Part shown: positions 1 through 64,000 of the stretch, piece after piece | Numbering within the stretch: the first letter of the stretch is position 1 | Layout: the number at the start of each line of letters is the position of its first letter | Assembly: GCF_054482525.1 (NCBI RefSeq) | Contig: NZ_CM137006.1 | Strand: one strand, 5' to 3' | Length of the DNA stretch: 64,000 nucleotides | Program-made: the position numbers and the translations under genes | The notes under the pieces: generated by a model | What the model was told of the DNA's origin: nothing | Seen by the model: only the letters and a program-made list of their open reading frames with translations | The model's database searches: none

Positions 1-1
1 C

Positions 2-190
2 GCACAGCGTGCGCTTGACCAGTTCGGGACACCTGAACTCAAAGAATATCTGAACACCACCGGGCTGGGTAATCACCCTGATCTGGTCAAAACGTTCGTG
101 AAAATCGGAAAGGCGATGTCTGAAGATGGCATGGTCACCGGTGGTAATGAAGGCCAGCGTAGTGCGGCCGAAGTGCTCTATGGCAAATAA
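2..190 (+). CDS. Phage protein, 3' end only (possible scaffolding/head-assembly protein)
   Basis: Open frame from window start to TAA at 188-190, ending 15 nt before the putative capsid gene. Function inferred from position only. Confidence 0.35.
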   Translation, partial: AQRALDQFGTPELKEYLNTTGLGNHPDLVKTFVKIGKAMSEDGMVTGGNEGQRSAAEVLYGK

Positions 191-204
191 GAGAGGAAAT
201 GACA

Positions 205-1191
205 ATGGCTGTTAAAGGCTTAACTGCGCTAACGCTGGCTGACTGGGGTAAGCGCGTCGATCCAAACGGGAAAGTCGATAAGATTATCGAGCTTCTCGGT
301 CAAACTAACCCGATCCTTCAGGATATGCCTTTTGTCGAAGGGAACCTTCCTACCGGACACCGAACCACTATTCGTTCTGGTTTACCTTCAGCTACCTGGC
401 GTTTGCTGAACTATGGCGTACAGCCAAGCAAATCAACCACAGTGCAGGTAACCGATTCCGTTGGCATGCTGGAAACCTATGCGGAAGTCGATAAGTCACT
501 GGCTGATCTGAACGGCAATACCGCCGAATTCCGCCTGTCTGAAGACCGCGCATTTATTGAAGCGATGAATCAGCAGATGGCGCAGACGCTGTTTTATGGT
601 GATTCCAGCGTTAACCCTCAGCAGTTTATGGGACTGTCCTCCCGCTATTCCAGCCTGTCTGCGGGTAATGCTCAGAATATCATTGATGCTGGTGGCACGG
701 GTACAGATAACACCTCAATCTGGTTAGTGGTGTGGGGCGAAAACACCGTGCATGGCATCTTCCCGAAAGGGCAGAAGGCTGGCATCCAGATGGAAGATAA
801 AGGCCAGGTGACACTGGAAGATGCTAATGGCGGCAAGTACGAAGGCTATCGCACCCATTACAAATGGGATAACGGACTTGCTCTGCGTGACTGGCGTTAT
901 GTTGTTCGCATTGCAAACATCGATGTCAGCAATCTTTCAGAACCATCCTCTGCCGCAAATATTGCGAAGTTGATGGTTAAAGCACTACATCGCATTCCAA
1001 ACCGTGGCATGGGCCGCCCGGTGTTCTACATGAACCGCACTGTAGGCCAGGCTCTTGATCTGCAGTCTCTGGAGAAAACATCTCTGGCTATCAGCGTAAA
1101 AGAGACAGAAGGCGAGTGGTGGACTTCATTCCGTGGTGTACCAATCCGTGAAACTGATGCGCTTCTGGAAACAGAAGCCCGCGTGGTGTAA
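205..1191 (+). CDS. Putative major capsid protein
   Basis: ORF 199..1191; AGAGGA Shine-Dalgarno is best spaced for the second ATG at 205. Sits upstream of the Tphi-like terminator and the adaptor/nozzle-like genes, as T7 gene 10 does. No sequence-level family match could be confirmed. Confidence 0.5.
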   Translation: MAVKGLTALTLADWGKRVDPNGKVDKIIELLGQTNPILQDMPFVEGNLPTGHRTTIRSGLPSATWRLLNYGVQPSKSTTVQVTDSVGMLETYAEVDKSLADLNGNTAEFRLSEDRAFIEAMNQQMAQTLFYGDSSVNPQQFMGLSSRYSSLSAGNAQNIIDAGGTGTDNTSIWLVVWGENTVHGIFPKGQKAGIQMEDKGQVTLEDANGGKYEGYRTHYKWDNGLALRDWRYVVRIANIDVSNLSEPSSAANIAKLMVKALHRIPNRGMGRPVFYMNRTVGQALDLQSLEKTSLAISVKETEGEWWTSFRGVPIRETDALLETEARVV

Positions 1192-1242
1192 CGCCTGTTA
1201 TTAACCTGTGGGTCGTAACAGACCCACTAATGGAGAAAGAAG

Positions 1243-1680
1243 ATGATCACCGACAAACTGTTGATGTTCTCCGAAGCTCAGGCGGTTACGAATACCGCGG
1301 CTTCTACTGACGTAATCGATCTCGGTCCAATTGACGGAAAACGTCGTGATATCGGCGTGGGTTACCCGCTTGAGTTTTGGGTGCTGGTTAACGCAGCCGC
1401 CGCAGCAAGCGGTGATGCAACTGTAAACATCCAGTTGCAGACGAGTGAGAATAACACCTCATGGACCACTATTTATGATAGTGGCGCACTGGTAAAGACC
1501 GCCCTGACAGCAGGTAAACGAGTTGTTTCTGCAAAGGTGCCTGCCGGTGTTCAGCGATATCTGCGTGTTAACTACTCCGTCGCAACTGGCCCACTAACGG
1601 CTGGCGAATTCACTGCTGGTATCAGTCTTGATGTTGATGCCAATACGCCGTATCCGATCCGCTCAAAAGTAACTGGTTAA
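1243..1680 (+). CDS. Hypothetical virion protein, 145 aa (possible head decoration/accessory)
   Basis: ORF with GGAGAAAG Shine-Dalgarno; co-oriented and tightly packed after the capsid gene. Confidence 0.4.
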   Translation: MITDKLLMFSEAQAVTNTAASTDVIDLGPIDGKRRDIGVGYPLEFWVLVNAAAAASGDATVNIQLQTSENNTSWTTIYDSGALVKTALTAGKRVVSAKVPAGVQRYLRVNYSVATGPLTAGEFTAGISLDVDANTPYPIRSKVTG

Positions 1681-1690
1681 GGTGATATCG

Positions 1691-2026
1691 ATGTCAGGTG
1701 AGAAACCAAGATACCGCGTTCTGCGCCTCTCTCATATCCATAACACTCTGTGGCCGGAGGGGGCAGAAATCGAATACGAAGGTGAGCCTGGTAGCGCACT
1801 GGAACCTGTTAACGATGCAGCCAGACAGGCAAAAGCAAAAGTTGCAGGAAAGGTGTCAATGGCAGCAACCAGCACCAAAATCATCAACGATGTGTCAGAT
1901 GATGGTGAACTGGATAAGCTCCGTGAAGAGTACGAATTGCTCTTTAACGAGAAGCCACACCATAACGCCAAAGCTGAAACGCTCCGCGAGAAGATCGCAG
2001 ATAAGCGTAAAGAACTGGGCGTGTAA
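1691..2026 (+). CDS. Hypothetical phage protein, ~111 aa
   Basis: ORF 1682..2026 in the track; first ATG at 1691. Followed directly by a strong intrinsic terminator. Confidence 0.4.
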   Translation: MSGEKPRYRVLRLSHIHNTLWPEGAEIEYEGEPGSALEPVNDAARQAKAKVAGKVSMAATSTKIINDVSDDGELDKLREEYELLFNEKPHHNAKAETLREKIADKRKELGV

Positions 2027-2042
2027 GCCTCGCGAATCAGAC

Positions 2043-2064
2043 AAGGGGCTTCGGCCCCTTTATT
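2043..2064 (+). terminator. Rho-independent terminator after the capsid gene group (T7 Tphi-like position)
   Basis: aaGGGGCttcgGCCCCtttatt: GC stem, 4-nt loop, T-run. Confidence 0.65.
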
Positions 2065-2076
2065 GCAGGAGTGTAT

Positions 2077-2400
2077 ATGGAACTCGTAAACCTCAAAACC
2101 GGCACTGACAGCTACCAGGATGAGAGCGGAGAAACCAGAACTCGTGATGAATACCCGTGGGGGCTGTGCATCACTCTTAATAACGACACATTGAATAAGC
2201 TGAAGGCGCAACCTAAGGGCGTCGGAACGGAAGTGATGATAACTGCAAAGGCTGTTATTCGAGGCCTGTCTGCCAGAGAAACTGACGATGGCGTTAATCG
2301 CAGCGCCGATCTGCAGATCACTGATATGGCGATCGCTCCTGTTTCCGGGGATGTAGAAAAATCAGCGGCTGAAACTCTGTACGGTAACGGAGGTGAGTGA
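2077..2400 (+). CDS. Hypothetical phage protein, ~107 aa
   Basis: ORF 2071..2400; stop overlaps the next start as TGATG. Confidence 0.4.
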   Translation: MELVNLKTGTDSYQDESGETRTRDEYPWGLCITLNNDTLNKLKAQPKGVGTEVMITAKAVIRGLSARETDDGVNRSADLQITDMAIAPVSGDVEKSAAETLYGNGGE

Positions 2401-3005
2401 TGGCCTCTGTAGTAGAGATCTGTAATCGTGCGCTGTCCAATATTGGCAACAGCCGCAGCATTAACAGCCTGACGGAAGCCAGCAAGGAAGCGGGGGAATG
2501 TTCGCTGCACTTTGAGGCCTGCCGTGATGCTGTGCTTTCTGATTTTGACTGGAACTTTGCTACCAAACGCGTGGCGCTTGCAGATACGAGCAATCCACCG
2601 CCTGACTGGGAATATGCGTACCAGTACCCGTCAGATTGTCTGCGCATTACTGAAATTATGCTTCCTGGTGTACGCAATCCAACAGCAGCAATGCGCGTTC
2701 AGTACGAAGTTGGTGCAGACACCAACGGAACAGGAAAGTTGATCTACACAGACCAGCCTCAGGCATGGCTCAAGTATGTCTCTCGCGTTACAGATGTGAA
2801 CATGTTTGATGCCATTTTTATGGAGGCGTTGGCCTGGCGTCTTGCGGCAGCTATTAACATGGCGCTGACTGGGAATGCAGACCTCGGTACGTTTGCCCTC
2901 AATATGTACAATCGCGTGATTCTTAGTGCTGGCTCGCATAGCCAGAATGAATCACAGGAACCACAGCCACCGGTTGACGAGTTTACCATTGCGAGGTTGT
3001 CCTGA
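2400..3005 (+). CDS. Putative head-tail adaptor / tail tubular protein A-like, 201 aa
   Basis: GGAGGT Shine-Dalgarno; ~200-aa gene immediately before an ~800-aa gene with overlapping stop/start, mirroring T7 gp11/gp12. Assignment is by position and size. Confidence 0.4.
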   Translation: MASVVEICNRALSNIGNSRSINSLTEASKEAGECSLHFEACRDAVLSDFDWNFATKRVALADTSNPPPDWEYAYQYPSDCLRITEIMLPGVRNPTAAMRVQYEVGADTNGTGKLIYTDQPQAWLKYVSRVTDVNMFDAIFMEALAWRLAAAINMALTGNADLGTFALNMYNRVILSAGSHSQNESQEPQPPVDEFTIARLS

Positions 3006-5476
3006 TGGCTATCAGTTGGATCCAGCCCAGCTTTGCCGGTGGTGAGATTGGACCGTCGTTGTACGGACGTATCGACATGGCGAAGTACCAGGTGGCATTG
3101 CGCAAGTGCGATAACTTTATCGTGCGGCAGTATGGCGGCGTTGAGAATCGACCTGGTACGCGTTTTGTCGGTGCCGCCAAATACCCAAATCGGAAATGCC
3201 GCCTGATCCCGTTCCAGTTCTCGACGGTTCAGACCTATGCTCTGGAGTTCGGACACCAGTACATGCGCGTTATCAAAGATGGTGCGTTGGTGCTGAACAG
3301 CAGCAATGTTATTTATGAAATTGCCACGCCATATACTGAAGCCGATCTGTTCCGAATTAAATTTACGCAAAGCGCCGACGTGCTTACGCTGGTTCACCCG
3401 GCATACCCGCCGAAAGAGTTGCGCCGCTATGCGCATGACAACTGGCAACTGGTTGATGTGGTAACGAAGAACGGGCCATTTGAAGATATCAATATTGACG
3501 AGTCAGTGACGGTTTATGCCAGCGCCAGCACTGGGACAATTACGTTAACGGCAAGCGCCTCTATTTTTGGCGCGGAGCAGGTAGGCAAATTGTTCTATCT
3601 GGAACAGCCTGCAGTGGATTCTGTGCCGGTATGGGAAACCAGTAAGAGTACGTCGATTGGCGATATTCGCCGTGCAGACAGTAACTACTATCGCGCCGTT
3701 ACAGCAGGAAAAACAGGCACTTTGCGCCCTTCGCATACAGAAGGCACATCATGGGATGGCTGGGGCGGATCCGGTGATGATGATACTGGCATTGAGTGGG
3801 AGTATCTGCACAGTGGTTTTGGCATTGCCCGTATAACTGCTGTAAATGGCACTACTGCAACTGCTGAGGTGATTTCCTATATCCCTTCGCAGGTCGTTGG
3901 CGAGGATAATGCCAGCTATAAATGGGCTAAATATGCCTGGAACAGTGTTAATGGTTATCCTGGCACTGTTGTTTATTATCAACAACGTCTTTACTTCGCC
4001 GCATCGACTGCGTTCCCTCAGACTATCTGGGCCAGCCGTACTGGGGATTATAAGGATTTTGGCAAAAGCAATCCTACGCAGGATGACGACAGAATTATCT
4101 ACACCTATGCCGGGCGTCAGGTTAATGAGATCCGCCACCTGATTGATGTTGGTTCGCTGGTGGCGCTGACTTCCGGAGGTGAGTATGTCATCACCGGCGA
4201 CCAGAACAAAGTGTTAACCCCATCATCATTTGCATTCAGCTCTCAGGGATCAAATGGCTCAAGCAACGTCCCGCCAATTGCCGTGGCGAATATTGCTTTG
4301 TTCGTCCAGGAGAAAGGCAGTGTTGTACGTGATCTGGCCTACTCATTCGATGTTGACGGCTATCAGGGGAACGACCTGACCATCCTTGCCAATCATCTTT
4401 TTCAGAAGCACAGCATTGTTGACTGGTGCTTCTCGATTGTCCCTTACTCCAGCGCCTTCTGCATTCGTGATGACGGTAAATTGCTGGTGATGACCTATTT
4501 GCGTGATCAGCAGGTTTTTGCATGGGCACCACAATCCAGTACCGGGAAATATGAAAGCACATGCAGTATCAGCGAAGGCAATGAAGATGCGGTGTATTTC
4601 GTCGTTAACCGAACCGTTAACGGGCAAACAGTGAGATACATAGAGCGACTGTCCAGCCGTTTATTTACCAGCGATGAAGATGCTTTCTTTGTTGATTCTG
4701 GCCTTAGCTATGATGGAAGAAATACGTCTGACAGAACGATGACCATCACTGGTGGTTCTGGTGAATGGGATTACCGCGCGGAATATACAATCAGTATTTC
4801 TGGTGGTGCGTACTTCACCAGTAGTGATGTCGGTGCGCAACTACAATTCCCTTATACCGGAACTGATCCTGATACTGGCGATGAAGTGTCAAAAGAATTA
4901 CGTTGCGACATTATTTCTGTAACCAGCAATACCGCTGTAGTGGTTCGTCCTAACAGGAACGTCCCATCATCCCTCAGGAATGTGGCCACCACGAACTGGC
5001 AGATGGCGCGCCGGACATTTGGAGGCCTGTCTCATCTTGAAGGCCAGATCGTAAACATTCTCTCTGATGCGAACGTGGAACCACAGAAAGTTGTTTCCGG
5101 AGGTGCCGTCACGCTGGAATCTCCGGGGGCTGTAGTGCACATCGGCCTGCCAATAACTGCTGAATTCGAAACACTGGATATCAACATTAGCGGACAGGAA
5201 ACGCTGCTGGACAAAAAACAGGTGATCCCGTCCGTTACTCTGGTTGTGAATGCCAGTCGCGGCATCTGGGCGACTACGCCCGGCGGTAAATGGTACGAAT
5301 ATCCACAGCGTGAATTCGAGTTCTACGATGATCCTGTTGATGATGCTACCGGAAAAGTAGAAGTGAAACTGGACAGTAACTGGGGCAAAAACGGGCGTGT
5401 AAAAATCCGTCAGCTTGACCCGTTGCCGCTGTCTGTTCTTGCCGTTATTCCTCGCCTTACTGTTGGGGGAGTCTGA
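3005..5476 (+). CDS. Putative tail tubular protein B / nozzle-like protein, 823 aa
   Basis: TGATG overlap with the upstream gene; size and position match T7 gp12. N-terminus is Gly/Pro-rich. Confidence 0.45.
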   Translation: MAISWIQPSFAGGEIGPSLYGRIDMAKYQVALRKCDNFIVRQYGGVENRPGTRFVGAAKYPNRKCRLIPFQFSTVQTYALEFGHQYMRVIKDGALVLNSSNVIYEIATPYTEADLFRIKFTQSADVLTLVHPAYPPKELRRYAHDNWQLVDVVTKNGPFEDINIDESVTVYASASTGTITLTASASIFGAEQVGKLFYLEQPAVDSVPVWETSKSTSIGDIRRADSNYYRAVTAGKTGTLRPSHTEGTSWDGWGGSGDDDTGIEWEYLHSGFGIARITAVNGTTATAEVISYIPSQVVGEDNASYKWAKYAWNSVNGYPGTVVYYQQRLYFAASTAFPQTIWASRTGDYKDFGKSNPTQDDDRIIYTYAGRQVNEIRHLIDVGSLVALTSGGEYVITGDQNKVLTPSSFAFSSQGSNGSSNVPPIAVANIALFVQEKGSVVRDLAYSFDVDGYQGNDLTILANHLFQKHSIVDWCFSIVPYSSAFCIRDDGKLLVMTYLRDQQVFAWAPQSSTGKYESTCSISEGNEDAVYFVVNRTVNGQTVRYIERLSSRLFTSDEDAFFVDSGLSYDGRNTSDRTMTITGGSGEWDYRAEYTISISGGAYFTSSDVGAQLQFPYTGTDPDTGDEVSKELRCDIISVTSNTAVVVRPNRNVPSSLRNVATTNWQMARRTFGGLSHLEGQIVNILSDANVEPQKVVSGGAVTLESPGAVVHIGLPITAEFETLDINISGQETLLDKKQVIPSVTLVVNASRGIWATTPGGKWYEYPQREFEFYDDPVDDATGKVEVKLDSNWGKNGRVKIRQLDPLPLSVLAVIPRLTVGGV

Positions 5477-5940
5477 TGATCGATGTTCAAATTATTCCCG
5501 CTACCGAAGAGCATCTTCAGATGATTTTGCCGGATGTTCGTCAGGCTGATATTGACGAACTGTATGCGGTATCGCTGATGACTACCGAAGATGCGCTGCG
5601 CGTTGGTCTTCGCACTGCGACTATGGCCTGGTCAGGGTTCGCGAACGGAGAACTGGTAACCATGTTTGGTGTATCTCCGGCGTCAATGATCGGTGGCAAT
5701 GGTACGCCCTGGCTGGTAGGAACCAGCCGTATTGAAAAATATCAGAAGACATTTCTGCGCCACTGCCGCCCTGTATTGCAGCAGATGCTGGCAGTTTATC
5801 CGCGCCTGGAAAACTACGTCGACGAGCGAAACCATGTTGCCAAAGCATGGCTGCACTGGCTTGGATTCAGGCTTGAAGAAGCCGCGCCTTATGGTGCTCT
5901 TGGTCTTAATTTCCACAGATTTCACATGGAGAGAAAATAA
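5476..5940 (+). CDS. Putative internal virion protein, 154 aa
   Basis: Start overlaps the upstream stop; lies in the internal-protein block between nozzle-like gene and tailspike. Confidence 0.35.
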   Translation: MIDVQIIPATEEHLQMILPDVRQADIDELYAVSLMTTEDALRVGLRTATMAWSGFANGELVTMFGVSPASMIGGNGTPWLVGTSRIEKYQKTFLRHCRPVLQQMLAVYPRLENYVDERNHVAKAWLHWLGFRLEEAAPYGALGLNFHRFHMERK

Positions 5941-6485
5941 TGTGCGATCCGGTTATTGCTGGTGGCGCAATGCTCGCCATGAGTGGCATTCAGGCATACA
6001 CCCAGTACCAACAGGGAAAGTATGCCTCGAAGGTTGCAGAAGCGAACGCAGATATAGCCACAGCTCAGGCAAATGATGCAATAAACAGAGGTAACGCTGA
6101 AGCTGAGCAACGACGCAGAGAGACCCGACAGCGGCTTGGTACACAGGCGGCGACAATGGGGGCTACCGGCGCTGATTTATCTACAGGTAACGCGCTGGAT
6201 ATATTTGGCGACACTGCCCAGTTTGGCGCTCTTGATTCGCTGACGACGGTGAATAACGCGCAACGCGAGGCTTACGGTTATCAGGTTCAGGCTGCCAACT
6301 ATAAAGCAGAAGCCAGTTCAGCCCGTAAACAGGGGAATGTGGGAGCAGCAACAACATTGCTCACTGCGCCTCTGAAGGCATACGGTGCCTACCAGATGTT
6401 TGGTGGGACGTGGAGTCCGTTTACTCAAAGTACTCCTGCACCAATCGGGGCAGCAGCAGGAACCAGATTACCCGGAGGATTATAA
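5940..6485 (+). CDS. Putative internal virion protein, 181 aa, Ala/Gly/Gln-rich
   Basis: TAATG overlap with upstream gene; low-complexity helical composition typical of ejection proteins. Confidence 0.35.
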   Translation: MCDPVIAGGAMLAMSGIQAYTQYQQGKYASKVAEANADIATAQANDAINRGNAEAEQRRRETRQRLGTQAATMGATGADLSTGNALDIFGDTAQFGALDSLTTVNNAQREAYGYQVQAANYKAEASSARKQGNVGAATTLLTAPLKAYGAYQMFGGTWSPFTQSTPAPIGAAAGTRLPGGL

Positions 6486-8998
6486 TGCCAGTCGTACCAA
6501 CAGTATCCGGACGTCAGGTTGAGAGCCGTGGAGTTCAGTCAGCAGGCTTGCAGACGTTTTCTCAGCCAGGTATTGGTGATGCTTTTGTTCGGGCAGGGGC
6601 AGAGGCTATTGATGTTTTTGGTCAGGCAAAACAGCGTGCCAATATCGCTCTGGCTCAGGAGGCATCTCTTAACCTCAGTCAGATAAGCAGTGATCTGCTG
6701 AATAATCCTGAAACAGGATTGCTTAACCTGAAAGGGAAAAATGCTATTGGAAAAGGCCATGAGTATACGCAGCAGTTTGATGCTCAGGTCGAACAACTGG
6801 CTATGTCGCTGCCGGATGAACAGGCTCGTAATGCTTTCATGCAGCAGGCGCAGCAGCAGCGCATTCAGTTCACTACGCAGGCAGGGCGGCACGAGATAGG
6901 GCAAATAAATGCCTACGAAGAAGGCCAGTTTCAGGCTACGCTGCTGAACAATGGTAAAAATGCCGCAGCATTGTATGGCGACAACGCCGCATACGTATTG
7001 GCTAATAAGCAAACTTTCCAGCAAATTGAGGATTACGGCATTGCACATGGCTGGAGTGACGAGCAAATCCAGGCCAAGAAAATCGAGTTTAAAGAAGCAA
7101 CAGCAAAAGCAACTGCTCAAAATGCTATTGGAGCAAACTATCTTCAGGTAAGACAGCAAAACGGCGAGTTAAGCGATACTGCTGCTGGATCTCGCCGTGC
7201 TGTAGCAGATAGTGGCTCTTTCGATCGTACCCGCGGTATACGCAACAATAACCCCGGCAATCTTGAATACAGCAAAACTAATCCGTGGGTTGGGCAGACA
7301 GGTGATGATGGTCGCTTTGCTAAATTCGAAACACCTGAACACGGTATTCGTGCATTAGGGCGGAACCTGATGTCGTATCAGCGGCAGGGTATTGATACCG
7401 TCAGCGAGATAATTAATCGCTGGGCACCGCCCACTGATAAAAATGACACAATGTCGTATATCAAAGCAGTGTGCGAACAACTTGGCGTTTCTGCTGATGA
7501 GTCTCTCGATGCATCTAATCCGGATACCCTGAAGGCGCTTTGTGCAGCCATTATCCATCATGAAAACGGTAGCCAGCCATACAGTGATCAGCAGTTAACT
7601 GATGGTGTTAGTGCTGCGCTGGGGCTTTCTCAGCTACCGACAAAAAATAAACGTTATACCGGTGTAGCTTGGTTCGATGCTTTAAGTGAATCAGATCAGG
7701 CCAGCGTGTTGCGACAGACTGATGCACTAGCCAGACAACAGCAGGCTGAATATAAAACGATGCTCGACAGCCGGGTTCGCGATGCGACGGCTGCGTATAT
7801 GCGTGGCGTTGAATTTCCTAACCCACCTGGTGAGGATGATTTTATTGCAGCTTATGGAGTCAGAGAAGGAAACCTGCGATATACCGAGTTTAAGAATACG
7901 CAGATCGCCGGACAGTATATAGGCTCTTTCCGCAACATGCCGACAAGCAGCATTACAGCATATGTTGAGCAATTACGCCCGGATACTGGTGATACAGGGG
8001 AGGGGTATGCGGCACGCGCAGCTCTTTATGACAACGTTGTTTCGGCTGCAAATCAGGTGATAAAGCAGCGGCAGTCGGATCCTGTGCAGTTCTCTCTTGC
8101 CTCCGGACAGGCAAAGCCTATCGACATGAGCAATAAGGATAACTTTGGACAGAGCGTTGCCTTGCGTGCCGCTCAGGTCAGTGACCTTGCTAAGTCATAT
8201 GGCACTCCACTGACGTTCTTTTCCAAAGACGAGGCCAATCAGATCGGTGTTTTCTTTCGTGATGCTCCAGTTTCCCAACAGGCAGCATATCTCGATACCA
8301 TCAGGCAGAGCACTGGTGGTGGGCAGGTGTATATGTCAGCACTACAGCAGATCAGTGCCAACGCTCCATCTGCTGCCGTTGCCGGGATACTGATGGATAA
8401 GCCTGGTGGTATTTTGGCAGAAAAAAACTGGTTTAATCCGGATGTTTCCGTGTCTCCTGAAACCGCTGCGCAGACAATTCTTGCTGGCGCGGCGGCTCGT
8501 AAAGGTACTGATGATGCGAAAGGTATTCCGATGCCTAAAGATGCTGATCTTCGCCTTGAGTTTTCTGACATGGTGAAGGATGCATTTGCTGGTGACGCTC
8601 AGGGGGCATCAATGGCATACGAGATCGCAAAGGATTATTACGCTGGTGTGATGGCGAAAAAAGGCGTGGTATCAGGCGAAATTGACAATGATGTCTGGAA
8701 ACAGGCTGTTAACGTAGCTACAGGTGGCGTGCATGACTATAACGGAATGGGGAATGTCCTTTTGCCGTGGGGAATGTCTGCAGAGCAATTCGATAAGCAG
8801 GTTAATCAGGCTTGGAATGAACAAGTTGTCGGCTCTGGGATAAAAACACCGCCTGGTCAGTATGGTTTGCAAAGTTACGGCGATAGTCAGTACCTGGTGA
8901 AACTTGGTACTGGTTATCTGCTGAAAGATGATGGTTCTCCCGTTGTTCTTAATCTGACACAGAAGCGTCAGAGATTCTCCGGAGATATTCCGCAATGA
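6485..8998 (+). CDS. Putative internal virion/ejection protein, 837 aa, with a conserved central block
   Basis: Track ORF 6410..8998; ATG at 6485 overlaps the upstream stop (TAATG). Central block GIRNNNPGNL...RWAPP...HHENG looks like a globular domain. Confidence 0.4.
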   Translation: MPVVPTVSGRQVESRGVQSAGLQTFSQPGIGDAFVRAGAEAIDVFGQAKQRANIALAQEASLNLSQISSDLLNNPETGLLNLKGKNAIGKGHEYTQQFDAQVEQLAMSLPDEQARNAFMQQAQQQRIQFTTQAGRHEIGQINAYEEGQFQATLLNNGKNAAALYGDNAAYVLANKQTFQQIEDYGIAHGWSDEQIQAKKIEFKEATAKATAQNAIGANYLQVRQQNGELSDTAAGSRRAVADSGSFDRTRGIRNNNPGNLEYSKTNPWVGQTGDDGRFAKFETPEHGIRALGRNLMSYQRQGIDTVSEIINRWAPPTDKNDTMSYIKAVCEQLGVSADESLDASNPDTLKALCAAIIHHENGSQPYSDQQLTDGVSAALGLSQLPTKNKRYTGVAWFDALSESDQASVLRQTDALARQQQAEYKTMLDSRVRDATAAYMRGVEFPNPPGEDDFIAAYGVREGNLRYTEFKNTQIAGQYIGSFRNMPTSSITAYVEQLRPDTGDTGEGYAARAALYDNVVSAANQVIKQRQSDPVQFSLASGQAKPIDMSNKDNFGQSVALRAAQVSDLAKSYGTPLTFFSKDEANQIGVFFRDAPVSQQAAYLDTIRQSTGGGQVYMSALQQISANAPSAAVAGILMDKPGGILAEKNWFNPDVSVSPETAAQTILAGAAARKGTDDAKGIPMPKDADLRLEFSDMVKDAFAGDAQGASMAYEIAKDYYAGVMAKKGVVSGEIDNDVWKQAVNVATGGVHDYNGMGNVLLPWGMSAEQFDKQVNQAWNEQVVGSGIKTPPGQYGLQSYGDSQYLVKLGTGYLLKDDGSPVVLNLTQKRQRFSGDIPQ

Positions 8999-10797
8999 GT
9001 TACTTTGGCCTTAATCCAGTAAACCAGAATCAGCAGCTTGACGAAGCAGCATCAAATCCAGCTGGCTTTAACAGCGATGTTGGTTTTTTCGACAATGCTG
9101 TAGGAGCGGCATTGTCTGGTTTGTACTCCGGGCTGGTGGCAAAGCCAGATCAGTTGCTATGGGCAGGGATGGATAAAATCGTATCCCCGATTGCTCAGTT
9201 TGTTAACGAAAACACCTCGCTCAATGATACTTCAGTTTCATACATTGCCGAGCAGAGAAAACTAGCAGAGCAGCAGGTTAAGCGGCTGACGCCTGATGCC
9301 GCGACAACCGGAACCGCTGGGCAGGTTCTTTATGGGTTGTTCGATATGGGCGGGCAGGCTGTTGTCGGTACAACGCTCGGTGGTCCTGTCGGAGGTGCAG
9401 CGGCGGTAACTTCGCTACAGGGTTTTTCTGAGTTTGAACGGCTGACAGCACAGGGTGTTGATTTCAGGACGGCGCAGGAAGCGGGATTAGTGCAGGGCAT
9501 TACTGCTGGTGCCGGAACGCTGATCCCTATGAGCCTCGGGTTACGTGCTGGTGGTGCGCTGGCGGAAGGTGTGGCGGCTCAGCTTGCGCGGACGGGTGAG
9601 AGTTCAGTGCGACGCGCCGCAGCAACAGCAGTACGTGCAACGCCAGATATTGCCTATGCCGCAGGTACAAATATTGCGTTCGGTATGGCACAGCGTGGGC
9701 TTACTGCAAAAACACTTCGTGATGGTGGCTATAGCGAAATGGCTAACCAGTATGATGTGTTGGATCGACAGGCAATTGCTATTGATGCTGTTCTTGGGGT
9801 GGCGTTTGGTGGTGTCGGCAGATTTATTAACTCTCGCGGCGAGTCTACAAACGCACCAAATTTTTCACCAGTTGATATCGATGCTGCACTGGCGGCGAAT
9901 GCCGCTCATCATGCTGAAATTGATATTGCGCCCGGCGTGCCGATCAACGTGCTTTCGCGCAATTCTCACATTCAGGCTCTGCGAAAAGCTATGTCTGATG
10001 TTAGCCAGGGGAGACCTGTAGACGTTGCCAGCATTGTTGAGTCTGCATCTTTCAGTGAAATTCCTGGGCGCAAGAGTCTGCTGTCTCAGGCAGTTAATGA
10101 GGCTCTGTCATCTGTAGATGATGGAGTAACGGCGCGCGCTATAGAAAATCGGTTGCTTGAAGAACAGGCCGCGCAGCTTTTGCCGCGTGGAGATAGACAG
10201 GTTTACCAGTCTGAAATCGCTAATAGCCAACGAATTATTGAAAATCTCACTGAACAGCGTGCACAAATTCTTGCAGAAGAGCCAACCGGTAGCGGTAAAG
10301 CTTTGTCTCGTGCTCGATCAGATAAACAGGCCAGACTTCGCGATATTGATCAACGAATCCGGCAGGCACAAGAACGCCTGGAATTTTCCCGTAACGCGTT
10401 GGCACCGCACGAGCCTGGCGGTCAGTTTTTTGAAGCTCGAGCAGAACTGGCTCGGAGACAGCAGGCAGAAAGTGAACTTAATGCTCAGGCTGTTTCATTC
10501 TATAAAACAGCAGAGGTCAGGACGCCAGACGAAGTAGCTCCTTTTGAGCCTGATAAAATATTGCAACAGGCAGAACAAAAAATGATGTCAGATCAGGCAG
10601 GAGATATTGATCTGCGCATAGCTGAAGACTCGCTGCTTGAATCACCTGACATGATAATCACCGTGCTGGATGATGATGGTAATCCACAATCGCGCAGTGC
10701 GCGTGAAGTACTGGATGAAGCGAACAGGGAAAGTGAGCAGGCAATACAGGATTCCAGCCTGTTTGATGTTGCTGTGGCGTGTTTCTTGAGAGGTTAA
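8995..10797 (+). CDS. Putative internal virion/ejection protein, 600 aa
   Basis: ATGA overlap with upstream gene; Gly/Ala-rich N-terminal half and charged helical C-terminal half. Confidence 0.4.
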   Translation: MSYFGLNPVNQNQQLDEAASNPAGFNSDVGFFDNAVGAALSGLYSGLVAKPDQLLWAGMDKIVSPIAQFVNENTSLNDTSVSYIAEQRKLAEQQVKRLTPDAATTGTAGQVLYGLFDMGGQAVVGTTLGGPVGGAAAVTSLQGFSEFERLTAQGVDFRTAQEAGLVQGITAGAGTLIPMSLGLRAGGALAEGVAAQLARTGESSVRRAAATAVRATPDIAYAAGTNIAFGMAQRGLTAKTLRDGGYSEMANQYDVLDRQAIAIDAVLGVAFGGVGRFINSRGESTNAPNFSPVDIDAALAANAAHHAEIDIAPGVPINVLSRNSHIQALRKAMSDVSQGRPVDVASIVESASFSEIPGRKSLLSQAVNEALSSVDDGVTARAIENRLLEEQAAQLLPRGDRQVYQSEIANSQRIIENLTEQRAQILAEEPTGSGKALSRARSDKQARLRDIDQRIRQAQERLEFSRNALAPHEPGGQFFEARAELARRQQAESELNAQAVSFYKTAEVRTPDEVAPFEPDKILQQAEQKMMSDQAGDIDLRIAEDSLLESPDMIITVLDDDGNPQSRSAREVLDEANRESEQAIQDSSLFDVAVACFLRG

Positions 10798-10802
10798 ATT
10801 AA

Positions 10803-13277
10803 ATGAGACAGGAATGTATACAAGCGGTCCAGCAGGCGGCGCAGCGCACGTTAACGGCGCGAGAAATACAGAACATTGAAGACCGCATTTATCGAAATAT
10901 GCGCTCCATTGCTCGTGATGACCCGATGTCGTGGCGACAACTTTCCGAATCAGAACGGTTGTATCGTGCAGCACAATTGGCATCTGAAGAATTACAGCGA
11001 GAAGCGGCATTAAAGAAACGTCGTGTGGCCCTCACTATAGCCGCACGTCAGAGATTGGATAAATTTATCAATAGCTATCAAGGGGCTGATGGGAAACTTG
11101 GCGCTCTTAACCGTACTATTGCTTTTAATGCAGACGGTAAATCGAATTTCCTCTCTGTTGAATCCAGAACAAAAGCCACCCGTGATTATGCATTGAGTCA
11201 ATTGCAGGAGGCATTCGAAGCAGTTGATCCTCGCTTTTTTGGTCTGTTTGAAGATGAAGCGGGCGTACGTGACCTGATATATGAAATGCGGGGGCAAAAT
11301 ACTGGCAATGCTAAAGCAAGAAAAGGTGCTAAGGCGTGGAGAGAAGTTACAGAGCTGCTGCGCCGCCGGTTTAATGATGCTGGTGGGGACATTGGCTATC
11401 TCGAAAACTGGGGGATCCCTCAACATCATTCTATGGAAAAGGTTGGGGCGGTATCAAAAGATAAATGGGTTAGCGATGTTATAGGTAAGCTGGATCGCAA
11501 ATATTATACCCGAGCCGATGGACAACTGATGAACGATGCCGAGTTGTCTGCATTTCTTGGAGAGGCTTATAACACGATCGCTACTGGTGGGCTGAATAAG
11601 CTTACTGATACCGGAATGCGAATTTCCGGCGCACGTGCTAACCGTGGTAATGCATCACGACAGATACATTTCAAAGATGCAGATTCCTATCTGCAATATC
11701 AGCAACTTTATGGCGATCGCTCTCTATGGGAAATCATGGTCGGTCACCTGGAAGGTATCAGTAAAGATATTGCACTGGTGGAAACATATGGTCCAAACCC
11801 CGATCATGTTTTCCGCTCTCTTCTTGATCAGGTGAAGGCAGAAACGGCAACAGCTAACCCGAGTAAAACCGGTAAAGTCGAGCGGCTGGCGAACAACACA
11901 GAGAATCTGTACAACTTTATTTCCGGAAAGACACAGCCTGTAGCGAATCCGCACATCGCGCGATGGTCTGACAATATCCGCAACTGGCTGGTTGCCAGCA
12001 GACTCGGATCCGCGTTGCTGTCATCGTTCTCTGATCTTGGAACCATGTATCTGTCTGCGAAGGTTACCAACCTTCCAATGAACCAGTTATTCCGCAACCA
12101 GCTTGAAGCTATGGACCCAACGAACCGTACAGAACTTGCGCGGGCGCGCCGCGCTGGTCTGGCGATGGAATCTCTACTTGGCAGCGTTAACCGCTGGGCG
12201 ATGGATAATATGGGGCCGTCTGTGTCTCGTTGGGCTGCAACGGCGGTAATGCGTGCCAGTGGGCTTACAGCATGGTCAGATGCGCACAAGCGCGCCTATG
12301 GCGTAACCATGATGGGAAGCCTGGGAGAAGTAGTGTCACGGACACCAGACCTTCGTCGCCTCGATGACTCTGATTTTCGTATCCTGAAAAGCAAAGGGAT
12401 TACTGACACAGACTGGAGCGTATGGAAGTTGGCGCAACAGGAGGACTGGGGGAACGGTAATAATACGATGCTGACACCGGAAAGCATTATGCGTATCCCT
12501 GATTCAGCAGTTAAACATCTTGGTGAGCCTGAACGCGTGAAATTTGAGGCAATGCGTAAACTGCTCGGTGCCGTAACTGAAGAAGTTGATATGGCTGTTA
12601 TTACACCGGGAGCACGTGAGCAACTGATAACCGGTTCTGGTATTCAGCGTGGAACATGGAAAGGTGAATTAACGAGAAGTGTTTTCCTGTTTAAATCGTT
12701 CCCTATCTCGGTTGTTATGCGTCACTGGTCACGCGCTATGGGTATGCCGTCTGCTGGTGGGCGTGCGGCATATATTGCGACGTTTATTGCCAGTACGACC
12801 ATTCTTGGCGCTTTGTCGCAACAACTTAACGACCTTGCGTCTGGTCGTAATCCTCGAGAGATGACAGGAGAAGATGCTGCTAAATTTTGGCTTGGTGCTC
12901 TACTGAAAGGTGGTGGTCTTGGCCTTTACGGTGACTTTTTATTGTCAGATCACACTAGGTACGGGAGCGGCGCGCTGGCGTCGATGCTTGGCCCGGTAGC
13001 TGGTCTGGTTGATGACGTAGTGAAGATAGCTCAGGGCATACCGCTAAATGCTGTGGAAGGGAAGAGTGAGCAGACTGGTGGTGATCTGGTGAAGCTGGGG
13101 AAAGGTTTGATGCCAGGTGCGAATCTCTGGTACTTGAAGGCGGCTCTCGATCACATGATCTTTAATCAGATGCAGGAGTATTTTTCACCAGGCTATTTGC
13201 GTAAAATGGAGCAACGTTCGAAGAAAGAGTTTAACCAGACATACTGGTGGCGACCTCAGGATGTCACTCCGCAATAA
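10803..13277 (+). CDS. Putative internal virion/ejection protein, 824 aa
   Basis: GAGAGG Shine-Dalgarno; last large gene of the co-oriented structural block. Confidence 0.4.
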   Translation: MRQECIQAVQQAAQRTLTAREIQNIEDRIYRNMRSIARDDPMSWRQLSESERLYRAAQLASEELQREAALKKRRVALTIAARQRLDKFINSYQGADGKLGALNRTIAFNADGKSNFLSVESRTKATRDYALSQLQEAFEAVDPRFFGLFEDEAGVRDLIYEMRGQNTGNAKARKGAKAWREVTELLRRRFNDAGGDIGYLENWGIPQHHSMEKVGAVSKDKWVSDVIGKLDRKYYTRADGQLMNDAELSAFLGEAYNTIATGGLNKLTDTGMRISGARANRGNASRQIHFKDADSYLQYQQLYGDRSLWEIMVGHLEGISKDIALVETYGPNPDHVFRSLLDQVKAETATANPSKTGKVERLANNTENLYNFISGKTQPVANPHIARWSDNIRNWLVASRLGSALLSSFSDLGTMYLSAKVTNLPMNQLFRNQLEAMDPTNRTELARARRAGLAMESLLGSVNRWAMDNMGPSVSRWAATAVMRASGLTAWSDAHKRAYGVTMMGSLGEVVSRTPDLRRLDDSDFRILKSKGITDTDWSVWKLAQQEDWGNGNNTMLTPESIMRIPDSAVKHLGEPERVKFEAMRKLLGAVTEEVDMAVITPGAREQLITGSGIQRGTWKGELTRSVFLFKSFPISVVMRHWSRAMGMPSAGGRAAYIATFIASTTILGALSQQLNDLASGRNPREMTGEDAAKFWLGALLKGGGLGLYGDFLLSDHTRYGSGALASMLGPVAGLVDDVVKIAQGIPLNAVEGKSEQTGGDLVKLGKGLMPGANLWYLKAALDHMIFNQMQEYFSPGYLRKMEQRSKKEFNQTYWWRPQDVTPQ

Positions 13278-13286
13278 GGAAGTGTT

Positions 13287-13460
13287 GTGTTTTTAATTAT
13301 TTTGAGTGTGATAATTTCTGGTGGATTGTTATTTATTGACCGCTACAAATATTTTCTTAACCCTCAGACTCAAGCTATTTGCTGGTTCATCTTTGTTGTG
13401 CAGGGAGTAGTTCTTGTTGCAAGCCTTATTGAGGGGAGGCCTCTTATTTTTACTGGGTAA
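13287..13460 (+). CDS. Small hydrophobic protein, 57 aa, GTG start (below the ORF-track length cutoff)
   Basis: Hand translation: VFLIILSVIISGGLLFIDRYKYFLNPQTQAICWFIFVVQGVVLVASLIEGRPLIFTG. AAGGAAG Shine-Dalgarno 4 nt upstream; two predicted membrane helices; AT-rich. Confidence 0.3.
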   Translation: MFLIILSVIISGGLLFIDRYKYFLNPQTQAICWFIFVVQGVVLVASLIEGRPLIFTG

Positions 13461-13472
13461 ATAGGTGACTAC

Positions 13473-13769
13473 ATGCAAGCTATAGGATTCATTGTTTATA
13501 TCGTCGTTGGTCTTTTTCAGTTGGCAGCAATTATGGCTGGGCTTGAATCATGGTGGGGATTGCACTGGATAATTGCAGCCCCCATTGCTTTCATCGTGAG
13601 CTATATTCCATTTGTTGGAGCGATTGTTGGTATGGTTGGCGCTGTGGATGTATGGCGGTGGGAGTGGTGGCAGGCTGGCCTTCTCTTCTTTGGTGGGATC
13701 ATCTTTGCTATTGTCTGCGGTGGAATGTCATCATTTTTCGAATGGCTATCATTCAGAAAAGGGACGTGA
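13473..13769 (+). CDS. Small integral membrane protein, 98 aa (three predicted helices, Trp-rich loops)
   Basis: ORF with AGGTGA Shine-Dalgarno 6 nt upstream; strongly hydrophobic segments. Confidence 0.5.
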   Translation: MQAIGFIVYIVVGLFQLAAIMAGLESWWGLHWIIAAPIAFIVSYIPFVGAIVGMVGAVDVWRWEWWQAGLLFFGGIIFAIVCGGMSSFFEWLSFRKGT

Positions 13770-13800
13770 CATGTCACAGGCCGCTTTCGCGGCCTTGTTT

Positions 13801-13962
13801 TTAACGAATGCCACCGCCGCCCGGACGGGAATCCGCAGAACGCCCACCGCAGCGGGAGCCGTCAGCGGCAGTATCGCTGTCGTGCTGACAACGACCGGCA
13901 AAGGCCTGAGTTGAAGCTACCAGAGACAACAAAACGAACAGTGCAGCAAATGCTTTTTTCAT
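13801..13962 (-). CDS. Small protein with canonical Sec signal peptide, 53 aa; antisense-overlaps an alternative + strand 47-aa ORF (13771..13914)
   Basis: MKKAFAALFVLLSLVASTQAFA then a Gly/Arg/Asp-rich 31-residue tail with two Cys. Upstream TTGACG-16nt-TATAGA promoter-like element. Only one of the two overlapping ORFs is likely real. Confidence 0.3.
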   Translation of the reverse strand: MKKAFAALFVLLSLVASTQAFAGRCQHDSDTAADGSRCGGRSADSRPGGGGIR

Positions 13963-14035
13963 TGTGAAATTTCCATCTATAAGCCACCTCAATGTGGCGT
14001 CAATGAGTGTAGCACTGACTTTTGTTTCGTCCACA

Positions 14036-14058
14036 AAAAATCCCGCAGCGCGGGCTTA
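14036..14058 (-). terminator. Intrinsic terminator downstream of the toxin-like gene
   Basis: Minus strand reads aagCCCGCgctGCGGGattttttg. Confidence 0.5.
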
Positions 14059-14601
14059 TTCCTTCCATTTATCAGAAAAAAGATCTTCTTCTAAAGGCAT
14101 TGGTTCTGTTTTTGTTTTCTCAAAGAATTGATAACTGATAGTGATTGCTGCCTCTTTAAACTCTTCTTGCTCAGTTATGTTGTGGGCATCTGCGTCAACA
14201 AAAAACATAACCAGCGCATCACGATTGTGATTTACCGAATAAACTAAAAAGCAATTACTTGTTGGTATGCATTTTACTTGCACAGACGCTATTTTTTTCC
14301 ATGCATCCCAAGATGATTTTTTACCAGTGTGTTTTTTATCACTATCTTCTGGAATATAGTCTTGGTTATCGACATGAGTATGCCTGACATTTAGTTTAAG
14401 CATTTCTGTCGGACGAGCAAATGCAGCATCTTTACCAAGAGATGGATGGTATCCCGTTTTCCAATACTGGGTAAAGGCATCAGATACTTTCTTCAGCTCA
14501 AGATCAGATGCACAAAGGGCCGAGAAATTTTGCGTATGCAATACTCGACCCTTATATCTGACAATTTGATTTTTATCATTCTGCGACGCAGACGAACTCA
14601 T
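14056..14601 (-). CDS. Hypothetical toxin-like accessory protein, 181 aa (tentative resemblance to YafO-family toxins; unverified)
   Basis: Track ORF 14056..14628; ATG at 14601 with AAGGAA Shine-Dalgarno. AT-rich, opposite strand to virion genes. Motifs YHPSLGKDAAFARP and VRHTHV recalled as YafO-like, from memory only. Confidence 0.5.
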   Translation of the reverse strand: MSSSASQNDKNQIVRYKGRVLHTQNFSALCASDLELKKVSDAFTQYWKTGYHPSLGKDAAFARPTEMLKLNVRHTHVDNQDYIPEDSDKKHTGKKSSWDAWKKIASVQVKCIPTSNCFLVYSVNHNRDALVMFFVDADAHNITEQEEFKEAAITISYQFFEKTKTEPMPLEEDLFSDKWKE

Positions 14602-14755
14602 AATTTTCCTTATTGTTACGAGAATCAAAGAAAGCGCGGGATACGCGACTTGCGTGATCTTTTGTCATAGTAACTTTTACGCACTCTACGCTTCCATTGA
14701 AAGAACGTCTTGCGGCAGCTTGCGCTCTACGCATCTGCAATTTTTCGTTTCGCAT
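14576..14755 (-). CDS. Small basic ORF, 59 aa, overlapping the start of the toxin-like gene (candidate antitoxin/regulator)
   Basis: Hand translation: MRNEKLQMRRAQAAARRSFNGSVECVKVTMTKDHASRVSRAFFDSRNNKENYEFVCVAE. GAGGT Shine-Dalgarno 6 nt upstream; 26-nt overlap with the downstream gene. Not in ORF track (<60 aa). Confidence 0.25.
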   Translation of the reverse strand: MRNEKLQMRRAQAAARRSFNGSVECVKVTMTKDHASRVSRAFFDSRNNKENYEFVCVAE

Positions 14756-14902
14756 GACATTACCTCATATCTCATAAGTTCATTACACGGATTAATAAAA
14801 ATGAAACCAATCCGTTTACCCTTGAGGTAATAGTACGCTATTCACCCACAGTCTGCAATCTGTACAGAATTATTTAAAGGCACATCCCTGTGCCGCCGCC
14901 CG

Positions 14903-15598
14903 TCAGAAGAACCCTGCCTTGTCGTTGATGTACTCCGCGTGCGTCTGGATATCACGCAGGCATTTGCTCACACCGACGATGTAGCAGAACATGGTGGTCA
15001 GCTCCGCCGCCGCGCCCGATACGTCGTGCCCGTCGTCCTGTAACTGGTTCAGCAGATTCATCAGCAGTGAGTTCTCCGTCAGGCCGAGAACACCAGACGG
15101 CGAATGAATCAGGCTGCGGTAGCCGGGCTTCAGTGGGGCACTGTAGGTTTTGTTCTCTATCTTCATCGCCTGCATCACTGCTGATGCTGTGGCGTTGGCT
15201 ACCTGGTCGGCAACCATCTTTATGCGCTCTTCCTGCGGGAGCGAGTTTTTAATGTAACTTCCGGTGCGGCGGATCTGAGGAAGAACCTCACCTGTAACCC
15301 ATTTACGAAAGCGGTATGGGATAGTGCCTGGTGTCACTGCGTCGCGGCAGCGGAGGATCAGTGTGTAGAGGCCTGACTCGGAGATGATGATCGATTCTTG
15401 CTCACCGCCAGGGGTGTCGGTTGAAGCGACGCCCTTCTCATCATCATCAAGTTTTCGAACAGCATCTCGATGGTTTGCTATGCCTATAGCCCGACAAACA
15501 TCTGAAGCGATAAACCATGGCTCACCATTAATGACGATTACTCGTATATCGGCTTGGGATTCGAAAGAAAAAATGGACGTGCTTTTTGTAGCTGTCAT
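14903..15598 (-). CDS. Bro-N (KilA-N-like) domain protein, antirepressor-like, 231 aa
   Basis: N-terminal pattern F.F...IRV....GEPWF.A.DVC...G......A...LDDDEK...T.GG.Q...ISESGLY.LI.R......FR.WVT.EVLP.IRRTG matches Bro-N; AAAAGG Shine-Dalgarno. Confidence 0.7.
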   Translation of the reverse strand: MTATKSTSIFSFESQADIRVIVINGEPWFIASDVCRAIGIANHRDAVRKLDDDEKGVASTDTPGGEQESIIISESGLYTLILRCRDAVTPGTIPYRFRKWVTGEVLPQIRRTGSYIKNSLPQEERIKMVADQVANATASAVMQAMKIENKTYSAPLKPGYRSLIHSPSGVLGLTENSLLMNLLNQLQDDGHDVSGAAAELTTMFCYIVGVSKCLRDIQTHAEYINDKAGFF

Positions 15599-15913
15599 AG
15601 TGGTTACCTTTTAGTCTGGTTAATCACCACTACCGACGCCAATCGGTTGGTGGTGAGCTGTGCAGGGTTGGCGTAACCGGCTAAAAGGACCCGGCGCACC
15701 TTTCGGTGCCCCCACACAGCCCACCATAATACGAATGTGGCCGTGCTATACGCATAAAAAAACCGCTTGCGCGGTGAATGCGCCTTTTAGTAATCCGGGA
15801 CGCCAATCCCGGCACTGGATTTTGCCAGTGCCCGATTACTATGGCACAAGAGGAGTGCGATGTAAATTTACCGCAAAGGTAAATATAAGCACTTCATTTG
15901 GTAATTGCAAACC

Positions 15914-16171
15914 TTATCTGGTTTGTTTTCGTAATTGTTCGGCACAATAGTCGAGATGTGTTTGCAGATCCTGCATAGACATCTGTGAGCTGGTGACGTA
16001 GTTAATCAGTGCAGTCAGTTCGGCAAGTGGGCCATCGACATTAAATCCATCCTTATCTAGATCCCGGAGTAATTTCATCAAGTGCGATCCCTCCACCAGT
16101 GACTTGACGCCTCCCGGCGTGTGAATCCTTTCGGTAAATCCGTCTTCCAGTGGATAGTGATACTGCTGCAT
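15914..16171 (-). CDS. Small protein, 85 aa, paralog of the C-terminal domain of the adjacent Bro-N protein
   Basis: HTPGGVKSLVEGSHLMKLLRDLDKDGFNVDGPLAELTAL...LQTHLDY aligns with HSPSGVLGLTENSLLMNLLNQLQDDGHDVSGAAAELTTM...IQTHAEY of the 231-aa protein. Second ATG (16171) has a GGAG Shine-Dalgarno; track start is 16186. Confidence 0.55.
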   Translation of the reverse strand: MQQYHYPLEDGFTERIHTPGGVKSLVEGSHLMKLLRDLDKDGFNVDGPLAELTALINYVTSSQMSMQDLQTHLDYCAEQLRKQTR

Positions 16172-16193
16172 CTTAATCTTCTCCATGCAATAA

Positions 16194-16209
16194 CTGTATA
16201 TTTATACAG
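16194..16209 (-). promoter_or_regulatory. LexA (SOS) box upstream of the 85-90 aa gene / Bro-N gene pair
   Basis: CTGTATATTTATACAG fits CTGT-N8-ACAG with an AT-rich centre; TTGATA -35-like hexamer abuts it on the coding strand. Confidence 0.65.
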
Positions 16210-16367
16210 TATCAAATAATTTGTTTGCTATCCAGCACGTTTTGCAAATTACCTAAAAGGTAATATCTATTTATATTCACAGTATTTCTATCCATATGTG
16301 GTTTTTCAGGTAATAGAATAACCAGATATGCGGCGCAACGGGTGCTGCGACTATCTGGAGATTTAAC

Positions 16368-29683: not shown

Positions 29684-30321
29684 TTACTCGTCGGCAGCGT
29701 AGCCCTGCGGCGGCAGACGTTGACCATCCAGCCACGCGGCGTTTTCGTGCATTTTCAGACGACCATCGGCAAACCAGCTAATCACCAGTGGATAAATAGC
29801 GTGTTCCTGGGTTTGCACGCGGGCGGTGATGTCATCTTCCGTATCACCAGCAAATACCGGGACTTTCGCCTGTAAAATAACCGGGCCACCGTCCAGTTCA
29901 TCGGTGACGAAATGCACCGATGTACCGTGCTCTTCATCGCCATTTTCCAGCGCCTGACGATGGGTGTGTAATCCGGGATATTTCGGCAGCAGAGAAGGGT
30001 GAATGTTCAGCAAACGCCCGGCATAGTGGGAGACAATCGCCGGGCTGAGAATGCGCATAAAACCAGCCAGCACGACCACATCGGGTGCGTACATGTCGAT
30101 TTCATGAATCAACTCCCGGTCATAGGCTTCACGACTGTCAAACGCGCTGGCGATGAGCGTATGCGTTGCAATACCCGCCTGGCGGGCGCGTTCAAGGCCG
30201 AACGCGTCAGCCTTATTGCTGAAAACTGCCCGTACGGTGCCTTTAATTTTATTGGTTTTGCAGGCGTCAATAATTGCCTGCAAATTACTTCCGTTGCCGG
30301 AAATAAGCACCACAATATTCA

Positions 30322-30322
<1 letters not shown>
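29684..30322 (-). CDS. purN: Phosphoribosylglycinamide formyltransferase
   Basis: 212 aa, N-terminus MNIVVLISGNGSNLQAI. Confidence 0.95.
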
Positions 30323-31377
<1,055 letters not shown>

Positions 31378-31422
31378 TTACTTGCGGTAGAAAAATAAAA
31401 TTCGGCGCAATTCTAACAGGGA

Positions 31423-31438
31423 AAGCAAACGTTTGCGA
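31423..31438. promoter_or_regulatory. PurR operator upstream of purMN
   Basis: AAGCAAACGTTTGCGA, near-perfect PurR palindrome in the purM/upp divergent region. Confidence 0.6.
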
Positions 31439-31683
31439 GACTGCTTTACACAACCTTTTTGTACGTCTTTTCCCCAGGCGCGCGGCAAAACAATACTTGT
31501 ACCAGGGCAAAGGATCGTTTTCGGATGGAATAATCTTCTTCCATAACTATTTGAATATAAAATAACTTTATCTCAAACCGTTATCATTTTGACTAAAGTC
31601 AACGAAAATAATATTGCCGCCTTGAAGAAAGGAGGTATAATCCGTCGATTTTTTTTGTGGCTGCCCCTCAAAGGAGAAAGAGT

Positions 31684-32310
31684 ATGAAGATCGTGGAAGT
31701 CAAACACCCACTCGTCAAACACAAGCTGGGACTGATGCGTGAGCAAGATATCAGCACCAAGCGCTTTCGCGAACTCGCTTCCGAAGTGGGTAGCCTGCTG
31801 ACTTACGAAGCGACCGCCGACCTAGAAACGGAAAAAGTAACTATCGAAGGCTGGAACGGCCCGGTAGAAATCGACCAGATCAAAGGTAAGAAAATTACCG
31901 TTGTGCCAATTCTGCGTGCGGGTCTGGGGATGATGGACGGTGTGCTGGAAAACGTTCCGAGCGCGCGCATCAGCGTCGTCGGTATGTACCGTAATGAAGA
32001 AACGCTGGAGCCGGTACCGTACTTCCAGAAACTGGTTTCTAACATCGATGAGCGTATGGCGCTGATCGTTGACCCAATGCTGGCAACCGGTGGTTCCGTT
32101 ATCGCGACCATCGACCTGCTGAAAAAAGCGGGCTGCAGCAGCATCAAAGTTCTGGTGCTGGTAGCTGCGCCAGAAGGTATCGCTGCGCTGGAAAAAGCGC
32201 ACCCGGACGTCGAACTGTATACTGCATCGATTGACCAGGGACTGAACGAGCACGGATACATTATTCCGGGCCTCGGCGATGCCGGTGACAAAATCTTTGG
32301 TACGAAATAA
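31684..32310 (+). CDS. upp: Uracil phosphoribosyltransferase
   Basis: Track ORF 31657..32310; K-12 start [14 protein letters not shown] at 31684 (208 aa). Confidence 0.95.
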
Positions 32311-32325
32311 AGAATAAAAATAATT

Positions 32326-32356
32326 AAAGCCGACTTTAAGAGTCGGCTTTTTTTTG
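32326..32356 (+). terminator. Intrinsic terminator/attenuator between upp and uraA
   Basis: aaaGCCGACTttaagAGTCGGCttttttttt. Confidence 0.65.
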
Positions 32357-32395
32357 AGTAAAGCGCCTATAACACATAATACAGAGGATAATACT

Positions 32396-33685
32396 ATGAC
32401 GCGCCGTGCTATCGGGGTGAGTGAAAGACCGCCACTTTTACAGACAATCCCGCTTAGTTTGCAACATTTGTTCGCCATGTTTGGTGCAACCGTCCTGGTG
32501 CCCGTCTTATTTCATATTAACCCGGCGACTGTACTGTTATTTAACGGTATAGGAACACTGCTGTATCTCTTCATCTGTAAAGGGAAAATTCCGGCTTATC
32601 TTGGTTCCAGCTTTGCCTTTATTTCACCGGTATTGTTACTGTTGCCGTTGGGGTATGAAGTCGCGCTGGGCGGCTTTATTATGTGCGGCGTGCTGTTCTG
32701 CCTGGTTTCTTTTATCGTGAAGAAAGCGGGGACCGGCTGGCTGGACGTGCTGTTTCCACCTGCGGCAATGGGCGCAATCGTTGCCGTCATCGGTCTGGAG
32801 TTGGCGGGCGTAGCTGCCGGTATGGCAGGTTTACTCCCGGCTGAAGGGCAAACTCCAGACTCCAAAACCATCATCATCTCCATTACCACGCTGGCGGTTA
32901 CGGTTTTAGGTTCCGTGCTGTTTCGTGGTTTCCTGGCAATTATCCCGATTTTAATTGGCGTGCTGGTGGGCTACGCGCTCTCTTTCGCAATGGGAATTGT
33001 CGATACCACGCCGATTATTAATGCTCACTGGTTTGCGCTGCCAACTCTCTATACGCCGCGCTTCGAGTGGTTTGCCATTCTGACTATTCTGCCAGCGGCG
33101 TTAGTGGTTATTGCCGAACACGTAGGGCACCTGGTGGTAACGGCTAATATCGTCAAAAAAGATCTGCTGCGCGATCCAGGTCTGCACCGTTCGATGTTTG
33201 CTAACGGCTTGTCGACCGTGATCTCCGGCTTCTTTGGCTCCACGCCAAATACTACCTACGGGGAAAACATTGGCGTGATGGCGATCACCCGTGTTTACAG
33301 TACCTGGGTTATCGGCGGGGCGGCGATTTTCGCTATCCTGCTTTCCTGCGTCGGTAAACTGGCTGCTGCTATCCAGATGATCCCATTGCCGGTGATGGGC
33401 GGCGTTTCGCTGCTGCTTTATGGTGTCATCGGTGCTTCCGGTATTCGTGTTTTGATCGAATCGAAAGTGGATTACAACAAAGCACAGAATCTGATCCTGA
33501 CTTCCGTGATTTTGATCATCGGTGTCAGTGGCGCGAAGGTAAACATCGGCGCGGCGGAGCTGAAAGGTATGGCGCTGGCGACCATCGTCGGTATCGGCTT
33601 AAGTTTGATCTTCAAACTGATTAGTGTGCTGCGCCCTGAAGAAGTGGTGCTGGACGCAGAAGACGCGGATATAACAGACAAATAA
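32396..33685 (+). CDS. uraA: Uracil:proton symporter
   Basis: Track ORF 32354..33685; K-12 start MTRRAIGV at 32396 (429 aa). Confidence 0.95.
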
Positions 33686-33779
33686 TGTACCGACCGGGCA
33701 GTGTTGCTGCCCGGTTCAAACATCATGGGATTCTGTGGTAAACTTCTCGCGATTTTGTGAAATCCTGGTTGAGGTATCT

Positions 33780-34481
33780 CTGAACACACCGGCACAGCTC
33801 TCTTTGCCACTTTATCTTCCTGACGACGAAACCTTTGCAAGTTTCTGGCCGGGGGATAACTCCTCTTTACTGGCCGCGCTGCAAAACGTGCTGCGTCAGG
33901 AACATAGCGGTTACATCTATCTCTGGGCACGCGAAGGCGCGGGGCGCAGCCATCTGCTGCACGCGGCTTGCGCGGAATTGTCGCAGCGTGGCGATGCGGT
34001 GGGCTATGTCCCGCTGGATAAACGCACCTGGTTTGTTCCGGAAGTGCTCGACGGTATGGAGCATTTGTCGCTGGTCTGTATCGACAACATTGAGTGTATT
34101 GCAGGCGATGAGTTGTGGGAGATGGCGATTTTCGATCTCTACAATCGAATTCTGGAATCGGGTAAAACACGGTTGTTGATCACCGGCGATCGTCCACCGC
34201 GGCAGTTGAATCTGGGATTACCGGATCTCGCGTCGCGTCTCGACTGGGGGCAGATCTACAAATTGCAGCCACTTTCTGATGAAGATAAGTTGCAGGCGCT
34301 ACAGTTACGCGCGCGTTTGCGTGGTTTTGAACTGCCGGAAGATGTGGGGCGTTTCTTGCTGAAGCGGCTCGACAGAGAAATGCGCACGCTATTTATGACG
34401 TTGGATCAGTTGGATCGTGCGTCGATTACCGCGCAACGTAAGCTGACCATTCCGTTTGTGAAAGAAATTCTGAAATTGTAG
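33780..34481 (+). CDS. hda: DnaA regulatory inactivator Hda
   Basis: Track ORF 33735..34481 (248 aa); the functional 233-aa protein is recalled to start at a CTG, corresponding to 33780. Confidence 0.85.
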
Positions 34482-34495
34482 ATAAGGGGTTTATT

Positions 34496-34589
34496 GTCGG
34501 ATGCGGCGCGAACGCCTTATCCGACCTACGCGAAGTTAATCCATAGTATTCGTAGGCCGTATAAGACGCGGCAAGCGTCGCATCCGGCA
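34496..34589. repeat. REP/BIME cluster (two REP units)
   Basis: gtcggatgcggcgcgaacgccttatccgacctac and gtaggccgtataagacgcggcaagcgtcgcatccggca between hda and yfgD. Confidence 0.6.
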
Positions 34590-34618
34590 ATGTGCTTCAA
34601 CTAGCGATGGAGCACTTC

Positions 34619-34978
34619 TTAACCCACGATTTCCAGTACCTGCTCCGGTGGACGACCAATTCGCGCTTTGCCATTCGCGACCACAATCGGGCGCTCCATT
34701 AGCTTCGAATTATCCACCATTGCCTGAATCAGCGCCTCTTCGCTAAGCGAACTGTCAGCCAGGTTCAGTTCTTTATAAAGATCCTCTTTCTGGCGCATCA
34801 ATTCACGAGCGCTATTCATCCCCAGCATTTTCAGCAAATCACGCAGCGTTGCCGCATCGGCGGGTGTCTCAAGGTAGAGCACCACTTCTGGCTCCACGCC
34901 GTTTTCTTTCAGCAGGTTCAGCGTTTCCCGGCTCTTTGAACAGCGTGGGTTATGGTAGATTTTTACCTGTTTGGTCAT
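34619..34978 (-). CDS. yfgD: ArsC/Spx-family protein YfgD, 119 aa
   Basis: N-terminus MTKQVKIYHNPRCSKSR, synteny. Confidence 0.9.
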   Translation of the reverse strand: MTKQVKIYHNPRCSKSRETLNLLKENGVEPEVVLYLETPADAATLRDLLKMLGMNSARELMRQKEDLYKELNLADSSLSEEALIQAMVDNSKLMERPIVVANGKARIGRPPEQVLEIVG

Positions 34979-34998
34979 TGTTCTTCCTTTAATGCGAA

Positions 34999-36462
34999 TT
35001 ACATCTTGGTATAAGGCTTAAAGCGTTCCTGCAGCTGGCGCAACTGGTCGATGCGCGCATCGTAACGCGCTTGTTGCAGGCTGCCTAATTTCACCTGCGA
35101 ACTGGCGCTACTCAACAGCGAAATGGCCTGATCGAGTCGCCCGGCGAGCGCATAACCTTCTGCTCGCGCAGCCAGTTCCTGATCGCGGTTATTTAGCGCG
35201 GCTTCCGCCTGTGCCAGTAAATCCCAGCCGTTGCTGTCATCTTTATTGTTAAAAGTGTAGCGATTCAGAATATTGGCCGCTTCTTGTGGTTGACCGCCTT
35301 GCAGATAAGCGTTCGCCAGGTTGAGCTGCAACACTGGATTGGTGCGCAAATCGCGGGCATTTTTCAGGCGATTGATAGCGTCATTGGCTTTGTTTTGCCC
35401 AAGATCGATATCGGTAGCCAGATCGAGATACCATGCGTTGCCAGGTTCTGCCGCCAGTAACGGTTGCAGCGTTTTACGCGCTTCGTCGTATTTATTGGCT
35501 TCCATCGCCTGTAAAGCACGACCATATTGCGCCGCTCGTTGCTGACGAACGTTTCCTTTCGCCCATTCATCCAGCAAATCACTGGTGAGCTGGTTACGTC
35601 CGGAATTATACATCCCCAGTGTGCGCGCTTTCGCCAGATAGAAATCTTCCGACGACTGCACCACCATCGGGCGCATCTGATTAGCACGGTTGCGGGCATC
35701 TGCCAGACGACTTTCCGGCAACGGGTGAGTCAATAAAATTTCCGGCGGACGCGAGGAGTAACGCGCCTGATCGAGCAATTTTTCGAGGAAGGTCGGCATC
35801 GCCTGCGGATCGAATCCTGAGCGTTGCAGCACCTGAATACCAATGCGATCCGCTTCCTGTTCATTTTGCTGGGTGAAGCTGATCATCCCCTGGCGCGTTC
35901 CCGCCAGTGTACCGGTCAGCGCTGCCATCCCCGCCTGCGGACTGGCCATCGCCAGTAAAATAGAACCTAACGCGCCGACCCAGGTCAGCGGCGCGCTGCG
36001 CTGCTGATCTTCCATCGCTCGCGCCAGGTGACGTTGGGTGACGTGGGAGATTTCGTGCGCCATAACTGAAGCCAGTTGGCTTTCGTTATCGGAATAACGG
36101 AACAGGGCAGAGTGCAGCACCACGTTGCCGCCAAAGAAAGCAAAGGCGTTAATTTCGTCGTTGTTGATCAGAAAGAAATGAAACGGTGTCTTAACCGAAT
36201 TGGCATGCGAAACCAGACGCATACCCAGCGAATTAATATATTGCGTTAACAGCGGGTCATTAATTAACGGCGCGCTGCCGCGTAGCTGGCGGACATAATA
36301 GTCGCCCATCTGCATTTCCTGGCCAATGGAAAGCGTGCTTCCTGCGGAGGTTCCCATATCCGGCAAGGTGTCTGCGCTGTCGGCAAACGCCGGGGCTACC
36401 TGACCAATGGTCATAGCAGCAATGAGGGTTGCAACCAGGTTTTTTTTCAACTGCCTGAACAT
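34999..36462 (-). CDS. bepA: Periplasmic beta-barrel assembly-enhancing protease BepA (M48 peptidase plus TPR)
   Basis: 487 aa, HEISHV zinc motif, signal peptide, synteny. Confidence 0.9.
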
Positions 36463-36674
36463 AACCTCTATCCTGTATTTCTGAAGATAGTCATTTGACC
36501 GATACTGTGAAATATCGTTCCCACCGCGCCGCCTTTGAGTGTAACGGCGAAGATTAGCCCACTCAAATGACTTTTCAGTTTCCTGAATCCGTCATAAAAA
36601 GCGAAGTCTTTTTTGTGACATTTCGATACAATTGCGGATCGCAATCCCGCTCTTGAGGTTCAGGGAAGGTCTTT

Positions 36675-37736
36675 ATGCTCGAAATGTTGATGCAATGGTA
36701 TCGCCGCCGTTTTAGCGACCCGGAAGCGATTGCCTTGCTGGTTATTTTAGTTGCCGGATTTGGCATTATCTTTTTCTTTAGTGGCCTGCTTGCTCCGTTG
36801 CTGGTGGCTATTGTGCTGGCCTATTTGCTGGAATGGCCAACCGTACGCCTGCAATCTATTGGCTGCTCCCGCCGCTGGGCGACGTCGATTGTATTGGTGG
36901 TTTTCGTCGGTATATTGCTACTGATGGCGTTCGTGGTATTGCCTATCGCCTGGCAGCAGGGCATCTACTTAATTCGCGATATGCCGGGGATGCTCAATAA
37001 GCTTTCTGACTTTGCCGCCACGTTGCCGCGCCGCTATCCGGCGTTGATGGATGCGGGCATTATTGATGCAATGGCCGAAAATATGCGCAGTCGGATGCTG
37101 ACCATGGGCGATTCGGTGGTGAAAATTTCCCTCGCCTCGCTGGTCGGTTTGCTGACCATTGCCGTCTATCTGGTGCTGGTACCATTGATGGTCTTCTTCC
37201 TGCTGAAAGACAAAGAGCAGATGCTGAACGCCGTTCGTCGGGTGCTACCGCGTAACCGCGGACTGGCAGGACAGGTGTGGAAGGAGATGAATCAACAAAT
37301 CACCAACTATATCCGCGGCAAAGTGCTGGAGATGATCGTGGTGGGGATCGCCACCTGGCTGGGGTTCTTACTCTTCGGGCTGAACTATTCGCTGCTGCTG
37401 GCGGTGCTGGTCGGCTTCTCGGTTCTTATTCCGTACATTGGTGCATTTGTGGTGACCATTCCAGTGATTGGCGTGGCGCTATTCCAGTTTGGTGCTGGCA
37501 CGGAATTCTGGAGCTGCTTCGCGGTGTATCTGATCATTCAGGCGCTGGACGGCAACCTGTTAGTACCTGTGTTGTTCTCCGAAGCGGTTAACCTGCATCC
37601 GCTGGTCATTATTTTATCAGTAGTGATCTTCGGTGGTTTGTGGGGATTCTGGGGCGTATTCTTCGCCATTCCGTTGGCGACGCTGATCAAAGCCGTGATT
37701 CACGCCTGGCCCGATGGGCAAATCGCGCAAGAATAA
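36675..37736 (+). CDS. perM: Permease PerM (AI-2E family)
   Basis: 353 aa polytopic membrane protein, synteny. Confidence 0.9.
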   Translation: MLEMLMQWYRRRFSDPEAIALLVILVAGFGIIFFFSGLLAPLLVAIVLAYLLEWPTVRLQSIGCSRRWATSIVLVVFVGILLLMAFVVLPIAWQQGIYLIRDMPGMLNKLSDFAATLPRRYPALMDAGIIDAMAENMRSRMLTMGDSVVKISLASLVGLLTIAVYLVLVPLMVFFLLKDKEQMLNAVRRVLPRNRGLAGQVWKEMNQQITNYIRGKVLEMIVVGIATWLGFLLFGLNYSLLLAVLVGFSVLIPYIGAFVVTIPVIGVALFQFGAGTEFWSCFAVYLIIQALDGNLLVPVLFSEAVNLHPLVIILSVVIFGGLWGFWGVFFAIPLATLIKAVIHAWPDGQIAQE

Positions 37737-37772
37737 TCTTCAGCCCGACGAACTGTTTCGCCGGGCTGATTT

Positions 37773-38621
37773 TTAGGGTTCCTGACGTAAATAAATAGCC
37801 CGATAACAAATACTCACCAGCACTGCACCGCCGATAATATTACCCAGCATCACCGGGAGCAGATTGGCGGTAATAAAATGGCTGACCGTCAGTGCCGGAA
37901 AATGGTCGGCGCTACTGTGCGCCAGTTGCCAGAAGGTGGTAGGGGCGAAATGGCGAATGGCAATGGCGAACGGAATCACAAACAAATTGGCGATACAATG
38001 CTCAAAGCCACTGGCGACAAACAGGGTGATGGGCAAAATCATGGCGACGATTTTGTCACATAACGAACGCCCGCAATAACTCATCCACAGCGCCAGGCAA
38101 ACCATCAGATTGCACATAATGCCGAGGCTGACAGATTCAGTAAATGTATGATGCATTTTGCCCTCGGCGCAGTGTAAAACCGCGACTCCCCACATCGCGT
38201 TTTCACTCATCACCAGCCCGGAAAACCAGATTAACAAACTGAAACAGGCAATACCTGCCAGATTACCGCAGGCCACCAGAAGTGCATTAATCAGCCATGT
38301 TCGCCAGCTAATAACGCCCCGACTTTTTGCCATCACCGTCATTACCGACGAGGTGAACAGGCTGGTGCCGCAAACCGCCAGCAAAATAAAGCCGAGTGTA
38401 AAGCAAAGGCCGCCCACCAGATGGGTTAATGCCTGTGAAGACGGGGCATCGGCGATAACGGAAAGGTAAAAAGTAAATCCAATCGCCATAAACACGCCAG
38501 CGGACATCGCCATTAAAAAGACCGATACTTTGCTGCGGGCAATTTTATGGGCAGCAATCCGTTCAGCGATTGCCGCTTTTCTGGCGCTCAACTGCAAGTC
38601 GAAAGAGAGTTTGTTTCTCAT
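37773..38621 (-). CDS. focB: Formate channel FocB
   Basis: 282 aa, formate/nitrite transporter family, adjacent to hyfR. Confidence 0.9.
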   Translation of the reverse strand: MRNKLSFDLQLSARKAAIAERIAAHKIARSKVSVFLMAMSAGVFMAIGFTFYLSVIADAPSSQALTHLVGGLCFTLGFILLAVCGTSLFTSSVMTVMAKSRGVISWRTWLINALLVACGNLAGIACFSLLIWFSGLVMSENAMWGVAVLHCAEGKMHHTFTESVSLGIMCNLMVCLALWMSYCGRSLCDKIVAMILPITLFVASGFEHCIANLFVIPFAIAIRHFAPTTFWQLAHSSADHFPALTVSHFITANLLPVMLGNIIGGAVLVSICYRAIYLRQEP

Positions 38622-38642
38622 GCATACTCCTGCAAAAGCAGA

Positions 38643-40658
38643 TTACAACACCTCGCGAACCGAGATCCCCAGCCGCTGCATTCGTGACAGCAGCGTGGTG
38701 CGCTTCATCCCTAATCGTGTCGCCGCGCCACGGGGCCCGGCAACAATGCCATTGGTTTCTCGCAATACCTGAACAATGCGCTGACGTTCTTCTTCGTCAT
38801 TCTCTGGCGTCGTCGGGTGCAGCAACTGCGCCATTGAACTGCGAAGCGCTGAATCTTCATTTAGCGTCGGCAGTAAACGGCTTTGTCGGACATTAAGATG
38901 TAAATTCAGACTGTTACCGCGAGTCAGTAGTACCGCTCGCTCAATCACGTTTTCCAGCTCGCGCACGTTGCCCGGCCAATCCCACGACATCAACTGGCGT
39001 AGTGCCTCGGTCGGGATGGCGTCAATTGCGCGATTCATATGGCGCGCCATTTTTTGCGTGAAATGCTTTGCTAAAAGAGGGATATCTTCCGGACGGTCGC
39101 GCAGTGGCGGCAGTTCCAGTGGGAAGACATTCAGGCGATAAAAGAGATCGCTGCGAAACTGGCGATCTTCAACCATTTGCCATAAATCACGGTTGGTGGC
39201 GGCAATGACTCTGACATTCACCGGGATCGTTCTACTCCCGCCGAGACGCTCAATCTCCCGCTCCTGCAATACGCGCAGCAGTTTAGGCTGAAGTTCTAAC
39301 GGCAGATCGCCAATTTCATCGAGAAACAACGTGCCGCCATCGGCAATTTCAAAACGTCCACGATGGGTATTAATCGCACCAGTAAACGCCCCTTTGTCAT
39401 GACCGAATAACTCACTTTCCAGAAGACTGGCGGGGATGGCAGCGCAGTTGATTTTGACCAGCGGCTTGTCGCGGCGCGGGCTAAGTTGATGGATCGCTCT
39501 GGCGATCACCTCTTTGCCGGTTCCGGTTTCACCGCAAATCAACACCGTACTGTCGCTCTTCGCCACAATATCTACCTGCTGGAGCAGGTCTTCCATTGCC
39601 TGGCTTTGATAGATAATGTCACCGACGCCCAGATTCGAAAGGAGCTGCTCGCTAAGCTGGTGGTTTTCTTGCTGCAAGCTTTCCTGCAAATCGGTCATGC
39701 TACGCCAGGCATCGGCATTGCCAACGGCAATAGCGATGCGATCGGCTATGTGTTGTAGTAGCTGGCAGTTTTCCTCACTAAAGAGAGTGGAGGAGGTATG
39801 CGCCAGCAACAATGCACCCGGTGTATGGTTGCCAAAGGTAAGCGGTATCAGGAGCGCAGATTCGCAGCCGTTAGATGCAAGTAAGAGTAATAATGGGTCG
39901 CGTTGCCAGAGAAACAGATCATCTGCACGGTGCGTCAAGGTCGGTTGTCGGGTTTGTAGCGTTTGTGTCAGCAATACACTTTCGCCAGGCATACAGCGTG
40001 GCAGACACGCACAATGTGAGGCAGAAAGATCGCTGCACCACAGGCTGAACTTCTCGTTCTTTCGATGATCGCCCAGTACCATACTGACTGAAGCCAGACC
40101 GAAAAAATGATGGATCTCACGGGCGACGTCAGCGATCAGATCGTCGAGATCAAGATGTGACAGCACTGCATTAGTAATATCAACCAGTACCCGATGATGA
40201 TCGCGATCTTTCTCCAGCAAACGCAGCGCCACCTGCTGTTCTTCATCATTGAGCCATGATTGCAGAACCGGGGTGATTATGTGTGCCAGCCAGTTAAACA
40301 GTGTGCAATCCTGAGGAGTAAAACGACTGCCGTGGGTGCGAATAAAGCGTAGCTCCGCCATTCCACTACTGCCGAGAAGGACGGCGTGGCGCGAATAATC
40401 GACCATCTCACCCTGATACTCTGTTGTTGCCGTCACATCGCTGCCATCATCATGGTAGCGGTAATAGAAGTTGCTTTTGAGAACATGCAGTTCAATAAGT
40501 TGTACCGGGCTGAACGGCGGCGGCAGCGGGATGAAGGCGCGTAATAAAGACGCCTTGCCGTGTTTCTGCGCTAACCGCTCCGCGAGCATTCCGTTTACCG
40601 CTTCAATTGTTATTCCTTGCGGCGGGGCAAACATCGCCTCGTCTGACATAGCCATCAA
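38643..40658 (-). CDS. hyfR: sigma54-dependent transcriptional activator HyfR
   Basis: 671 aa; AAA+ sigma54-interaction motifs ([14 protein letters not shown]), C-terminal helix-turn-helix. Confidence 0.9.
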
Positions 40659-40684
40659 CAGTCCTTATTAATGAGAAATCCTTC

Positions 40685-41098
40685 TCACGCAATTTTTCTG
40701 GCCATCAGATAGATGGCCGGTTCCTGCACAATTTCATCCAACAGATGAATGAATTGAATGCTACGCGCCTGCCACGCCGACGTCGCGTCATCTGCCAGTG
40801 GCGCGAATGCCCGGGTCAACAGGGCGGTGTGGCTGGCGTCAATAACAATCTCACCAAAGGTCATCACCCCCAGCATCTTACGTCGGGCTTGCTCCTCTTC
40901 GACCTGTGCAAGCCAATCTTCGTATTCCGTCTGTGGGCAGCGGAAGGCGACATTCAGACAATCAATCACGCCAACGTGATGACCGATAGCCAACGAGTAA
41001 TACATTACCTGGGAGCTGTGTTCCGGCATCTCGTCGCTACTGGCGACAAATTTTTTTCGCAGCGTCCAGAAAACAATTTCCCCGCACTCCTCAGCCAT
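40685..41098 (-). CDS. hyfJ: Hydrogenase-4 component J
   Basis: 137 aa, synteny. Confidence 0.9.
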
Positions 41099-41849
41099 GT
41101 AACCCCCGGAGAACGCGAAAGAGTTGCTGAACGATACTATTGAGACGCGGATCGTCAGCTTCGCGCAACCAGGTGTTAACCCGATTTCCTGTAGGATCGT
41201 CGCTTAAATGGCGCAGGAGCCGATCGCAAATTTCTCGCCCCTGACGATAGCCCGCCAGCCGCCGCGCTTCTCGCTCAACGGCGATACGCTGTGATGGCGG
41301 GATCTGCGGCCACAGCGGTTGCATGGTCACCCCGGTGGGATCGCGATAATCCACCGCGTGAATCTTCTGTTGCAGCAAACCGAGCGCCACGGCGAAACCG
41401 TGAATGGTGGCGGCCGGTGTTGGCGGGCAGCCGGGGATCCAAACATCAATGGGGACAATGGTGTCGCTGCCGTCCCAGACGCTGTAGAGATCGTGGAAAA
41501 TACCGCCGCCGACACCGCACGCGCCGTAGGAAACACAGATTTTATGATCGGGGGCAGACTCATACGCCCGAAGTGCAGGCATACGCATCGCCCGGGTGAC
41601 TGCGCCAGTAAATAACAAAATATCGGCGTGACGCGGTGATGAAACAACCTTAATGCCAAAACGTTCTGCGTCGAATACGGGTGTGATGGCGGCAAAAATT
41701 TCGATTTCGCAGGCGTTGCAGCCGCCGCAATCGACGCGATAAACGTAAGCCGAGCGACGGATATCCTGTAACAAATGCAGCTTCATCTTTTGCGTTTGCT
41801 CGTCCAGCGTGATGGGCTGGCTGACATGTTGCGTAATCACTGGACTCAT
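41091..41849 (-). CDS. hyfI: Hydrogenase-4 small subunit
   Basis: 252 aa, NuoB-like Cys motifs. Confidence 0.9.
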
Positions 41850-42391
41850 ACCTGCTCCTTAGCCACCAGCGGTACATCTGTGTTGTCGTTAATCAGCGTC
41901 GCGTGTTGTTTGCATTCCGGGCAGACGCTCGCTTGCGCCCGCAACATTTCGCGGTTTTGTGGCGCATTTTGTTGCTGTGCCAACAGTTCTGCAGCCAGTG
42001 CGACGGTTTTTTGCGGGGCAAACGGGCGTTCGCAACGGCTGCAGCGTTGTAGATGGAACGTCGCGCGGGTATAGAGATCGGCTTTATTGGTGACGGTCAG
42101 TTCAAAGTTATTGGTAAGCTGAATGGCTCTGGTCGGGCACACTTCTTCACAACGTCCGCAGTAAATACAACGCCCCAGATAGAGCTGCCAGGTGCGCGAA
42201 TTTTGCTGGTCGTCGGTCTGGATAGTCAGCGCATTTGCCGGACAAGCACAGGCGCAGGCACCACAGGCAATACATTGGCTGGGCATCAGGTCCGGTTTCC
42301 CGCGAAAGCCTGGGCTGACCTCCAGTGGCGCGAAGGGATATTTCACCGTCGCGGTTCCGGCGCGCATAATAGTTTTCAGTAACTTCAGCAT
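41846..42391 (-). CDS. hyfH: Hydrogenase-4 ferredoxin-like subunit
   Basis: 181 aa, two 4Fe-4S CxxCxxCxxxCP motifs. Confidence 0.9.
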
Positions 42392-42400
42392 CTTCTGTCC

Positions 42401-44116
42401 TTACTTCAGCGGCGAACGGTTACGATCAATGCCGTAGCGTTCGATCTCTTTATACGGCACGGTTTTTGACTGGCGCTTGCGCACATCAACCAGCGTCACA
42501 CGGTCGGTACAGGAGTAGCAGGGATCAAGGCTACCGATAATTAGCGGTGCGTCAGAAACGGTATTGCCGCGCAGCATGTAACGCAGCACTGGCCAGTTGG
42601 CGTAGGTGGCGGCACGACAGCGCCAGCGGAACAATTTTTGGTTATCACCGAGCATGCTCCAGTGCACGTCTTCACCGCGTGGCGCTTCAACAAAGCCCAG
42701 CGCGAATGCGTGAGGTTTATAGCTAAAGCCTTCGGTCAGCAGTGGGGTATCCGGCATGTTGTCGAGAGCAAATTCCAGCATTGCCAGCGAATCAAACGTC
42801 TCTTTGACACGGACCATCACGCGGGAGAAGACATCGCCGCCGGTAAAGGTAAACAGCGTTTTGGGAATATTGCCGTAGTCGGCGTAGGGGTGATCAAAGC
42901 GCAAATCACGGGCAAAACCACTGCCGCGGATCAGCGGCCCTACGGGGCTATAATCACGGGCGATTTGTCGGTCGAGAATGCCAATGCCCTGAGTGCGTTG
43001 TTCCATATTCGGCGTGGCAAGCAGCATCTCTACCAGCTCCGACACGTCGGCGCGCATCTCGCGCACCAGTTTCAGCGTTTGCAGACGTTGCTCTTTGAGA
43101 ATATCGCGGCGAACACCACCAATCAGATTCAGACCGTAGGTTTTACGCGACCCGGTCAGCAATTCCGCCATCGTCATCGACTTTTCCCGCACGCGGAAAA
43201 ATTGCATAAAGCCGGTATCAAATCCAACAAAATGGCAGGAGAGGCCAAGGTTGAGCAAATGACTGTGCAGACGTTCGACTTCCAGCAGAATCGAGCGAAT
43301 AGTATGCGCTCGTTGCGGCACCTCAATCCCCAGTGCATTTTCAACCGAGTTGGTATAGGCCACACTGTGGGCAAAACCGCAAATCCCACACACGCGGTCG
43401 GATAAGAAGGTCACTTCGTTGTAGCCCATCCGCGTTTCTGCCAGTTTCTCCATGCCGCGATGGACATAAAACAGGCGGTAATCAGCATCGACAATTTGCT
43501 CGCCATCCACAAACAAGCGGAAGTGACCTGGTTCATCGGAGGTGATATGCAGCGGACCGACAGGGATCACCCGCGCATCGCTGTTGCCCTCGTTGATAAA
43601 CGGATACGTTTCGGTATCAGTCGTCGGTTCAGGGCGCAGTCGATAATCCATCGCGTCTTTGCGCAGCGGATGCATATCTTCCGGCCAGTCATCGGGCAAC
43701 ACCAGGCGACGCTGATCCGGCAGGCCAACCGGAATCAGCCCGTACATATCGCGAATTTCTCGCTCGCCCCAGACCGCGGCAGGGACGCGCGGTGTGACTG
43801 ACGGAAACTCCCGACTGTCGGCATCGACCAGAGCCTTCACCACGATCCAGCATTTTTCGGCCCCTTCCATAGAAAGGGCATAATAAACCGCGTAATGACC
43901 GTTAAGTGTCCGCTCGTCGTTGCCAAACAGGACTGGAAGCCAGCCATCATGTTGATAATAAAGATAATGTACAACGTCAGGCAGCAGATTGATTTTCACC
44001 GTAATGGTGACCTGTTCAGGCGTTTGTCGCTCTTCATCCAGCACCGCGCCGGGGAACTGCGTTTTCAGGGCGGCGAGAATCGCTTCGCCACGATTTGACG
44101 ATGAATTAACGTTCAC
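42401..44116 (-). CDS. hyfG: Hydrogenase-4 large subunit
   Basis: Track ORF extends to 44161; start chosen at GTG 44116 preceded by GGAG. C-terminal DPCYSCTDR motif. Confidence 0.85.
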
Positions 44117-45686
44117 TGTGTTTCTCCGAAACAGATGCGGTGCCTGAAGGCAAAAAATCATGCCAGGTGCTACGTTGTGCAGGCAGGTCGTGCGTCCCTG
44201 AGAGGACTATAGTGGAAGCGCCTGCCAGGATCCTGATGACAGGTTGTGGAATATGCGTTCCCATCGCCAGCATCATGACCAGCAGAATCACCATTGGCGA
44301 GGTGGTCAACCAGCCAAGTTCACCCCGGTTAACGGCCTGCGGCGGTTTCGCCATTAACACCCGCGCAGCCATCCGTACCAGGCCCGCCAGCACCAGCGTT
44401 AACAGCAATAACAGCAGGACGATAAGCAGCAGATGATTACGCGCCAGTCCGGCGGTAACGGTCATAAATTCGCTAAGAAAAATGTTGAAGGGCGGCATCC
44501 CGGCCAGCGCCAGCGCACCGCCGCCAAACAACACGGCGGTAAATGGCATGATTTTAAGCATTCCGCAGACGACGTTGAGATCGCGCGTGCCGTACTTGAG
44601 CAGTACATTGCCGGAACCGCAAAACAGCAGCGTTTTTGCCAGACTGTGGTTTAAGGTGTGCAGCAGAGCAGCAAAAATTCCCAGCGGCCCGCCAATGCCT
44701 AGCGCCACCGCGACCAGTCCCATGTTCTCCACGCTGGAGTACGCCAGCAGACGCTTAATGTCCCGCTGTACCAGAATGAAAAATGCCGCCACGGCAACCG
44801 ACAACATGCCGAAGATGAGCAACAACCGGTTGGGGAAATCGCTGCCGATGGCCTGGCAAATAATGATGTAATAGCGAATCAGCACCAACAGCGCGCAGTT
44901 CAGCAATACGGCGGAGAGCAGGGCGCTGACCGGACTCGGCGCTTCACTGTGAGCATCTGGCAGCCAGGCGTGCATGGGGAATAGCCCGGTTTTAGTGCCA
45001 AAGCCAATTAGCACAAACACAAAGGCCAACAGCATTAATGTTGGGTCAAGCAAGGACGATTGCTTAAGAACCTCGCTCCAGAATATCGCCATTTCTGCCT
45101 GCGGCATAACGCTGGCGGCGTTGGCGTATACCAGCACGGTACCGAACAGACCAAAAGCGACACCAACAGTACAAATAATGATGTACTTCCATGCAGCTTC
45201 CAGCGATGAACGCTGACCGTAAATGCCTACCAGAAACGCCGAGCTTAAGGTGGTGGCTTCGATTGCCGCCCACATCACAATCAGGTTATTGCTGGTAACA
45301 ACCAGCAGCATGGTGAACAAAAACAGATGGAAGAAACCGTAGTAATCGCACAGCGTAACGGGTGAAAGCTCGCCGTGTGCCACTTCATGACGCATGTAGC
45401 CAATCGAGTAAACACCGGTGAGAAAGCCAATCACACCAAGAATGGCGAGGAACAAACCGCCCAGACCATCAATATGAAGCCACAGTCCCGCAGCGAATAT
45501 TTCTCCTGCATCAGCGGCAGTTTGGACCACCCAGAGTGCCAGAATCAGCAGCAGTGTGATCCCTAAGCTATGTAATACAGTCACCGTACAAGTCGCAGAG
45601 AGCCCCCGTTTCCGGCAGGCAAAACAGAGCAGCGAAAAAAGCAGCGGCGTGAGCAGGAGTAAAGCGAACATCACAGAATAACTCAT
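44106..45686 (-). CDS. hyfF: Hydrogenase-4 membrane subunit F
   Basis: 526 aa polytopic antiporter-like protein. Confidence 0.9.
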
Positions 45687-45690
45687 CTCA

Positions 45691-46341
45691 TTATCCCTTC
45701 AGCGCGGTCAAGTTGTTCACGTCCAGCGTGCCGTGGGTACGCCATATTTTTCTTGCCAGTAACACCATCACAATGACGGCGAAGATGGCGTCGGTAGCGA
45801 TACCAATTTCCACCAGTTCCGGTGCCCGCCAGGCAAGAAGCGCCAGCACCAGATGGGAGCCGTTTTCCATCAGGCAGTAACCAAAAATTTGCCGCAGGAT
45901 ATTGCGCTGGCTGACAATGCATAGCAGGCCAAGCAGAAAATGACCTAACGCTACCGCCAGCGCCGGTTTCAGCCCGGTAGCCATCGGTAGCTTCACGGGC
46001 TGAACGACAAATGCGCAAAGCAGGACAATTAACGCCGCGAGCAGTGTCATCATTGCCGGACCGAATAACGCTTTTTCCGGGATGTTCTGGGGAATATTTC
46101 GTGCAGCGTAAGTCATGATTAACGGTACCAGCAGCACTTTGGTGATAAAGGCGCTGGCGGACCAGAACAGCAGTTGCTCTGCGGCGAACAGGCACGAGAG
46201 AGTGGCGAAAATAGACACCAGCACCAGCGACTGGCAGGCGTAAAATCCGCATGACAGGCGATAGCTTTTGACGCTAATCACAAACAGCGATGTCAGCATC
46301 ATCAGTCCCGCCAGATTATTTACGATCATAGAACCGGTCAT
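45691..46341 (-). CDS. hyfE: Hydrogenase-4 membrane subunit E
   Basis: 216 aa. Confidence 0.9.
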
Positions 46342-46352
46342 TCATCATCTCC

Positions 46353-47792
46353 TTACTGCAACCAGGTCGCGGCGATTACGCTGGAAATCAGCGACATCAC
46401 AATCAGTACAATCAACACCAGGCGCATTGATCCTGGCAGCGGTGCGGCATCGGCGACGGCCTCGCTCGGTTTGCCAGGCACGACGCGACCAAACCAGCGA
46501 ATAAACCAGGCGAAACTGGCGACCGATTCAATCATCAGCAGAATCATGGCGGGCAACAGGATCCAGTACTCCACTGACAACGAAAAACCGGCAGCAAACA
46601 GTGGGAATTTACTGAAGAAGCCGTTGAACGGCGGCACACCAGTAATCGCCAGCGCGGCTACGCAGAAACCCACGCCTGGCAACGGCAGGGTGTGCAATAC
46701 GCCACGCAGACGCGGCAACAAGCGCGTGCCGCAGCTGTAACTCAGCGCACCTGCTACAAGGAAAAACAGGCTTTTAGCGAACGCGTGGTTGACGATGTAG
46801 GCGATGCTGCCCTCCAGTGCCAGCCGCGAGCCGAAGATGGAGAGCGACAAGCCGAAGAACATCCAGCCAAGTTGAGTGATGGTCGACCAGGCCAGCAACC
46901 GCTTCATATCCTGCTGCGGCAAATACATCAGGAAGCCGTAAAGAATGGTGACCAGTGCCATGACCATGCCAACGCCGCCAATCACATGCGGGATATTGCC
47001 GCCGTCGATAATGGCGCGGGCAAAAATGTAAACGCCCACTTTCACCATCGATGCGGCGTGGAGATAGGCGCTGATCGGTGTTGGCGCTTCCATTGCATCC
47101 GGTAGCCACGCTTGCATCGGTAGCTGGGCTGATTTCCCCCACGCGGCAAACAGGATGCCGCCATAAACCAGATAGCGTGCGTCGCCGTGTAACTCGCTCA
47201 TCGCGCTGAGCGCAAACGTTCCGGTCTGCAAAAACAGCGTGGCGGCGGCAAGATACAACCCCAACGAACCGATATGAGTGATAAGCAACGCTTTTAGTGC
47301 TGAACGCTGCGCTTTATCGCTCTGGTAATAACTGATCAACGCCCAGGAGCAGCCGCCCGTAATTTCAAAAAACAACAACTGACCGAGCAGCGTCGAGGAG
47401 AGTACCAGTCCCGCCATCGCGCCGATAAACACCAGCAAAAATGCGTAATAACGATTCGTGCCGTTATGCGGGTGTTCGCGATTTTTATCCGTCAGATAAC
47501 CCGTGGAGTAGATCGTGACCAGCAAACCGAGGAACACCACCACAAACAGAATCAGCGTACTCACGCGATCAATGACCAGGTCAAACAACGCCACATCCCC
47601 CACGTTGACCAACGTCAACGTGACGGCAACTTTATCGGCCTGATAAAACGCGGAGATCAGCGACAACATGCACAGCGTGGTCAGCGCGGCGAACAAAATC
47701 CCCCATTCGGCGGCCCGACGTTGTGGCGAAAACGAAACGACCAGTGCGCCGATAAAAGGCAGCATTAACGTCGTCAGAGCAAGATTTTCCAT
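46353..47792 (-). CDS. hyfD: Hydrogenase-4 membrane subunit D
   Basis: 479 aa. Confidence 0.9.
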   Translation of the reverse strand: MENLALTTLMLPFIGALVVSFSPQRRAAEWGILFAALTTLCMLSLISAFYQADKVAVTLTLVNVGDVALFDLVIDRVSTLILFVVVFLGLLVTIYSTGYLTDKNREHPHNGTNRYYAFLLVFIGAMAGLVLSSTLLGQLLFFEITGGCSWALISYYQSDKAQRSALKALLITHIGSLGLYLAAATLFLQTGTFALSAMSELHGDARYLVYGGILFAAWGKSAQLPMQAWLPDAMEAPTPISAYLHAASMVKVGVYIFARAIIDGGNIPHVIGGVGMVMALVTILYGFLMYLPQQDMKRLLAWSTITQLGWMFFGLSLSIFGSRLALEGSIAYIVNHAFAKSLFFLVAGALSYSCGTRLLPRLRGVLHTLPLPGVGFCVAALAITGVPPFNGFFSKFPLFAAGFSLSVEYWILLPAMILLMIESVASFAWFIRWFGRVVPGKPSEAVADAAPLPGSMRLVLIVLIVMSLISSVIAATWLQ

Positions 47793-47808
47793 ATTCCGTC
47801 AGTGCTCC

Positions 47809-48756
47809 TTACAGACCGGTTAACCAGAAGACCCAGGCAAGCGCAGCAAGGCTGAAGCCAAGCCAGGTCACATGGTGAATGAGTAAAAATCGCCCGCGTG
47901 CCAGCGTGTTTTCTGCGATTGAGGCCAGTACAAAAATCAGCAAAACCTTGAGCAGCGTAACGACAAGTGAAGTCAGCAGGCAGGCGAGAGAAAGTTCTTG
48001 CGCGCGCCCAAAGGGCAGAAACAGGGCCACAAACAGTGCTGCCATCACGACCTGTTTCAGCCCCAGCCCCCATTTCGCCAACGCCAGCCCGGCACCGGAA
48101 TATTCGGTCAGCGGGCCTTCTTGTAATTCCTGTTCTGCTTCAGCAACATCAAAGGGAATTTTTCCCATCTCAATGAAGCAGGCAAAACCACAGGCCAGTA
48201 ACGCCAGTACGGTGGTTAGCGGCGAGTTCCAGCCCGTCGCCAGCGTATTGCTGATCATCTCGATATGCGTGGAACCCGCTATCAGCGCCAATACCAGCAG
48301 TGAGAGAAGGAGCATGGGTTCGACCAGAATGCCGAGCGTCAACTCGCGACTGGCACCGACTCCCGCAAACGGGCTTCCGGTATCCAGCCCGGAAAGAGCA
48401 AAGAAAAAACGAAACAGGGCAAGAAGATAGATAAGGGTGATCAGATCGCCGCCGCCCGCAAAAGGGGAAACAGTAATAAATAGTGGCAGGGCCATCGCCA
48501 GCACCAGCATGCTGCTGATTAATACCCACGGCATCAGGCGGAACATCAGACCTGAAGATGTCGGCGCAACTTCCTGGCGTTTAAACAGTTTGTGGATATC
48601 GCGATAATCCTGCCAGATCCCCGGTCCGCGACGGGAGTGCATACGCGCGCGTATCTGCCGGGAAATCCCCGTAAAAAGCGGGGTTAGCGCCAGCAGAATC
48701 ACGGCCTGTGCTAACGCAAAAATGATCAGATATCCGTCGCAAAGAGTTTGTCTCAT
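47809..48756 (-). CDS. hyfC: Hydrogenase-4 membrane subunit C
   Basis: Track ORF to 48777; K-12 start MRQTLCDGY at 48756 (315 aa). Confidence 0.9.
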   Translation of the reverse strand: MRQTLCDGYLIIFALAQAVILLALTPLFTGISRQIRARMHSRRGPGIWQDYRDIHKLFKRQEVAPTSSGLMFRLMPWVLISSMLVLAMALPLFITVSPFAGGGDLITLIYLLALFRFFFALSGLDTGSPFAGVGASRELTLGILVEPMLLLSLLVLALIAGSTHIEMISNTLATGWNSPLTTVLALLACGFACFIEMGKIPFDVAEAEQELQEGPLTEYSGAGLALAKWGLGLKQVVMAALFVALFLPFGRAQELSLACLLTSLVVTLLKVLLIFVLASIAENTLARGRFLLIHHVTWLGFSLAALAWVFWLTGL

Positions 48757-48766
48757 GGTGATTTCC

Positions 48767-50785
48767 TTAGACGGCAATAGCGATTAGCAGCACAACCAGT
48801 GCGGCGACCACATACAGGCAATAGAGACGAAAGTCGCCGCTTTGCAGATGCTGTATTTCTTTGGCCAGCCGTTGGGTGGCGCTCACGATGGGGCGGATCA
48901 CCCGCTCATCCCAGAAGGGTTCTGTGCTCTGAGCCCTGGCGGTGACATGCGCAAGACCTTTGTTCAGCCTCAGCGTAGGGTCGAGCTGTTGTCGTAGACG
49001 AAATAGCGCACAAAAGACCACACGCAGCGGCTGCATCACGCCATTGCCTGACGGGGCCATCGCATTTTCCCAGCCGTAGCCGCATGCCCAGGCATCTCCT
49101 GTGCGACGAAACGCTGCGCGGCGCGAACGACACCACAGCCAGTAAAGGCCAGGCAGCAAAGGCATCGCCAGTAGTAACAGCAACAGTAATGAGGGAGTGA
49201 CCCGTGTATGAAACGTGCCGGGTACAAGTGCTATTCCGCTGGCGACAGTGACGGGAGGGGTATCGGTAAACGCATGGGCAATATGCATTATCTTCGGTGC
49301 CAGCCAACTGGCACTAAGCGCAATGAATACGCAGAGTGCCGCGAGCAGTAGCATGGCGACGATCATCGTATTTGGCACTTCCTGTGCCTCTTCAGCGTGT
49401 GTACTGCGCGGCGCTCCACAGAAAGTAATACCGTACATTTTGACGAAGCACATTACTGCCAGCCCACCAGTGACTGCCAGCATCACCATAGCAATAGGAC
49501 CCGCAAGTTGTAGCGCTACGGCTTCCACACGACTTAGTGAGAACAGCGACTGCCAGGTGTACCATTCGCTGATAAAACCATTCAGCGGAGGAATGGCTGA
49601 TATCGCGAGGCAACCAATCAGGCATGCTGCGGCTGTCCACGGCATACGTTTCGCCAGTGCCCCCATTTTTTCCATGTCGTGGGTATGCAAACGCGAAATA
49701 ATCGCACCCGCGCCGAGAAACAGCAGCCCTTTGAACAGCGCATGGTTGAGCAGATGAAACAGCGCGCCGAGCAGTCCAACAACGGTGAGCAGCGGGTCGT
49801 GCAGTGACAGACCGACCATCGCCACACCGACCGCCAGCAAAATAATGCCGACGTTTTCGACGGTACTCCAGGCCAGCAGCCGTTTGATATCCTGTTCCGC
49901 CAGCGCATACAGCACGCCCAGGAGCGCGGAGATTGCGCCGATCGCCATCACCAGAATGCCCCACCACAGCGGCAAACCCGTTTGCGCCAGCAGGTCCATC
50001 GCTACTTTCAGGATGCCGAAAATACCGATTTTGACCATTACGCCAGACATCAACGCCGAAGCGTGCGATGGTGCTGCAGGGTGAGCGCGTGGCAACCAGC
50101 TGTGCAACGGCATCATCCCGGCTTTCGCGCCAAAACCGAAGAAGGCCAGCAGGAACACCGCCGACGCCAGCCCCGGAGAAAGTGAAAGCGTGCGGAAACT
50201 GGCAAAATCGAGGCTGCCGCTTTCGCGCCCCATCAGCAAGAAGGCGATCATTATCAGCACCGATCCGGCGTGGGCGATAAAAAAGTAGAGCATGCCAGCG
50301 TTGATCGACGTTTTATCCTGCCTGGCAATGACCAGAAACCAGGAAGACAGCGACATCATTTCAAACAGCACGATGAACCAAAAAGCGTTGTCCATCACCA
50401 GCAGGGCAACCATCGATGCGATGAAAAGATTCATAAAGAAGCCCATCGCCGCCGCGCCTTTGCCCTCGTATTCGCGCATATAAGTCAATGAATAGAGAGA
50501 ACAAACCACCACCAGCAAGGAGATAACCAGCACCATAAATGCCGATAGGCTATCCATTCGTAGGGTTAAATCGGCAAAGTCAAAAGGCGTGGCAAAACGG
50601 GCGACTAAAGTTACGCCTGCATGTAATTGCGTAATTCCGCTGATGATGCCAATCACGCCACCCACCAGCGATGTGATGCCGGAAAGCTTAATAGCCAGTC
50701 TGTCCAGACCGAGTAAAAACAGCGAAACCAGACTGGCAAACAGATAGAGGATCAGCGACCAGGTTAATAATTGCAGGGCATCCAT
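48767..50785 (-). CDS. hyfB: Hydrogenase-4 membrane subunit B
   Basis: 672 aa. Confidence 0.9.
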   Translation of the reverse strand: MDALQLLTWSLILYLFASLVSLFLLGLDRLAIKLSGITSLVGGVIGIISGITQLHAGVTLVARFATPFDFADLTLRMDSLSAFMVLVISLLVVVCSLYSLTYMREYEGKGAAAMGFFMNLFIASMVALLVMDNAFWFIVLFEMMSLSSWFLVIARQDKTSINAGMLYFFIAHAGSVLIMIAFLLMGRESGSLDFASFRTLSLSPGLASAVFLLAFFGFGAKAGMMPLHSWLPRAHPAAPSHASALMSGVMVKIGIFGILKVAMDLLAQTGLPLWWGILVMAIGAISALLGVLYALAEQDIKRLLAWSTVENVGIILLAVGVAMVGLSLHDPLLTVVGLLGALFHLLNHALFKGLLFLGAGAIISRLHTHDMEKMGALAKRMPWTAAACLIGCLAISAIPPLNGFISEWYTWQSLFSLSRVEAVALQLAGPIAMVMLAVTGGLAVMCFVKMYGITFCGAPRSTHAEEAQEVPNTMIVAMLLLAALCVFIALSASWLAPKIMHIAHAFTDTPPVTVASGIALVPGTFHTRVTPSLLLLLLLAMPLLPGLYWLWCRSRRAAFRRTGDAWACGYGWENAMAPSGNGVMQPLRVVFCALFRLRQQLDPTLRLNKGLAHVTARAQSTEPFWDERVIRPIVSATQRLAKEIQHLQSGDFRLYCLYVVAALVVLLIAIAV

Positions 50786-51402
50786 TAGCGTTGCTCCTGA
50801 GTGAGGGAAAGGGGATCCTCCCCGCCATTGGCAAACCAGCTTGCGGCAAGGCGCTGTTTTTCTTTCATCTGACGTTGCAGGCTATCGTCGGTGATCAGCC
50901 GTAACGCCTGATTCGGGCAAGCGCGAACGCAGGCCGGACCTTCTGGCAAGAAATCACACAGGTCGCATTTCACCGCGACGGTCTGGACACCCGGTTCCCA
51001 GCGCAGCAAAGCATGTTGGGTCGGCGCGTTTACTTCTCCGTCTTTGAGTGAGCCCTCAGCCTGAAAAACATATTGCGCAGGGGCATTCACCGGACGGCTT
51101 CCTGAAGCGCTGATTGCGCCAAATGGGCAGACCACGGCACAAAGCTTGCAGCCTATACAGAGGCTTTCGTTGAGTTGGATCGCATCATCCCTCTGGGACA
51201 TGGCATTGACCGGGCAGACCTGCAGGCAAGGGGCTTCCTCACAGTGATGACACACGACAGGGGCAGTGAGTGTTGACGTCTTCGCCAGGGCCAGGCGCGG
51301 GTGTTGCTGTAAACCTTGCGTTTTATGCACGTCCGAACAGGCAGCGAGACAGGTATTACATCCTGTACACCACAGTGGTTCGGCCACCACAAAGCGGTTC
51401 AT
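50785..51402 (-). CDS. hyfA: Hydrogenase-4 ferredoxin subunit A
   Basis: Track ORF to 51441; K-12 start MNRFVVAEPLWCTGC at 51402 (205 aa). Confidence 0.9.
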   Translation of the reverse strand: MNRFVVAEPLWCTGCNTCLAACSDVHKTQGLQQHPRLALAKTSTLTAPVVCHHCEEAPCLQVCPVNAMSQRDDAIQLNESLCIGCKLCAVVCPFGAISASGSRPVNAPAQYVFQAEGSLKDGEVNAPTQHALLRWEPGVQTVAVKCDLCDFLPEGPACVRACPNQALRLITDDSLQRQMKEKQRLAASWFANGGEDPLSLTQEQR

Positions 51403-51442
51403 GTCGGCTCCTTGAAAATGATATGAAACATTGCATTTCATA

Positions 51443-51460
51443 TTGCATAAAGGATGCCAG
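51443..51460 (-). promoter_or_regulatory. Candidate sigma54 (-24/-12) promoter of the hyf operon
   Basis: Minus strand reads CTGGCATcctttATGCAA, close to TGGCAC-N5-TTGCA; ~40 nt upstream of hyfA start; HyfR is a sigma54 activator. Confidence 0.45.
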
Positions 51461-51654
51461 TCTGATTAATTTAATATATTCAATAAGTTATGTGTTAACT
51501 GGATTCTGAATGGTACAAAAATGATGGTCATTAACGTTCAGCAAAAAATGAATTCGACACCCGTGTCGCAGGGGAAAGCGAGAATGTGATCTTGATCACG
51601 AGAAGTGAGGTGTGCTGACCGCAAGCGCAGCCAGCACGGAATGGAGCAAAGTAA

Positions 51655-52125
51655 TCAGGCGTGTTCTTTCAGCCAGTTCAGCACAACGTCGTGGTGATTG
51701 CTGGTTTTGAAATCGTCAAAGACATGTTCGATTTTGCCATCAGCGTCAATCAGGAAGCTGATGCGATGAATACCATCGTAGGTTTTGCCCATGAAGGACT
51801 TTTCACCCCAGACGCCGAATTGTTCGCACACCTGGTGGTCCTCATCAGACAGGAGCGTAAAGTTAAGCAGCTCTTTTTCCGCAAAACGGGAGAGTTTTTC
51901 GGGTTTATCGGTGCTGATACCCAGCACATCAACGCCCGCTTTTTTCAACTCATCCATGTTATCGCGTAAGCCGCAGGCCTGTACGGTACAGCCGGGGGTC
52001 ATGGCTTTCGGGTAGAAATAAACCAGAACACGCTGTCCCTGGAAGTCGGTCAAATTAACTTGTTCTCCGTCTTGATCCGGCAAGCTAAATTTCGGTGCGA
52101 TATCACCGGCTTTCAGTGGATTCAT
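51655..52125 (-). CDS. bcp: Thiol peroxidase Bcp
   Basis: 156 aa, catalytic Cys region, synteny. Confidence 0.95.
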   Translation of the reverse strand: MNPLKAGDIAPKFSLPDQDGEQVNLTDFQGQRVLVYFYPKAMTPGCTVQACGLRDNMDELKKAGVDVLGISTDKPEKLSRFAEKELLNFTLLSDEDHQVCEQFGVWGEKSFMGKTYDGIHRISFLIDADGKIEHVFDDFKTSNHHDVVLNWLKEHA

Positions 52126-52697
52126 TACTTAACTCCATCCTGTTCATCATGTTGGGAATAATTGACGACGTTAATACTGCCTTGTGCATTGAGTTCTGTA
52201 CATAGGGCTTTGAATGCTTGCTCAATATTTGCTGCGTCCGCAGATGCGGGGCTGTGGGCGGTTATCTGAATATGCAACTGCGCAGCCCGTTCATTTTCAG
52301 CAGGTTGCGTGCGCGACACCAGCTCCGCAATGTTCATATGATGCGCGTCGAAAAGTGCTGTGAAGCGTTCAATTAAATGCGGGGAGTCTGCCACATCGAC
52401 CTGAACCCAGACAGATGCTGGCATTGGCGGACGCGGACGCGCCGTCGTGCGCTTCATCACGATTAAAAGATCCAGTTCTGCACCTTTCAACGGTAACGTT
52501 GATTCAATCAGAGTAATGGCATTCCATGAACCGGAAAGCAGCATGATAAACGTGAACTCTTCTCCCAGCATCGCCAGGCGACTGTCTTCAATATTACAGC
52601 CGCAACTACTGACATGACGGGTGATGGTGTTCACAATTCCAGGGCGATCGGCACCCAACGCAGTGATCACCAGATAATGTTGCGATGACAGTGTCAA
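52125..52697 (-). CDS. gcvR: Glycine cleavage system regulator GcvR
   Basis: Track ORF to 52763; K-12 190-aa protein corresponds to the in-frame TTG at 52697. Confidence 0.9.
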   Translation of the reverse strand: MTLSSQHYLVITALGADRPGIVNTITRHVSSCGCNIEDSRLAMLGEEFTFIMLLSGSWNAITLIESTLPLKGAELDLLIVMKRTTARPRPPMPASVWVQVDVADSPHLIERFTALFDAHHMNIAELVSRTQPAENERAAQLHIQITAHSPASADAANIEQAFKALCTELNAQGSINVVNYSQHDEQDGVK

Positions 52698-52842
52698 ACT
52701 GGTTATTCCTTTAAGGGATGAGTTGTTCTTAAGGAAAGCATAAAAAAAACATGCATACAACAATCAGAACGGTTCTGTCTGCTTGCTTTTAATGCCATAC
52801 CAAACGTACCATTGAGACACTTGTTTGCACAGAGGATGGCCC

Positions 52843-53721
52843 ATGTTCACGGGAAGTATTGTCGCGATTGTTACTCCGATGGATGAAAAAGGTAATGTCT
52901 GTCGGGCTAGCTTGAAAAAACTGATTGATTATCATGTCGCCAGCGGTACTTCGGCGATCGTTTCTGTTGGCACCACTGGCGAGTCCGCTACCTTAAATCA
53001 TGACGAACATGCTGATGTGGTGATGATGACGCTGGAGCTGGCTGACGGGCGCATTCCGGTGATTGCCGGGACTGGTGCTAACGCTACTGCGGAAGCCATT
53101 AGCCTGACGCAGCGCTTCAATGACAGTGGTATCGTCGGCTGCCTGACGGTAACCCCTTACTACAATCGTCCGTCGCAAGAAGGTTTGTATCAGCATTTCA
53201 AAGCCATCGCTGAACATACTGACCTGCCGCAAATTCTGTATAATGTGCCGTCCCGTACTGGCTGCGATCTGCTCCCGGAAACGGTGGGCCGTCTGGCGAA
53301 AGTAAAAAATATTATCGGAATCAAAGAGGCAACAGGGAACTTAACGCGTGTAAACCAGATCAAAGAGCTGGTTTCAGATGATTTTGTTCTGCTGAGCGGC
53401 GATGATGCGAGCGCGCTGGACTTCATGCAATTAGGCGGTCATGGGGTTATTTCCGTTACGGCTAACGTCGCAGCGCGTGATATGGCCCAGATGTGCAAAC
53501 TGGCAGCAGAAGGGCATTTTGCCGAGGCACGCGTTATTAATCAGCGTCTGATGCCATTACACAACAAACTATTTGTCGAACCCAATCCAATCCCGGTGAA
53601 ATGGGCATGTAAGGAACTGGGTCTTGTGGCGACCGATACGCTGCGCCTGCCAATGACACCAATCACCGACAGTGGTCGTGAGACGGTCAGAGCGGCGCTT
53701 AAGCATGCCGGTTTGCTGTAA
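52843..53721 (+). CDS. dapA: 4-hydroxy-tetrahydrodipicolinate synthase
   Basis: Track ORF from 52825; K-12 start [13 protein letters not shown] at 52843 (292 aa). Confidence 0.95.
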
Positions 53722-53737
53722 AGTTTAGGGAGATTTG

Positions 53738-54772
53738 ATGGCTTACTCTGTTCAAAAGTCGCGCCTGGCAAAGGTTGCGGGTGTTTCGCTTGTTTTATTA
53801 CTCGCTGCCTGTAGTTCTGACTCACGCTATAAGCGTCAGGTCAGTGGTGATGAAGCCTACCTGGAAGCGGCACCGCTTGCGGAGCTTCATGCCCCGGCTG
53901 GAATGATTTTGCCGGTGACCTCCGGTGATTATGCAATCCCGGTGACCAACGGTAGTGGTGCTGTCGGTAAGGCGCTGGACATTCGTCCACCAGCCCAGCC
54001 GCTGGCACTGGTTTCTGGCGCGCGTACCCAGTTCACGGGCGATACCGCTTCATTGCTGGTGGAAAATGGTCGTGGCAATACTCTGTGGCCGCAGGTGGTT
54101 AGCGTGCTGCAGGCGAAAAACTACACCATCACCCAACGTGATGATGCTGGTCAGACACTGACCACCGATTGGGTACAATGGAACCGTCTGGACGAAGACG
54201 AGCAGTATCGTGGTCGTTATCAAATCTCTGTTAAGCCGCAGGGTTATCAGCAGGCGGTTACGGTTAAACTGCTGAACCTGGAACAGGCGGGCAAACCGGT
54301 TGCAGACGCGGCTTCCATGCAGCGTTACAGCACGGAGATGATGAACGTTATTTCCGCCGGTCTGGATAAATCTGCCACTGACGCCGCGAACGCTGCGCAA
54401 AATCGTGCCTCCACCACTATGGACGTACAAAGTGCAGCTGATGACACCGGTTTACCGATGCTGGTCGTACGCGGGCCGTTCAATGTGGTTTGGCAACGTC
54501 TGCCAGCGGCGCTGGAAAAAGTGGGCATGAAAGTGACCGACAGCACCCGTTCGCAGGGTAACATGGCCGTAACTTACAAGCCGCTGTCTGACAGCGACTG
54601 GCAGGAACTGGGCGCGAGCGATCCAGGCCTGGCATCCGGTGACTATAAACTGCAGGTTGGCGATTTAGATAACCGCAGCAGCCTACAGTTCATCGATCCG
54701 AAAGGTCATACTCTGACTCAGAGTCAGAACGACGCGCTGGTAGCTGTCTTCCAGGCTGCGTTTAGCAAGTAA
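53738..54772 (+). CDS. bamC: Outer-membrane assembly lipoprotein BamC
   Basis: 344 aa, LLAAC lipobox, synteny. Confidence 0.95.
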
Positions 54773-54779
54773 AAATACA

Positions 54780-54805
54780 GGGCTGGAGTCATCCGGCCCT
54801 TTTTT
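54780..54805 (+). terminator. bamC intrinsic terminator
   Basis: GGGCTGGAgtcaTCCGGCCCtttttt. Confidence 0.6.
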
Positions 54806-55520
54806 GTGCACAGAAAACCCCCAGCTAGGCTGGGGGTTCCGGAAAGCTTTCAGCTTTAAGCCAGTTATTAAAACCCCTTTTGATTTGTTAAAACACCTTG
54901 CGGTCTGGCAACTGCAAGTGTCAAACAAGAAATCAAAAGGGGGTCCCAATGGGGAACGAAAAGAGCTTAGCGCACACCCGATGGAACTGTAAATATCACA
55001 TAGTTTTTGCGCCAAAATACCGAAGACAGGTGTTCTACAGAGAGAAGCGTAGAGCAATAGGCAGTATTTTGAGAAAGCTGTGTGAGTGGAAAAGTGTACG
55101 GATTCTGGAAGCTGAATGCTGTGCAGATCATATCCATATGCTTGTGGAGATCCCGCCCAAAATGAGCGTATCCGGCTTTATGGGATATCTGAAAGGGAAA
55201 AGCAGTCTGATGCTTTACGAGCAGTTTGGTGATTTGAAATTCAAATACAGGAACAGGGAGTTCTGGTGCAGAGGGTACTACGTCGATACGGTGGGTAAGA
55301 ACACGGCGAAGATACAGGATTACATAAAGCACCAGCTTGAAGAGGATAAAATGGGAGAGCAGTTATCGATTCCCTATCCGGGCAGCCCGTTTACGGGCCG
55401 TAAGTAACGAAGTTGGATGCAAATGTCAGATCGTGTGCGCCTGTTAGGGCGCGGCTGGTAAGAGAGCCTTATAGGCGCATTTGAAAAACCTCCGGCTATG
55501 CCGGAGGATATTTATTCTGA
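54806..55520 (+). mobile_element. IS200-family insertion sequence (IS200/IS605 family), absent at this locus in K-12
   Basis: ~0.7 kb element with left-end hairpin CCCCCAGCtaggCTGGGGG, single tnpA, right-end hairpin CCTCCGGCtatgCCGGAGG; no terminal inverted repeats. Ends approximate to about 30 bp. Confidence 0.7.
54949..55407 (+). CDS. tnpA: IS200 transposase TnpA (HUH Y1 transposase), 152 aa
   Basis: MGNEKSLAHTRWNCKYHIVFAPKYRRQ...AECCADHIHMLVEIPPK is near-identical to recalled Salmonella IS200 TnpA. Confidence 0.9.
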   Translation: MGNEKSLAHTRWNCKYHIVFAPKYRRQVFYREKRRAIGSILRKLCEWKSVRILEAECCADHIHMLVEIPPKMSVSGFMGYLKGKSSLMLYEQFGDLKFKYRNREFWCRGYYVDTVGKNTAKIQDYIKHQLEEDKMGEQLSIPYPGSPFTGRK

Positions 55521-55526
55521 TATGAT

Positions 55527-55542
55527 ACGCAAACGTGTGCGT
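55527..55542 (+). promoter_or_regulatory. Candidate PurR operator of purC
   Basis: ACGCAAACGTGTGCGT, 15/16 match to the PurR palindrome, just right of the IS200 end. Confidence 0.45.
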
Positions 55543-55588
55543 CGGCAGGAAAACGCGATTTTAGCGGTAATTCGCACTAAATTTGTTT

Positions 55589-55632
<44 letters not shown>

Positions 55633-55696
55633 ACATCCGGCACACCAGACAGCAAAAGATTTTAAAAACGTTAATTCACACCCAGGAGTGATAAAG

Positions 55697-56410
55697 ATGC
55701 AAAAGCAAGCTGAGTTGTATCGTGGTAAAGCGAAAACCGTATACAGCACGGAAAACCCGGACCTGTTGGTGCTCGAATTCCGCAATGATACTTCAGCAGG
55801 GGATGGCGCGCGTATTGAGCAGTTTGATCGCAAAGGTATGGTGAACAACAAGTTCAACTACTTCATTATGAGCAAACTGGCTGAAGCAGGTATCCCGACT
55901 CAAATGGAGCGTCTGCTCTCCGATACCGAATGTCTGGTGAAAAAGCTGGATATGGTGCCGGTTGAGTGTGTCGTGCGTAACCGTGCTGCTGGCTCTCTGG
56001 TGAAACGTCTTGGAATCGAAGAAGGTATTGAGCTGAACCCGCCGCTGTTCGATCTGTTCCTGAAAAACGACGCCATGCACGATCCGATGGTCAACGAATC
56101 TTACTGCGAAACCTTTGGCTGGGTGAGCAAAGAGAACCTGGCGCGTATGAAAGAGCTGACCTACAAAGCGAACGACGTGCTGAAAAAACTGTTCGATGAT
56201 GCTGGTCTGATTTTGGTCGACTTTAAGCTGGAGTTTGGCCTGTACAAAGGTGAAGTGGTACTGGGCGATGAGTTCTCCCCGGACGGCAGCCGCTTGTGGG
56301 ACAAAGAAACGCTGGAGAAAATGGACAAAGACCGTTTCCGCCAGAGCCTCGGTGGCCTGATCGAGGCCTATGAAGCCGTCGCCCGCCGCCTGGGTGTACA
56401 GCTGGACTGA
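55697..56410 (+). CDS. purC: SAICAR synthetase
   Basis: Track ORF from 55583; K-12 start [16 protein letters not shown] at 55697 (237 aa). Confidence 0.95.
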
Positions 56411-56577
56411 TTTTTCTGCTCATCATCTTGCCGTGCAGCTGGCACGGCAAGACAACCGCTCTCGGAAGATGTGCATTGAACGCTCATTCCTCCGCCATTT
56501 CATCCCGCTTTCCTGTGGTAATCTTCCTCTGAACCACCTACGATCATTTCTATAATGAATATATTGTTGAGGTATCT

Positions 56578-57441
56578 ATGCGTTGGCAAGGGCGACGTGA
56601 AAGTGACAATGTTGAAGACAGGCGCAACAGCTCTGGTGGTCCGTCAATGGGCGGTCCAGGTTTTCGCCTGCCAAGCGGTAAAGGCGGGCTGATTTTACTG
56701 ATAGTCGTGCTGGTTGCAGGCTACTATGGCGTTGATTTAACCGGGTTGATGACCGGACAGCCGGTTTCCCAACAGCAATCAACACGGTCAATTAGTCCTA
56801 ATGAAGACGAAGCCGCAAAATTCACTTCGGTGATTCTGGCAACCACGGAAGACACCTGGGGACAGCAATTCGAGAAGATGGGTAAAACCTATCAGCAACC
56901 GAAGCTGGTCATGTACCGTGGAATGACGCGCACCGGCTGCGGGGCGGGCCAGTCCATTATGGGACCGTTCTATTGCCCGGCGGATGGCACGGTTTATATC
57001 GATCTCTCCTTCTATGATGACATGAAAGACAAACTTGGCGCGGATGGCGATTTTGCCCAGGGGTACGTTATCGCCCATGAAGTCGGTCATCATGTGCAGA
57101 AACTGTTAGGCATCGAGCCGAAAGTTCGTCAACTGCAACAAAACGCGACGCAGGCGGAAGTGAACCGCTTATCTGTGCGTATGGAACTCCAGGCCGACTG
57201 TTTTGCCGGTGTCTGGGGGCATAGTATGCAGCAGCAAGGTGTTCTGGAAACCGGCGATCTGGAAGAGGCGCTGAACGCGGCGCAGGCCATCGGCGATGAC
57301 CGTTTACAACAGCAAAGTCAGGGGCGAGTAGTACCAGACAGTTTCACTCATGGCACTTCTCAGCAACGCTACAGCTGGTTTAAACGTGGTTTCGACAGCG
57401 GTGATCCGGCACAATGCAATACTTTTGGTAAAAGCATTTAA
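56578..57441 (+). CDS. ypfJ: Putative zinc metalloprotease YpfJ
   Basis: 287 aa, HEVGHH zinc-binding motif, synteny. Confidence 0.9.
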
Positions 57442-57455
57442 CTTCCGGGGCAGGG

Positions 57456-59471
57456 ATGGCTGAACTGACTGCGCTTCACACATTAACAGCGCAAATGAAA
57501 CGTGAAGGGATCCGCCGCTTGCTGGTGTTGAGCGGGGAAGAGGGTTGGTGTTTTGATCATGCGCTTAAGTTGCGTGATGCCTTACCTGGCGACTGGCTGT
57601 GGATTTCGCCGCAGCCAGTCGCTGAAAACCACTGTTTTCCCTCGGCGCTACAAACTTTACTTGGGCGCGAATTCCGGCATGCGGTATTCGACGCCCGTCA
57701 CGGCTTTGATGCCGCTGCCTTTGCCGCACTTAGCGGAACGTTGAAAGCGGGAAGCTGGCTGGTGTTGTTACTCCCTGTATGGGAAGAGTGGGAAAACCAA
57801 CCTGATGCCGACTCGCTGCGCTGGAGTGATTGCCCTGACCCTATTGCGACGCCGCATTTTGTCCAGCATCTCAAACGCGTACTTACGGCGAATAACGACG
57901 CTATCCTCTGGCGGCAGAACCAGCAGTTCTCGTTGGCGCATTTTGCTCCCCGTACTGACTGGCACCCCGCTACCGGCGCACCACAACCAGAACAACAGCA
58001 ACTCTTACAGCAGTTACTGACCATGCCGCCGGGCGTGGCAGCGGTAACTGCTGCGCGTGGGCGCGGTAAATCGGCGTTGGCAGGGCAACTCATTTCTCGT
58101 ATTGCGGGCAGTGCGATTGTCACCGCGCCCGCAAAAGCGGCAACGGATGTACTGGCACAATTTGCGGGCGAGAAGTTTCGCTTTATTGCACCGGATGCCT
58201 TGTTAGCCAGCGATGAGCAAGCCGACTGGCTGGTGGTCGATGAAGCCGCAGCCATACCTGCGCCGTTGTTGCATCAACTGGTATCGCGTTTTCCTCGAAC
58301 GTTGTTAACCACTACGGTGCAGGGCTACGAAGGCACCGGACGTGGTTTTTTGCTGAAATTTTGCGCTCGCTTTCCGCATTTACACCGTTTTGAACTGCAA
58401 CAACCGATCCGCTGGGCGCAGGGATGCCCGCTGGAAAAAATGGTTAGTGAGGCACTGGTGTTTGACGATGAAAACTTCACCCATACACCACAAGGCAATA
58501 TCGTCATTGCCGCATTTGAACAGACGTTATGGCGAAGTGAGCCAGAAACGCCGTTAAAGGTTTATCAATTATTGTCTGGTGCGCACTACCGGACTTCGCC
58601 GCTGGATTTACGCCGCATGATGGATGCACCAGGTCAACATTTTTTACAGGCGGCTGGCGAAAACGAGATTGCCGGAGCGCTGTGGCTGGTGGATGAGGGC
58701 GGATTATCTCAACAACTCAGTCAGGCGGTATGGGCAGGTTTTCGTCGCCCTCGGGGTAATCTGGTGGCCCAGTCGCTGGCGGCGCACGGCAGCAATCCAC
58801 TGGCAGCGACATTGCGCGGAAGGCGGGTCAGCCGAATAGCAGTTCATCCGGCTCGTCAGCGGGAAGGCACAGGTCAGCAACTGATTGCTGGTGCTTTGCA
58901 ATATACGCAAGGCCTCGACTATCTTTCGGTGAGTTTTGGTTACACCGGGGAATTATGGCGTTTCTGGCAACGCTGCGGTTTTGTGCTGGTGCGAATGGGT
59001 AATCATCGTGAAGCCAGCAGCGGTTGCTATACGGCGATGGCACTGTTACCGATGAGTGATGCGGGTAAACAGCTGGCTGAACGTGAGCATTACCGTTTAC
59101 GTCGCGATGCGCAAGCTTTCGCGCAGTGGAATGGCGAAATGCTTCCTGTTGATCCACTAAACGATATCGTGCTTTCTGACGACGACTGGCTTGAACTGGC
59201 CGGTTTTGCTTTCGCTCATCGTCCGCTATTAACGTCGTTAGGTTGCTTAATGCGTCTGTTACAAACCAGCGAACTGGCATTACCGGCGCTGCGTGGGCGT
59301 TTACAGAAAAACGCCAGTGACGCGCAGTTATGTACCACACTTAAACTTTCAGGCCGTAAGCTGTTACTGGTCCGTCAACGCGAAGAAGCCGCGCAGGCGC
59401 TGTTCGCACTTAATGATGTTCGCACTGAGCGTCTGCGCGATCGCATAACGCAATGGCAATTTTTTCACTGA
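57456..59471 (+). CDS. tmcA: tRNA(Met) cytidine acetyltransferase TmcA
   Basis: 671 aa, Walker A (ARGRGKSA) plus C-terminal acetyltransferase region. Confidence 0.9.
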   Translation: MAELTALHTLTAQMKREGIRRLLVLSGEEGWCFDHALKLRDALPGDWLWISPQPVAENHCFPSALQTLLGREFRHAVFDARHGFDAAAFAALSGTLKAGSWLVLLLPVWEEWENQPDADSLRWSDCPDPIATPHFVQHLKRVLTANNDAILWRQNQQFSLAHFAPRTDWHPATGAPQPEQQQLLQQLLTMPPGVAAVTAARGRGKSALAGQLISRIAGSAIVTAPAKAATDVLAQFAGEKFRFIAPDALLASDEQADWLVVDEAAAIPAPLLHQLVSRFPRTLLTTTVQGYEGTGRGFLLKFCARFPHLHRFELQQPIRWAQGCPLEKMVSEALVFDDENFTHTPQGNIVIAAFEQTLWRSEPETPLKVYQLLSGAHYRTSPLDLRRMMDAPGQHFLQAAGENEIAGALWLVDEGGLSQQLSQAVWAGFRRPRGNLVAQSLAAHGSNPLAATLRGRRVSRIAVHPARQREGTGQQLIAGALQYTQGLDYLSVSFGYTGELWRFWQRCGFVLVRMGNHREASSGCYTAMALLPMSDAGKQLAEREHYRLRRDAQAFAQWNGEMLPVDPLNDIVLSDDDWLELAGFAFAHRPLLTSLGCLMRLLQTSELALPALRGRLQKNASDAQLCTTLKLSGRKLLLVRQREEAAQALFALNDVRTERLRDRITQWQFFH

Positions 59472-59544
59472 CTCCTTCAATTTTCTCCCATGGTCATTGT
59501 GAGTCAGCGGCGTAAAATTAATGACATCAGTTAAGGAGTTCGCC

Positions 59545-60243
59545 ATGAAACATGACCATTTTGTTGTTCAAAGCCCGGATAAACCTGCGCAACAGTTGTT
59601 ACTGCTTTTCCACGGTGTCGGGGATAACCCGGTGGCAATGGGGGAAATAGGCAGCTGGTTTGCGCCGCTATTTCCTGATGCGCTGGTGGTGAGTGTCGGA
59701 GGCGCGGAGCCGAGCGGTAATCCGGCGGGGCGACAGTGGTTTTCGGTGCAGGGTATTACGGAAGATAATCGCCAGGCGCGTGTGGATGCCATCATGCCGA
59801 CGTTTATTGAGACGGTGCGCTACTGGCAGAAACAGAGCGGAGTAGGGGCTACCGCCACGGCGTTAATCGGTTTCTCTCAAGGCGCGATTATGGCGCTGGA
59901 GAGCATTAAAGCCGAACCGGGCCTTGCCTCACGCGTCATTGCCTTTAACGGACGCTATGCGAGCCTGCCGGAAACCGCGTCTACAGCCACGACAATTCAC
60001 CTGATTCATGGCGGTGAAGATCCGGTTATCGATCTGGCGCATGCGGTTGCGGCGCAGGAAACGTTAATCAGTGCCGGTGGTGACGTGACGCTGGATATCG
60101 TGGAGGATTTAGGCCATGCGATCGACAATCGCAGTATGCAATTTGCCCTGGATCACTTGCGTTATACCATTCCGAAACATTATTTCGACGAAGCGCTAAG
60201 TGGCGGTAAGCCTGGCGATGATGATGTGATTGAAATGATGTAA
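59545..60243 (+). CDS. ypfH: Esterase YpfH
   Basis: Track ORF from 59521; ATG at 59545 with AAGGAG Shine-Dalgarno (232 aa). Confidence 0.85.
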   Translation: MKHDHFVVQSPDKPAQQLLLLFHGVGDNPVAMGEIGSWFAPLFPDALVVSVGGAEPSGNPAGRQWFSVQGITEDNRQARVDAIMPTFIETVRYWQKQSGVGATATALIGFSQGAIMALESIKAEPGLASRVIAFNGRYASLPETASTATTIHLIHGGEDPVIDLAHAVAAQETLISAGGDVTLDIVEDLGHAIDNRSMQFALDHLRYTIPKHYFDEALSGGKPGDDDVIEMM

Positions 60244-60248
60244 TAATA

Positions 60249-60316
60249 GCCGGGTAGGCCTGATAAGACTGTTTCAGGCATCATGGCCGGATGTGGCGTG
60301 AACGCCTTATCCGGCC
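60249..60316. repeat. REP elements between ypfH and ypfN
   Basis: gccggatgtggcgtgaacgccttatccggcc plus a partial second copy. Confidence 0.5.
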
Positions 60317-60323
60317 ACTCAGC

Positions 60324-60524
60324 TCACTTCTTCGGTTGATCCTTTTTCGGCCAGTCGTCGTCATCGTCCCACTTATCGTTGAAATCACGATGCGGGGGAA
60401 GCTCCGGCTTGTTGGCGAGAAATTTCTTATGGTCGACGCGCTTGAGATCTTTAATCACGTTCAGCAGGACGCCTACCAAAAAGACAATCACCAGAATCCA
60501 CCAATATTTAGCCAGCCAGTCCAT
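60324..60524 (-). CDS. ypfN: Small membrane protein YpfN, 66 aa
   Basis: Track ORF to 60548; K-12 start MDWLAKYWW at 60524; acidic C-terminal tail. Confidence 0.8.
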
Positions 60525-60551
60525 GCTTATTTCCTCTTGCAGAACCACTCA

Positions 60552-61679
60552 TCAGGCGACGAGCTGTTCCATGATACGTTGATACATACGGGCAAGTAGC
60601 TGCAGGTCGGCAGCGTTCACACATTCATTAATTTTATGAATAGTTGCATTGACCGGCCCGAGTTCCACCACCTGCGCCCCCATGCGGGCAATAAAGCGCC
60701 CGTCGGACGTTCCGCCTGTGGTCAGTAGCTGCGGTTTAATTTCATTATAGTGCTCAACCGCGTTAACGACCGCATCCACCAGTTTACCGCGCGCGGTCAA
60801 AAATGGCTGCCCGGAAAGCCACCATTCCACCGTATAACGCAGTTGATGTTTTTCAAGCAGGGCAAGCACCTGCGCTTTGATCATCTCATCAGTCAGTTCG
60901 GTGCTGAAGCGGAAGTTAAACTGCACAAACAGTTCACCCGGAATAACGTTGTTACTGCCCGTTCCCGCCTGAATATTGGCAATCTGCATACTGGTCGCCG
61001 GGAAGAATTCATTGCCCTGATCCCACTCAATAGCCACTAATTCATTAAGGAAAGGTGCTGCGCGATGTACCGGATTGTCAGCCAGATGTGGGTAGGCAAC
61101 ATGCCCCTGCACGCCATGAATGGTGAGGTTGCAGGTTAACGATCCGCGACGACCATTTTTCACCACATCACCTACCACTTCGATACTCGACGGTTCGCCA
61201 ACCAGGCAGTAATCGAGACGCTCATTACGTGCCATCAACGCTTCGACGACTTTTACCGTACCGTTATGGGCACTGGCTTCCTCATCAGAAGTGATCAGAA
61301 ATGCCAGTCGCCCCGTATGGTTGGGATGTTGTGCGACAAAGCGTTCTGCCGCTACCACCATCGCTGCCAGCGAGCCTTTCATATCTGCCGCACCGCGCCC
61401 GAATAACATACCGTCACGAATGGTGGGTTCAAACGGCGGATTGATCCAACGATCGGCGTCGCCAGGCGGCACCACGTCGGTATGCCCGGCAAAGGCCAAC
61501 GTTTCACCTTGCCCACGCCATGCCCAAAAATTCTGCGTATCGGCAAAATCCATGCGTTCAACGGTAAAACCGATCGCCTGCAAACGTTCAATCAACAAAG
61601 CCTGGCATCCTGCGTCATCAGGACTCAGGGAAGGGCGGCGAATAAGCTGTTGTGTCAGCTCAATAACCGGGCACGACAT
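60552..61679 (-). CDS. dapE: Succinyl-diaminopimelate desuccinylase
   Basis: 375 aa, M20 peptidase family, synteny. Confidence 0.95.
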
Positions 61680-61682
61680 AGA

Positions 61683-62057
<375 letters not shown>

Positions 62058-62419
62058 TTATGAGAATAAATACTCATTTAAGAGTGAAAACATTTTGCCT
62101 GCAAATGATTATCAGGAAATATAACATTATCGAAGTATTCAAATTAACAACTATTAAATAATATTAAACATTTTTAACGTAAACATTAAGAATATTCATC
62201 TTGTTATCTGTCTGTATTTTAACCAGAATTAAATCAGTATTAGATGCCGTATGAATATCTCGAAATGTTGCTGTGTATCACATACAAATCATCACCGCAG
62301 GACCATAGTATTTACATAAGGTTTGTCCCCCGGAGGTAGTCATCGCAGCAATCGAGTAAATTAGCTTCACCACGGTATATTGTTTCCGTAGAATACCCAT
62401 AATTATAAGAGAGGTTGTT

Positions 62420-62479
62420 ATGATTGAACGTGAACTGGGGAACTGGAAAGACTTTATCGAAGTTATGCTTCGTAAGTAA
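62420..62479 (+). CDS. ypfM: Small protein YpfM, 19 aa
   Basis: MIERELGNWKDFIEVMLRK with GAGAGG Shine-Dalgarno; below ORF-track cutoff. Confidence 0.5.
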   Translation: MIERELGNWKDFIEVMLRK

Positions 62480-62577
62480 TTCCTGAGACAAAGTACAAAC
62501 AGCAAGAACCCGCTGAGCAGGTTCTTAATCGGAAAGTTGAAAAAGGCGACACATTGGCATGTCGCCTTTTTTATTGC

Positions 62578-64000
62578 TTATTCCGGGCGCGGCTTCAGCG
62601 GGAAGCGGCGGCGCACCAGCACAAAGAACAGCGGCACGAAGTAAATAGCCAGAATAGTGGCCGAAATCATCCCGCCCATTACGCCAGTACCCACCGCATG
62701 CTGACCACCGGAACCGGCACCCGTGCTGGTTGCCATTGGCAATACGCCGAAGATAAATGCCAGCGAGGTCATCAGAATCGGGCGTAAACGCTGACGGCAG
62801 GCGTGGAGCGTCGCTTCAAACAGGTCGTGGCCTTTTTGGTTCATCTCGTTAGCAAACTCGACGATCAGGATGGCGTTTTTCGCCGATAAACCAATGACCG
62901 TTAACAGGCCCACCTGGAAGTAAACGTCGTTTTCCAGCCCGCGCATCCAGGTTGCCAGCAGCGCGCCGATAACCCCCAGCGGCACGACCAGCATTACCGA
63001 GAACGGCACCGACCAGCTTTCATACAGCGCCGCCAGACACAGGAATACCACCAGCAAGGAAATAGCGTACAGCGCCGGAGCCTGCGCGCCGGAAAGCCGC
63101 TCCTGATACGACATCGCCGTCCACTCCAGACCAAAGCCGTTTGGCAACTGCTTCACTAACGATTCCATAATATCCATCGCCGTACCGGTACTGACCCCCG
63201 GTGCGGCTTCCCCAACAATCTCAACCGCAGAATAACCGTTATAGCGTTCCAGACGCGGCGAGCCTGTCTCCCAGCGTGAGGTCGCGAAAGCAGAGAAGGG
63301 CACCATGCCGCCATCTTTATTTCGGACATACCAGAGATTGATATCATCTGGCAGCATGCGATACGGCGCAGCTGCCTGCACATAGACTTTCTTCACGCGA
63401 CCGCGATCCATAAAGTCATTCACATAGCTCGAACCCCAGGCGGTTTGCAGTGTGTCGTTAATATCGTCGATAGCAACGCCCAGCGCCTGAGCTTTACGCT
63501 GGTCGATATCAATCTGCAACTGCGGACTGTCGTCGAGGCCGTTATGGCGCACACGGGTTAGCTCCGGGTTTTCCGCCGCCAGCGCCAGCAACTGGTTACG
63601 TGCTGCCATCAGCGCATCGTGACCCGCTCCAGCGTGGTCCTGCAACTCCATATCAAAACCCGCAGAACTACCAAGACCGCTAATTGCTGGCGGGCTGCTG
63701 GCGATAACGCGAGCTTCTTTAATCTTGTTAAACGCCTTCGTTGCACGCTCGATAATGGCAAACGAGGTGCCGGTCTTACTGTCGCGTTCGCTCCAGTCTT
63801 TCAGGCGGATAAACATTCTCGCCACGTTTTGCCCGTTACCCCCAGGGCCAGAACCAACAGTGGCAAACACCGACATGATGTTGTCTTTTTCATGGGTGAA
63901 GTAGTATTTCTCGATTTGCTCAACGACTTTCAGGGTCTGTTGTTGGGTTGAACCGCTGGGCAACTGTACCGAGGTAGTAAACATGCCCCGGTCTTCCAGT
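62578..64000 (-). CDS. acrD: RND efflux pump AcrD, C-terminal part (5' end beyond window)
   Basis: Frame open to the window end; RND transmembrane/periplasmic region; stop at 62578. Confidence 0.9.

Follow-up and report, generated by a model that had tools for sequence, protein, structure and literature searches.

A predicted repressor operator, rather than the neighbouring 10-bp palindrome, as the likely control site of a YafO-like gene pair in a phiV10/epsilon15-type prophage

We begin by considering the intergenic region in front of a toxin-like gene pair, which lies in a 64,000-nucleotide stretch of DNA (NCBI RefSeq assembly GCF_054482525.1, contig NZ_CM137006.1) that is called the window here. 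The first ~23 kb of the window are part of a prophage of the phiV10/epsilon15 type (Uetakevirus). TL-2011b, phiV10 and other Uetakevirus (epsilon15-like) relatives match this region at 94-98% identity, and it is carried by several hundred E. coli genomes. From the comparison of sequences, we put at about 0.75 the probability that the gene pair is a cargo of this prophage with a promoter repressed by Rep, the master repressor of the phage, and that the perfect 10-bp palindrome TCTGTACAGA next to this promoter is incidental. A preliminary description of the same DNA had proposed the palindrome as the operator. What stands of this proposal is that an operator probably exists at the promoter. It would be an inverted repeat of the form TTACC-N5-GGTAA at 14816-14830, just outside the segment that was first singled out, and not the palindrome, which is absent or broken in most lineages and found at chance frequency. 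The annotation guess is corrected in this sense: the control site of the cargo is most likely an operator of the prophage repressor. The features of the module and its promoter region are the following.

14056 to 14601, minus strand: gene of the 181-aa YafO-like protein (Pfam YafO_toxin, sub-cut-off)
14576 to 14755, minus strand: 59-aa ORF (phrog_6685), a possible antitoxin-like partner, with a 26-nt overlap with the next gene
14816 to 14830, no strand: predicted Rep operator TTACCCTTGAGGTAA (minus strand ATTACCTCAAGGGTAAA) of the epsilon15/SPC32H type, from -7 to ~+8
14830 to 14835, minus strand: -10 hexamer TACTAT, its last T being the first T of the operator
14853 to 14858, minus strand: -35 hexamer TTGCAG, with TTGnnn kept across variants
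14859 to 14868, no strand: palindrome TCTGTACAGA, at ~-45 to -36 of the promoter and similar to a 9-bp indel when compared with other promoter lineages
14879 to 14894, minus strand: hairpin GGCACA-GGGA-TGTGCC, then TTTAAATAATT; weakly terminator-like, after the Bro-N stop codon

The larger protein of the pair scores 23.4 bits against Pfam YafO_toxin (E 6.6e-5), below the cut-off of 25; all of its aligned relatives (19/19) match the same family at E <= 0.01, the best of them at 6e-6, and the RefSeq name of the protein is YafO family toxin. The smaller protein is a member of a small Enterobacterales-wide family and is without PGAP annotation. Searches of NCBIfam and PADLOC gave no match for it, Pfam gave only a weak sub-threshold match to DUF6955 (E 0.038), and neither Pfam nor NCBIfam connects it with Phd/YefM, YafN or another DNA-binding family. 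Its AlphaFold model (pLDDT 70) has no Foldseek match in the PDB below E = 5. An ORF of 59-63 aa stands before the toxin-like gene in every context examined, overlapping it and always co-inherited with it.

We turn our attention to the promoter. The arrangement TTGCAG-17 nt-TACTAT agrees with the sigma-70 consensus at 7/12 positions and is missed by a simple consensus scan. That this is the promoter of the 59-aa/181-aa pair had been suggested from the -35-like hexamer, and the suggestion is now backed by a phylogenetic footprint in which the -35, the -10 and their spacing are kept across lineages. The gene pair was gathered from Salmonella, Hafnia, Lelliottia, Serratia, Kosakonia and Pectobacterium together with many viral contigs, and the upstream regions were aligned. 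ATTG at the -35 is invariant in an 11-sequence alignment, and a TTGnnn -35 is kept in 30/30 distinct upstream variants. At equal distance the other lineages have TTGACG, TTGCAA, TTGGCT or TTGCGT as the -35, and the -10 takes the forms TAATAT, TACTAT, CAAAAT, CAGAAT or TAAGAT. The two hexamers are 17-18 nt apart in all the aligned lineages, and the sequence of the spacer diverges. Another arrangement in the same region, TTGGTT-17-TGTAAT (~14785-14813, minus strand, 8/12), is not conserved in other lineages and was rejected as the main promoter. An exact-pattern scan of genome contigs for a conserved ribosome-binding-site/start sequence gave 0 matches.

The conserved elements extend upstream to the hairpin at 14879-14894, which folds in the minimum-energy structure and has a tail, TTTAAATAATT, too short for the T-run rule of the scan. 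The stem of this hairpin is kept with a compensatory change of A:T to G:C (GGCAC..GTGCC versus GGCGC..GCGCC). All lineages with a small protein of 59-60 aa have kept the same set of elements, namely the hairpin, the TTGnnn -35, the 17-18-nt spacer, and the -10 with TTACC-N5-GGTAA.

It is the last of these elements that provides the candidate operator. The minus strand of 14816-14830 is an inverted repeat, ATTACC-TCAAG-GGTAA, which begins on the last base of the -10; the repeat and the palindrome are ~30 bp apart and on opposite sides of the core promoter. TTACC-N5-GGTAA is found in 30/30 upstream variants, with invariant arms and a variable N5 centre, and exact operator matches are present in 42/42 of the loci first collected. 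When 14815-14831 (minus strand ATTACCTCAAGGGTAAA) is compared with ATTACC-N5-GGTAAT, the 15-bp core is exact and 16/17 positions match. Within the window, TTACCNNNNNGGTAA is found nine times at <=1 mismatch against 1.0 expected, a count that 0/100 shuffles reached. The three exact copies of TTACCNNNNNGGTAA (starting at 14816, 15868 and 16249) lie within 1.45 kb, all of them in the interval of 14.8-16.3 kb.

The next question is "which protein would use this repeat?" To answer this question, we look at the related phages, where the motif is abundant. In the GenBank record of epsilon15, seven ATTACC-N5-GGTAAT sites carry the annotation 'protein_bind, repressor, lysogeny'. In the complete phage TL-2011b the motif is present 14 times against 0.85 expected; it is paired on either side of the HTH repressor gene and is also found ahead of the replication-region genes, ahead of the terminase gene and in the Ant/Bro-N region. 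The motif map is the same in phiV10, SPC32H and the EC332 prophage, and each of phiV10, TL-2011b, SPC32H and EC332 has 10-15 copies against ~1 expected, flanking the Rep gene. The register with respect to the promoter is also shared. At the PL-type promoters of TL-2011b, phiV10, epsilon15 and SPC32H (TTGACA-17-AATCAT, AATTAT or GATTAT), which agree with the consensus at 10/12 positions, a single T closes the -10 and opens the repeat, as at 14830. Combining the GenBank annotation with the distribution of sites, the repeat is likely the operator of the presumed master repressor Rep, where the match of the motif is observed directly and the binding is what we infer from it. The operator motif as such is known from the epsilon15 annotation, and the sole novelty is that the Bro-N unit and a swappable cargo slot each bear a predicted operator of this kind.

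The repressor and its antagonists can be placed around this site. A Rep gene of this prophage would have its position upstream of the start of the window; EC332 and TL-2011b both encode Rep, a 194-aa HTH protein, and the TL-2011b repressor matches the structure of SPC32H Rep (PDB accession code: 5D50_A) at E 7e-42. The Rep tetramer binds palindromic DNA, and the Ant tetramer breaks the Rep tetramer into dimers (PMC9638917). In phage ZX5, lytic transcription is blocked by ORF21, whose sequence is that of the phiV10 repressor, whereas ORF4, which is related to the Bro-N protein, acts as an antirepressor and promotes the lytic cycle when overexpressed (PMC9782041). The ZX5 study is the sole functional paper on a close relative, and it defines no operator (PMC9782041). 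The units next to the gene pair in the window are as follows.

14903 to 15598, minus strand: Bro-N antirepressor gene (Pfam Bro-N, E 2e-21)
15646 to 15731, minus strand: c4 antisense RNA (RF01695, 79 bits, cut-off 45)
15756 to 15831, minus strand: isrK-like RNA (RF01394, 78 bits, cut-off 50)
15792 to 15844, minus strand: c4 a1/b1 targets (RF03163, 45.1 bits, just below the cut-off of 46.7)
15868 to 15882, no strand: second predicted Rep operator (site B), abutting the -10 of the c4/isrK RNA-Bro-N promoter
15882 to 15910, minus strand: promoter TTGCAA-17-TATATT, leading into the c4/isrK RNA and Bro-N genes
15914 to 16186, minus strand: gene of a 90-aa small antirepressor, homologue of SPC32H Ant (PDB 5D50 chain E, E 1.3e-46)
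16194 to 16209, no strand: canonical LexA box CTGT-N8-ACAG (minus strand TACTGTATAAATATACAGTT), just upstream of the Ant gene
16249 to 16263, no strand: third predicted Rep operator (site C), between the Ant gene and the tailspike gene, upstream of Ant

The homologue of site C in epsilon15 (19895-19911) is annotated as repressor-binding. The LexA box of the Ant gene is kept at the same place in SPC32H, epsilon15, phiV10 and TL-2011b, which makes five phages including the window. The c4/isrK RNAs and their targets (15646 to 15844) lie between Ant and Bro-N.

The stretch behind the Bro-N gene can be compared with that of other members of this group. Downstream of the Bro-N gene, the window contains ~1.1 kb (about 13806-14890) that phiV10 lacks, and this insertion comprises the gene pair, a 77-aa gene, the upstream region with the palindrome, and the hairpin, the right junction with phiV10 being at ~14890, inside the hairpin. 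The EC332 prophage, which encodes Rep, is 100% identical to positions 1-8000 of the window and is located at guaA beside the same chromosomal genes. Its Bro-N gene and hairpin are the same, and what follows them is an unrelated cassette of 55-aa and 146-aa genes. The promoter of this cassette is TTGGCG..TAATAT, then TACCTTAAAGGTAA; the upstream region reads AAAATAATCATTGGCGATGTGATGTAGATTCGCGTAATAT followed by TACCTTAAAGGTAA and is without TCTGTACAGA. Since the unrelated cargo of EC332 has the same promoter-operator unit, we take the unit to belong to the phage slot and not to the YafO-like cargo. Judging from this swap, the promoter-operator unit of EC332 would work without the palindrome.

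Assembling these components into one scheme, the promoter of the pair would be controlled as follows. Rep bound at 14816-14830 (-7 to +8) would block RNA polymerase or the start site, and the 59-aa/181-aa pair would be silent in the lysogen. Upon DNA damage, LexA would leave the box before the small Ant gene, Ant would disassemble the Rep tetramers, and with the loss of Rep all Rep-controlled promoters would fire, including those of the c4/isrK-Bro-N unit and of the gene pair. The hairpin at 14879-14894 may limit read-through from the Bro-N unit. The palindrome would have no specific binding protein and would, at most, alter the distance between the -35 and the A/T-rich, UP-like stretch.

The repeat TTACC-N5-GGTAA can be read in another way, namely as an operator by which the module regulates itself, with the 59-aa protein binding to it in addition to Rep or in its place, as in classical type II toxin-antitoxin systems; the likeness to the Rep operator would then be a mere resemblance or something that the module exploits. 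We regard this as unlikely, while it does address an observation that is awkward for the scheme above. TTACC-N5-GGTAA is kept with the gene pair in three foreign contexts, a Kosakonia one (L089, CP158850.1), a lambdoid-like one (L128) and a Pectobacterium one (L090), and the 10 kb to either side of them showed no sign of a Rep-type regulon, which is unexpected if only Rep binds the repeat. Furthermore, the most divergent pair (L085/L086, with a 63-aa small protein) has TGACG-N4-CGTCA at the identical position, abutting the -10, and the autoregulation of type II toxin-antitoxin operons normally works through palindromes that overlap the promoter. However, a homologue of an epsilon15-type virion protein is encoded in L090 and an HTH protein distantly similar to Rep in L128, and therefore the foreign contexts are not cleanly Rep-free, with a view that is in any case limited to 10 kb on each side. 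The module-operator reading also has to face the unrelated cargo of EC332, which shares both promoter and operator, the >10 other Rep sites of these phages that have an identical motif, and a 59-aa protein that has no recognisable DNA-binding fold.

We now return to the palindrome. Its position was described correctly: TCTGTACAGA is present at 14859-14868 in the plus-strand reading, it lies on the minus strand immediately 5' of TTGCAG (14853-14858), with the Bro-N stop codon 34 nt upstream of it, and both the 59-aa ORF (14576-14755) and the 181-aa ORF (14056-14601) are downstream of it. It was also right that the palindrome does not fit LexA, its halves being CTGT-N0-ACAG and not spaced by N8; the closest LexA look-alike nearby, as read from the sequence, is CTGC-N7-ACAG. 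The CTG(C/T)A half-sites that were said to surround it do exist (CTGCA at 14854-14858, CTGTA at 14860-14864), but CTGCA is nothing other than the -35 hexamer seen on the opposite strand. Inspection by eye led us to reject a LexA or CRP site in the region, the spacing being wrong and the half-sites poor, and a reading as RNA was rejected with a fold z of -1.1, which is not significant.

Palindromes of this kind occur at chance level. Perfect 10-bp palindromes number 42 in the window, where an iid model gives 62.5, mononucleotide shuffles of the window give 62 +/- 7.7, and by arithmetic ~0.13 would be expected within the 147-bp intergenic region. The exact word TCTGTACAGA is found once in the window. 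At <=1 mismatch there are three matches against 1.06 expected, a count reached by 7/100 shuffles, and the other two matches are outside the prophage. TCTGTACAGA does not recur in the promoter regions of the four complete phages TL-2011b, phiV10, epsilon15 and SPC32H, and the palindrome was rejected as a member of a phage-wide regulon on this lack of further promoter-region copies.

Across the relatives, the palindrome is found in 20/30 distinct upstream variants. Counted by promoter lineages with the 59-aa/181-aa pair, it is present in ~3/14, only of the E. coli, Salmonella and Lelliottia types. In three E. coli phage contigs (six loci), a 1-bp deletion, TCTGTAC-GA, breaks it and leaves the rest unchanged. 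The palindrome-less lineages have an A/T-rich stretch directly against the -35 (AATAATC-ATTGACG or ATTGGCG), and TCTGTACAG therefore behaves as a 9-bp indel. Most of the lineages that keep both proteins of the pair, at 57-83% identity, lack the palindrome. The small proteins P0002 and that of L115 are one residue apart, and one is accompanied by the palindrome and the other is not, so to judge from these sequences the palindrome does not co-vary with the 59-aa protein, its putative binder. Most likely the palindrome, sitting between the A/T-rich stretch and the -35, is an incidental 9-bp indel. One observation counts against our main reading here. TTCTGTACAGATTGCAG is identical at 17/17 positions in the E. 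coli, Salmonella and Lelliottia versions, where 10/17 spacer bases differ, and this identity could reflect constraint instead of a mosaic boundary.

A proponent of the palindrome would see in it a genuine site at ~-41, used for autoregulation by the 59-aa protein or by the 59/181 complex, or bound by a host factor. Such a site would adjoin the -35, would have been perfectly conserved in the E. coli, Salmonella and Lelliottia lineages despite a diverging promoter spacer, and would present in its core, TGTACA, the hexamer bound by the antitoxin YefM (PMC1802561). Other palindromes are likewise found at or near the -35 elsewhere: other lineages (L040, L122, L087, L128) have TGACG-N4-CGTCA there, with constant arms and a variable N4. 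We nevertheless hold a functional site of this kind to be improbable, in view of the chance frequency, of the lineages that keep both proteins and lack the palindrome, of the 1-bp deletion in close relatives, and of the absent co-variation just described. The resemblance to YefM does not go far either, as YefM operators have paired TGTACA boxes, 12 bp centre-to-centre and covering the -10 (PMC1802561), and here a single box stands upstream of the -35, with a 59-aa protein that lacks a Phd/YefM or other DNA-binding family match and a fold match.

One may also think of two layers of control at the promoters of the pair, a Rep-type repeat at the -10 and a lineage-specific palindrome at or next to the -35, of which TCTGTACAGA would be one allele. 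There is a slim chance that this is so, and in such an arrangement the 59-aa protein might itself bind the Rep-like operator, since the repeat is kept where no Rep regulon is visible. TGACG-N4-CGTCA is also found in the place of the Rep-type repeat in the most divergent pairs. Finally, that the inverted repeats act as RNA, in the form of 5'-terminal hairpins stabilising or regulating the mRNA and not as DNA operators, is very hard to believe: folding gives a 5'-proximal hairpin for 9/9 lineages, often from a GGGTAA arm and a downstream TTACCC, but the -10 ends on the first base of the repeat, which would place the start inside the repeat (near 14823-14824, minus strand) and leave the 5' arm untranscribed, the fold z-scores of the 5'-UTRs are mostly not significant, the motif is found at intergenic sites in both orientations and flanking the Rep gene, and the palindrome, being upstream of the -35, is outside this transcript.

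Returning to the Rep-repressed cargo promoter, which is the reading we prefer, several consequences would follow. Prophages of the phiV10/epsilon15 type would have a standard slot after the Bro-N gene, made of the hairpin, the promoter and a predicted Rep operator, where two-gene cassettes without relation to each other replace one another. From the slot one would predict the YafO-like pair to be silent in the lysogen and to come on with induction, a pattern that bears on the choice between a toxin-antitoxin system protecting the lysogen and a function in the lytic phase. On the minority reading, if it is true that the small cargo protein binds Rep-type operators, a toxin-antitoxin-like module would be linked directly to phage immunity.

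It remains to compare this arrangement with the systems already known. The YefM-YoeB and Axe-Txe operators resemble it in that a TGTACA core lies beside a toxin-like gene pair (PMC1802561). Unlike YefM-YoeB, the window has a single TGTACA (14861-14866), upstream of the -35, no Phd/YefM antitoxin, and no conservation of the box with the pair; the hexamers 12 bp to either side of TGTACA, as read from the sequence, match at 1/6 and 4/6 positions.

The likeness to the immI region of phages P1 and P7 concerns the architecture, in which a master-repressor operator, a predicted one in the present case, is placed on the promoter of an operon with a c4-type antisense RNA ahead of an antirepressor. In P1, too, the operators of C1 are dispersed over the genome, and C1 is the master repressor of immI (icd-ant). 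Unlike P1 immI, the prophage described here has another repressor family and operator sequence, a podovirus background, and an additional small Ant under LexA control.

The E. coli dinB-yafN-yafO-yafP operon, in which the YafO toxin is under LexA control, is similar in that production of a YafO-like protein depends in the end on the SOS response, a dependence that is our inference in the present case. The link would be indirect here, from LexA through Ant and Rep to the promoter, and unlike the dinB operon there is no LexA box at this promoter. YafO has ~130 aa. The pair also differs from YafN-YafO in that the 59-aa partner is unrelated to YafN and the YafO-like protein has 181 aa and scores below the Pfam cut-off.

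The closest comparison is with the Rep/Ant switch of epsilon15 and SPC32H, which agrees with the window in the operator motif, in its register to the -10 and in its dispersal over the genome. The synteny of virion protein, Ant and tailspike is common to the window and the epsilon15-like phages; as in SPC32H, a homologous Ant (5D50_E) has a LexA box in front of it, and a homologous Rep is found in the sister phages. SPC32H and epsilon15 carry only the Ant gene at this locus. Beyond them, the window has the c4/isrK RNA-Bro-N unit and the YafO-like cassette, each with a predicted Rep-type operator.

We begin with the mobile pair formed by a small ORF (59 aa in the window) and an overlapping YafO-like ORF (181 aa in the window). 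It recurs in Kosakonia (L089), in Pectobacterium (L090), in L128 and in L085/L086, and its settings comprise a sheathed-tail prophage (between the lysis and terminase genes), a podovirus-like element with a primase as neighbour, a lambdoid-like contig, and the tail-gene cluster of a siphovirus. In the window, the entire stretch at ~13806-14890 is an insertion relative to phage phiV10 (L002 2466-2500), bordered on one side by the bidirectional terminator AGGCCGCTTTCGCGGCCT (13778-13795) and on the other by the end of the Bro-N antirepressor gene. This insertion carries a 77-aa gene, the YafO-like pair, a promoter and a hairpin. The 77-aa ORF, for which the PGAP version is 53 aa, has the PHROG family label "moron, membrane associated protein".

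Features beside and within the YafO-like pair
13801-14034, minus strand: 77-aa ORF downstream of the YafO-like gene, with a signal-peptide-like N-terminus
14042-14054: bidirectional hairpin, given as following the 77-aa ORF (13801-14034, minus)
14753-14769, minus strand: short inverted repeat that takes in the start codon of the 59-aa gene together with its ribosome-binding site, TATGAGGTAATGTCATG

The same slot in the sister prophage of E. coli EC332 (L131 34055-34800) holds an unrelated pair of 55 aa and 146 aa. It shares with the YafO-like pair the upstream hairpin, the type of promoter and the Rep-type repeat (TTACC-N5-GGTAA, the presumed operator of the prophage repressor Rep).

The short inverted repeat at the start of the 59-aa gene is nearly invariant between lineages, and its pairing is predicted; it reads CATGAGGTGATGTCATG in most lineages, and its left arm is TATGA in the window. 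Upstream of it, the 5' leader has a larger hairpin, which in the window spans 14779-14815. The z-scores of these folds are not significant.

Upstream of the pair, an inverted repeat, TGACG-N4-CGTCA, recurs in several lineages and different phage types, overlapping the -35 in L040, L122, L087 and L128 and abutting the -10 in L085 (2714-2727) and L086 (2779-2792). Its arms are constant, its centre variable (GTGC, GACC, GGGT, TTAT, CTAT); none is present in the window. One lineage (L117, the same as L072) has a 7-bp unit, TTGCGCA, four times in tandem at ~3560-3600, upstream of the promoter of the pair. A single E. coli phage variant of the window promoter (L023/L046) has a 7-bp deletion in the spacer (TTGCA-------GGTGAATAGCGTACTAT). 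With it the register of the TTGCAG hexamer is lost, and the TGTACA core of the palindrome comes to lie roughly at the -35 position.

We turn to the neighbouring antirepressor genes, Bro-N and the 90-aa Ant gene, around which the following elements are found.

Elements around the Ant and Bro-N genes
15646-15844 (within), minus strand: c4 antisense RNA (Rfam, 79 bits)
15646-15844 (within), minus strand: isrK-like Hfq-binding RNA (Rfam, 78 bits)
15646-15844 (within), minus strand: c4 a1/b1 target element (Rfam, 45.1 bits, just below the cut-off)
15868-15882: Rep-type repeat ahead of the c4/isrK RNA, abutting the -10 in TTGCAA-17-TATATT
16194-16209, minus strand: canonical LexA box CTGT-N8-ACAG, TACTGTATAAATATACAGTT, just upstream of the 90-aa gene
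16249-16263: Rep-type repeat between the Ant and tailspike genes
16481-16495: imperfect Rep-type repeat (one mismatch) within the tailspike gene, at its start

The product of the 90-aa gene is a homologue of the Ant of phage SPC32H (PDB 5D50_E, E 1e-46), and a LexA box in the same place is also present in SPC32H, epsilon15, phiV10 and TL-2011b. The c4, isrK-like and a1/b1 elements all lie between the Ant and Bro-N genes; the Bro-N antirepressor therefore seems to belong to an RNA-controlled unit resembling the immI region of P1.

Follow-up and report, generated by a model that had tools for sequence, protein, structure and literature searches.

Genes and features of the locus

The window analysed here (the whole stretch of 64,000 nucleotides) contains a prophage in E. 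coli DNA, and the locus described below is best read as the secondary immunity region of this Uetakevirus (phiV10/epsilon15-like) prophage. The window begins in virion genes, and the rep gene lies outside it. The minus strand of the locus carries two ORFs, 14903..15598 (231 aa) and 15914..16186 (90 aa as listed), which were annotated as follows, together with a box upstream of the smaller one.

14903..15598, minus strand: Bro-N::Ant-like antirepressor, 231 aa (Pfam PF02498; C-terminus matches 5D50_E and phrog_450)
15278..15550, minus strand: Bro-N domain, residues 17-107 (PF02498, E = 5.5e-21)
14912..15163, minus strand: Ant-like C-terminal domain, residues ~146-229 (5D50_E, 2e-13; phrog_450; structural model)
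15914..16171, minus strand: ant, small antirepressor, 85 aa plus stop (5D50_E, 1.3e-46; conserved Shine-Dalgarno (SD) sequence and start; dN/dS 0.05)
16192..16211, minus strand: LexA (SOS) box, TACTGTATAAATATACAGTT (core CTGT-N8-ACAG at 16194..16209; aligns with the SPC32H box)

Homology between the small protein and the C-terminus of the Bro-N protein

The initial annotation had proposed that the small protein resembles the C-terminal ~80 residues of the larger, Bro-N protein (231 aa), and the alignments bore this out. BLASTP paired residues 146-223 of the larger protein with residues 3-80 of the smaller one without a gap (33/78 identical, 42%; E = 2e-20), and the shared motif that had been quoted (IH.P.GV..L.E.S.LM.LL..L..DG..V.G..AELT ... 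QTH..Y) was visible in the BLASTP alignment of both proteins. The Smith-Waterman score of 159 lay 29 standard deviations above 2000 shuffled controls (26.6 +/- 4.5, maximum 52). Both proteins matched the stand-alone PHROG family phrog_450 (8e-48 and 6e-36) as well as PDB chain 5D50_E ('Anti-repressor protein'), with residues 7-89 of the 90-aa ORF aligning to residues 3-85 of this chain (1.3e-46), and residues 150-226 of the Bro-N protein covering Ant residues 3-79 of 86 (2e-13). An AlphaFold model of residues 141-231 (pLDDT 89.3) showed the Ant fold, as its only PDB matches in a Foldseek search were the 5D50 Ant chains (E-H; TM 0.82, rmsd 1.2-1.9 A). The model of the full 231-aa protein, built on a 10-sequence alignment, had a pLDDT of 51.6 and was discarded, and only the domain model was searched. 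The Ant-domain alignment contained 24 invariant columns, with conserved core residues common to the free and fused forms. Substitution patterns mark both genes as coding, with a dN/dS of 0.05-0.06 in the small gene and of 0.2-0.25 in its larger neighbour, and the fused domain, which is under purifying selection, diverges faster than free Ant (dN/dS 0.24 vs 0.05).

No protein of the locus had a match in NCBIfam or PADLOC, and the Ant fold is not represented in Pfam. The absence of any Pfam or NCBIfam model covering the small protein, and its annotation as 'hypothetical' almost everywhere, could be taken to mean that the similarity reflects chance or low complexity, or that the small ORF is not a gene. 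We give this reading next to no credence, given the z of 29 against shuffles, the small-gene dN/dS of 0.05, the existence of an orthologue with a crystal structure, and the conservation of the SD, ATG and LexA box; the BLASTP, 5D50, shuffle and dN/dS results already refute it.

The two copies, which the initial annotation had described as encoded in tandem, did not arise by a recent tandem duplication. In the tree, the free domains and the fused ones (37-42% identical) formed separate clades, and in some relatives the cassette carrying the fused gene is inserted in the opposite orientation, and on these two grounds a recent duplication in situ was rejected. Judged from the tree, the free and fused clades are old, at about 40% identity.

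The small gene ant and its probable SOS control

The small gene is about 87% identical (86.7%, tblastn) to ant of Salmonella phage SPC32H and occupies the same genome position. Its true start is the second ATG, at 16171, which is conserved and yields the lower end of the 85-90 aa first given for the product. The upstream ATG (16186) is in frame in this window only, through a single extra T; ZX5 and phiV10 are without this T, the SD (GGAG) and ATG line up with their counterparts at SPC32H ant, and the 90-aa form is the product of this window-specific 1-nt insertion. The core of the box ends 23 nt before the ant ATG. CTGT-N8-ACAG has two matches in the 64-kb window, and the one at ant is the only one with flanking TA; a LexA-like box was present at the equivalent place in 8/8 ant loci examined.

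On the strength of its sequence, the small protein is orthologous to Ant of SPC32H, which acts as a tetramer and engages two Rep dimers (PMC9638917). The antirepressor theme of the initial annotation was thereby confirmed, as was its idea of a module able to act alone, since the orthologue of the free form is a complete antirepressor whose complex with Rep has been solved. A place for the small protein as an offshoot of the Bro-N protein, or as its 'regulator', was not supported. The small protein is the core antirepressor and is present wherever the Rep repressor is found (Rep and small Ant co-occurring in the same ~35 phage records, 35 versus 36).

The window contained no Rep homologue, and none turned up in the metagenome and genome loci up to 10 kb from the fused genes; in these genomes Rep lies further away. 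In Escherichia phage vB_EcoP_ZX5 (ZX5), whose Ant and Bro-N proteins are 98.8% and 99.6% identical to those of the window, Rep matches 5D50_A (4e-42). Between the Reps of E. coli and SPC32H the identity is only 42%, and every E. coli uetakevirus of the phage collection has one and essentially the same Rep.

The fused Bro-N::Ant-like protein

The 231-aa protein corresponds to ORF4 of ZX5 (99.6% identity). When ORF4 was overexpressed, the titre of lysogens fell from 1e9 to 1e6 (Li et al. 2022, PMC9782041), and this is the only direct experimental evidence. ORF4 was described there as the only antirepressor of ZX5, with only its Bro-N domain noted and its mechanism left open, while the small ant was left 'hypothetical' and the RNA genes and LexA box went unmentioned (PMC9782041). 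The Ant-homologous C-terminus, which we infer to bind Rep, would explain the ORF4 phenotype. In phiV10, where the annotators named the Bro-N gene 'anti-immunity protein', the fused gene is frameshifted inside the Ant-like domain. Because phiV10 is a viable phage nonetheless, and because the fused gene is absent from the 12 Salmonella uetakevirus records, the Bro-N fusion is an optional, dispensable cassette.

The fused domain might instead be mainly an oligomerisation module, through which the Bro-N protein would form hetero-tetramers with free Ant and modulate it by inhibiting, enhancing or tethering it; this comes close to the competition between the two proteins that the initial annotation had envisaged. 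SPC32H Ant does work as a tetramer (PMC9638917), the fused domain is a complete Ant fold with the shared conserved core residues, and the two genes are adjacent in most loci. However, old separate clades at ~40% identity disfavour mixed oligomers, ZX5 ORF4 on its own pushes the phage towards lysis when overexpressed (PMC9782041), and the cassette, equipped with a promoter and RNA control of its own, occurs in either orientation, so that we consider such a role quite improbable.

An IsrK-C4 RNA cassette upstream of the Bro-N gene

The interval between the two ORFs contains two RNA genes, which, like the LexA box, had been omitted from the initial annotation. The features of this interval, all on the minus strand, were the following.

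15838..15866: promoter-like site of the cassette (TTTACA, 17 nt with TG, CATAGT; start predicted at ~15831)
15756..15831: IsrK-type sRNA, also the a1/b1 target element (RF01394, 77.9 bits; gathering score 50)
15800..15806, 15783..15790 and 15762..15775: within IsrK, b1, a1 and an intrinsic terminator followed by a U run
15646..15731: C4-type antisense RNA (RF01695, 79.2 bits; gathering score 45; full length, 1-87)
15681..15688 and 15668..15674: unpaired segments a' (CCUUUUAG) and b' (ACGCCAA) of C4
15607..15642: target of C4 in the Bro-N mRNA (complementing b' and a' exactly)
15636..15642 and 15607..15614: within this target, b2 (UUGGCGU) and a2 (CUAAAAGG), the latter covering the Bro-N Shine-Dalgarno AAGG
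15620..15727: leader ORF of 35 codons overlapping C4 (read from the sequence; status uncertain)

The Rfam IsrK match begins right at the predicted start (~15831), and the promoter hexamers are kept in a Klebsiella homologue while their flanks vary. The RF03163 (c4-a1b1) match reached 45.1 bits and so fell slightly short of the gathering score (46.7). In the minimum-energy fold of C4, a' lies in a hairpin loop and b' is single-stranded; a'/a2 and b'/b2 are exact complements of 8 nt and 7 nt in antiparallel order, and in Klebsiella one compensatory pair was seen (a1 CTAAACGG, a' CCGTTTAG). Whole-molecule duplex energies of C4 with its targets lay only ~2 standard deviations below those of shuffles, a measure that ignores intramolecular structure; the exact complements in the loops and the Rfam models were relied on instead. 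The leader ORF stops 21 nt before the Bro-N ATG, without overlap. Its peptide is not conserved in Klebsiella and had no NCBIfam match, the ZX5 annotation at its place reads 'ash family protein', and it is possibly the counterpart of Gifsy-1 orf45 or P1 icd.

In 6/6 C4-cassette fusion loci scanned, the fused gene is immediately preceded by IsrK and C4, whatever the N-terminal domain or orientation. The Bro-N gene belongs to a cassette of its own, under putative antisense-RNA control. The presence of the two RNA genes in front of one Ant-fold copy and of the LexA box in front of the other implies that the two copies are controlled differently. Nearly all these genomes lack an annotation for small ant and for the two RNA genes.

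A palindrome repeated at three sites

The palindrome TTACC-N5-GGTAA had three exact sites in the window, against 0 expected.

16249..16263, no strand assigned: palindrome between ant and the divergent tailspike gene (probable Rep/Cro-type operator)
15868..15882, no strand assigned: second copy, an exact site abutting the -35 element of the cassette promoter
14816..14830, no strand assigned: third copy, downstream of the Bro-N gene and upstream of a 59-aa ORF / YafO-like toxin pair

The ZX5 equivalent of the third copy is at 978. The arms are conserved and the spacer is variable in SPC32H, Tyrion, Klebsiella and others, and in ZX5 and SPC32H the palindrome is clustered between rep and cro, suggesting that it is probably a Rep/Cro-type operator. 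The second copy precedes the 5' end of IsrK by 37-51 nt, both in the window and in four other loci (L009, L012, L015 and L005), and this position at the cassette promoter suggests that the prophage repressor may also shut the cassette off. The palindrome also precedes late genes and is common to phages whose Reps are only 42% identical, which speaks against a firm assignment of its binding protein.

The Ant-like domain in other phages

A word-indexed protein search returned close free Ant homologues only, and the fused forms appeared only in an exhaustive profile search. The Ant-like C-terminal domain was found behind five N-terminal domains (Bro-N, AntA, Rha, ORF6N and P22_AR_N), and a constant C-terminal domain behind such varied N-termini fits the carriage of target specificity by the C-terminus. 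In five of the six metagenome and genome loci with a fused gene (L009-L015), this gene adjoins small ant in a uetakevirus-like prophage; L014 from Sodalis has a distant fused relative in another phage type, without a small ant nearby.

The stacking of two fusions in TL-2011b, together with the faster divergence of the fused domain described above, would also suit a Bro-N::Ant protein that serves as an anti-immunity weapon against the Rep variants of other resident prophages at superinfection, in the manner of P1/P7 Ant or P22 Ant, rather than as a second inducer of its own prophage. The name given to the gene in phiV10 favours this reading too, and C4-type immI modules determine the heteroimmunity of P1 and P7. 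Against it, the one essentially identical Rep of the E. coli uetakeviruses in the phage collection offers little target diversity, and the ZX5 experiment showed an effect on the phage's own lysogeny (PMC9782041), so that we regard it as unlikely. The anti-immunity reading is compatible with the one that we prefer and does not exclude it.

Discussion

The homology between the two proteins is real, and the parts of the locus are mostly known. The reading that we prefer, and to which we assign a probability of roughly 0.6, is that the prophage encodes two antirepressors with one Rep-binding fold under different controls, one responding to SOS and the other to an RNA switch. In the lysogen, LexA would occupy the box in the ant promoter; DNA damage would remove LexA and allow Ant to be made, and the Ant tetramer would then, as described for SPC32H, bind two Rep dimers and break up the DNA-bound Rep tetramer, leading to lytic growth. 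Kim and Ryu in 2013 and Kim et al. in 2016 are said to have worked out this SPC32H mechanism, in which the Ant tetramer reportedly binds two Rep dimers.

The second copy would be delivered by a self-contained cassette comprising a promoter, the IsrK sRNA with its a1/b1 elements and leaky terminator, the C4 antisense RNA and the Bro-N gene. Segments a' and b' of C4 would pair with a2 and b2 on the same mRNA and cover the ribosome-binding site, leaving the Bro-N protein untranslated, as in P1/P7 immI; the IsrK/a1b1 RNA, which has the same target sequences, could turn translation on as a decoy or by remodelling the leader, as Gifsy-1 IsrK does. One Rep-binding warhead would in this way be placed under two sensors, SOS and an RNA switch. 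P1 C4 represses, whereas Gifsy-1 IsrK activates, and either effect might dominate here. Weighing against the preferred reading are the modest identity of the fused domain to free Ant (37-42%), the position of rep outside the window, the dispensability of the fusion, the L014 relative without a nearby small ant, and the occurrence of the palindrome before late genes and in phages with divergent Reps.

The closest known system for the small gene is SPC32H Ant/Rep (PDB 5D50, 5D4Z), which shares the ~87% identity, the LexA box and the position of ant between virion genes and tailspike, with a homologous Rep in near-identical phages. In SPC32H, however, ant stands alone with a terminator directly after it, whereas here it is accompanied by a cassette with a second, fused Ant fold under RNA control, and the SPC32H Rep is only 42% identical to that of E. 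coli. The cassette in turn resembles P1/P7 immI (c4, icd, ant1/2) in its C4 RNA with a' and b', upstream a1/b1, downstream a2/b2 over a ribosome-binding site, antirepressor cargo and probably repressor-controlled promoter. It differs in that its cargo is a Bro-N::Ant-fold protein and not P1 Ant, in that a2 overlies the antirepressor gene's own SD and not, as in P1/P7, that of icd, and in having only a poorly conserved 35-codon leader ORF in the place of icd.

In Gifsy-1 isrK-orf45-anrP, IsrK turns translation on in trans, and it promotes induction of the prophage by a route other than SOS (Hershko-Shalev et al. 2016, PMC4825925). The order of elements there is the same (an IsrK sRNA with leaky terminator, the C4-like RNA STnc1160, a short ORF and an antirepressor gene), but the Gifsy-1 locus adjoins antQ, whereas the one described here adjoins a LexA-controlled ant gene. 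Gifsy-1 AnrP and VT2-Sakai H0107, the cargo of similar IsrK-C4 modules, had no detectable similarity to the Bro-N protein, which indicates that RNA module and cargo are independent units.

A temperate phage that wires one effector fold to both an SOS sensor and an antisense-RNA switch bears on SOS-independent prophage induction in E. coli, including relatives infecting O157. To our knowledge, large antirepressors of the Bro-N, Rha, AntA and P22 types have been annotated by the thousands, and the part that recognises the repressor, or the way it does so, is almost never known; C-terminal homology to an antirepressor with a solved repressor complex provides a concrete, testable mechanism for one subgroup. 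More tentatively, and in our judgement rather doubtfully, the Ant fold could be a portable repressor-recognition 'warhead' that uetakevirus-like phages carry on at least five unrelated N-terminal scaffolds, in up to three copies per genome and under different sensors (LexA/SOS, IsrK-C4, Arc-sar). If this were true, prophage induction would be a multi-input decision converging on one repressor, and the C-terminal domain would choose the target in large Bro-N, Rha, AntA and P22-type antirepressors generally. The palindrome at the cassette promoter would then add a relay by which the two circuits may interact, free Ant firing first and the fused copy locking the decision.

The locus can also be set beside P22 immI (mnt, arc, sar RNA, ant), in which the antirepressor likewise adjoins the tailspike gene and has dedicated control circuits, and beside the small Gifsy antirepressors, which are likewise LexA-controlled and act on non-cleavable repressors (Lemire et al. 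2011, PMC3121763). The proteins of both systems are not those described here. In TL-2011b, however, a P22_AR_N protein with Arc and sar upstream ends in the same Ant-like domain.

Shared domain of the two proteins

The region's DNA is 95-98% identical to the E. coli phages TL-2011b, phiV10 and vB_EcoP_ZX5 (ZX5) of the genus Uetakevirus, and the flagged interval holds two ORFs.

ORFs of the flagged interval
14903..15598, minus strand, large ORF, 231 aa (Bro-N::Ant)
15914..16186, minus strand, small ORF, 90 aa as listed (ant)

The initial annotation had proposed that the end of the large protein and the small protein are a fused and a free copy of one domain. This was borne out by BLASTP, in which residues 146-223 of the large protein aligned without gaps to residues 3-80 of the small one (42% identity, E 2e-20). 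The Smith-Waterman score of 159 lay far above that of shuffled controls (26.6 +/- 4.5 in 2000 shuffles, z = 29), so the observation stands. Judged from the sequences, evolution in both genes is of the coding type, with dN/dS of 0.05-0.06 for the small gene (against the SPC32H and Tyrion orthologues) and 0.2-0.25 for the large gene.

Bro-N (residues 17-107) was the sole Pfam domain of the large protein. Its C-terminal 80 residues matched 5D50_E at 2e-13, spanning Ant residues 3-79 of 86, and they also matched phrog_450, the stand-alone PHROG family that the small protein hit. The whole-protein model was poor (pLDDT 51.6); a model of residues 141-231, built from a 29-sequence alignment, reached a pLDDT of 89.3. 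This structure prediction, a check that had been proposed for both proteins, gave the three 5D50 Ant chains as the only meaningful PDB matches (TM 0.82, rmsd 1.2-1.9 Å, probability 1.00).

The small gene encodes an SPC32H-type Ant

The one PDB sequence matched by the small protein was 5D50 chain E, 'Anti-repressor protein' (E 1.3e-46), and tblastn gave 86.7% identity to the annotated ant of Salmonella phages SPC32H and SPC32N. Its gene occupies the position of ant in SPC32H, with the last virion genes on one side and the divergent tailspike gene on the other. An alignment of ant upstream regions showed a conserved Shine-Dalgarno sequence (GGAG) and ATG; this conserved start, at 16171, yields 85 aa. 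The 90-aa reading starts at an ATG farther upstream, which is in frame in the window alone, owing to one extra T (within 16172..16186) that is absent from ZX5 and phiV10. Several database clusters of 110-127 aa (e.g. P0003, P0031-P0035) resemble similarly over-extended gene calls.

Regulatory site of ant
16192..16211, LexA box TACTGTATAAATATACAGTT upstream of ant, aligned with the SPC32H box

CTGT-N8-ACAG has just two matches in the 64-kb window, of which this box alone has the flanking TA, and a LexA-like box stands 21-25 nt upstream of the ATG in 8/8 ant loci examined. That the free Ant is an SOS-triggered inducer is well supported by orthology. Kim and Ryu in 2013 and Kim et al. in 2016 are said to have found that SPC32H Ant is produced once LexA is removed, and acts as a tetramer on two dimers of the prophage repressor, Rep. 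In PMC9638917, the Ant tetramer binding two Rep dimers is described as breaking the DNA-binding Rep tetramer.

Two RNA genes precede the Bro-N gene

Between the two genes is a 315-nt spacer with two RNA genes, both on the strand of their protein-coding neighbours.

RNA features of the spacer
15756..15831, minus strand, IsrK-type sRNA (77.9 bits, gathering score 50)
15646..15731, minus strand, C4 antisense RNA (79.2 bits, gathering score 45)
15800..15806, minus strand, b1, first complement set, inside IsrK
15783..15790, minus strand, a1, first complement set, inside IsrK
15636..15642, minus strand, b2, second complement set, just 5' of the Bro-N ATG
15607..15614, minus strand, a2, second complement set, just 5' of the Bro-N ATG
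15620..15727, minus strand, 35-codon ORF overlapping C4, annotated in ZX5 (peptide not conserved)

Transcription from a promoter-like site (TTTACA, 17 nt with TG, CATAGT) would begin exactly where the IsrK match does, and an intrinsic terminator lies at the IsrK end. The IsrK stretch was also matched as an 'a1/b1 target' element (45.1 bits, just under 46.7); IsrK evidently consists of the a1/b1 element and its terminator. In the predicted fold, the unpaired C4 segments a' (CCUUUUAG) and b' (ACGCCAA) each have exact complements at two places, in antiparallel order, and a2 covers the AAGG Shine-Dalgarno sequence of the Bro-N gene. In a Klebsiella homologue a compensatory change was found, with a1 CTAAACGG pairing with a' CCGTTTAG. 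Masking of the Bro-N ribosome-binding site by C4, which would keep Bro-N::Ant off, is supported by sequence and covariation.

The same architecture is found in the immI region of P1/P7, where C4 blocks translation upstream of ant (PMC8201110), and in the Gifsy-1 isrK-orf45-anrP locus. In the latter, transcription past the IsrK terminator produces a silent mRNA that short IsrK activates in trans, promoting prophage induction (PMC4825925). The IsrK-C4 module occurred in 280 phage records, ahead of unrelated cargo genes. The Rfam families isrK (RF01394) and c4-a1b1 (RF03163), which are not in one clan, overlap on one element at 15756..15844 (minus strand).

A palindrome as probable operator

The palindrome TTACC-N5-GGTAA has three sites in the window, against 0 expected.

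Palindrome copies in the window
15868..15882, abuts the -35 element of the cassette promoter
16249..16263, between ant and the tailspike gene
14816..14830, ahead of a toxin-like gene pair

Allowing at most one mismatch, we counted 14 sites in the ZX5 genome, all 14 of them intergenic, and 18 in that of SPC32H; two or three cluster in the rep-cro intergenic region of each phage. The palindrome also precedes terminase, integrase and replication genes, a pattern pointing to a repressor of the P1 kind whose operators are numerous and scattered. The copy at the cassette promoter keeps its distance of 37-51 nt upstream of IsrK in five loci. We infer that the palindrome is the Rep/Cro operator. P1 immI is shut off by C1; by analogy, the cassette is probably shut off transcriptionally in the lysogen, and Rep at the cassette promoter would probably add a further hold on Bro-N::Ant.

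Directly downstream of the Bro-N gene, at 14056..14755 (minus strand), two overlapping ORFs of 59 and 190 aa were seen, the longer of which (phrog_1651) RefSeq names 'type II toxin-antitoxin system YafO family toxin'; neither had a match in NCBIfam or PADLOC. This pair also borders the ORF6N::Ant cassette of L012, one of the additional loci described below.

Distribution and descent of fused and free copies

When 1.84 billion representative proteins were searched exhaustively with a profile, the Ant-like domain turned up in only 59 clusters, most of them free proteins of 80-95 aa. When fused, the domain is always C-terminal, behind the Pfam domains Bro-N, Rha, AntA or ORF6N, or behind a fifth partner, P22_AR_N, in a TL-2011b protein encoded behind an Arc-like gene and sar RNA. 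Over its final 101 residues this protein shares 83% identity with the window protein. The fusion is the third Ant-domain gene of TL-2011b (L001), a phage in which ant and the IsrK promoter are also separated by an insertion of ~0.9 kb that lacks any long ORF; the two features lie at 1543..2727 and 4832..5745.

In a rough neighbour-joining tree the fused domains formed one clade and the free Ants another, so the pair is old; a recent local duplication as its origin was rejected on the same grounds. Genes for AntA::Ant (L009), Rha::Ant (L010, L015) and ORF6N::Ant (L012) adjoin small ant and tailspike genes in uetakevirus-like prophages, with the fused gene reversed in L010 and L012; the most distant fusion, from Sodalis (L014), is the only one located in another phage type. 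IsrK and C4 lay immediately 5' of the fused gene in all six C4-cassette fusion loci scanned (drawn from TL-2011b, phiV10, L009, L010, L012, L015 and L014). What moves, then, is a unit made up of promoter, IsrK, C4 and an X::Ant gene; at the protein level its Ant-like domain stays the same and its N-terminal domain can be swapped. The 319-aa Rha::Ant gene call of L015 (10001..10960) starts inside the IsrK and C4 matches (10003..10189), and its first ~78 residues are probably translated RNA region, an annotation artefact.

The cassette is optional in these phages: 12 Salmonella records had a single Ant-like match apiece, and in SPC32H a terminator lies directly 3' of ant. In phiV10 the fused gene (L002, 3012..3691) is frameshifted inside the Ant-like domain, with loss of residues ~182-186, and since phiV10 is viable and temperate, the fused antirepressor is dispensable for this phage. 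Annotation splits the frameshifted gene into two ORFs, p23 and p22.

Probable roles of the two antirepressors

The only direct experiment bearing on the large protein concerns ZX5 ORF4, 99.6% identical to it: when ORF4 was overexpressed in the course of infection, lysogens fell from a titre of 1e9 to 1e6 and repressor transcription dropped by 75%; that study mentions just the Bro-N domain and leaves the mechanism open (PMC9782041). We put at about 0.6 the probability that the fused domain binds Rep, because the homology extends across the full fold, the domain is constant over five N-terminal scaffolds and near-restricted to phages with this Rep, and because of the ZX5 phenotype. An anti-immunity role of Bro-N::Ant against Reps of other prophages is unlikely, and hetero-oligomers of the fused domain with free Ant somewhat more so; both are partly compatible with binding of Rep by the fused domain.

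With Rep as the shared target, the phage would have two antirepressors with one Rep-binding fold, of which free Ant would fire on SOS, and Bro-N::Ant, the second, would be released via the IsrK/a1b1 RNA, as in Gifsy-1. The initial annotation had cast the free copy as a module acting alone or competing with the full-length protein, for example as an antirepressor effector with a regulator; the antirepressor idea held in part but the wrong way round, since it is the free copy that forms the core antirepressor and has already been characterised. All parts belong to known kinds (SPC32H Ant, Bro-N antirepressors, C4/IsrK control). In the literature that could be read, we found no description of the domain relationship of Ant and the Bro-N protein, nor of the arrangement, seen repeatedly, of 'same warhead, different sensor'.

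Repressor gene and prophage borders

The Rep gene is absent from the 64-kb window, which opens within virion genes. ZX5, whose Ant is 98.8% identical to that of the window, carries a Rep that shares 42% identity with its SPC32H counterpart and matches 5D50_A at 4e-42. Throughout the phage collection, Rep and the small Ant were found in the same genomes, with 36 and 35 records respectively. The prophage portion ends at ~21.5 kb, and the flanking host genes (~21500..30500) appear to be yfgI, yfgH, pdeF (yfgF), ppx and ppk, names based on the order and sizes of the ORFs and on what Pfam hit at the corresponding locus L009. Such a right end of the prophage would fit attachment at the guaA 3'-end, the site reported for ZX5, phiV10 and epsilon15. 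In the host part, and unrelated to the finding, the Hfq-binding sRNA STnc490 gave a full-length match of 146 bits at 54816..54939 (plus strand).

Follow-up and report, generated by a model that had tools for sequence, protein, structure and literature searches.

The 315-bp interval 15599-15913 lies between two minus-strand open reading frames (ORFs), of 231 aa (15598->14903) and 90 aa (16186->15914), in the window, that is, the whole 64,000-nt stretch of DNA analyzed here. On the minus strand, this gap holds two catalogued small phage RNAs, IsrK and C4, together with a predicted repressor-binding site (Table 1), and the three most likely act together to keep the prophage antirepressor gene silent. 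With high confidence, the gap can be described as an RNA control cassette of the P1 immI type for the downstream gene ant, read on the minus strand. The initial annotation, made from the sequence alone, had offered a small structured RNA, a processing or attenuation site, or a protein-binding site as possible contents, and each of these options proved apt for a part of the gap. Two structured RNAs are present, both above their Rfam gathering scores. The CCGC..GCGG hairpin with its U-run is the leaky terminator of IsrK, and C4 is an RNA that is excised by RNase P in P1/P7. Finally, the palindrome ATTTACC-N5-GGTAAAT at 15866-15884 is a predicted site of the epsilon15 lysogeny-repressor operator type.

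The structural basis of this assignment is visible in the repeats and folding of the gap. Every inverted repeat noted initially is present at its position and was recovered by an independent repeat search. The search also returned two direct repeats that were absent from the initial annotation, GACGCCAATC at 15635 and 15799 and CCTTTTAGT at 15607 and 15783, and the complements of both lie inside the long stem-loop. The description of the gap as hairpin-dense is borne out, with folding that beats shuffles at a z of about -6. As minus-strand RNA, the 315 nt fold at -130.7 kcal/mol, compared with -97.8 kcal/mol (sd 5.3) for dinucleotide shuffles (z -6.2, 0/100 as good), and the plus-strand fold gives a z of -6.9 (0/100 as good). 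Since the z is about -6 to -7 on both strands, the strand is set by the Rfam matches, the U-run and the target sites. The gap had also been called GC-rich, which does not hold for the interval as a whole (50.8% GC vs. 50.5% in the whole window). Only C4 is GC-rich, at 60% for its segment and 66% for the predicted mature RNA, while the promoter/operator part has 39%. A tRNA had been considered and rejected, in agreement with ARAGORN, which reports 0 tRNA or tmRNA genes in 15400-16100. Three points are missing from the earlier description, namely the minus strand, the twice-occurring targets that complement the C4 loops, and the prior cataloguing of the family.

A covariance-model scan against Rfam, one of the checks suggested initially, identified IsrK and C4 on the minus strand and, together with the comparison of relatives, settled the identity of the gap. 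With default settings, the scan of the window gives isrK and C4 within the gap. A permissive scan adds c4-a1b1 (RF03163) at 15844->15792, overlapping the 5' half of isrK, and finds no match to Rfam families other than these three. The c4-a1b1 match scores 45.1 bits, 1.6 below the gathering score of 46.7. At the same bases, relatives score 32.7-50.5 bits, P1 51.0 and Gifsy-1 48.1, and both c4-a1b1 hairpins and the a1 loop are present in the window despite the sub-threshold score.

Table 1. Features of the gap and of the adjoining genes, in coordinates of the window; arrows give the reading direction on the minus strand.
Feature	Position	Strand	Description
O1	16249 (16249-16263)		TTACC-N5-GGTAA upstream of the small ant gene
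SOS-type box	16194-16209		CTGT-N8-ACAG, upstream of the 90-aa gene
Small 90-aa antirepressor gene	15914-16186	minus	PDB 5D50 chain E (Salmonella phage SPC32H), E 1.3e-46
Operator O2	15866..15884		ATTTACC-TTTGC-GGTAAAT; palindrome overlapping the -35 of the IsrK promoter; predicted Rep-binding site
O2 core copy	15868		TTACC-N5-GGTAA on the -35 of the IsrK promoter
IsrK promoter (sigma-70-like)	15838..15866	minus	-35 TTTACA (15866->15861), 17-nt spacer, TGn-extended -10 TGcCATAGT (15846->15838)
IsrK sRNA (a1/b1 leader)	15831->15756	minus	Rfam isrK RF01394, 77.9 bits vs. gathering 50, model match 1-77
Inverted repeat	15811-15832		GGCACTGGattttgCCAGTGCC
IsrK hairpin 1	15831->15812	minus	Loop GCAAAAUC; the GGCACTGG/CCAGTGCC of the initial annotation
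IsrK hairpin 2	15811->15796	minus	Loop holds a1 UUGGCGU (15806->15800)
b1	15790->15783	minus	CUAAAAGG, in the IsrK linker
IsrK intrinsic terminator	15775->15756	minus	ACCGCgcaaGCGGU + U7; terminator scan; the CCGC/GCGG + U-run of the initial annotation
Inverted repeat	15763-15774		CCGCttgcGCGG; A7 before it on the plus strand is the U-run 3' of the stem on the minus strand
C4 antisense RNA	15731->15646	minus	Rfam RF01695, 79.2 bits vs. gathering 45, E 1e-15, full-length model match 1-87
Predicted mature C4, 77 nt	15725->15649	minus	Ends transferred by alignment from the annotated mature P1 C4
Long-range complement	15649-15662 / 15715-15726		ggtggtgagctgtg / cacagcccacca
Inverted repeat	15696-15709		GCACCtttcGGTGC
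b'	15688->15681	minus	CCUUUUAG, loop of C4 hairpin 2
a'	15674->15668	minus	ACGCCAA, single strand 3' of C4 hairpin 2
Target a2	15634..15645	minus	UUGGCGU (15642->15636), loop of a short hairpin directly 3' of C4
Target b2	15596..15614	minus	CUAAAAGG (15614->15607), overlaps the ant Shine-Dalgarno AAGG
ant, 231-aa antirepressor	14903..15598	minus	BRO-N domain + SPC32H-Ant-like C-terminal domain
O3	14816		TTACC-N5-GGTAA upstream of a gene named YafO-family toxin by RefSeq

The IsrK-C4 core of the gap matches 307 phage records, and 20 diverse ones were compared (phiV10, Tyrion, two Klebsiella phages, Stx1/Stx2, phiP27, 2H10, APSE-1, APSE-7, an Actinobacillus phage and others). In all 20 loci, the order is isrK, 21-27 nt, C4, 45-60 nt, and the start of an ant- or rha-type gene, and both P1 and Gifsy-1 share the isrK-C4 tandem upstream of a gene start. 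In the window, 47 nt separate C4 from the ant AUG, with no icd-like gene between them. The GCACC/GGTGC repeat of the initial annotation corresponds to hairpin 1 of C4, and its long-range complement to the 17-bp closing stem. This long stem around two hairpins, present in the C4 of the window, is backed by covariation. The C4 helices comprise 27 pairs across the 20 loci, with 99.4% of cells paired, and 11 pairs carry compensatory change, the outcome that the suggested comparison with related prophages had been meant to look for. None of 500 shuffles does as well, and in slid controls only 35-50% of cells are paired. IsrK hairpins 1 and 2 also stay paired through two-sided changes in the 20 loci.

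C4 is linked to both of its neighbors by short complementary sites. Target a2 is an exact 7-nt complement of a' and part of a 10-nt exact direct repeat of the a1 region. Target b2 is complementary to the loop of C4 hairpin 2 over 8 nt without mismatch and is part of a 9-nt direct repeat of the b1 region, and the Shine-Dalgarno sequence that it overlaps ends 8 nt before the ant AUG (15598->15596). The bipartite motif TTGGCGT-N(5-35)-CTAAAAGG occurs in 3 copies in 64 kb, compared with 0.01 expected, and these copies are found only at IsrK, the ant leader, and the complement of C4 itself. The 21 loci compared carry 18 distinct b' loops and 10 distinct a' stretches. Thus, a' and b' vary between phages, yet both target copies at each locus match them, at fixed positions, and P1 and Gifsy-1 follow the same matching rule. 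This three-way covariation was quantified in 19 non-redundant loci as the position-restricted complementary run, counting Watson-Crick and G-U pairs, with 20,000 permutations. The mean run was 8.5 for cognate and 4.9 for non-cognate combinations at b1, 9.5 and 5.8 at b2, 6.9 and 4.4 at a1, and 7.0 and 4.3 at a2, and for each of the four sites 0/20,000 permutations reach the cognate mean.

Energy-based calculations on whole molecules were less informative. In a matrix of whole-RNA duplex energies (C4 loop vs. full IsrK or leader), cognate duplexes were stronger on average, and the locus's own C4 was preferred in only 7-11 of 21 cases. This matrix discriminates poorly because GC-rich stems give spurious duplexes, hence the position-restricted permutation test. 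Cofolding C4 with either the leader or IsrK in RNAcofold returned no a/b pairing, a null result that is expected and uninformative because loop-loop contacts fall outside the model of RNAcofold, and the pairing is thus without thermodynamic support here. The duplexes in the window are short, at 7 + 8 bp, compared with 7 + 7-11 bp in P1.

The cassette has its own transcription signals. The promoter scan predicts that IsrK starts at the G at 15831. A promoter match of at least 8/12 precedes the isrK model at 22 of the 23 homologous loci, Gifsy-1 and P1 among them, and the distance from the end of the -10 to the first isrK-model base is 6 nt in 22/23 loci and 8 nt in PhiR26_1. The terminator of IsrK, with a 5-bp stem followed by U7, has an energy of -8.1 kcal/mol, and a 24-nt spacer separates it from C4. 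For IsrK, binding to Hfq is suggested by the family's name. Terminator hairpins are weak at all homologous loci, ranging from -7.6 to -11 kcal/mol, with -2.5 kcal/mol in P1.

The operator motif TTACC-N5-GGTAA is present in 3 perfect copies in 64 kb, all of which fall in this module. Allowing one mismatch gives 9 matches in 64 kb vs. 1.0 expected, a count reached by 0/100 shuffles. O2 keeps its place, though not its central bases, in phiV10, Tyrion and two Klebsiella phages. The epsilon15 record carries five annotated "repressor (lysogeny)" sites, all reading ATTACC-N5-GGTAAT, of which three adjoin the gene of the HTH repressor and one precedes the small ant gene. Because these annotated sites read alike, O2 is predicted to be an operator, most likely that of the main repressor of the prophage. 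The prophage repressor gene lies outside the 64-kb window.

Both genes that border the gap had been described as antirepressor-module genes, and the searches agree. The 231-aa protein matches PHROG 130, "anti-repressor Ant" (E 2e-62), and is named "BRO-N domain-containing protein" in RefSeq. Its residues 150-226 match PDB 5D50 chain E, "Anti-repressor protein" (E 1.9e-13), which is also the match of the 90-aa protein, and the latter shares 42% identity with the C-terminal domain of the former. The 90-aa gene is a small antirepressor of the SPC32H type, with control by LexA and Rep predicted from its upstream sites. The count of CTGT-N8-ACAG in the window alone is not significant (2 vs. 0.69 expected, with 18/100 shuffles reaching 2), and the SOS-type box is credited because it occupies the same place in epsilon15, phiV10 and Tyrion. 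The window contains an epsilon15/phiV10-like (Uetakevirus) E. coli prophage in which this region lies between a virion structural gene and the tailspike gene and is 95-98% identical to vB_EcoP_ZX5 and phiV10. Since epsilon15, which belongs to the same genus, has the small ant gene without the IsrK-C4-ant cassette, the cassette is a module added in the phiV10 branch. A related cassette occurs in 834 of 5,426 complete E. coli genomes, 335 of which hold at least 80% of the window version.

The closest known system is immI of P1 and P7 (c4-icd-ant; NC_005856), which has the same order of operator (a predicted one in the window), promoter, a1, b1, C4, a2, b2 and antirepressor. As in the window, b' of P1 lies in the hairpin-2 loop, a' in the single strand that follows, and b2 over the Shine-Dalgarno sequence, and the C4 RNAs share their fold and a predicted size of 77 nt. 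The P1 record places the C1 operator Oc4/Op51 at the c4 promoter, which O2 would mirror. In P1, the C4 precursor is cut, as in P7, and its 5' end is made by RNase P, according to Hartmann (1995) as cited in PMC11143913. P1 C4 is described as pairing with a2/b2 and blocking the ribosome-binding site (Citron & Schuster, 1990). The two systems also differ. P1 has icd between C4 and ant, and because the window has no icd gene, b2 lies directly on the ant Shine-Dalgarno sequence. The leader of the window ends in a real terminator hairpin (-8.1 vs. -2.5 kcal/mol in P1), so that IsrK should exist as an RNA of its own. Specificity sequences differ, the operator is predicted to be of the Rep type in the window and is of the C1 type in P1, and the cassette is hosted by an epsilon15-like podovirus in the window and by a plasmid prophage in P1. 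These differences are variations within a known kind, and the element fits without difficulty into families already catalogued.

Late-region podovirus modules under antisense-RNA control are also known from P22, whose immI (ant, arc, mnt, sar RNA) resembles the window in lying beside the tailspike gene. In P22, sar is read from the strand opposite to ant and crosses the ribosome-binding site of that gene, whereas C4 of the window lies on the same strand and has short loop complements, and the window is without homologues of arc or mnt. The Rep-Ant system of SPN1S/SPC32H (PDB 5D50) resembles the neighboring 90-aa gene, the SOS-type box and the putative Rep operator, not the gap itself. In APSE phages (PMC7313666) and Stx phage F039 (LC710660), "isrK" and "C4 antisense" are annotated in tandem upstream of a BRO-N gene, as here. 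The APSE annotation names a' and b' opposite to P1. The APSE paper discusses the two RNAs separately, regards IsrK as a virulence sRNA without relation to C4, and makes no remark on the second target copy within IsrK (PMC7313666).

A further relative is the isrK-orf45-anrP region of Gifsy-1 (PMC4825925), where isrK scores 79.3 bits compared with 77.9 in the window. Both have the same a' (ACGCCAA), the same a1/a2 (UUGGCGU), a leaky terminator and a downstream antirepressor. The b' specificity differs, as does the upstream neighbor, which is antQ in Gifsy-1 and the small antirepressor in the window. The ORF of Gifsy-1 encodes 45 aa and its stop overlaps the anrP start, whereas the corresponding ORF of the window, from an AUG within C4, encodes 35 aa and leaves 24 nt between its stop and the ant AUG. 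The window lacks translational coupling of the orf45 type, which belongs to the mechanism as published and does not define the RNA family.

Homology with P1/P7 and Gifsy-1 suggests that C4 of the window is processed and represses translation of ant, and that IsrK has an activating effect. The operator-overlapped sigma-70 promoter would drive the 76-nt leader IsrK, which ends at the weak intrinsic terminator, and read-through transcripts would extend through the C4 sequence to ant. C4, about 77 nt long, stable and tightly folded, would be cut out of the read-through transcript, as in P1/P7, and its b' loop and a' single strand would pair with b2 and a2 and block ribosome binding on ant, so that Ant would not be made in the quiescent prophage or on superinfection by a phage of the same type. 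As long as the repressor holds the promoter in check, the stable C4 may suffice to cover the few ant leaders made. Both sites are duplicated in IsrK, as a1 and b1, and IsrK would therefore compete for C4. On loss of the repressor, for example once the SOS response has induced the small Ant, terminated IsrK in abundance could titrate C4 and allow the large Ant to be made. Resident C4 would also silence ant of a superinfecting phage with the same a'/b' type. The stoichiometric "decoy" logic for IsrK is our own proposal and the weakest step of this scheme. The window has no coupled ORF of the icd or orf45 type, and therefore the details of P1 and Gifsy-1 cannot be transferred unchanged.

The same scheme can be laid over the published data for Gifsy-1. 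In that prophage, IsrK supplied in trans raises translation of anrP 139-fold and transcription 8-fold, and mutants at G28, G31, C159 and C162 de-repress anrP, with the a' mutants strongly de-repressed (484 and 926 vs. 4 for the wild type; PMC4825925). The orf45 sequence is conserved in its nucleotides and not in its amino acids, and the region yields the processed stable RNA STnc1160 (PMC4825925), which, like IsrK, is highly transcribed in Gifsy-1 lysogens under all conditions tested (PMC7067206). In the Gifsy-1 record (NC_010392), this orf45/STnc1160 part of the isrK-anrP interval scores 69.0 bits as C4. Counted from the IsrK 5' end, the first AUG of orf45 (A107) is the AUG at C4 nucleotides 5-7, G28 and G31 map to a1, and C159 and C162 map to a'. 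The mutant data fit a three-partner model in part. PMC4825925 makes no mention of P1, immI or Citron, a 2025 review has IsrK and c4 as separate entries, and Rfam clan CL00128 holds C4 and c4-a1b1 while isrK (RF01394) is in no clan. A full-text search found no paper with both "IsrK" and "bacteriophage P1", and the searchable literature does not state that IsrK is an a1/b1 leader or that the orf45 region of Gifsy-1 is C4. Whether IsrK is the terminated a1/b1 leader of a P1-type immI, the Gifsy-1 orf45/STnc1160 region the C4 repressor RNA, and IsrK an anti-antisense decoy that titrates C4 is, as a combined claim, evenly balanced in our judgment.

The activating step of IsrK has been explained differently for Gifsy-1, where a switch in cis was proposed. 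According to this proposal, the middle of IsrK pairs with the C4 region within the read-through transcript and silences the mRNA without any free, trans-acting C4; short IsrK in trans then opens the fold, and a small ORF that starts at the AUG within C4 is coupled to the downstream gene. For the window, we regard this as possible though rather unlikely. The proposal draws on native gels, in vitro binding and mutant fusions in Gifsy-1 (Hershko-Shalev, 2016, PMC4825925). Its AUG, at C4 nucleotides 5-7, is present in 23/23 loci, yet the ORF that follows is not conserved, ranging from 14 aa to an in-frame fusion among the 23 loci, with a stop from -95 to +1 relative to the start of the next gene or absent. 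As the ORF of the window stops 24 nt before the ant AUG, the overlapping stop/start coupling of Gifsy-1 is absent. The Gifsy-1 double mutants bear on both readings. Restoring a1:a' complementarity lowers expression, and the a1+a' double mutants are 2-3 times below the a' mutants (224 vs. 484; 327 vs. 926), which is the direction predicted by the cis structural model and not by a pure decoy, and the cis model is therefore kept as a live rival for the IsrK step. On the other side, the double mutants are still 56-82 fold above the wild type (224 and 327 vs. 4), as expected if a2 remains mismatched. A cis switch needs a1 and b1 only, yet a2 and b2 are conserved and co-vary with a'/b' just as strongly. 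STnc1160 is a processed stable RNA from a region that scores 69 bits as C4, and the minimum-energy fold of the read-through transcript of the window leaves the IsrK hairpins and C4 intact.

Two further readings deny the RNAs a role altogether. The gap could be an intergenic insulator, made up of the terminator of the upstream small-ant transcript and an operator, with the RNA-like structures as functionless, decaying remnants. A terminator-like hairpin and a predicted operator are indeed present, and the phiV10 record marks the terminator alone. This reading is very improbable, as both RNAs lie far above their gathering thresholds without broken pairs, all four target sites are perfect complements, the window version is 99% conserved in many E. 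coli genomes, at least 80% of it being present in 335, and the terminator follows its own promoter rather than standing right behind the upstream gene. Scarcely credible is a small protein encoded by the gap, even though orf34 of VT2-Sakai and ORF29/30 of the Actinobacillus phage cover the homologous bases, as do long "antirepressor" or "regulator" CDSs in phiP27, 2H10, ASU11 and Stx1_499, and orf45-SPA was detected in Gifsy-1 under over-expression of IsrK (PMC4825925). ORF length, frame and stop position are not conserved, in keeping with the initial remark that the gap has no convincing ORF, and substitutions keep base pairs, not codons. RefSeq calls no CDS in the gap, and an NCBIfam search of three nearby proteins found no match.

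The P1-immI-type RNA cassette is already a known kind, as the annotated tandems of the APSE phages and F039 illustrate, and the link to Gifsy-1 is a by-product of its analysis. The cassette matters mainly as annotation, since the gap is bare of features in RefSeq and, but for the terminator, in the phiV10 record, and several other phage records place spurious CDSs over the homologous bases. It also marks a second, RNA-silenced antirepressor, which could influence prophage induction and superinfection immunity. The P1 c4 and Gifsy-1 IsrK paradigms appear to describe one module, and this recognition would make IsrK easier to interpret and point to direct experiments. If the identification of IsrK as a C4-titrating leader is true, the prophage of the window would have an RNA-level commitment switch atop LexA/Rep control of two paralogous antirepressors, and the a'/b' combinations would constitute an RNA immunity code that decides cross-talk among co-resident prophages.

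In Gifsy-1 (NC_010392), positions 34131-34316 on the minus strand score 69 bits against the Rfam C4 model, and this stretch corresponds to the published 'orf45/STnc1160', located between isrK and anrP. The published Gifsy-1 mutant positions G28/G31 fall within a1, a target copy inside IsrK, while C159/C162 fall within a', a complementary sequence of C4. No connection between IsrK and the P1 c4 system was found in the searchable literature. Comparison across papers is complicated by labeling, as the APSE records (APSE-7, LR794146, 2141-2165) assign a' to the hairpin loop and b' to the single strand that follows, whereas the P1 annotation is the reverse, which sets a trap for the reader. Additionally, CDSs are drawn across the IsrK/C4 bases in several GenBank records of homologous phage loci (L007, L010, L013, L015, L017, L018, and L019). 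These include VT2-Sakai orf34 and ORF29/30 of an Actinobacillus phage, as well as, in PhiR49_2, phiP27, 2H10, ASU11, and Stx1_499, long genes named 'antirepressor' or 'transcriptional regulator'; such calls are probably over-extended or spurious.

The gap holds further sequence features (see table). GUGGUGA, just 3' of the target copy a2, is the exact complement of UCACCAC, the 3' stem strand of C4. Pairing of the two could give the transcript, before it is processed, an alternative helix; most loci keep a GGUGGUGA-like word at this position. The loop of IsrK hairpin 1, which has no complementarity to C4, is also conserved: most loci carry GCAAAAUC, a second group has UUAUAAAGC, and the P1 version is GCAAAUUC. 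A 14-nt inverted repeat would enclose both IsrK hairpins and cover the 5' end of the target copy b1. This repeat can pair only in transcripts whose start lies upstream of the IsrK promoter, namely those reading through from the small antirepressor gene. Elsewhere in the window, a match to STnc490, an Hfq-binding sRNA, falls beyond the prophage module and has no relation to the IsrK-C4 finding.

Features of the window discussed here
Feature	Position	Description
190-aa ORF	within 14056-14755	RefSeq name YafO-family toxin
59-aa ORF	14576-14755	uncalled; overlaps 190-aa ORF
O3	14816-14830	predicted third perfect operator; downstream of ant, upstream of 190-aa ORF
231-aa antirepressor (ant)	14903-15598	
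C4 stem complement	15624-15630 with 15650-15656	
Inverted repeat	15788-15801 with 15828-15841	86% complementary
IsrK hairpin 1	15812-15831	
Small antirepressor (90 aa)	15914-16186	
CTGTATATTTATACAG box	16194-16209	putative, SOS/LexA type; upstream of 90-aa gene
O1	16249-16263	predicted Rep-type operator; upstream of 90-aa gene
STnc490	54816-54939 (+)	Rfam match, 146 bits

In epsilon15 (1594-1890), a terminator and convergent structural genes come immediately after the small antirepressor gene, and the IsrK-C4-ant cassette is missing; the cassette therefore behaves as an insertable module. The 231-aa antirepressor consists of a BRO-N domain fused to a second, C-terminal domain, and because the latter is 42% identical to the small antirepressor, the two genes flanking the gap are paralogues. 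Beyond ant, the YafO-family ORF may be a repressor-controlled toxin without an evident antitoxin; the overlapping 59-aa ORF has no family match.

The 90-aa gene encodes a close homologue of the crystallized SPC32H antirepressor (5D50_E), and the CTGTATATTTATACAG box is kept in epsilon15, phiV10, and Tyrion. Because this putative box and O1 lie upstream of the 5D50_E homologue, the prophage would possess two antirepressors, a small one under SOS control and a large one under RNA control.

What the first reader, a model, noticed from the sequence alone, without database searches (positions are those of the whole stretch)
16160..16260. Near-consensus LexA box directly upstream of the small-protein / Bro-N gene pair
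CTGTATATTTATACAG (16194..16209) is an almost perfect SOS box, 23-38 nt upstream of the better-supported start of the 85-aa gene and abutting a TTGATA -35-like hexamer. This predicts that the 85-aa protein and the downstream Bro-N antirepressor-like protein are expressed on DNA damage, a LexA-controlled antirepressor arrangement known from a few temperate phages (coliphage 186 Tum, Gifsy phages). Here it sits in the middle of the virion genes, which is unusual.
Basis: partly seen in the sequence, partly recalled or inferred. Interest (0 to 1): 0.7.

Follow-up and report, generated by a model that had tools for sequence, protein, structure and literature searches.

The report
Known SOS-controlled phage antirepressor switch
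The LexA box is real and very strong, but it is the E. coli copy of a DNA-damage switch already characterised in the related Salmonella phage SPC32H, and the neighbouring Bro-N gene has separate controls: its own repressor-controlled promoter and an antisense RNA.

Summary
Observation confirmed. CTGTATATTTATACAG lies at 16194..16209, matches the 20-nt LexA consensus at 18 of 20 positions, and no shuffled window produced a comparable site.

The window holds the right-hand part of a phiV10/epsilon15-like (Uetakevirus) prophage of E. coli. The 85-aa gene (15914..16171, minus strand) is the orthologue of SPC32H Ant: 86.7% identical, and a match to PDB 5D50 "Anti-repressor protein" at E=1e-46. The box aligns with the SPC32H box, at the spot where SPC32N carries its C-to-A change. 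It is kept in 75 of 77 related viral contigs. Its position between the virion genes and the tailspike gene is normal for the genus.

So the antirepressor under LexA control is the small protein itself, and this arrangement is already known.

The Bro-N gene is not a simple operon partner. Between it and ant lie:
- a promoter overlapped by a phage-repressor (Rep) operator;
- an isrK RNA with a terminator;
- a C4 antisense RNA, whose loops pair with the Bro-N ribosome-binding site and co-vary with their targets across phages.

This is a P1 immI / Gifsy-1 isrK-type cassette. The Bro-N protein carries an Ant-like C-terminal domain and is 230/231 identical to the ZX5 anti-repressor that was tested experimentally.

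Interest is low to moderate.

The parts
16194..16209 (.). LexA (SOS) box CTGTATATTTATACAG; the 20-mer is 16192..16211. Operator of the ant promoter.
   Evidence: It aligns with the SPC32H/epsilon15/phiV10 box, and with the SPC32N C-to-A mutation (equivalent to plus-strand G16196T here). The arms are invariant in E. coli, Salmonella and Enterobacter relatives. It is present in 75 of 77 viral contigs.
16210..16215 (-). Tentative: 17 nt downstream lies only TATTGC. An alternative pair, TGGATA 16234..16229 and TACTGT 16211..16206, is conserved across the family.
   Evidence: Sequence and invariant columns of alignment A2. The consensus promoter scan did not call any ant promoter. The promoter assignment is inference.
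15914..16171 (-). ant: 85-aa antirepressor, orthologue of SPC32H Ant.
   Evidence: 86.7% identity to the gene annotated 'ant: anti-repressor protein' in KC911856 and KC911857. PDB 5D50 chain E 'Anti-repressor protein', E=1.2e-46. phrog_450. No Pfam family.
16249..16263 (.). Rep operator TTACCTAAAAGGTAA in the ant-tailspike intergenic region.
   Evidence: Same palindrome as the 7 'repressor' sites annotated in epsilon15. Conserved in all 9 aligned phages. A sister prophage has 11 perfect copies, 3 of them flanking its rep gene, against 0.04 expected.
15868..15910 (-). isrK promoter: TTGCAA (15910..15905), 17 nt, TATATT (15887..15882), with Rep operator TTACCTTTGCGGTAA (15882..15868) starting at the last base of the -10.
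   Evidence: Conserved in phiV10, Tyrion and a Klebsiella phage.
15756..15844 (-). isrK RNA, equivalent to the a1/b1 decoy element of the c4 system. Its terminator hairpin is at 15775..15762 followed by U7. b1 UUGGCGU is at 15806..15800 and a1 CUAAAAGG at 15790..15783.
   Evidence: Rfam isrK RF01394, 77.9 bits (gathering 50). c4-a1b1 RF03163, 45.1 bits (gathering 46.7, so just below). Terminator scan. RNA fold z=-3.0. Complementarity.
15646..15731 (-). C4 antisense RNA. Its a' loop CCUUUUAG is at 15688..15681 and b' ACGCCAA at 15674..15668.
   Evidence: Rfam RF01695, 79.2 bits (gathering 45). Complementarities and three-way covariation.
15607..15642 (-). C4 targets in the Bro-N leader. b2 UUGGCGU is at 15642..15636. 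a2 CUAAAAGG is at 15614..15607, overlaps the Shine-Dalgarno sequence and ends 8 nt before the AUG.
14903..15598 (-). 231-aa antirepressor with a Bro-N domain (residues 17-107) and a C-terminal domain paralogous to Ant (residues ~148-229).
   Evidence: Pfam Bro-N, E=5.5e-21. C-terminus 42% identical to Ant, E=2e-15, and hits phrog_450. 230/231 identical to ZX5 ORF4, whose overexpression cut lysogen numbers about 1000-fold (PMC9782041).
14042..14858 (-). Third Rep-operator unit: TTGCAG (14858..14853), 17 nt, TACTAT (14835..14830), operator 14830..14816; a 59-aa gene (14755..14576); a 181-aa YafO-like gene (14601..14056); a terminator hairpin at 14054..14042. It is a neighbour, not part of the LexA unit.
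   Evidence: RefSeq names the homologue a YafO family toxin, but the Pfam match is weak, E=0.0017. phrog_6685 and phrog_1651.

Best explanation
The palindrome is the LexA operator of the ant promoter of a phiV10/epsilon15-like (Uetakevirus) prophage. In an undamaged lysogen, host LexA sits on the box and keeps ant silent. DNA damage activates RecA, LexA cleaves itself, and the 85-aa Ant protein is made. Ant binds the prophage repressor Rep, breaks up its DNA-binding tetramer, and so frees the ATTACC-N5-GGTAAT operators. This is the SPC32H mechanism.

Shown here: the box and its conservation, orthology of Ant, the Rep operators, and an SPC32H-type Rep in a sister prophage.

Inferred by homology: LexA binding and the Ant-Rep interaction in this particular prophage.

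The downstream Bro-N gene is a second antirepressor, a Bro-N domain fused to an Ant-like domain, carried on a separate P1 immI / Gifsy-1 isrK-type cassette. That cassette has a Rep-controlled promoter, the isrK (a1/b1) RNA with a leaky terminator, and a C4 antisense RNA that pairs with the Bro-N ribosome-binding site. Bro-N would therefore come on only secondarily, after Rep is inactivated and/or C4 is outcompeted. That last step is inferred.

Orthology:
- Ant is 86.7% identical to SPC32H/SPC32N 'ant', with depositor annotation. It matches PDB 5D50_E 'Anti-repressor protein' at E=1.2e-46.
- The box aligns column for column with that of SPC32H.
- SPC32N differs from SPC32H at only 2 of 3249 bases, and one is C-to-A in the CAG arm. 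That change costs 6.7 bits on the PWM.

Footprint:
- The CTGT and ACAG arms are invariant while the core and flanks vary in 6 E. coli, Salmonella and Enterobacter phages.
- 75 of 77 IMG/VR loci keep a perfect box at the same distance from the ATG.

Synteny:
- ant lies between gp17/18 and the tailspike gene throughout the genus.

Target:
- The sister prophage at the same guaA/yfgI site has a Rep that matches 5D50_A at E=4e-42 and 11 perfect operators.
- The window has 3 perfect operators.

Literature:
- LexA-controlled Ant of Kim and Ryu 2013, via the review PMC7380047.
- The Ant tetramer binds two Rep dimers and breaks the Rep tetramer, via PMC9638917.
- ZX5, a close relative, is induced by mitomycin C.

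Bro-N cassette:
-.
Against: - No experiment exists for this prophage.
- The Rep gene is outside the window: there is no tblastn hit, so a cognate target is only inferred from sister prophages.
- The ant promoter is not mapped. The consensus scan calls none.
- Three Klebsiella relatives have a degenerate left arm (ATGT) and score like the SPC32N mutant, so LexA control is not universal in the wider family.
- The primary SPC32H papers could not be read. The phenotype of the SPC32N mutation rests on my memory of the abstract plus secondary citations.
Confidence: 0.88

Rival explanations
1. One reading: one LexA-controlled operon expresses both the 85-aa protein and the Bro-N protein on DNA damage, with the Bro-N protein as the antirepressor.
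For: - Both genes are on the minus strand, 316 nt apart.
- There is no terminator between the ant stop codon and the isrK terminator, so ant transcripts run into the cassette.
- In Gifsy-1 the isrK terminator is leaky, and read-through makes the anrP mRNA.
Against: - The small protein is itself the characterised antirepressor.
- SPC32H, epsilon15 and BUCT554 have ant and the box but no Bro-N gene.
- The spacer holds its own Rep-operator promoter, a terminator hairpin with U7, and a C4 antisense RNA over the Bro-N Shine-Dalgarno sequence.
- The same RNA cassette precedes unrelated antirepressors elsewhere, and in 20 or more ant loci it carries different cargo.
Confidence: 0.15
2. The palindrome is a chance AT-rich inverted repeat, or the site of another regulator such as the phage Rep, and not a LexA site.
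For: The bare CTGT-N8-ACAG pattern occurs about 0.7 times per shuffled window. The core is AT-rich, as promoters are.
Against: - It matches the consensus at 18 of 20 positions, with no comparable site in 100 shuffles.
- Its PWM score is above all the recalled genuine sites.
- The arms specifically are conserved while the core varies.
- The Rep operator is a different palindrome.
- The SPC32N natural mutation falls in the arm.
Confidence: 0.02
3. The LexA box mainly controls the divergent tailspike and lysis genes rather than ant.
For: - The box lies in the 196-bp ant-tailspike intergenic region.
- A weak second LexA-like site (16265..16284, 12.2 bits) lies nearer the tailspike gene, and it is a perfect CTGT-N8-ACAG in the sister prophage.
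Against: - The box is 159 nt from the tailspike ATG. The Rep operator and the conserved TCCATA-17-TAGAAT element lie in between.
- The second site scores at chance level and is not conserved.
- The box is 23 nt from the ant ATG.
Confidence: 0.03

Closest known systems
Salmonella phage SPC32H Rep-Ant switch (Kim and Ryu 2013, J Virol 87:11775; Kim et al. 2016, PNAS 113:E2480; PDB 5D50); genus Uetakevirus
   Same: Ant is orthologous (86.7% identity). The LexA box is at the aligned position overlapping the ant promoter. The gene neighbourhood (gp17/18, ant, divergent tailspike) is the same, as is the Rep operator palindrome. A sister E. coli prophage has an SPC32H-type Rep.
   Different: The host is E. 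coli. The box is closer to consensus (27.9 against 25.3 bits). Rep is much more diverged than Ant: the ZX5 paper reports 42% with epsilon15. Instead of being followed directly by a hairpin next to the virion genes, ant here is followed by an isrK/C4/Bro-N cassette and a YafO-like pair.
Phage P1/P7 immI region (c4 antisense RNA - icd - ant; Citron and Schuster 1990), with a primary-repressor operator at its promoter (the operator detail is from my own knowledge)
   Same: For the Bro-N unit only. It has a promoter with a repressor operator, then a1/b1, then C4 RNA, then a2/b2 over a ribosome-binding site, then an antirepressor gene. Rfam C4 and c4-a1b1 match, and the loops and targets co-vary.
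   Different: No icd-like upstream ORF was identified; a2 lies over the antirepressor's own Shine-Dalgarno sequence. The antirepressor is a Bro-N/Ant-domain protein, not P1 Ant. The cassette sits immediately downstream of a LexA-controlled gene.
Gifsy-1 isrK locus (IsrK - orf45/STnc1160 - anrP; Hershko-Shalev et al. 2016, PMC4825925)
   Same: The order isrK, then C4, then antirepressor is identical, with homologous RNAs. The terminator is leaky, and short IsrK activates translation of the read-through mRNA.
   Different: AnrP is unrelated to the Bro-N protein. The a-box sequence differs. In Gifsy-1 the locus lies next to the Q antiterminator gene, not next to ant.
   Same: The logic is the same: a LexA box, a small antirepressor, and inactivation of a repressor that is not cleaved (review PMC7380047).
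   Different: There is no detectable sequence relationship: Pfam and PHROG scans of Ant return no Tum or DinI family. The genomic position is different.
APSE phages of Hamiltonella: c4 and isrK sRNAs next to a BRO-N gene (PMC7313666)
   Same: The same two RNAs lie beside a Bro-N gene, with a'/b' matches upstream of it.
   Different: No LexA-controlled ant gene lies upstream there, as far as that paper reports.

Membership tests
SPC32H-type LexA-controlled Ant / Rep switch (Uetakevirus) | Small (~86 aa) Ant protein homologous to SPC32H Ant | tested here: met
   86.7% identity; PDB 5D50_E E=1.2e-46 over residues 2-84.
SPC32H-type LexA-controlled Ant / Rep switch (Uetakevirus) | LexA box overlapping the ant promoter, at the orthologous position | tested here: met
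   Alignments A1 and A2. The SPC32N mutation maps to the same arm. The promoter hexamers themselves are not mapped.
SPC32H-type LexA-controlled Ant / Rep switch (Uetakevirus) | ant lies between the gp17/18 virion genes and the divergent tailspike gene | tested here: met
   Window ORF map compared with phiV10, SPC32H, epsilon15, Tyrion, BUCT554, BUCT711 and OXA245phi3.2.
SPC32H-type LexA-controlled Ant / Rep switch (Uetakevirus) | Cognate SPC32H-type Rep and its ATTACC-N5-GGTAAT operators in the same prophage | tested here: inconclusive
   Operators are present, 3 perfect copies. The rep gene is not in the window. A sister prophage at the same att site has it (5D50_A, E=4e-42).
SPC32H-type LexA-controlled Ant / Rep switch (Uetakevirus) | LexA binds the box; ant is induced by the SOS response; Ant inactivates a Rep that is not cleaved | not testable with these tools
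   Needs EMSA, reporter fusions and pull-downs. The only related evidence is that the relative ZX5 is induced by mitomycin C.
P1 immI / Gifsy-1 isrK-type c4 antisense cassette (applies to the Bro-N gene) | C4 antisense RNA upstream of the regulated gene | tested here: met
   RF01695, 79.2 bits against a gathering score of 45.
P1 immI / Gifsy-1 isrK-type c4 antisense cassette (applies to the Bro-N gene) | Upstream a1/b1 element (isrK) with a terminator | tested here: met
   isrK RF01394, 77.9 bits against 50. c4-a1b1, 45.1 against 46.7, just below threshold. Terminator hairpin.
P1 immI / Gifsy-1 isrK-type c4 antisense cassette (applies to the Bro-N gene) | C4 loops a'/b' complementary to a2/b2 at the ribosome-binding site of the downstream gene | tested here: met
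   An 8-nt and a 7-nt perfect duplex; a2 ends 8 nt before the AUG. Compensatory changes in C4, isrK and the leader across Tyrion, Klebsiella and Gifsy-1 cassettes.
P1 immI / Gifsy-1 isrK-type c4 antisense cassette (applies to the Bro-N gene) | Small upstream ORF (icd / orf45) translationally coupled to the antirepressor gene | not tested
   None was identified by eye. Only 47 nt separate C4 from the Bro-N ATG, and a2 covers the Bro-N Shine-Dalgarno sequence itself. No systematic search for a coupled ORF overlapping C4 was made.
P1 immI / Gifsy-1 isrK-type c4 antisense cassette (applies to the Bro-N gene) | The regulated gene encodes an antirepressor | tested here: met
   230/231 identical to ZX5 ORF4, which lowered lysogeny when overexpressed. 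Its C-terminal domain is paralogous to Ant.
186 Tum / Gifsy GfoA-GfhA antirepressors | Protein homology to Tum (DinI-like) | tested here: not met
   Pfam gives no significant family. PHROG hits are phrog_450, phrog_15539 and phrog_1760 only.
P22 Ant / KilAC-type Bro-N antirepressors | Bro-N domain plus an ANT/KilAC or P22_AR C-terminal domain | tested here: not met
   Pfam finds only Bro-N, residues 17-107. The C-terminal domain is the SPC32H-Ant-like domain instead.

The most novel reading that the evidence does not exclude
The LexA unit and the RNA-switch unit may be physically coupled. ant has no terminator of its own, so damage-induced ant transcripts must run into the isrK element and end at, or read through, its terminator. 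Each such transcript would carry the a1/b1 boxes that pair with C4.

DNA damage would then produce an ant-IsrK RNA that soaks up C4 and unmasks the Bro-N ribosome-binding site. Ant, meanwhile, would free the Rep-controlled isrK promoter. The result would be a two-stage, feed-forward cascade of two paralogous antirepressors: stand-alone Ant first, then the Bro-N-Ant fusion, possibly with a broader repressor range. A direct wiring of the SOS response into a c4-type antisense switch has not, as far as I could find, been described.
Probability: 0.25. Interest if true: 0.55.

Novelty: already known. Interest (0 to 1): 0.27.

Why it matters
For annotation: the small "hypothetical protein" next to the tailspike gene in phiV10-like prophages is probably the primary SOS-responsive induction trigger. 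Related DNA turns up in 940 of the 5426 complete E. coli genomes searched. The published work on the close relative ZX5 looked only at the Bro-N protein and did not mention the small protein. The locus also shows three known control layers side by side in 2.3 kb: LexA, the phage repressor and a c4-type antisense RNA. Two paralogous antirepressors sit under them, which makes it a compact system for asking how prophages grade their response to DNA damage. The LexA-Ant mechanism itself adds nothing new.

Tried and rejected
- Primary papers could not be read: Kim and Ryu 2013 (PMC3807360), Kim et al. 2016 (PMC4983836) and the epsilon15 genome paper (PMC2698709) are not held. A search for 'SPC32N' found nothing useful.
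- Rep in the window: tblastn with epsilon15 gp38 found nothing, because the prophage is cut off at the left edge of the window.
- A second LexA box for Bro-N or the YafO-like operon: none scores above 6 bits.
- A tRNA-like reading of the conserved spacer: ARAGORN found nothing. Rfam resolved it as isrK plus C4.
- Homology of the Bro-N protein to Gifsy-1 AnrP: none.
- NCBIfam and PADLOC scans of all four module proteins: no hits. The Pfam YafO match is only marginal.
- The 80 IMG/VR loci were all 98% identical or more, so they added population-level conservation but no deep conservation.
- I ran no further search on this locus, because a solved structure of an 87%-identical protein already exists.

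Full report
**1.

CTGTATATTTATACAG is at 16194..16209. The 20-mer at 16192..16211 matches the LexA consensus TACTGTATATATATACAGTA at 18 of 20 positions. None of 100 dinucleotide-preserving shuffles gave a site with 3 or fewer mismatches.

The bare CTGT-N8-ACAG pattern is not rare in itself: 2 hits, 0.69 expected. On a rough PWM built from E. coli SOS boxes that I listed from memory (a ranking aid only), the site scores 27.9 bits. That is above all training sites (maximum 26.4) and above all shuffled windows (maximum 20.2). The runner-up in the window scores 12.2.

The 85-aa start is the right one. The upstream ATG at 16186 is out of frame in SPC32H and epsilon15, while GGAG plus the second ATG is conserved.

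**2. What the locus is**

The window carries the right-hand part of a phiV10/TL-2011b/epsilon15-like (genus Uetakevirus) temperate podophage. A near-identical prophage sits between guaA and yfgI in E. coli TO6. The window's ORFs from 21.7 kb onward match yfgI, yfgH and pdeF in size and order.

The 85-aa protein is 86.7% identical to the gene annotated 'ant: anti-repressor protein' in Salmonella phages SPC32H and SPC32N. It matches PDB 5D50 chain E, 'Anti-repressor protein', at E=1.2e-46.

When the ant-tailspike intergenic regions are aligned, the window's box falls on the SPC32H box. SPC32N differs from SPC32H by C-to-A in the CAG arm. That is one of only two differences in 3249 nt.

From my own knowledge of the abstract of Kim and Ryu 2013 (J Virol 87:11775):
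- SPC32H Rep is not cleaved during the SOS response.
- Rep is inactivated by the small protein Ant.
- ant is repressed by LexA.
- The SPC32N point mutation in the LexA site makes Ant constitutive.

I could not read that paper. A review does cite it for LexA-controlled antirepression (PMC7380047). Another paper summarises the follow-up structural work: the Ant tetramer binds two Rep dimers and breaks the DNA-binding Rep tetramer (PMC9638917).

**3. Conservation**

In phiV10, TL-2011b, SPC32H, epsilon15, Tyrion and BUCT554 the arms CTGT and ACAG are invariant, while the 8-nt core and the flanks vary.

In 77 IMG/VR contigs with usable upstream sequence, 75 have a perfect box at the same distance from the ATG, in four core variants. 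One exception is a Nextera adapter at a contig end. The other has a breakpoint inside the box.

Three Klebsiella phages, whose Ant is about 60% identical, have ATGT-N8-ACAG and score like the SPC32N mutant. LexA control may therefore be weaker or lost in that branch.

The position of ant, between the gp17/18 virion genes and the divergent tailspike gene, is the same in every member examined.

**4. The target**

No rep gene lies in the window, because the prophage is cut off in its capsid genes at the left edge. The sister prophage has a 194-aa HTH protein that matches the 5D50 'Repressor' chain at E=4e-42.

The epsilon15 record annotates seven repressor sites, all ATTACC-N5-GGTAAT. The sister prophage has 11 perfect TTACC-N5-GGTAA sites, all inside the prophage and three of them flanking rep, where 0.04 are expected.

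The window has three perfect copies, all within this 1.5-kb module: 16249..16263, 15868..15882 and 14816..14830.

**5. The Bro-N gene is a separate unit**

The 316-nt ant-to-BroN spacer is 85% conserved across E. coli, Enterobacter and Klebsiella phages. It contains, in order on the minus strand:
- a promoter-like TTGCAA-17-TATATT, whose last base begins a Rep operator;
- Rfam isrK (77.9 bits, gathering 50), overlapping the c4-a1b1 motif (45.1 against 46.7), and ending in a hairpin followed by U7;
- Rfam C4 antisense RNA (79.2 bits, gathering 45).

The C4 loop CCUUUUAG is exactly complementary to CUAAAAGG, both inside isrK and over the Bro-N Shine-Dalgarno sequence, where it ends 8 nt before the AUG. 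C4 ACGCCAA is complementary to UUGGCGU in both places too.

These boxes co-vary three ways. In Tyrion, the b-box changes in C4 (AGACCAA) and in both targets (UUGGUCU). The a-box is CCUUUGUAG in Tyrion, CCGUUUAG in the Klebsiella phage and CGGUGA in Gifsy-1, and each time the targets match at the same positions.

This is the architecture of P1/P7 immI (Citron and Schuster 1990, as cited) and of the Gifsy-1 isrK locus. There, read-through of the IsrK terminator gives an untranslated mRNA for the anti-repressor AnrP, and short IsrK switches that mRNA on in trans (PMC4825925). Rfam finds the same isrK-then-C4 order in front of anrP.

The RNA cassette is widespread, with hits in 307 phage records including Stx phages and APSE. 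It has already been noted beside a BRO-N gene in APSE. Its cargo varies: AnrP is unrelated to this Bro-N protein, and many ant loci carry the cassette with different cargo.

No LexA-like site lies near the Bro-N promoter.

**6. The Bro-N protein**

Pfam sees only Bro-N, at residues 17-107. The C-terminal ~80 residues are 42% identical to Ant (E=2e-15) and hit the same PHROG family. The protein is therefore a Bro-N domain fused to an Ant-like domain.

It is 230/231 identical to ORF4 of phage vB_EcoP_ZX5. Overexpressing ORF4 lowered lysogen titres from 1e9 to 1e6 and reduced repressor transcription. ZX5 is induced by mitomycin C (PMC9782041). That paper does not mention the small Ant, LexA or SPC32H.

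**7. Mechanism**

Most likely (confidence about 0.88 for the LexA-Ant part):
- LexA occupies the box and blocks the ant promoter.
- After DNA damage, Ant is made and disassembles Rep.
- The Rep-controlled promoters open, including the isrK/C4/Bro-N cassette and a 59-aa/YafO-like pair built on the same promoter-operator design.

Bro-N-Ant would then act as a second-stage or broader-range antirepressor, with its translation gated by C4. These later steps are inferred.

The promoter remains unmapped:
- A pair conserved across the family, TGGATA (16234..16229) and TACTGT (16211..16206), is an alternative.
- Either way the box overlaps the promoter.

**8. Verdict**

It misses that the small protein is the known antirepressor of a characterised system in the same genus. 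It is also wrong that the position is unusual and that Bro-N is a plain operon partner.

Novelty: already known.

The one open point of interest is that ant has no terminator before the isrK terminator. SOS-induced ant transcripts would therefore carry the a1/b1 decoy for C4, which could link LexA to the RNA switch. This is untested; I put it at about 0.25.

Noticed in passing
window 15646..15844 (minus strand): The 'spacer' between ant and Bro-N holds two Rfam RNAs above gathering score, isrK and C4 antisense RNA. The C4 loops pair with isrK and with the Bro-N ribosome-binding site, and they co-vary with both across phages.
   Followed up: yes
window 14816..14830, 15868..15882, 16249..16263: Three perfect TTACC-N5-GGTAA palindromes, which are Rep operators. 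Two of them begin at the last base of a -10 hexamer in an identical TTGCA(A/G)-17-TAnnnT design. The role of the third, between ant and the tailspike gene, is unclear: it overlaps neither the ant promoter candidates nor the conserved TCCATA-17-TAGAAT element at 16291..16319.
   Followed up: partly
window 14903..15598 (minus strand), residues ~148-229: The C-terminal domain of the Bro-N protein is a paralogue of the stand-alone Ant (42% identity). Neither has a Pfam family. Larger PHROG 'anti-repressor' families (phrog_130, phrog_1760) contain the same domain.
   Followed up: partly
window 14042..14858 (minus strand): A 59-aa gene overlapping a 181-aa gene that RefSeq calls a YafO family toxin (the Pfam match is only E=0.0017). 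The pair sits behind a Rep-operator promoter and ends at a bidirectional-looking hairpin. It may be a toxin-antitoxin-like moron repressed by the prophage repressor.
   Followed up: partly
window 16265..16284; L012 36543..36558: A weak second LexA-like site (CTAT-N8-ACAG, 12.2 bits, chance level) lies beside the Rep operator on the tailspike side. In the sister prophage of E. coli TO6 the same place is a perfect CTGTTCATATTCACAG. It is not conserved in phiV10 or SPC32H.
   Followed up: partly
L009, L010, L011 (Klebsiella phages), about 30 nt upstream of ant: The Klebsiella members have ATGT-N8-ACAG in place of CTGT-N8-ACAG and score like the constitutive SPC32N mutant. ant may have escaped LexA control, or be only weakly controlled, in that branch.
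   Followed up: partly
L032 (IMGVR_UViG_2563366870_000004) and L030: L032 has a breakpoint inside the LexA box: the left arm is replaced by unrelated sequence, which would predict constitutive ant. L030 begins with a Nextera adapter sequence (GATGTGTATAAGAGACAG) fused into the box, an assembly artefact.
   Followed up: no
L002 3636..4724 (TL-2011b); L012 35441..36169 (E. coli TO6): Some relatives have an extra insert of roughly 0.7-0.9 kb between ant and the Bro-N gene (my estimate from the annotated features). In TO6 it includes a plus-strand ORF, with another Rep operator nearby at L012 35406..35420.
   Followed up: no
Ant against Rep across the genus: Ant is 83-87% identical between the Salmonella and E. 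coli members, while Rep is only about 42% identical (figure from the ZX5 paper). The operator palindrome is nevertheless the same. This hints that Ant may act across heteroimmune relatives.
   Followed up: no
window 54816..54939 (plus strand): Rfam STnc490 Hfq-binding sRNA (146 bits) in the host chromosome flank, unrelated to the prophage.
   Followed up: no
window 1..21500 and 21691 onward: The window begins inside the prophage, in its capsid genes, and the prophage ends after the lysis genes at about 21.5 kb. Host yfgI, yfgH and pdeF follow. The integrase, rep and terminase side lies off the left edge.
   Followed up: partly

Follow-up and report, generated by a model that had tools for sequence, protein, structure and literature searches.

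The hda locus in this stretch of Escherichia coli DNA raises a simple question: at which codon does translation of the gene begin? In the window, by which we mean the whole 64,000-nucleotide stretch that was analysed, the longest open reading frame at the locus runs on the plus strand from 33735 to 34481, is opened by a GTG codon (33735-33737) and encodes 248 amino acids. A CTG codon (33780-33782, plus strand) lies in the same frame, 45 nt (15 codons) downstream of this GTG, and gives a product of 233 amino acids. The original prediction described this arrangement, which we read in the sequence as well, and placed the functional start at the CTG; on this point EcoGene 3.0, the K-12 and PGAP records and the comparative tests reported below agree. 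This CTG start was already established in 2008, and the curated and RefSeq annotations have it right; EcoGene 3.0 lists it as demonstrated, with credit to Su'etsugu et al. 2008.

Identity of the gene and position of the clamp-binding motif

The order of the genes, with uraA upstream of hda and arsC/yfgD and bepA downstream, matches that of E. coli K-12, and the 951-nt hda region has 99.4% identity to MG1655 and 100% to E. coli strain PCN033. The hda coding sequence (33780-34481, plus strand) comprises 233 codons followed by TAG and encodes the DnaA regulatory inactivator Hda. The product scores 476.6 bits against the NCBIfam equivalog profile NF005982 (cutoff 268), with full-length coverage of profile positions 1-235, and 281.4 against TIGR03420 (cutoff 194.8). 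Position 1 of the NF005982 profile corresponds to residue 14 of the 248-residue reading frame, rather than to its residue 1. The original prediction had proposed an alignment with the curated K-12 protein, and this comparison supports it: the coding sequence annotated in NC_000913.3 (b2496, NP_416991.2) starts at the nucleotide equivalent to position 33780 of the window. [quoted passage not shown]

The 233-residue Hda is identical at all 233 residues to residues 21-253 of chain E of PDB 5X06, the construct of which consists of a tag followed by MNTPAQ..., that is, the 233-residue form. [quoted passage not shown] In the 233-residue numbering, residue 153 is the arginine expected for the box VII arginine finger of the AAA+ core (codon 34236-34238, plus strand), the role of which in Hda has been described (PMC5397184). 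Given this identity, we assume that the protein shares with the characterised Hda the RIDA activity, the stimulation of DnaA-ATP hydrolysis together with the DNA-loaded clamp. Between the hda stop codon and arsC (window ~34486-34625) there are REP/BIME-like palindromic units, at which two sub-threshold Rfam matches to naRNA4 (RF02564) were obtained (35.8 and 25.8 bits, for a gathering score of 59.5).

The two candidate starts place the clamp-binding motif differently, at residue 6 in the 233-residue form and at residue 21 in the 248-residue form. Among distant Hda representatives, the motif begins in most cases between residues 2 and 9, no further than about 10 residues from the N-terminus. 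Likewise, Hda of Shewanella amazonensis (3BOS) and Caulobacter HdaA, both AAA+ homologues of DnaA domain III, carry the motif at their extreme N-terminus, as Hda does. Because the motif lies close to the N-terminus throughout the family, the family supports the 233-residue form, from which the 248-residue form deviates.

Conservation of the CTG codon and of its ribosome-binding site

The comparative set comprised the hda loci of 80 species-level Enterobacteriaceae genomes, those of 7 further Enterobacterales (Yersinia, Proteus, Erwinia, Dickeya, Hafnia, Xenorhabdus and Serratia) and the window. The start CTG is unchanged in all 88 species, and no lineage has replaced CUG by GUG, UUG or AUG, each of which is one base away. 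Among the 26 positions at which every species has a leucine codon, the start alone has the same codon throughout, the other 25 using 3-6 codons each; since these 25 positions vary while the CTG does not, its invariance is not a matter of codon bias. When all 134 invariant residues were considered (Met and Trp left out), only two had a fixed codon across the 88 species, codon 1 (CTG) and codon 4 (CCG). The constraint is also visible within the species, as 5423 of 5426 complete E. coli genomes carry an intact 36-nt core, from the Shine-Dalgarno sequence through codon 7. The presence of a CTG is by itself statistically unremarkable, as 15 of the 44 leucine codons of hda are CTG and another in-frame CTG is found at 33765; the weight of the argument therefore comes from the Shine-Dalgarno sequence, from conservation and from the literature.

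All three bases of codon 4 (CCG, 33789-33791) are fixed in the 88 species, and the other conserved proline codons nearby vary. The invariance of this codon suggests that the first ~12 nt of the hda coding region may be constrained at the nucleotide level.

The pattern of substitutions likewise marks the CTG as the border of the coding sequence. From the CTG onward, entropy across the 88 species is 0.87 at third codon positions versus 0.08 at second positions; 5' of it, the species differ by non-triplet indels and there is no codon periodicity, which starts at the CTG. No ATG, GTG or TTG is present between the CTG and the nearest in-frame upstream stop in 46 of the 81 Enterobacteriaceae (window included). 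Most species have in-frame stops 4-15 codons upstream of the CTG; in 27 species the nearest one is only 7 codons away, and in Serratia aquatilis it is 4 codons away with no near-cognate codon in between. The next canonical codon downstream is the TTG at codon 9, within the essential clamp-binding motif. With no canonical start upstream and with this TTG inside the motif, the CTG must initiate translation in the species concerned. A GTG in frame at -15 codons, as in the window, occurs in 9 of the 81 Enterobacteriaceae (window included) and one at -16 codons in 4 more, or 13/81 in total. In Salmonella and Citrobacter an ATG occurs in frame 8 codons before the CTG, and longer forms of Hda may exist in these genera. 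Taken together, the comparative evidence agrees with the CTG start.

The CTG is preceded by a Shine-Dalgarno sequence, GAGGT (33771-33775, plus strand), with 5 nt between GAGG and the CTG, which is invariant in a 27-species alignment. Its pairing with the 3' end of 16S rRNA (-6.9 kcal/mol) ranks in the top 4% of window positions and is stronger than that of arsC (-5.6 kcal/mol) or bepA (-6.5 kcal/mol). The pairing available to the GTG at 33735 (-4.0 kcal/mol) is matched or beaten by 23% of random window positions. The hda leader is less structured than shuffled controls (z = +1.41); a search for conserved RNA structure in the leader alignment returned a consensus of -2.47 kcal/mol without compensatory pairs or covariation, and an Rfam scan gave no match to the leader. 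Initiation at the CTG is thus plain Shine-Dalgarno-driven initiation on an open site.

An out-of-frame mini-ORF (33757-33783: GTG AAA TCC TGG TTG AGG TAT CTC TGA) terminates on the hda start codon, its TGA overlapping the CTG (cTGA), and Klebsiella, Kluyvera and Raoultella have an ATG-initiated equivalent. Translational coupling through this mini-ORF was considered and judged unlikely, the start of the mini-ORF not being conserved across genera.

Initiation at another in-frame codon is scarcely credible: ATC 33762, CTG 33765 and TTG 33804 (codon 9) do occur in frame, but the first two lie 5' of the Shine-Dalgarno sequence in an indel-rich, unconserved stretch, and the TTG has no Shine-Dalgarno sequence (-1.7 kcal/mol), is replaced by CTG or TTA in 45 of the 88 species and would, as a start, remove half of the essential clamp-binding motif.

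The GTG codon at 33735 and the conserved motif that overlaps it

The last two bases of the GTG that falsely opens the longest frame (33735-33737, plus strand) are the TG of an extended -10 promoter-like motif, TGgTAAACT (33736-33744, plus strand), made up of TG at 33736-33737 and of the hexamer TAAACT at 33739-33744. The pattern TGnTAnnnT, for which the chance rate is 5e-4 per position, was found in 88/88 Enterobacterales at 42-48 nt 5' of the CTG. The invariant alignment columns T12, G13, T15, A16 and T20 are the TG together with T1, A2 and T6 of the hexamer. The pattern is kept where the upstream gene is not uraA (Proteus, Serratia aquatilis), and it is recognisable in Ferrimonas too. From this conservation, we infer that TGgTAAACT is an extended -10 element of a sigma-70 promoter, with a transcription start predicted at about 33750-33753, 3' of the GTG. 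A possible weak -35 element, TTCAAA (33715-33720, plus strand), matches TTGACA at 4/6 positions with an 18-nt spacer, and the best -35 match across the 88 species is 2-4 of 6; a weak -35 element is expected for extended -10 promoters. A two-hexamer promoter scan of 33600-33900 gave no match, this type of scan being uninformative for the extended -10 class. The list of transcription start sites of Kim et al. 2012 contains none near the motif, and only a 2-read site 620 nt upstream. As the GTG lies inside the conserved extended -10 motif, the main hda transcript would probably start 3' of the GTG and would not contain it.

Immediately after the uraA stop codon (33683-33685), a hairpin with an 11-bp stem and a 3-nt loop, and without a U-tract, can form at 33692-33716 (plus strand). 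Its predicted fold is stable (-21 kcal/mol, z = -3.29, with 0/200 shuffles folding as well), and Enterobacteriaceae conserve its 3' arm together with the TTC that follows. A terminator scan of 33600-33900 was negative because the hairpin is not followed by a T-run. The structure may act as a leaky terminator or as an mRNA-stabilising 3' structure for upp-uraA. It overlaps the putative -35 element of hda.

Because this hairpin lacks a U-tract, there are probably read-through transcripts that include the GTG, from which some 248-residue protein could be made. Hda would then consist of two proteoforms, a main 233-residue product of the CUG and a minor 248-residue form translated from upp-uraA read-through transcripts. 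The hairpin, strong but without a U-tract, and the negative terminator scan fit this possibility, and so do the efficiencies of the two start codons. A GUG start reaches about 58% of AUG efficiency and is about 50 times better than CUG, so that even a poor Shine-Dalgarno sequence could give detectable initiation at the GTG. However, the Shine-Dalgarno sequence at the GTG is weak, the extension is unconserved, so that any 248-residue product would not be under selection, and we found no support for a second form in the accessible literature. The main text of the accessible reports on initiation-site ribosome profiling and N-terminomics does not mention hda. Overall, we regard a second proteoform as improbable.

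The conserved block around the GTG, TGTGGTAAACT, might have a function other than that of a -10 element, either as a DnaA box, through which DnaA would feed back on hda, or as an RNA element. Read on the opposite strand, TGTGGTAAA fits the relaxed DnaA-box consensus TTWTNCACA at 8/9 positions, and the hdaA gene of Caulobacter is activated by DnaA, which counts in favour of such a box. However, the conservation across species follows TGnTAnnnT instead: 22 species have C in place of the first T and 7 have A in place of the G after it, and T is invariant at the position where a DnaA box calls for A. On this pattern of conservation the reading of TGTGGTAAA as a DnaA box was dropped. As for an RNA element, there was neither covariation nor an Rfam match. 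We consider both of these functions very improbable, and retain the extended -10 element as the explanation of the conserved block.

Translation of the functional protein from the GTG at 33735, as a 248-residue product, is less probable still, to the point of being nearly untenable. The reading frame is the longest one and has a canonical start, public protein collections widely carry the 248-residue form, and hda was 747 nt long in the older K-12 annotation. Against this, the 15-codon extension is not conserved, its frame being broken by indels and in-frame stops and the GTG being confined to the 13 species noted above; the Shine-Dalgarno pairing of the GTG is at background level; the GTG overlaps the invariant extended -10 motif; the clamp-binding motif is moved to residue 21, unlike in the family; and curated annotation and the literature reject this start.

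We conclude that hda is almost certainly translated from the CUG at 33780 to the 233-residue Hda, and that the GTG at 33735 does not serve as a start, lying instead in a putative promoter element. In the mechanism that we propose, the main transcript would begin 3' of the GTG, from the extended -10 promoter, the GAGGU Shine-Dalgarno sequence in the unstructured leader would direct initiation at 33780, and the near-cognate CUG would be read there by the initiator fMet-tRNA. The K-12 record, five PGAP records, EcoGene 3.0 and the conservation of the codon concur in making the CTG the initiation codon, decoded as fMet.

Annotation of hda and significance of a CUG start

The original prediction also stated that automated annotation would mis-call this start. 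This holds for longest-ORF and ab initio callers, as the 248-residue form is abundant in ENA, Logan and GenBank, but does not hold for the current PGAP pipeline, which draws on family models as evidence and called the CTG in all five RefSeq E. coli records sampled. These five records give WP_001307333.1 (233 aa), and one of them is 100% identical to the window. The exact 248-residue and 233-residue E. coli proteins are both abundant in public collections; in relatives, Hda calls of 200, 225, 235, 238, 241, 244 and 258 aa are found, and in a 2012 dataset the hda model is 747 nt long in E. coli and 678 nt long in Klebsiella. The 235-residue calls, common in Yersinia, Proteus, Erwinia, Dickeya, Hafnia and Xenorhabdus, begin at a GTG two codons before the CTG. 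Since this GTG is part of the Shine-Dalgarno sequence (GAGGTG), there is no space in front of it for a ribosome-binding site, and the 235-residue annotation in these genera is probably a systematic mis-call. Two further peculiarities were noted among the public records. Position 1 of NZ_CP102488.1, a complete E. coli chromosome, is the first base of the hda CTG (window 33780), probably as the result of a rotation tool having taken the DnaA homologue hda for dnaA. Among about 5,470 E. coli hda matches, one lies in a record typed as plasmid, not chromosome.

A CUG start has about 0.86-2% of the efficiency of AUG and accounts for 0.024% of annotated bacterial starts. In E. coli K-12, EcoGene 3.0 gives yfjD as the second confirmed CTG start; it was predicted from conservation and inspection of the ribosome-binding site and was confirmed by start-codon mutagenesis. 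As for hda, an earlier annotation of yfjD with a canonical start was wrong. The two genes are unrelated, and the mis-annotated start of yfjD lies downstream of the true one (TTG, codon 9), whereas that of hda lies upstream.

Outside Enterobacterales, none of the three outgroup hda genes that we compared starts with ATG: the starts are GTG (in a relative at 63% identity), TTG (Corallincola) and GTG (Ferrimonas), each with an in-frame stop 2-5 codons upstream. These cases, three only, hint that hda avoids AUG starts generally and that Enterobacterales represent the extreme of this tendency.

The discovery value of the CTG start of hda is small; its use is rather as a caution and a benchmark. Longest-ORF and ab initio callers give at least 6 different Hda N-termini across Enterobacterales, and the wrong N-termini in databases bury or delete the clamp-binding motif. 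The locus also provides an assay-free signature of non-canonical starts, composed of the invariance of the codon, a conserved Shine-Dalgarno sequence and a 'false' GTG whose TG belongs to a putative extended -10 element.

What might the CUG be for? Hda is needed only in small amounts and CUG is a weak start, so that the codon, at roughly 1% of AUG efficiency, would act as a built-in dosage limiter for Hda, and we infer that this limitation is the selective reason for its use. Weak start codons similarly limit other dose-sensitive regulators, such as IF3, encoded by infC with an AUU start, and DnaA, encoded with a GUG start. The infC gene is autoregulated, as IF3 itself discriminates against AUU; unlike for infC, no IF3-type feedback is known for hda. 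Changing the GUG of dnaA to AUG raises the level of DnaA (PMC5835720). The CUG of hda is far weaker than a GUG of the dnaA type, about 1% versus about 58% of AUG.

A more speculative possibility, which we hold to be unlikely though less so than the alternatives weighed above, is that CUG has been selected specifically and that the synthesis of Hda is coupled to start-codon discrimination, through the level of IF3 or the fidelity of initiation. The invariance of the CUG in the 88 species and in about 5,400 E. coli genomes, set against the drift of the other conserved leucine codons, and the non-AUG starts of the three outgroup genes would fit such a coupling. If so, the co-invariant CCG at codon 4 would be part of a nucleotide-level initiation signal, and RIDA capacity would be tied to how the translation machinery is faring, so that the CUG would do more than simply keep Hda low.

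What the first reader, a model, noticed from the sequence alone, without database searches (positions are those of the whole stretch)
51402..51460. Candidate sigma54 promoter for the hyf operon; start codons of hyfA, hyfC and hyfG differ from the longest ORFs
A -24/-12-like element (CTGGCAT-N5-ATGCAA on the minus strand) lies ~40 nt upstream of the K-12-type hyfA start and would sit inside the coding region if the longer track ORF (to 51441) were used. hyfG and hyfC likewise have better-supported internal starts. This affects how the operon is annotated in this strain.
Basis: partly seen in the sequence, partly recalled or inferred. Interest (0 to 1): 0.25.

Follow-up and report, generated by a model that had tools for sequence, protein, structure and literature searches.

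The report
Known sigma-54 promoter of hyf operon
The flagged motif is the already-characterised sigma-54 promoter of the E. coli hydrogenase-4 (hyf) operon, and the shorter, standard start codons of hyfA, hyfC and hyfG are the right ones, so the finding is correct but ordinary.

Summary
The motif is real: CTGGCATCCTTTATGCA at 51460-51444 (minus strand), with GG and GC at the canonical -24/-12 spacing. It is the known hyfA promoter of E. coli. K-12 has the same 17-mer except for its first base, binds sigma-54 there in ChIP-seq and gSELEX, and EcoCyc lists the promoter as experimentally confirmed. The predicted transcription start (51433/51432) lies 8-9 nt downstream of the long ORF's ATG (51441), so that ATG is not on the transcript. 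It also has no Shine-Dalgarno, is not conserved, and is separated from the real start by frame-breaking indels in relatives. HyfA starts at MNRF (ATG 51402) in nearly all of 43 loci from other genera. hyfC (ATG 48756) and hyfG (GTG 44116) are likewise supported, and RefSeq already uses all three starts in the identical strain PCN033. Comparison across genera adds a conserved enhancer-like dyad at -128 (51568-51555), also found upstream of fdhF and hydN. Verdict: observation confirmed, interpretation supported, already known, low interest. One side observation deserves follow-up. This strain has an intact 571-aa HyfG, whereas K-12 and about half of hyf-positive E. coli carry a 48-nt in-frame deletion. 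The deletion removes a universally conserved GPxxRGSG segment and may explain why K-12 hydrogenase-4 could never be activated.

The parts
51444..51460 (-). Sigma-54 core promoter (-24/-12 element) CTGGCATCCTTTATGCA; GG at 51458-57, GC at 51446-45
   Evidence: Sequence. Best sigma-54 matrix hit in the window, 14.9 bits, with hyfA left out of the matrix. K-12 counterpart ATGGCATCCTTTATGCA is ChIP-seq site OS23, flagged as confirmed in EcoCyc, and the top gSELEX peak. TGGCA and TGC are invariant in Citrobacter and Kosakonia.
51432..51433 (-). Predicted transcription start (+1), 30-31 nt upstream of the hyfA ATG
   Evidence: Motif centre 51452 minus 19 nt, by the rule of Bonocora 2015, which gives 31 nt for K-12 hyfA. 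A51432/A51431 are invariant in the seven-sequence spacer alignment. From my memory of the abstract of Skibinski 2002, which I could not read here, primer extension placed the start 30 bp upstream of hyfA.
51403..51431 (-). 5' untranslated leader with Shine-Dalgarno AAGGAG (51413-51408)
   Evidence: SD-antiSD duplex -7.7 kcal/mol, 4 nt from the ATG. CAAGGAGCC is conserved in Citrobacter and Kosakonia.
50785..51402 (-). hyfA coding sequence (205 aa, 4Fe-4S ferredoxin-type subunit), true start ATG 51402
   Evidence: PGAP and K-12 annotation. HycB residue 1 aligns to this Met. 39 of 43 loci from other genera start MNRF at the aligned position. Pfam 4Fe-4S domains.
51439..51441 (-). Upstream in-frame ATG that creates the 218-aa 'long ORF'; not a start codon
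   Evidence: No SD (-1.5 kcal/mol). Lies upstream of the predicted +1. Absent in Citrobacter; scattered 1-nt indels in Citrobacter and Kosakonia and a 5-nt duplication in E. coli GF4-3 break the frame between 51441 and 51402.
51555..51568 (-). Candidate enhancer (UAS) for HyfR/FhlA: perfect dyad CGACAC-GG-GTGTCG, centred at -128
   Evidence: Unique in the window, 0.12 expected. CGACAC..TGYCG is invariant in the alignment. The same CGWCR-N4-YGNCG architecture occurs at K-12 fdhF (-104), hydN (-94) and 17 of 19 hyf loci of other genera, against a chance rate of 0.9% per 250 nt. As an RNA hairpin it is no better than shuffles.
51585..51600 (-). CRP/FNR-like inverted repeat CGTGATCAAGATCACA, about -160
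   Evidence: 9 of 10 matches to TGTGA-N6-TCACA. TGA..ATCACA is invariant and Citrobacter has the full TGTGA. The assignment to CRP is inferred.
51515..51530 (-). Conserved block TGACCATCATTTTTGT (-97 to -82), function not assigned
   Evidence: Invariant except one Y in E. coli, Citrobacter and Kosakonia. No match to IHF, CRP or FNR consensus.
51612..51637 (-). Probable bcp terminator hairpin that insulates hyf from bcp transcription
   Evidence: -20.2 kcal/mol, z = -4.8. Hairpins of different sequence sit at the same place in Citrobacter and Kosakonia. There is no U-run after it in E. coli, so its efficiency is uncertain.
47809..48756 (-). hyfC coding sequence from ATG 48756 (315 aa); the long ORF's TTG 48777 lies inside the end of hyfB
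   Evidence: SD TAAGGA 6 nt upstream, -6.0 kcal/mol. PGAP and K-12 annotation. Citrobacter and Kosakonia have an ATG at the same position, and four of the five shown have no upstream alternative start.
42401..44116 (-). hyfG coding sequence from GTG 44116 (571 aa, intact allele); the long ORF's ATG 44161 lies inside hyfF
   Evidence: GGAGA-N6-GTG. PGAP and K-12 place the start at the same point, an 11-nt overlap with hyfF. The alignment to HycE begins 3-4 residues in. Enterobacterial orthologues have a GTG a few codons upstream of the aligned position; the E. coli ATG at -45 is not conserved. Finney 2019 states that E. coli hyfG initiates with GUG.
38643..40655 (-). hyfR, the operon's own sigma-54 enhancer-binding protein (670 aa)
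   Evidence: Pfam GAF, Sigma54_activat and AAA lid domains. GAFTGA at residue 422 and 3 differences from K-12 HyfR.

Best explanation
The element at 51460-51444 (minus strand) is PhyfA, the sigma-54-dependent promoter of the hyfABCDEFGHIJ-hyfR-focB (hydrogenase-4 / formate hydrogenlyase-2) operon.

Proposed mechanism. RNA polymerase carrying sigma-54 binds the GG (-24) and GC (-12) doublets as a closed complex. An enhancer-binding AAA+ activator then binds upstream. This is HyfR, encoded in the operon, and/or its paralogue FhlA. The most likely binding site is the conserved dyad CGACAC-GG-GTGTCG centred at -128. The activator contacts the polymerase by looping the AT-rich spacer and uses ATP hydrolysis to open the promoter. 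Transcription starts at about A51432, giving a 30-nt leader whose AAGGAG directs translation of HyfA from ATG 51402.

The in-frame ATG at 51441 lies between the -12 box and +1. It is not on the mRNA and is not a start codon. hyfC starts at ATG 48756 and hyfG at GTG 44116; the longer ORFs are accidents of upstream in-frame sequence inside the preceding genes.

Shown here: the sequence features, their conservation, the annotation, and an intact HyfR. Taken from the literature on K-12: sigma-54 binding and the status of confirmed promoter. Inferred: which activator uses the dyad, the looping, and the role of the CRP-like site.
For: (1) Sequence and spacing. It is the best sigma-54 matrix hit in the window with hyfA left out of the matrix.
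(2) From TGGCAT to the hyfA ATG the window is identical to K-12. 3,734 of 4,297 hyf-positive E. coli genomes are 100% identical over those 60 nt.
(3) In K-12 this site is sigma-54 ChIP-seq peak OS23, with a predicted TSS 31 nt from hyfA and the flag 'experimentally confirmed in EcoCyc'. It is also the strongest RpoN-holoenzyme gSELEX peak, at 92-100%.
(4) Across genera, hyf-type loci of Citrobacter, Kosakonia, Atlantibacter, Sodalis, Dickeya, Morganella and Providencia carry TGGCA-N7-TGC with a predicted TSS 28-73 nt upstream of hyfA. Pectobacterium has a weaker TGGTA variant. hyc-type loci, where the homologue is an internal gene, do not carry one.
(5) The alignment shows TGGCA, TGC and the +1 AA invariant while neighbouring bases vary.
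(6) The enhancer dyad is conserved and shared with fdhF and hydN. HyfR is intact and has GAFTGA.
(7) In Proteus mirabilis the hyf promoter was studied by reporter assays in fhlA and rpoN mutants, and RpoN and FhlA sites were predicted upstream.
(8) Start codons: SD strengths, PGAP and K-12 annotation, paralogue alignments, orthologue starts, frame-breaking indels, and the GUG statement in Finney 2019.
(9) No sigma-70-like promoter in the spacer, and a strong hairpin after bcp.
Against: No transcript or protein data exist for this strain. The primary mapping paper (Skibinski 2002) could not be read here, so the '30 bp' primer-extension figure rests on my memory of its abstract plus the EcoCyc flag quoted. 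The motif has three mismatches to the strict consensus and is not significant on its own. The dyad pattern was derived partly from the sequences in which it was then counted, so only the more distant genera are an independent test. A few distant hyf loci (alpha- and beta-proteobacterial) lack a good sigma-54 hit. Which activator, HyfR or FhlA, binds the dyad is not resolved.
Confidence: 0.93

Rival explanations
1. The 218-aa long ORF is the real HyfA in this strain. It would be translated from ATG 51441 on a transcript that starts further upstream, and the -24/-12 match would be a chance motif next to the start codon.
For: The ORF is open from 51441. Motif matches of this quality are common by chance at the 64-kb scale.
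Against: No SD before 51441 (-1.5 against -7.7 kcal/mol). HycB and nearly all orthologues start at the MNRF Met. The ATG is absent in Citrobacter, and the 39-nt interval carries 1-nt indels in relatives and a 5-nt duplication in an E. coli strain whose hyfA is still annotated at 618 nt. No sigma-70-like promoter upstream. A strong hairpin follows bcp. Sigma-54 binding to this site is published.
Confidence: 0.02
2. The site binds sigma-54 holoenzyme but is a poised, essentially silent site. Any hyf expression would come from read-through from bcp or from an unrecognised sigma-70 promoter.
For: Bonocora 2015 stress that sigma-54 typically binds in a transcriptionally inactive state. The literature describes hyf as poorly expressed or 'silent'. 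The bcp hairpin has no U-run.
Against: EcoCyc lists the promoter as experimentally confirmed. The title of Skibinski 2002 names sigma-54-dependent activators. The promoter, the +1 position and an upstream dyad are co-conserved across genera, including genera with an active FHL-2. No sigma-70-like site.
Confidence: 0.04
3. The dyad CGACACGGGTGTCG followed by a T-run is the intrinsic terminator of bcp, not an enhancer.
For: The consensus scan flags it as terminator-like: a 5-bp stem followed by AATTCATTTT.
Against: The hairpin is weak and no better than shuffles (-4.9 kcal/mol, z = 0.24). In Citrobacter and Kosakonia the T to C change breaks the stem and the T-run is missing, yet the half-sites stay conserved. 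A much stronger hairpin lies directly after bcp. The same dyad architecture sits upstream of fdhF, hydN and hyf operons that have no bcp neighbour.
Confidence: 0.05

Closest known systems
PhyfA of E. coli K-12 (hyfA promoter; Skibinski et al. 2002, J Bacteriol 184:6642; EcoCyc; Bonocora 2015 site OS23)
   Same: Orthologous site. The sequence is identical from TGGCAT through the hyfA ATG, with the same spacer architecture, dyad, CRP-like site and conserved block.
   Different: One base at the 5' flank of the -24 box (C here, A in K-12) raises the matrix score from 13.2 to 14.9. There are seven further substitutions upstream in the spacer. At least 671 genomes are >=99% identical to the window over the 76 nt that include this base. 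No functional consequence is known.
Other formate-regulon sigma-54 promoters of E. coli (fdhF, hycA, hypA, hydN; FhlA-dependent)
   Same: -24/-12 promoters. fdhF and hycA share the ATGC form of the -12 box (GTGGCATAAAAGATGCA, TTGGCACAAAAAATGCT). TGTCG/CGACA-type dyads lie about 90-130 nt upstream.
   Different: hyf has a single clear dyad, not the cluster of repeats seen between hycA and hypA. It additionally encodes its own activator, HyfR.
hyf promoter of Proteus mirabilis (Lin et al. 2020, PMC7658346)
   Same: An FHL-2-type hyf operon with predicted RpoN and FhlA sites upstream, studied by reporter assays in fhlA and rpoN mutants. Related Morganellaceae loci show TGGCA-N7-TGCT and a dyad at -83 to -96.
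   Different: Different spacer sequences and distances (TSS to start about 44-46 nt). No bcp synteny and no hyfR in the operon.

Membership tests
Sigma-54 (RpoN) -24/-12 promoter | GG and GC doublets exactly 10 bp apart within TGGCAC-N5-TTGCW-like boxes | tested here: met
   TGGCAT-N5-ATGCA, GG 51458-57 and GC 51446-45. Three mismatches to the strict consensus. Matrix score 14.9, within the range of validated sites (8.6 to a median of 16.8).
Sigma-54 (RpoN) -24/-12 promoter | Intergenic, oriented towards a downstream gene, with the start site a short distance upstream of that gene | tested here: met
   In the 252-nt bcp-hyfA spacer on the sense strand, with the predicted +1 31 nt from ATG 51402. 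0.002 expected by chance.
Sigma-54 (RpoN) -24/-12 promoter | Physical binding of sigma-54 holoenzyme | not testable with these tools
   Published for the K-12 site with an identical core: ChIP-seq OS23 (FAT 16) and the top gSELEX peak.
Sigma-54 (RpoN) -24/-12 promoter | Dependence on an enhancer-binding AAA+ activator with GAFTGA and an upstream activating sequence | tested here: met
   HyfR is intact with Sigma54_activat and GAFTGA. A conserved dyad lies at -128 and is shared with fdhF and hydN. Binding itself was not tested.
Sigma-54 (RpoN) -24/-12 promoter | rpoN-dependent transcription from a mapped start about 12 nt downstream of the GC | not testable with these tools
   EcoCyc 'experimentally confirmed' flag quoted in Bonocora 2015. 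Skibinski 2002 is not held. No data exist for this strain.
Sigma-54 (RpoN) -24/-12 promoter | Conservation of the boxes in orthologous promoters | tested here: met
   TGGCA/TGC invariant in E. coli, Citrobacter and Kosakonia. Present in most enterobacterial hyf loci and absent upstream of internal hycB genes. 87% of hyf-positive E. coli are identical over the 60 nt.
N-terminally extended HyfA (218-aa long ORF) | Ribosome-binding site, conservation of the extension, and inclusion in the transcript | tested here: not met
   No SD. The extension is not conserved and is broken by frame-shifting indels. The ATG lies upstream of the predicted +1.
Longest-ORF starts of hyfC (TTG 48777) and hyfG (ATG 44161) | RBS, conservation in orthologues, agreement with paralogues | tested here: not met
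   Both lie inside the preceding gene, with a weak or mis-spaced SD. The TTG recurs in only one other locus and the ATG in none at that position. Alignments to HycD and HycE do not cover the extensions.

The most novel reading that the evidence does not exclude
The promoter itself is not new, but the operon it drives may be. This window carries the ancestral, intact hyf operon, with a 571-aa HyfG. K-12 is the strain in which hydrogenase-4 has been studied for over 25 years and found 'silent' or impossible to activate. K-12 and about 49% of hyf-positive E. coli genomes carry a 48-nt in-frame deletion between two 10-bp direct repeats. The deletion removes [16 protein letters not shown], a segment that is gap-free in every HyfG/HycE homologue recovered here, in the Pyrococcus membrane-bound hydrogenase (MbhL) and in the complex I 49-kDa subunits. 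If the deletion inactivates the enzyme, the inactivity of E. coli Hyd-4 would be an allele-specific defect and not a property of the species. In strains like this one the sigma-54 promoter would then drive a functional formate hydrogenlyase-2.
Probability: 0.25. Interest if true: 0.6.

Novelty: already known. Interest (0 to 1): 0.1.

Why it matters
For the finding as given, very little. It re-identifies a promoter mapped in 2002 and re-confirmed by ChIP-seq and gSELEX, and start codons that RefSeq already annotates correctly. Its practical value is as a reminder that longest-ORF tracks over-extend hyfA, hyfC, hyfG and hyfR.

The comparative work adds a modest refinement. It gives a cross-genus footprint of the hyf control region: the -24/-12 boxes, +1, a dyad enhancer at -128 shared with fdhF and hydN, a CRP-like site, and one unassigned conserved block.

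The side observation on hyfG could matter more. It offers a simple, directly testable explanation for the failure of all attempts to obtain hydrogenase-4 activity from K-12.

Tried and rejected
- **Papers not held.** Skibinski 2002, Self 2004 and Lindenstrauss & Pinske 2019 could not be read. The primer-extension result and the reported CRP dependence are therefore cited from memory or through secondary sources only. A search for accessible text describing the mapped start found nothing.
- **Strict consensus search.** At <=2 mismatches it does not recover the site and finds fewer hits than chance, so consensus matching alone is uninformative.
- **Rfam scan of the spacer.** Only a sub-threshold plant miRNA hit, dismissed as chance.
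- **IHF, FNR and exact CRP consensus searches in the spacer.** No IHF or FNR match. Only a 9/10 CRP-like site.
- **Terminator reading of the dyad.** Considered and rejected.
- **Genome scan.** It returned no Escherichia or Shigella locus, so within-genus comparison relied on the E. coli genome collection instead.
- **Literature searches for the hyfG deletion.** No paper in the held library mentions it. That does not prove it is unreported.
- **Structure prediction of the two HyfG alleles.** Not run, because the tool returns no contact information that would decide the question.

Full report
**1. What is at the coordinates**

Read on the minus strand, the window has CTGGCAT (51460-51454), CCTTT, and ATGCAA (51448-51443). 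After one base comes the ATG (51441) that opens the 218-aa long ORF. Thirty-nine nucleotides further on lies ATG 51402, preceded by AAGGAG (51413-51408). The GG and GC doublets (51458-57 and 51446-45) have the canonical sigma-54 spacing.

One detail of the finding is wrong. The element is not inside the long ORF; it ends one base before that ORF's ATG. What would fall inside the long ORF is the transcription start.

**2. Chance**

The motif alone is not significant.
- The relaxed pattern is expected 0.69 times per window.
- The site has three mismatches to the strict consensus, and <=2-mismatch matches are no more frequent than in shuffles (11 found, 16 expected).
- I built a matrix from 25 published sigma-54 ChIP-seq motifs, leaving hyfA out. 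The site scores 14.9 bits and is the best hit on either strand of the window. But about 71% of random 64-kb sequences contain a hit at least that good.

The context is what is non-random. Only 0.002 such hits are expected in the 252-nt bcp-hyfA spacer on the sense strand.

**3. Identity**

The window is 100% identical here to E. coli PCN033. The genes are bcp, then hyfABCDEFGHIJ-hyfR-focB.

From TGGCAT to the hyfA ATG the sequence is identical to K-12 MG1655. The only nearby difference is the base 5' of TGGCAT, which is C here and A in K-12.

Published data for K-12:
- Bonocora et al. 2015 list ATGGCATCCTTTATGCA as sigma-54 ChIP-seq peak OS23. The predicted start is 31 nt upstream of hyfA, and the site carries the flag 'experimentally confirmed in EcoCyc'.
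- Shimada et al. 2021 found the bcp/hyfA spacer to be the strongest RpoN-holoenzyme gSELEX peak, at 92% and 100%.
- The original study (Skibinski et al. 2002, whose title names the sigma-54-dependent activators FhlA and HyfR) is not held. From my memory of its abstract, primer extension placed the start 30 bp upstream of hyfA.

Transferred to the window, +1 is at 51433/51432. This is therefore the known hyfA promoter.

**4. Independent comparative evidence**

A scan of species-representative genomes with HyfA returned 45 loci. Seven are hyc-type, where the homologue hycB is an internal gene.
- Nearly all enterobacterial hyf loci carry TGGCA-N7-TGC with a predicted start 28-73 nt upstream of hyfA. 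The hyc-type controls do not.
- I aligned the syntenic bcp-hyfA spacers of E. coli, Citrobacter and Kosakonia. TGGCA, TGC, an AA doublet at 51432/31 and the Shine-Dalgarno are invariant, while neighbouring bases vary.
- Within E. coli, 3,734 of 4,297 hyf-positive genomes are identical over the 60 nt from TGGCAT to the ATG. Rare variants include a 14-nt duplication in the promoter and a 5-nt duplication in the leader.

**5. Upstream elements**

The alignment reveals three further conserved blocks.
- **A perfect dyad, CGACAC-GG-GTGTCG (51568-51555), centred at -128.**
  - It is unique in the window, with 0.12 expected.
  - The same CGWCR-N4-YGNCG architecture lies at -104 of K-12 fdhF and -94 of hydN. 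It also lies between -83 and -159 in 17 of 19 hyf loci of other genera. Chance is 0.9% per 250 nt.
  - The pattern was partly derived from these sequences, so only the distant genera are an independent test.
  - A terminator reading is rejected. The hairpin is no better than shuffles, the stem and the T-run are lost in relatives while the half-sites persist, and a much stronger hairpin (-20.2 kcal/mol, z = -4.8) follows bcp directly.
- **A CRP/FNR-like repeat, CGTGATCAAGATCACA (51600-51585)**.
- **An unassigned block, TGACCATCATTTTTGT (51530-51515).**

HyfR is intact, with GAF and sigma-54-interaction domains and GAFTGA. No sigma-70-like promoter is found in the spacer.

**6. Start codons**

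- **hyfA, ATG 51402.**
  - It has a strong, well-spaced SD (-7.7 kcal/mol), whereas ATG 51441 has none (-1.5).
  - HycB residue 1 aligns to the MNRF Met.
  - 39 of the 43 loci analysed start MNRF at the aligned position, and many have an in-frame stop 1-10 codons upstream with no alternative start.
  - The upstream ATG is absent in Citrobacter. The 39-nt interval carries scattered 1-nt indels in relatives and a 5-nt duplication in an E. coli strain whose hyfA is still annotated at 618 nt.
  - The upstream ATG also lies upstream of +1.
- **hyfC, ATG 48756.** It follows TAAGGA. The TTG at 48777 lies inside the end of hyfB and recurs in only one other locus.
- **hyfG, GTG 44116.**
  - It follows GGAGA and overlaps hyfF by 11 nt, as in K-12.
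  - Enterobacterial orthologues have a GTG a few codons upstream of the aligned position.
  - Finney et al. 2019 state that E. coli hyfG initiates with GUG.
  - The ATG at 44161 is not conserved.
- **Annotation.** RefSeq/PGAP already uses all three starts in PCN033, so there is no annotation issue.

**7. Verdict on the finding**

It is already known, and interest is low.

**8. Noticed in passing: a hyfG polymorphism**

- **The indel.** K-12 HyfG is 555 aa and this strain's is 571 aa. The starts and ends are the same, and K-12 lacks [16 protein letters not shown]. In the DNA the 48 nt (window 42961-42914) lie between two 10-bp direct repeats, GCCCGTGATT.
- **Frequency.** Of 4,292 E. coli genomes with hyfG, 2,179 have the segment. 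The rest match only to the junction. A junction query splits a spread sample about evenly. Deletion carriers include K-12 derivatives, O45:H2, O111:H8 and wild isolates such as the swine strain SCZE5. O157:H7 and this strain are intact.
- **Conservation.** The segment is gap-free in all 43 loci that returned a HyfG/HycE match. It aligns to HycE in the solved formate hydrogenlyase structure 7Z0S, to Pyrococcus MbhL, and to complex I 49-kDa subunits up to mitochondrial NDUFS2, as the GPxxRGSG motif.
- **Relevance.** Finney et al. 2020 built 15 K-12 strains with Phyc or PT5 promoters and HyfG-HycE C-terminal fusions. The fusions used hyfG nt 1-1569, which is the deleted allele. [quoted passage not shown]
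- **Literature.** No paper in the held library links hyfG to this deletion. Several key papers could not be read. I cannot say it is unreported, but it is a cheap and decisive experiment.

Noticed in passing
window 42914-42961 (minus strand, inside hyfG); K-12 locus L002 about 9640: This strain has an intact 571-aa HyfG. K-12 and about 49% of hyf-positive complete E. coli genomes carry a 48-nt in-frame deletion between 10-bp direct repeats (GCCCGTGATT). It removes [16 protein letters not shown], a GPxxRGSG segment that is gap-free in the 43 HyfG/HycE homologues recovered here, in Pyrococcus MbhL and in complex I 49-kDa subunits. All published attempts I could read to activate K-12 Hyd-4 used the deleted allele and failed.
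   Followed up: partly
window 51515-51530 (minus strand): The 16-nt block TGACCATCAYTTTTGT is invariant in the E. coli, Citrobacter and Kosakonia spacers, at -97 to -82 between the dyad and the -24 box. It matches no IHF, CRP or FNR consensus, and its function is unassigned.
   Followed up: partly
window 51585-51600 (minus strand): A CRP/FNR-like inverted repeat, CGTGATCAAGATCACA, at about -160. It is conserved, with a perfect TGTGA half-site in Citrobacter.
   Followed up: partly
window 51460: The base 5' of the -24 TGGCAT is C here and A in K-12. C is closer to the sigma-54 consensus (matrix score 14.9 against 13.2). At least 671 genomes are >=99% identical to the window over the 76 nt that include it.
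   Followed up: partly
window about 51600-51700; E. coli genome collection: About 1,127 of 5,424 E. coli genomes (for example ST131 strains) match only the first 95-100 nt of the query, which is the end of bcp. They lack the hyf promoter and operon altogether.
   Followed up: no
L052 (strain Res13-Lact-PEB14-36), L054 (strain GF4-3), L053 (strain 140): Rare natural variants of the hyf promoter and leader: a 14-nt tandem duplication inside the -24/-12 element, a 5-nt duplication (AATGC) in the leader, and an A to T change just after the -12 TGCA.
   Followed up: partly
window 44626-44642 and 38818-38834 (minus strand): Secondary sigma-54 matrix hits in the sense orientation inside hyfF (CTGGCAAAAACGCTGCT, 13.6) and near the 3' end of hyfR about 200 nt upstream of focB (ATGGCGCAGTTGCTGCA, 12.1). 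Only the hyfA site appears in the main text of Bonocora 2015, and scores like these are common by chance.
   Followed up: no
window 51612-51637 (minus strand): A strong hairpin directly after the bcp stop (-20.2 kcal/mol, z = -4.8), with structural counterparts of different sequence in Citrobacter and Kosakonia. It is the probable bcp terminator, although no U-run follows it in E. coli.
   Followed up: partly
window 40655-40658: hyfR shows the same longest-ORF artefact. A TTG one codon upstream of the annotated ATG gives 671 aa instead of 670 aa.
   Followed up: yes
L013 (record titled Citrobacter freundii M-21): Its hyf locus, promoter (TTGGCACACTTCCTGCT, start 73 nt upstream) and HyfA N-terminus group with the Atlantibacter loci L010-L012 and not with the other Citrobacter loci. 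This suggests a mislabelled genome or horizontal acquisition.
   Followed up: no
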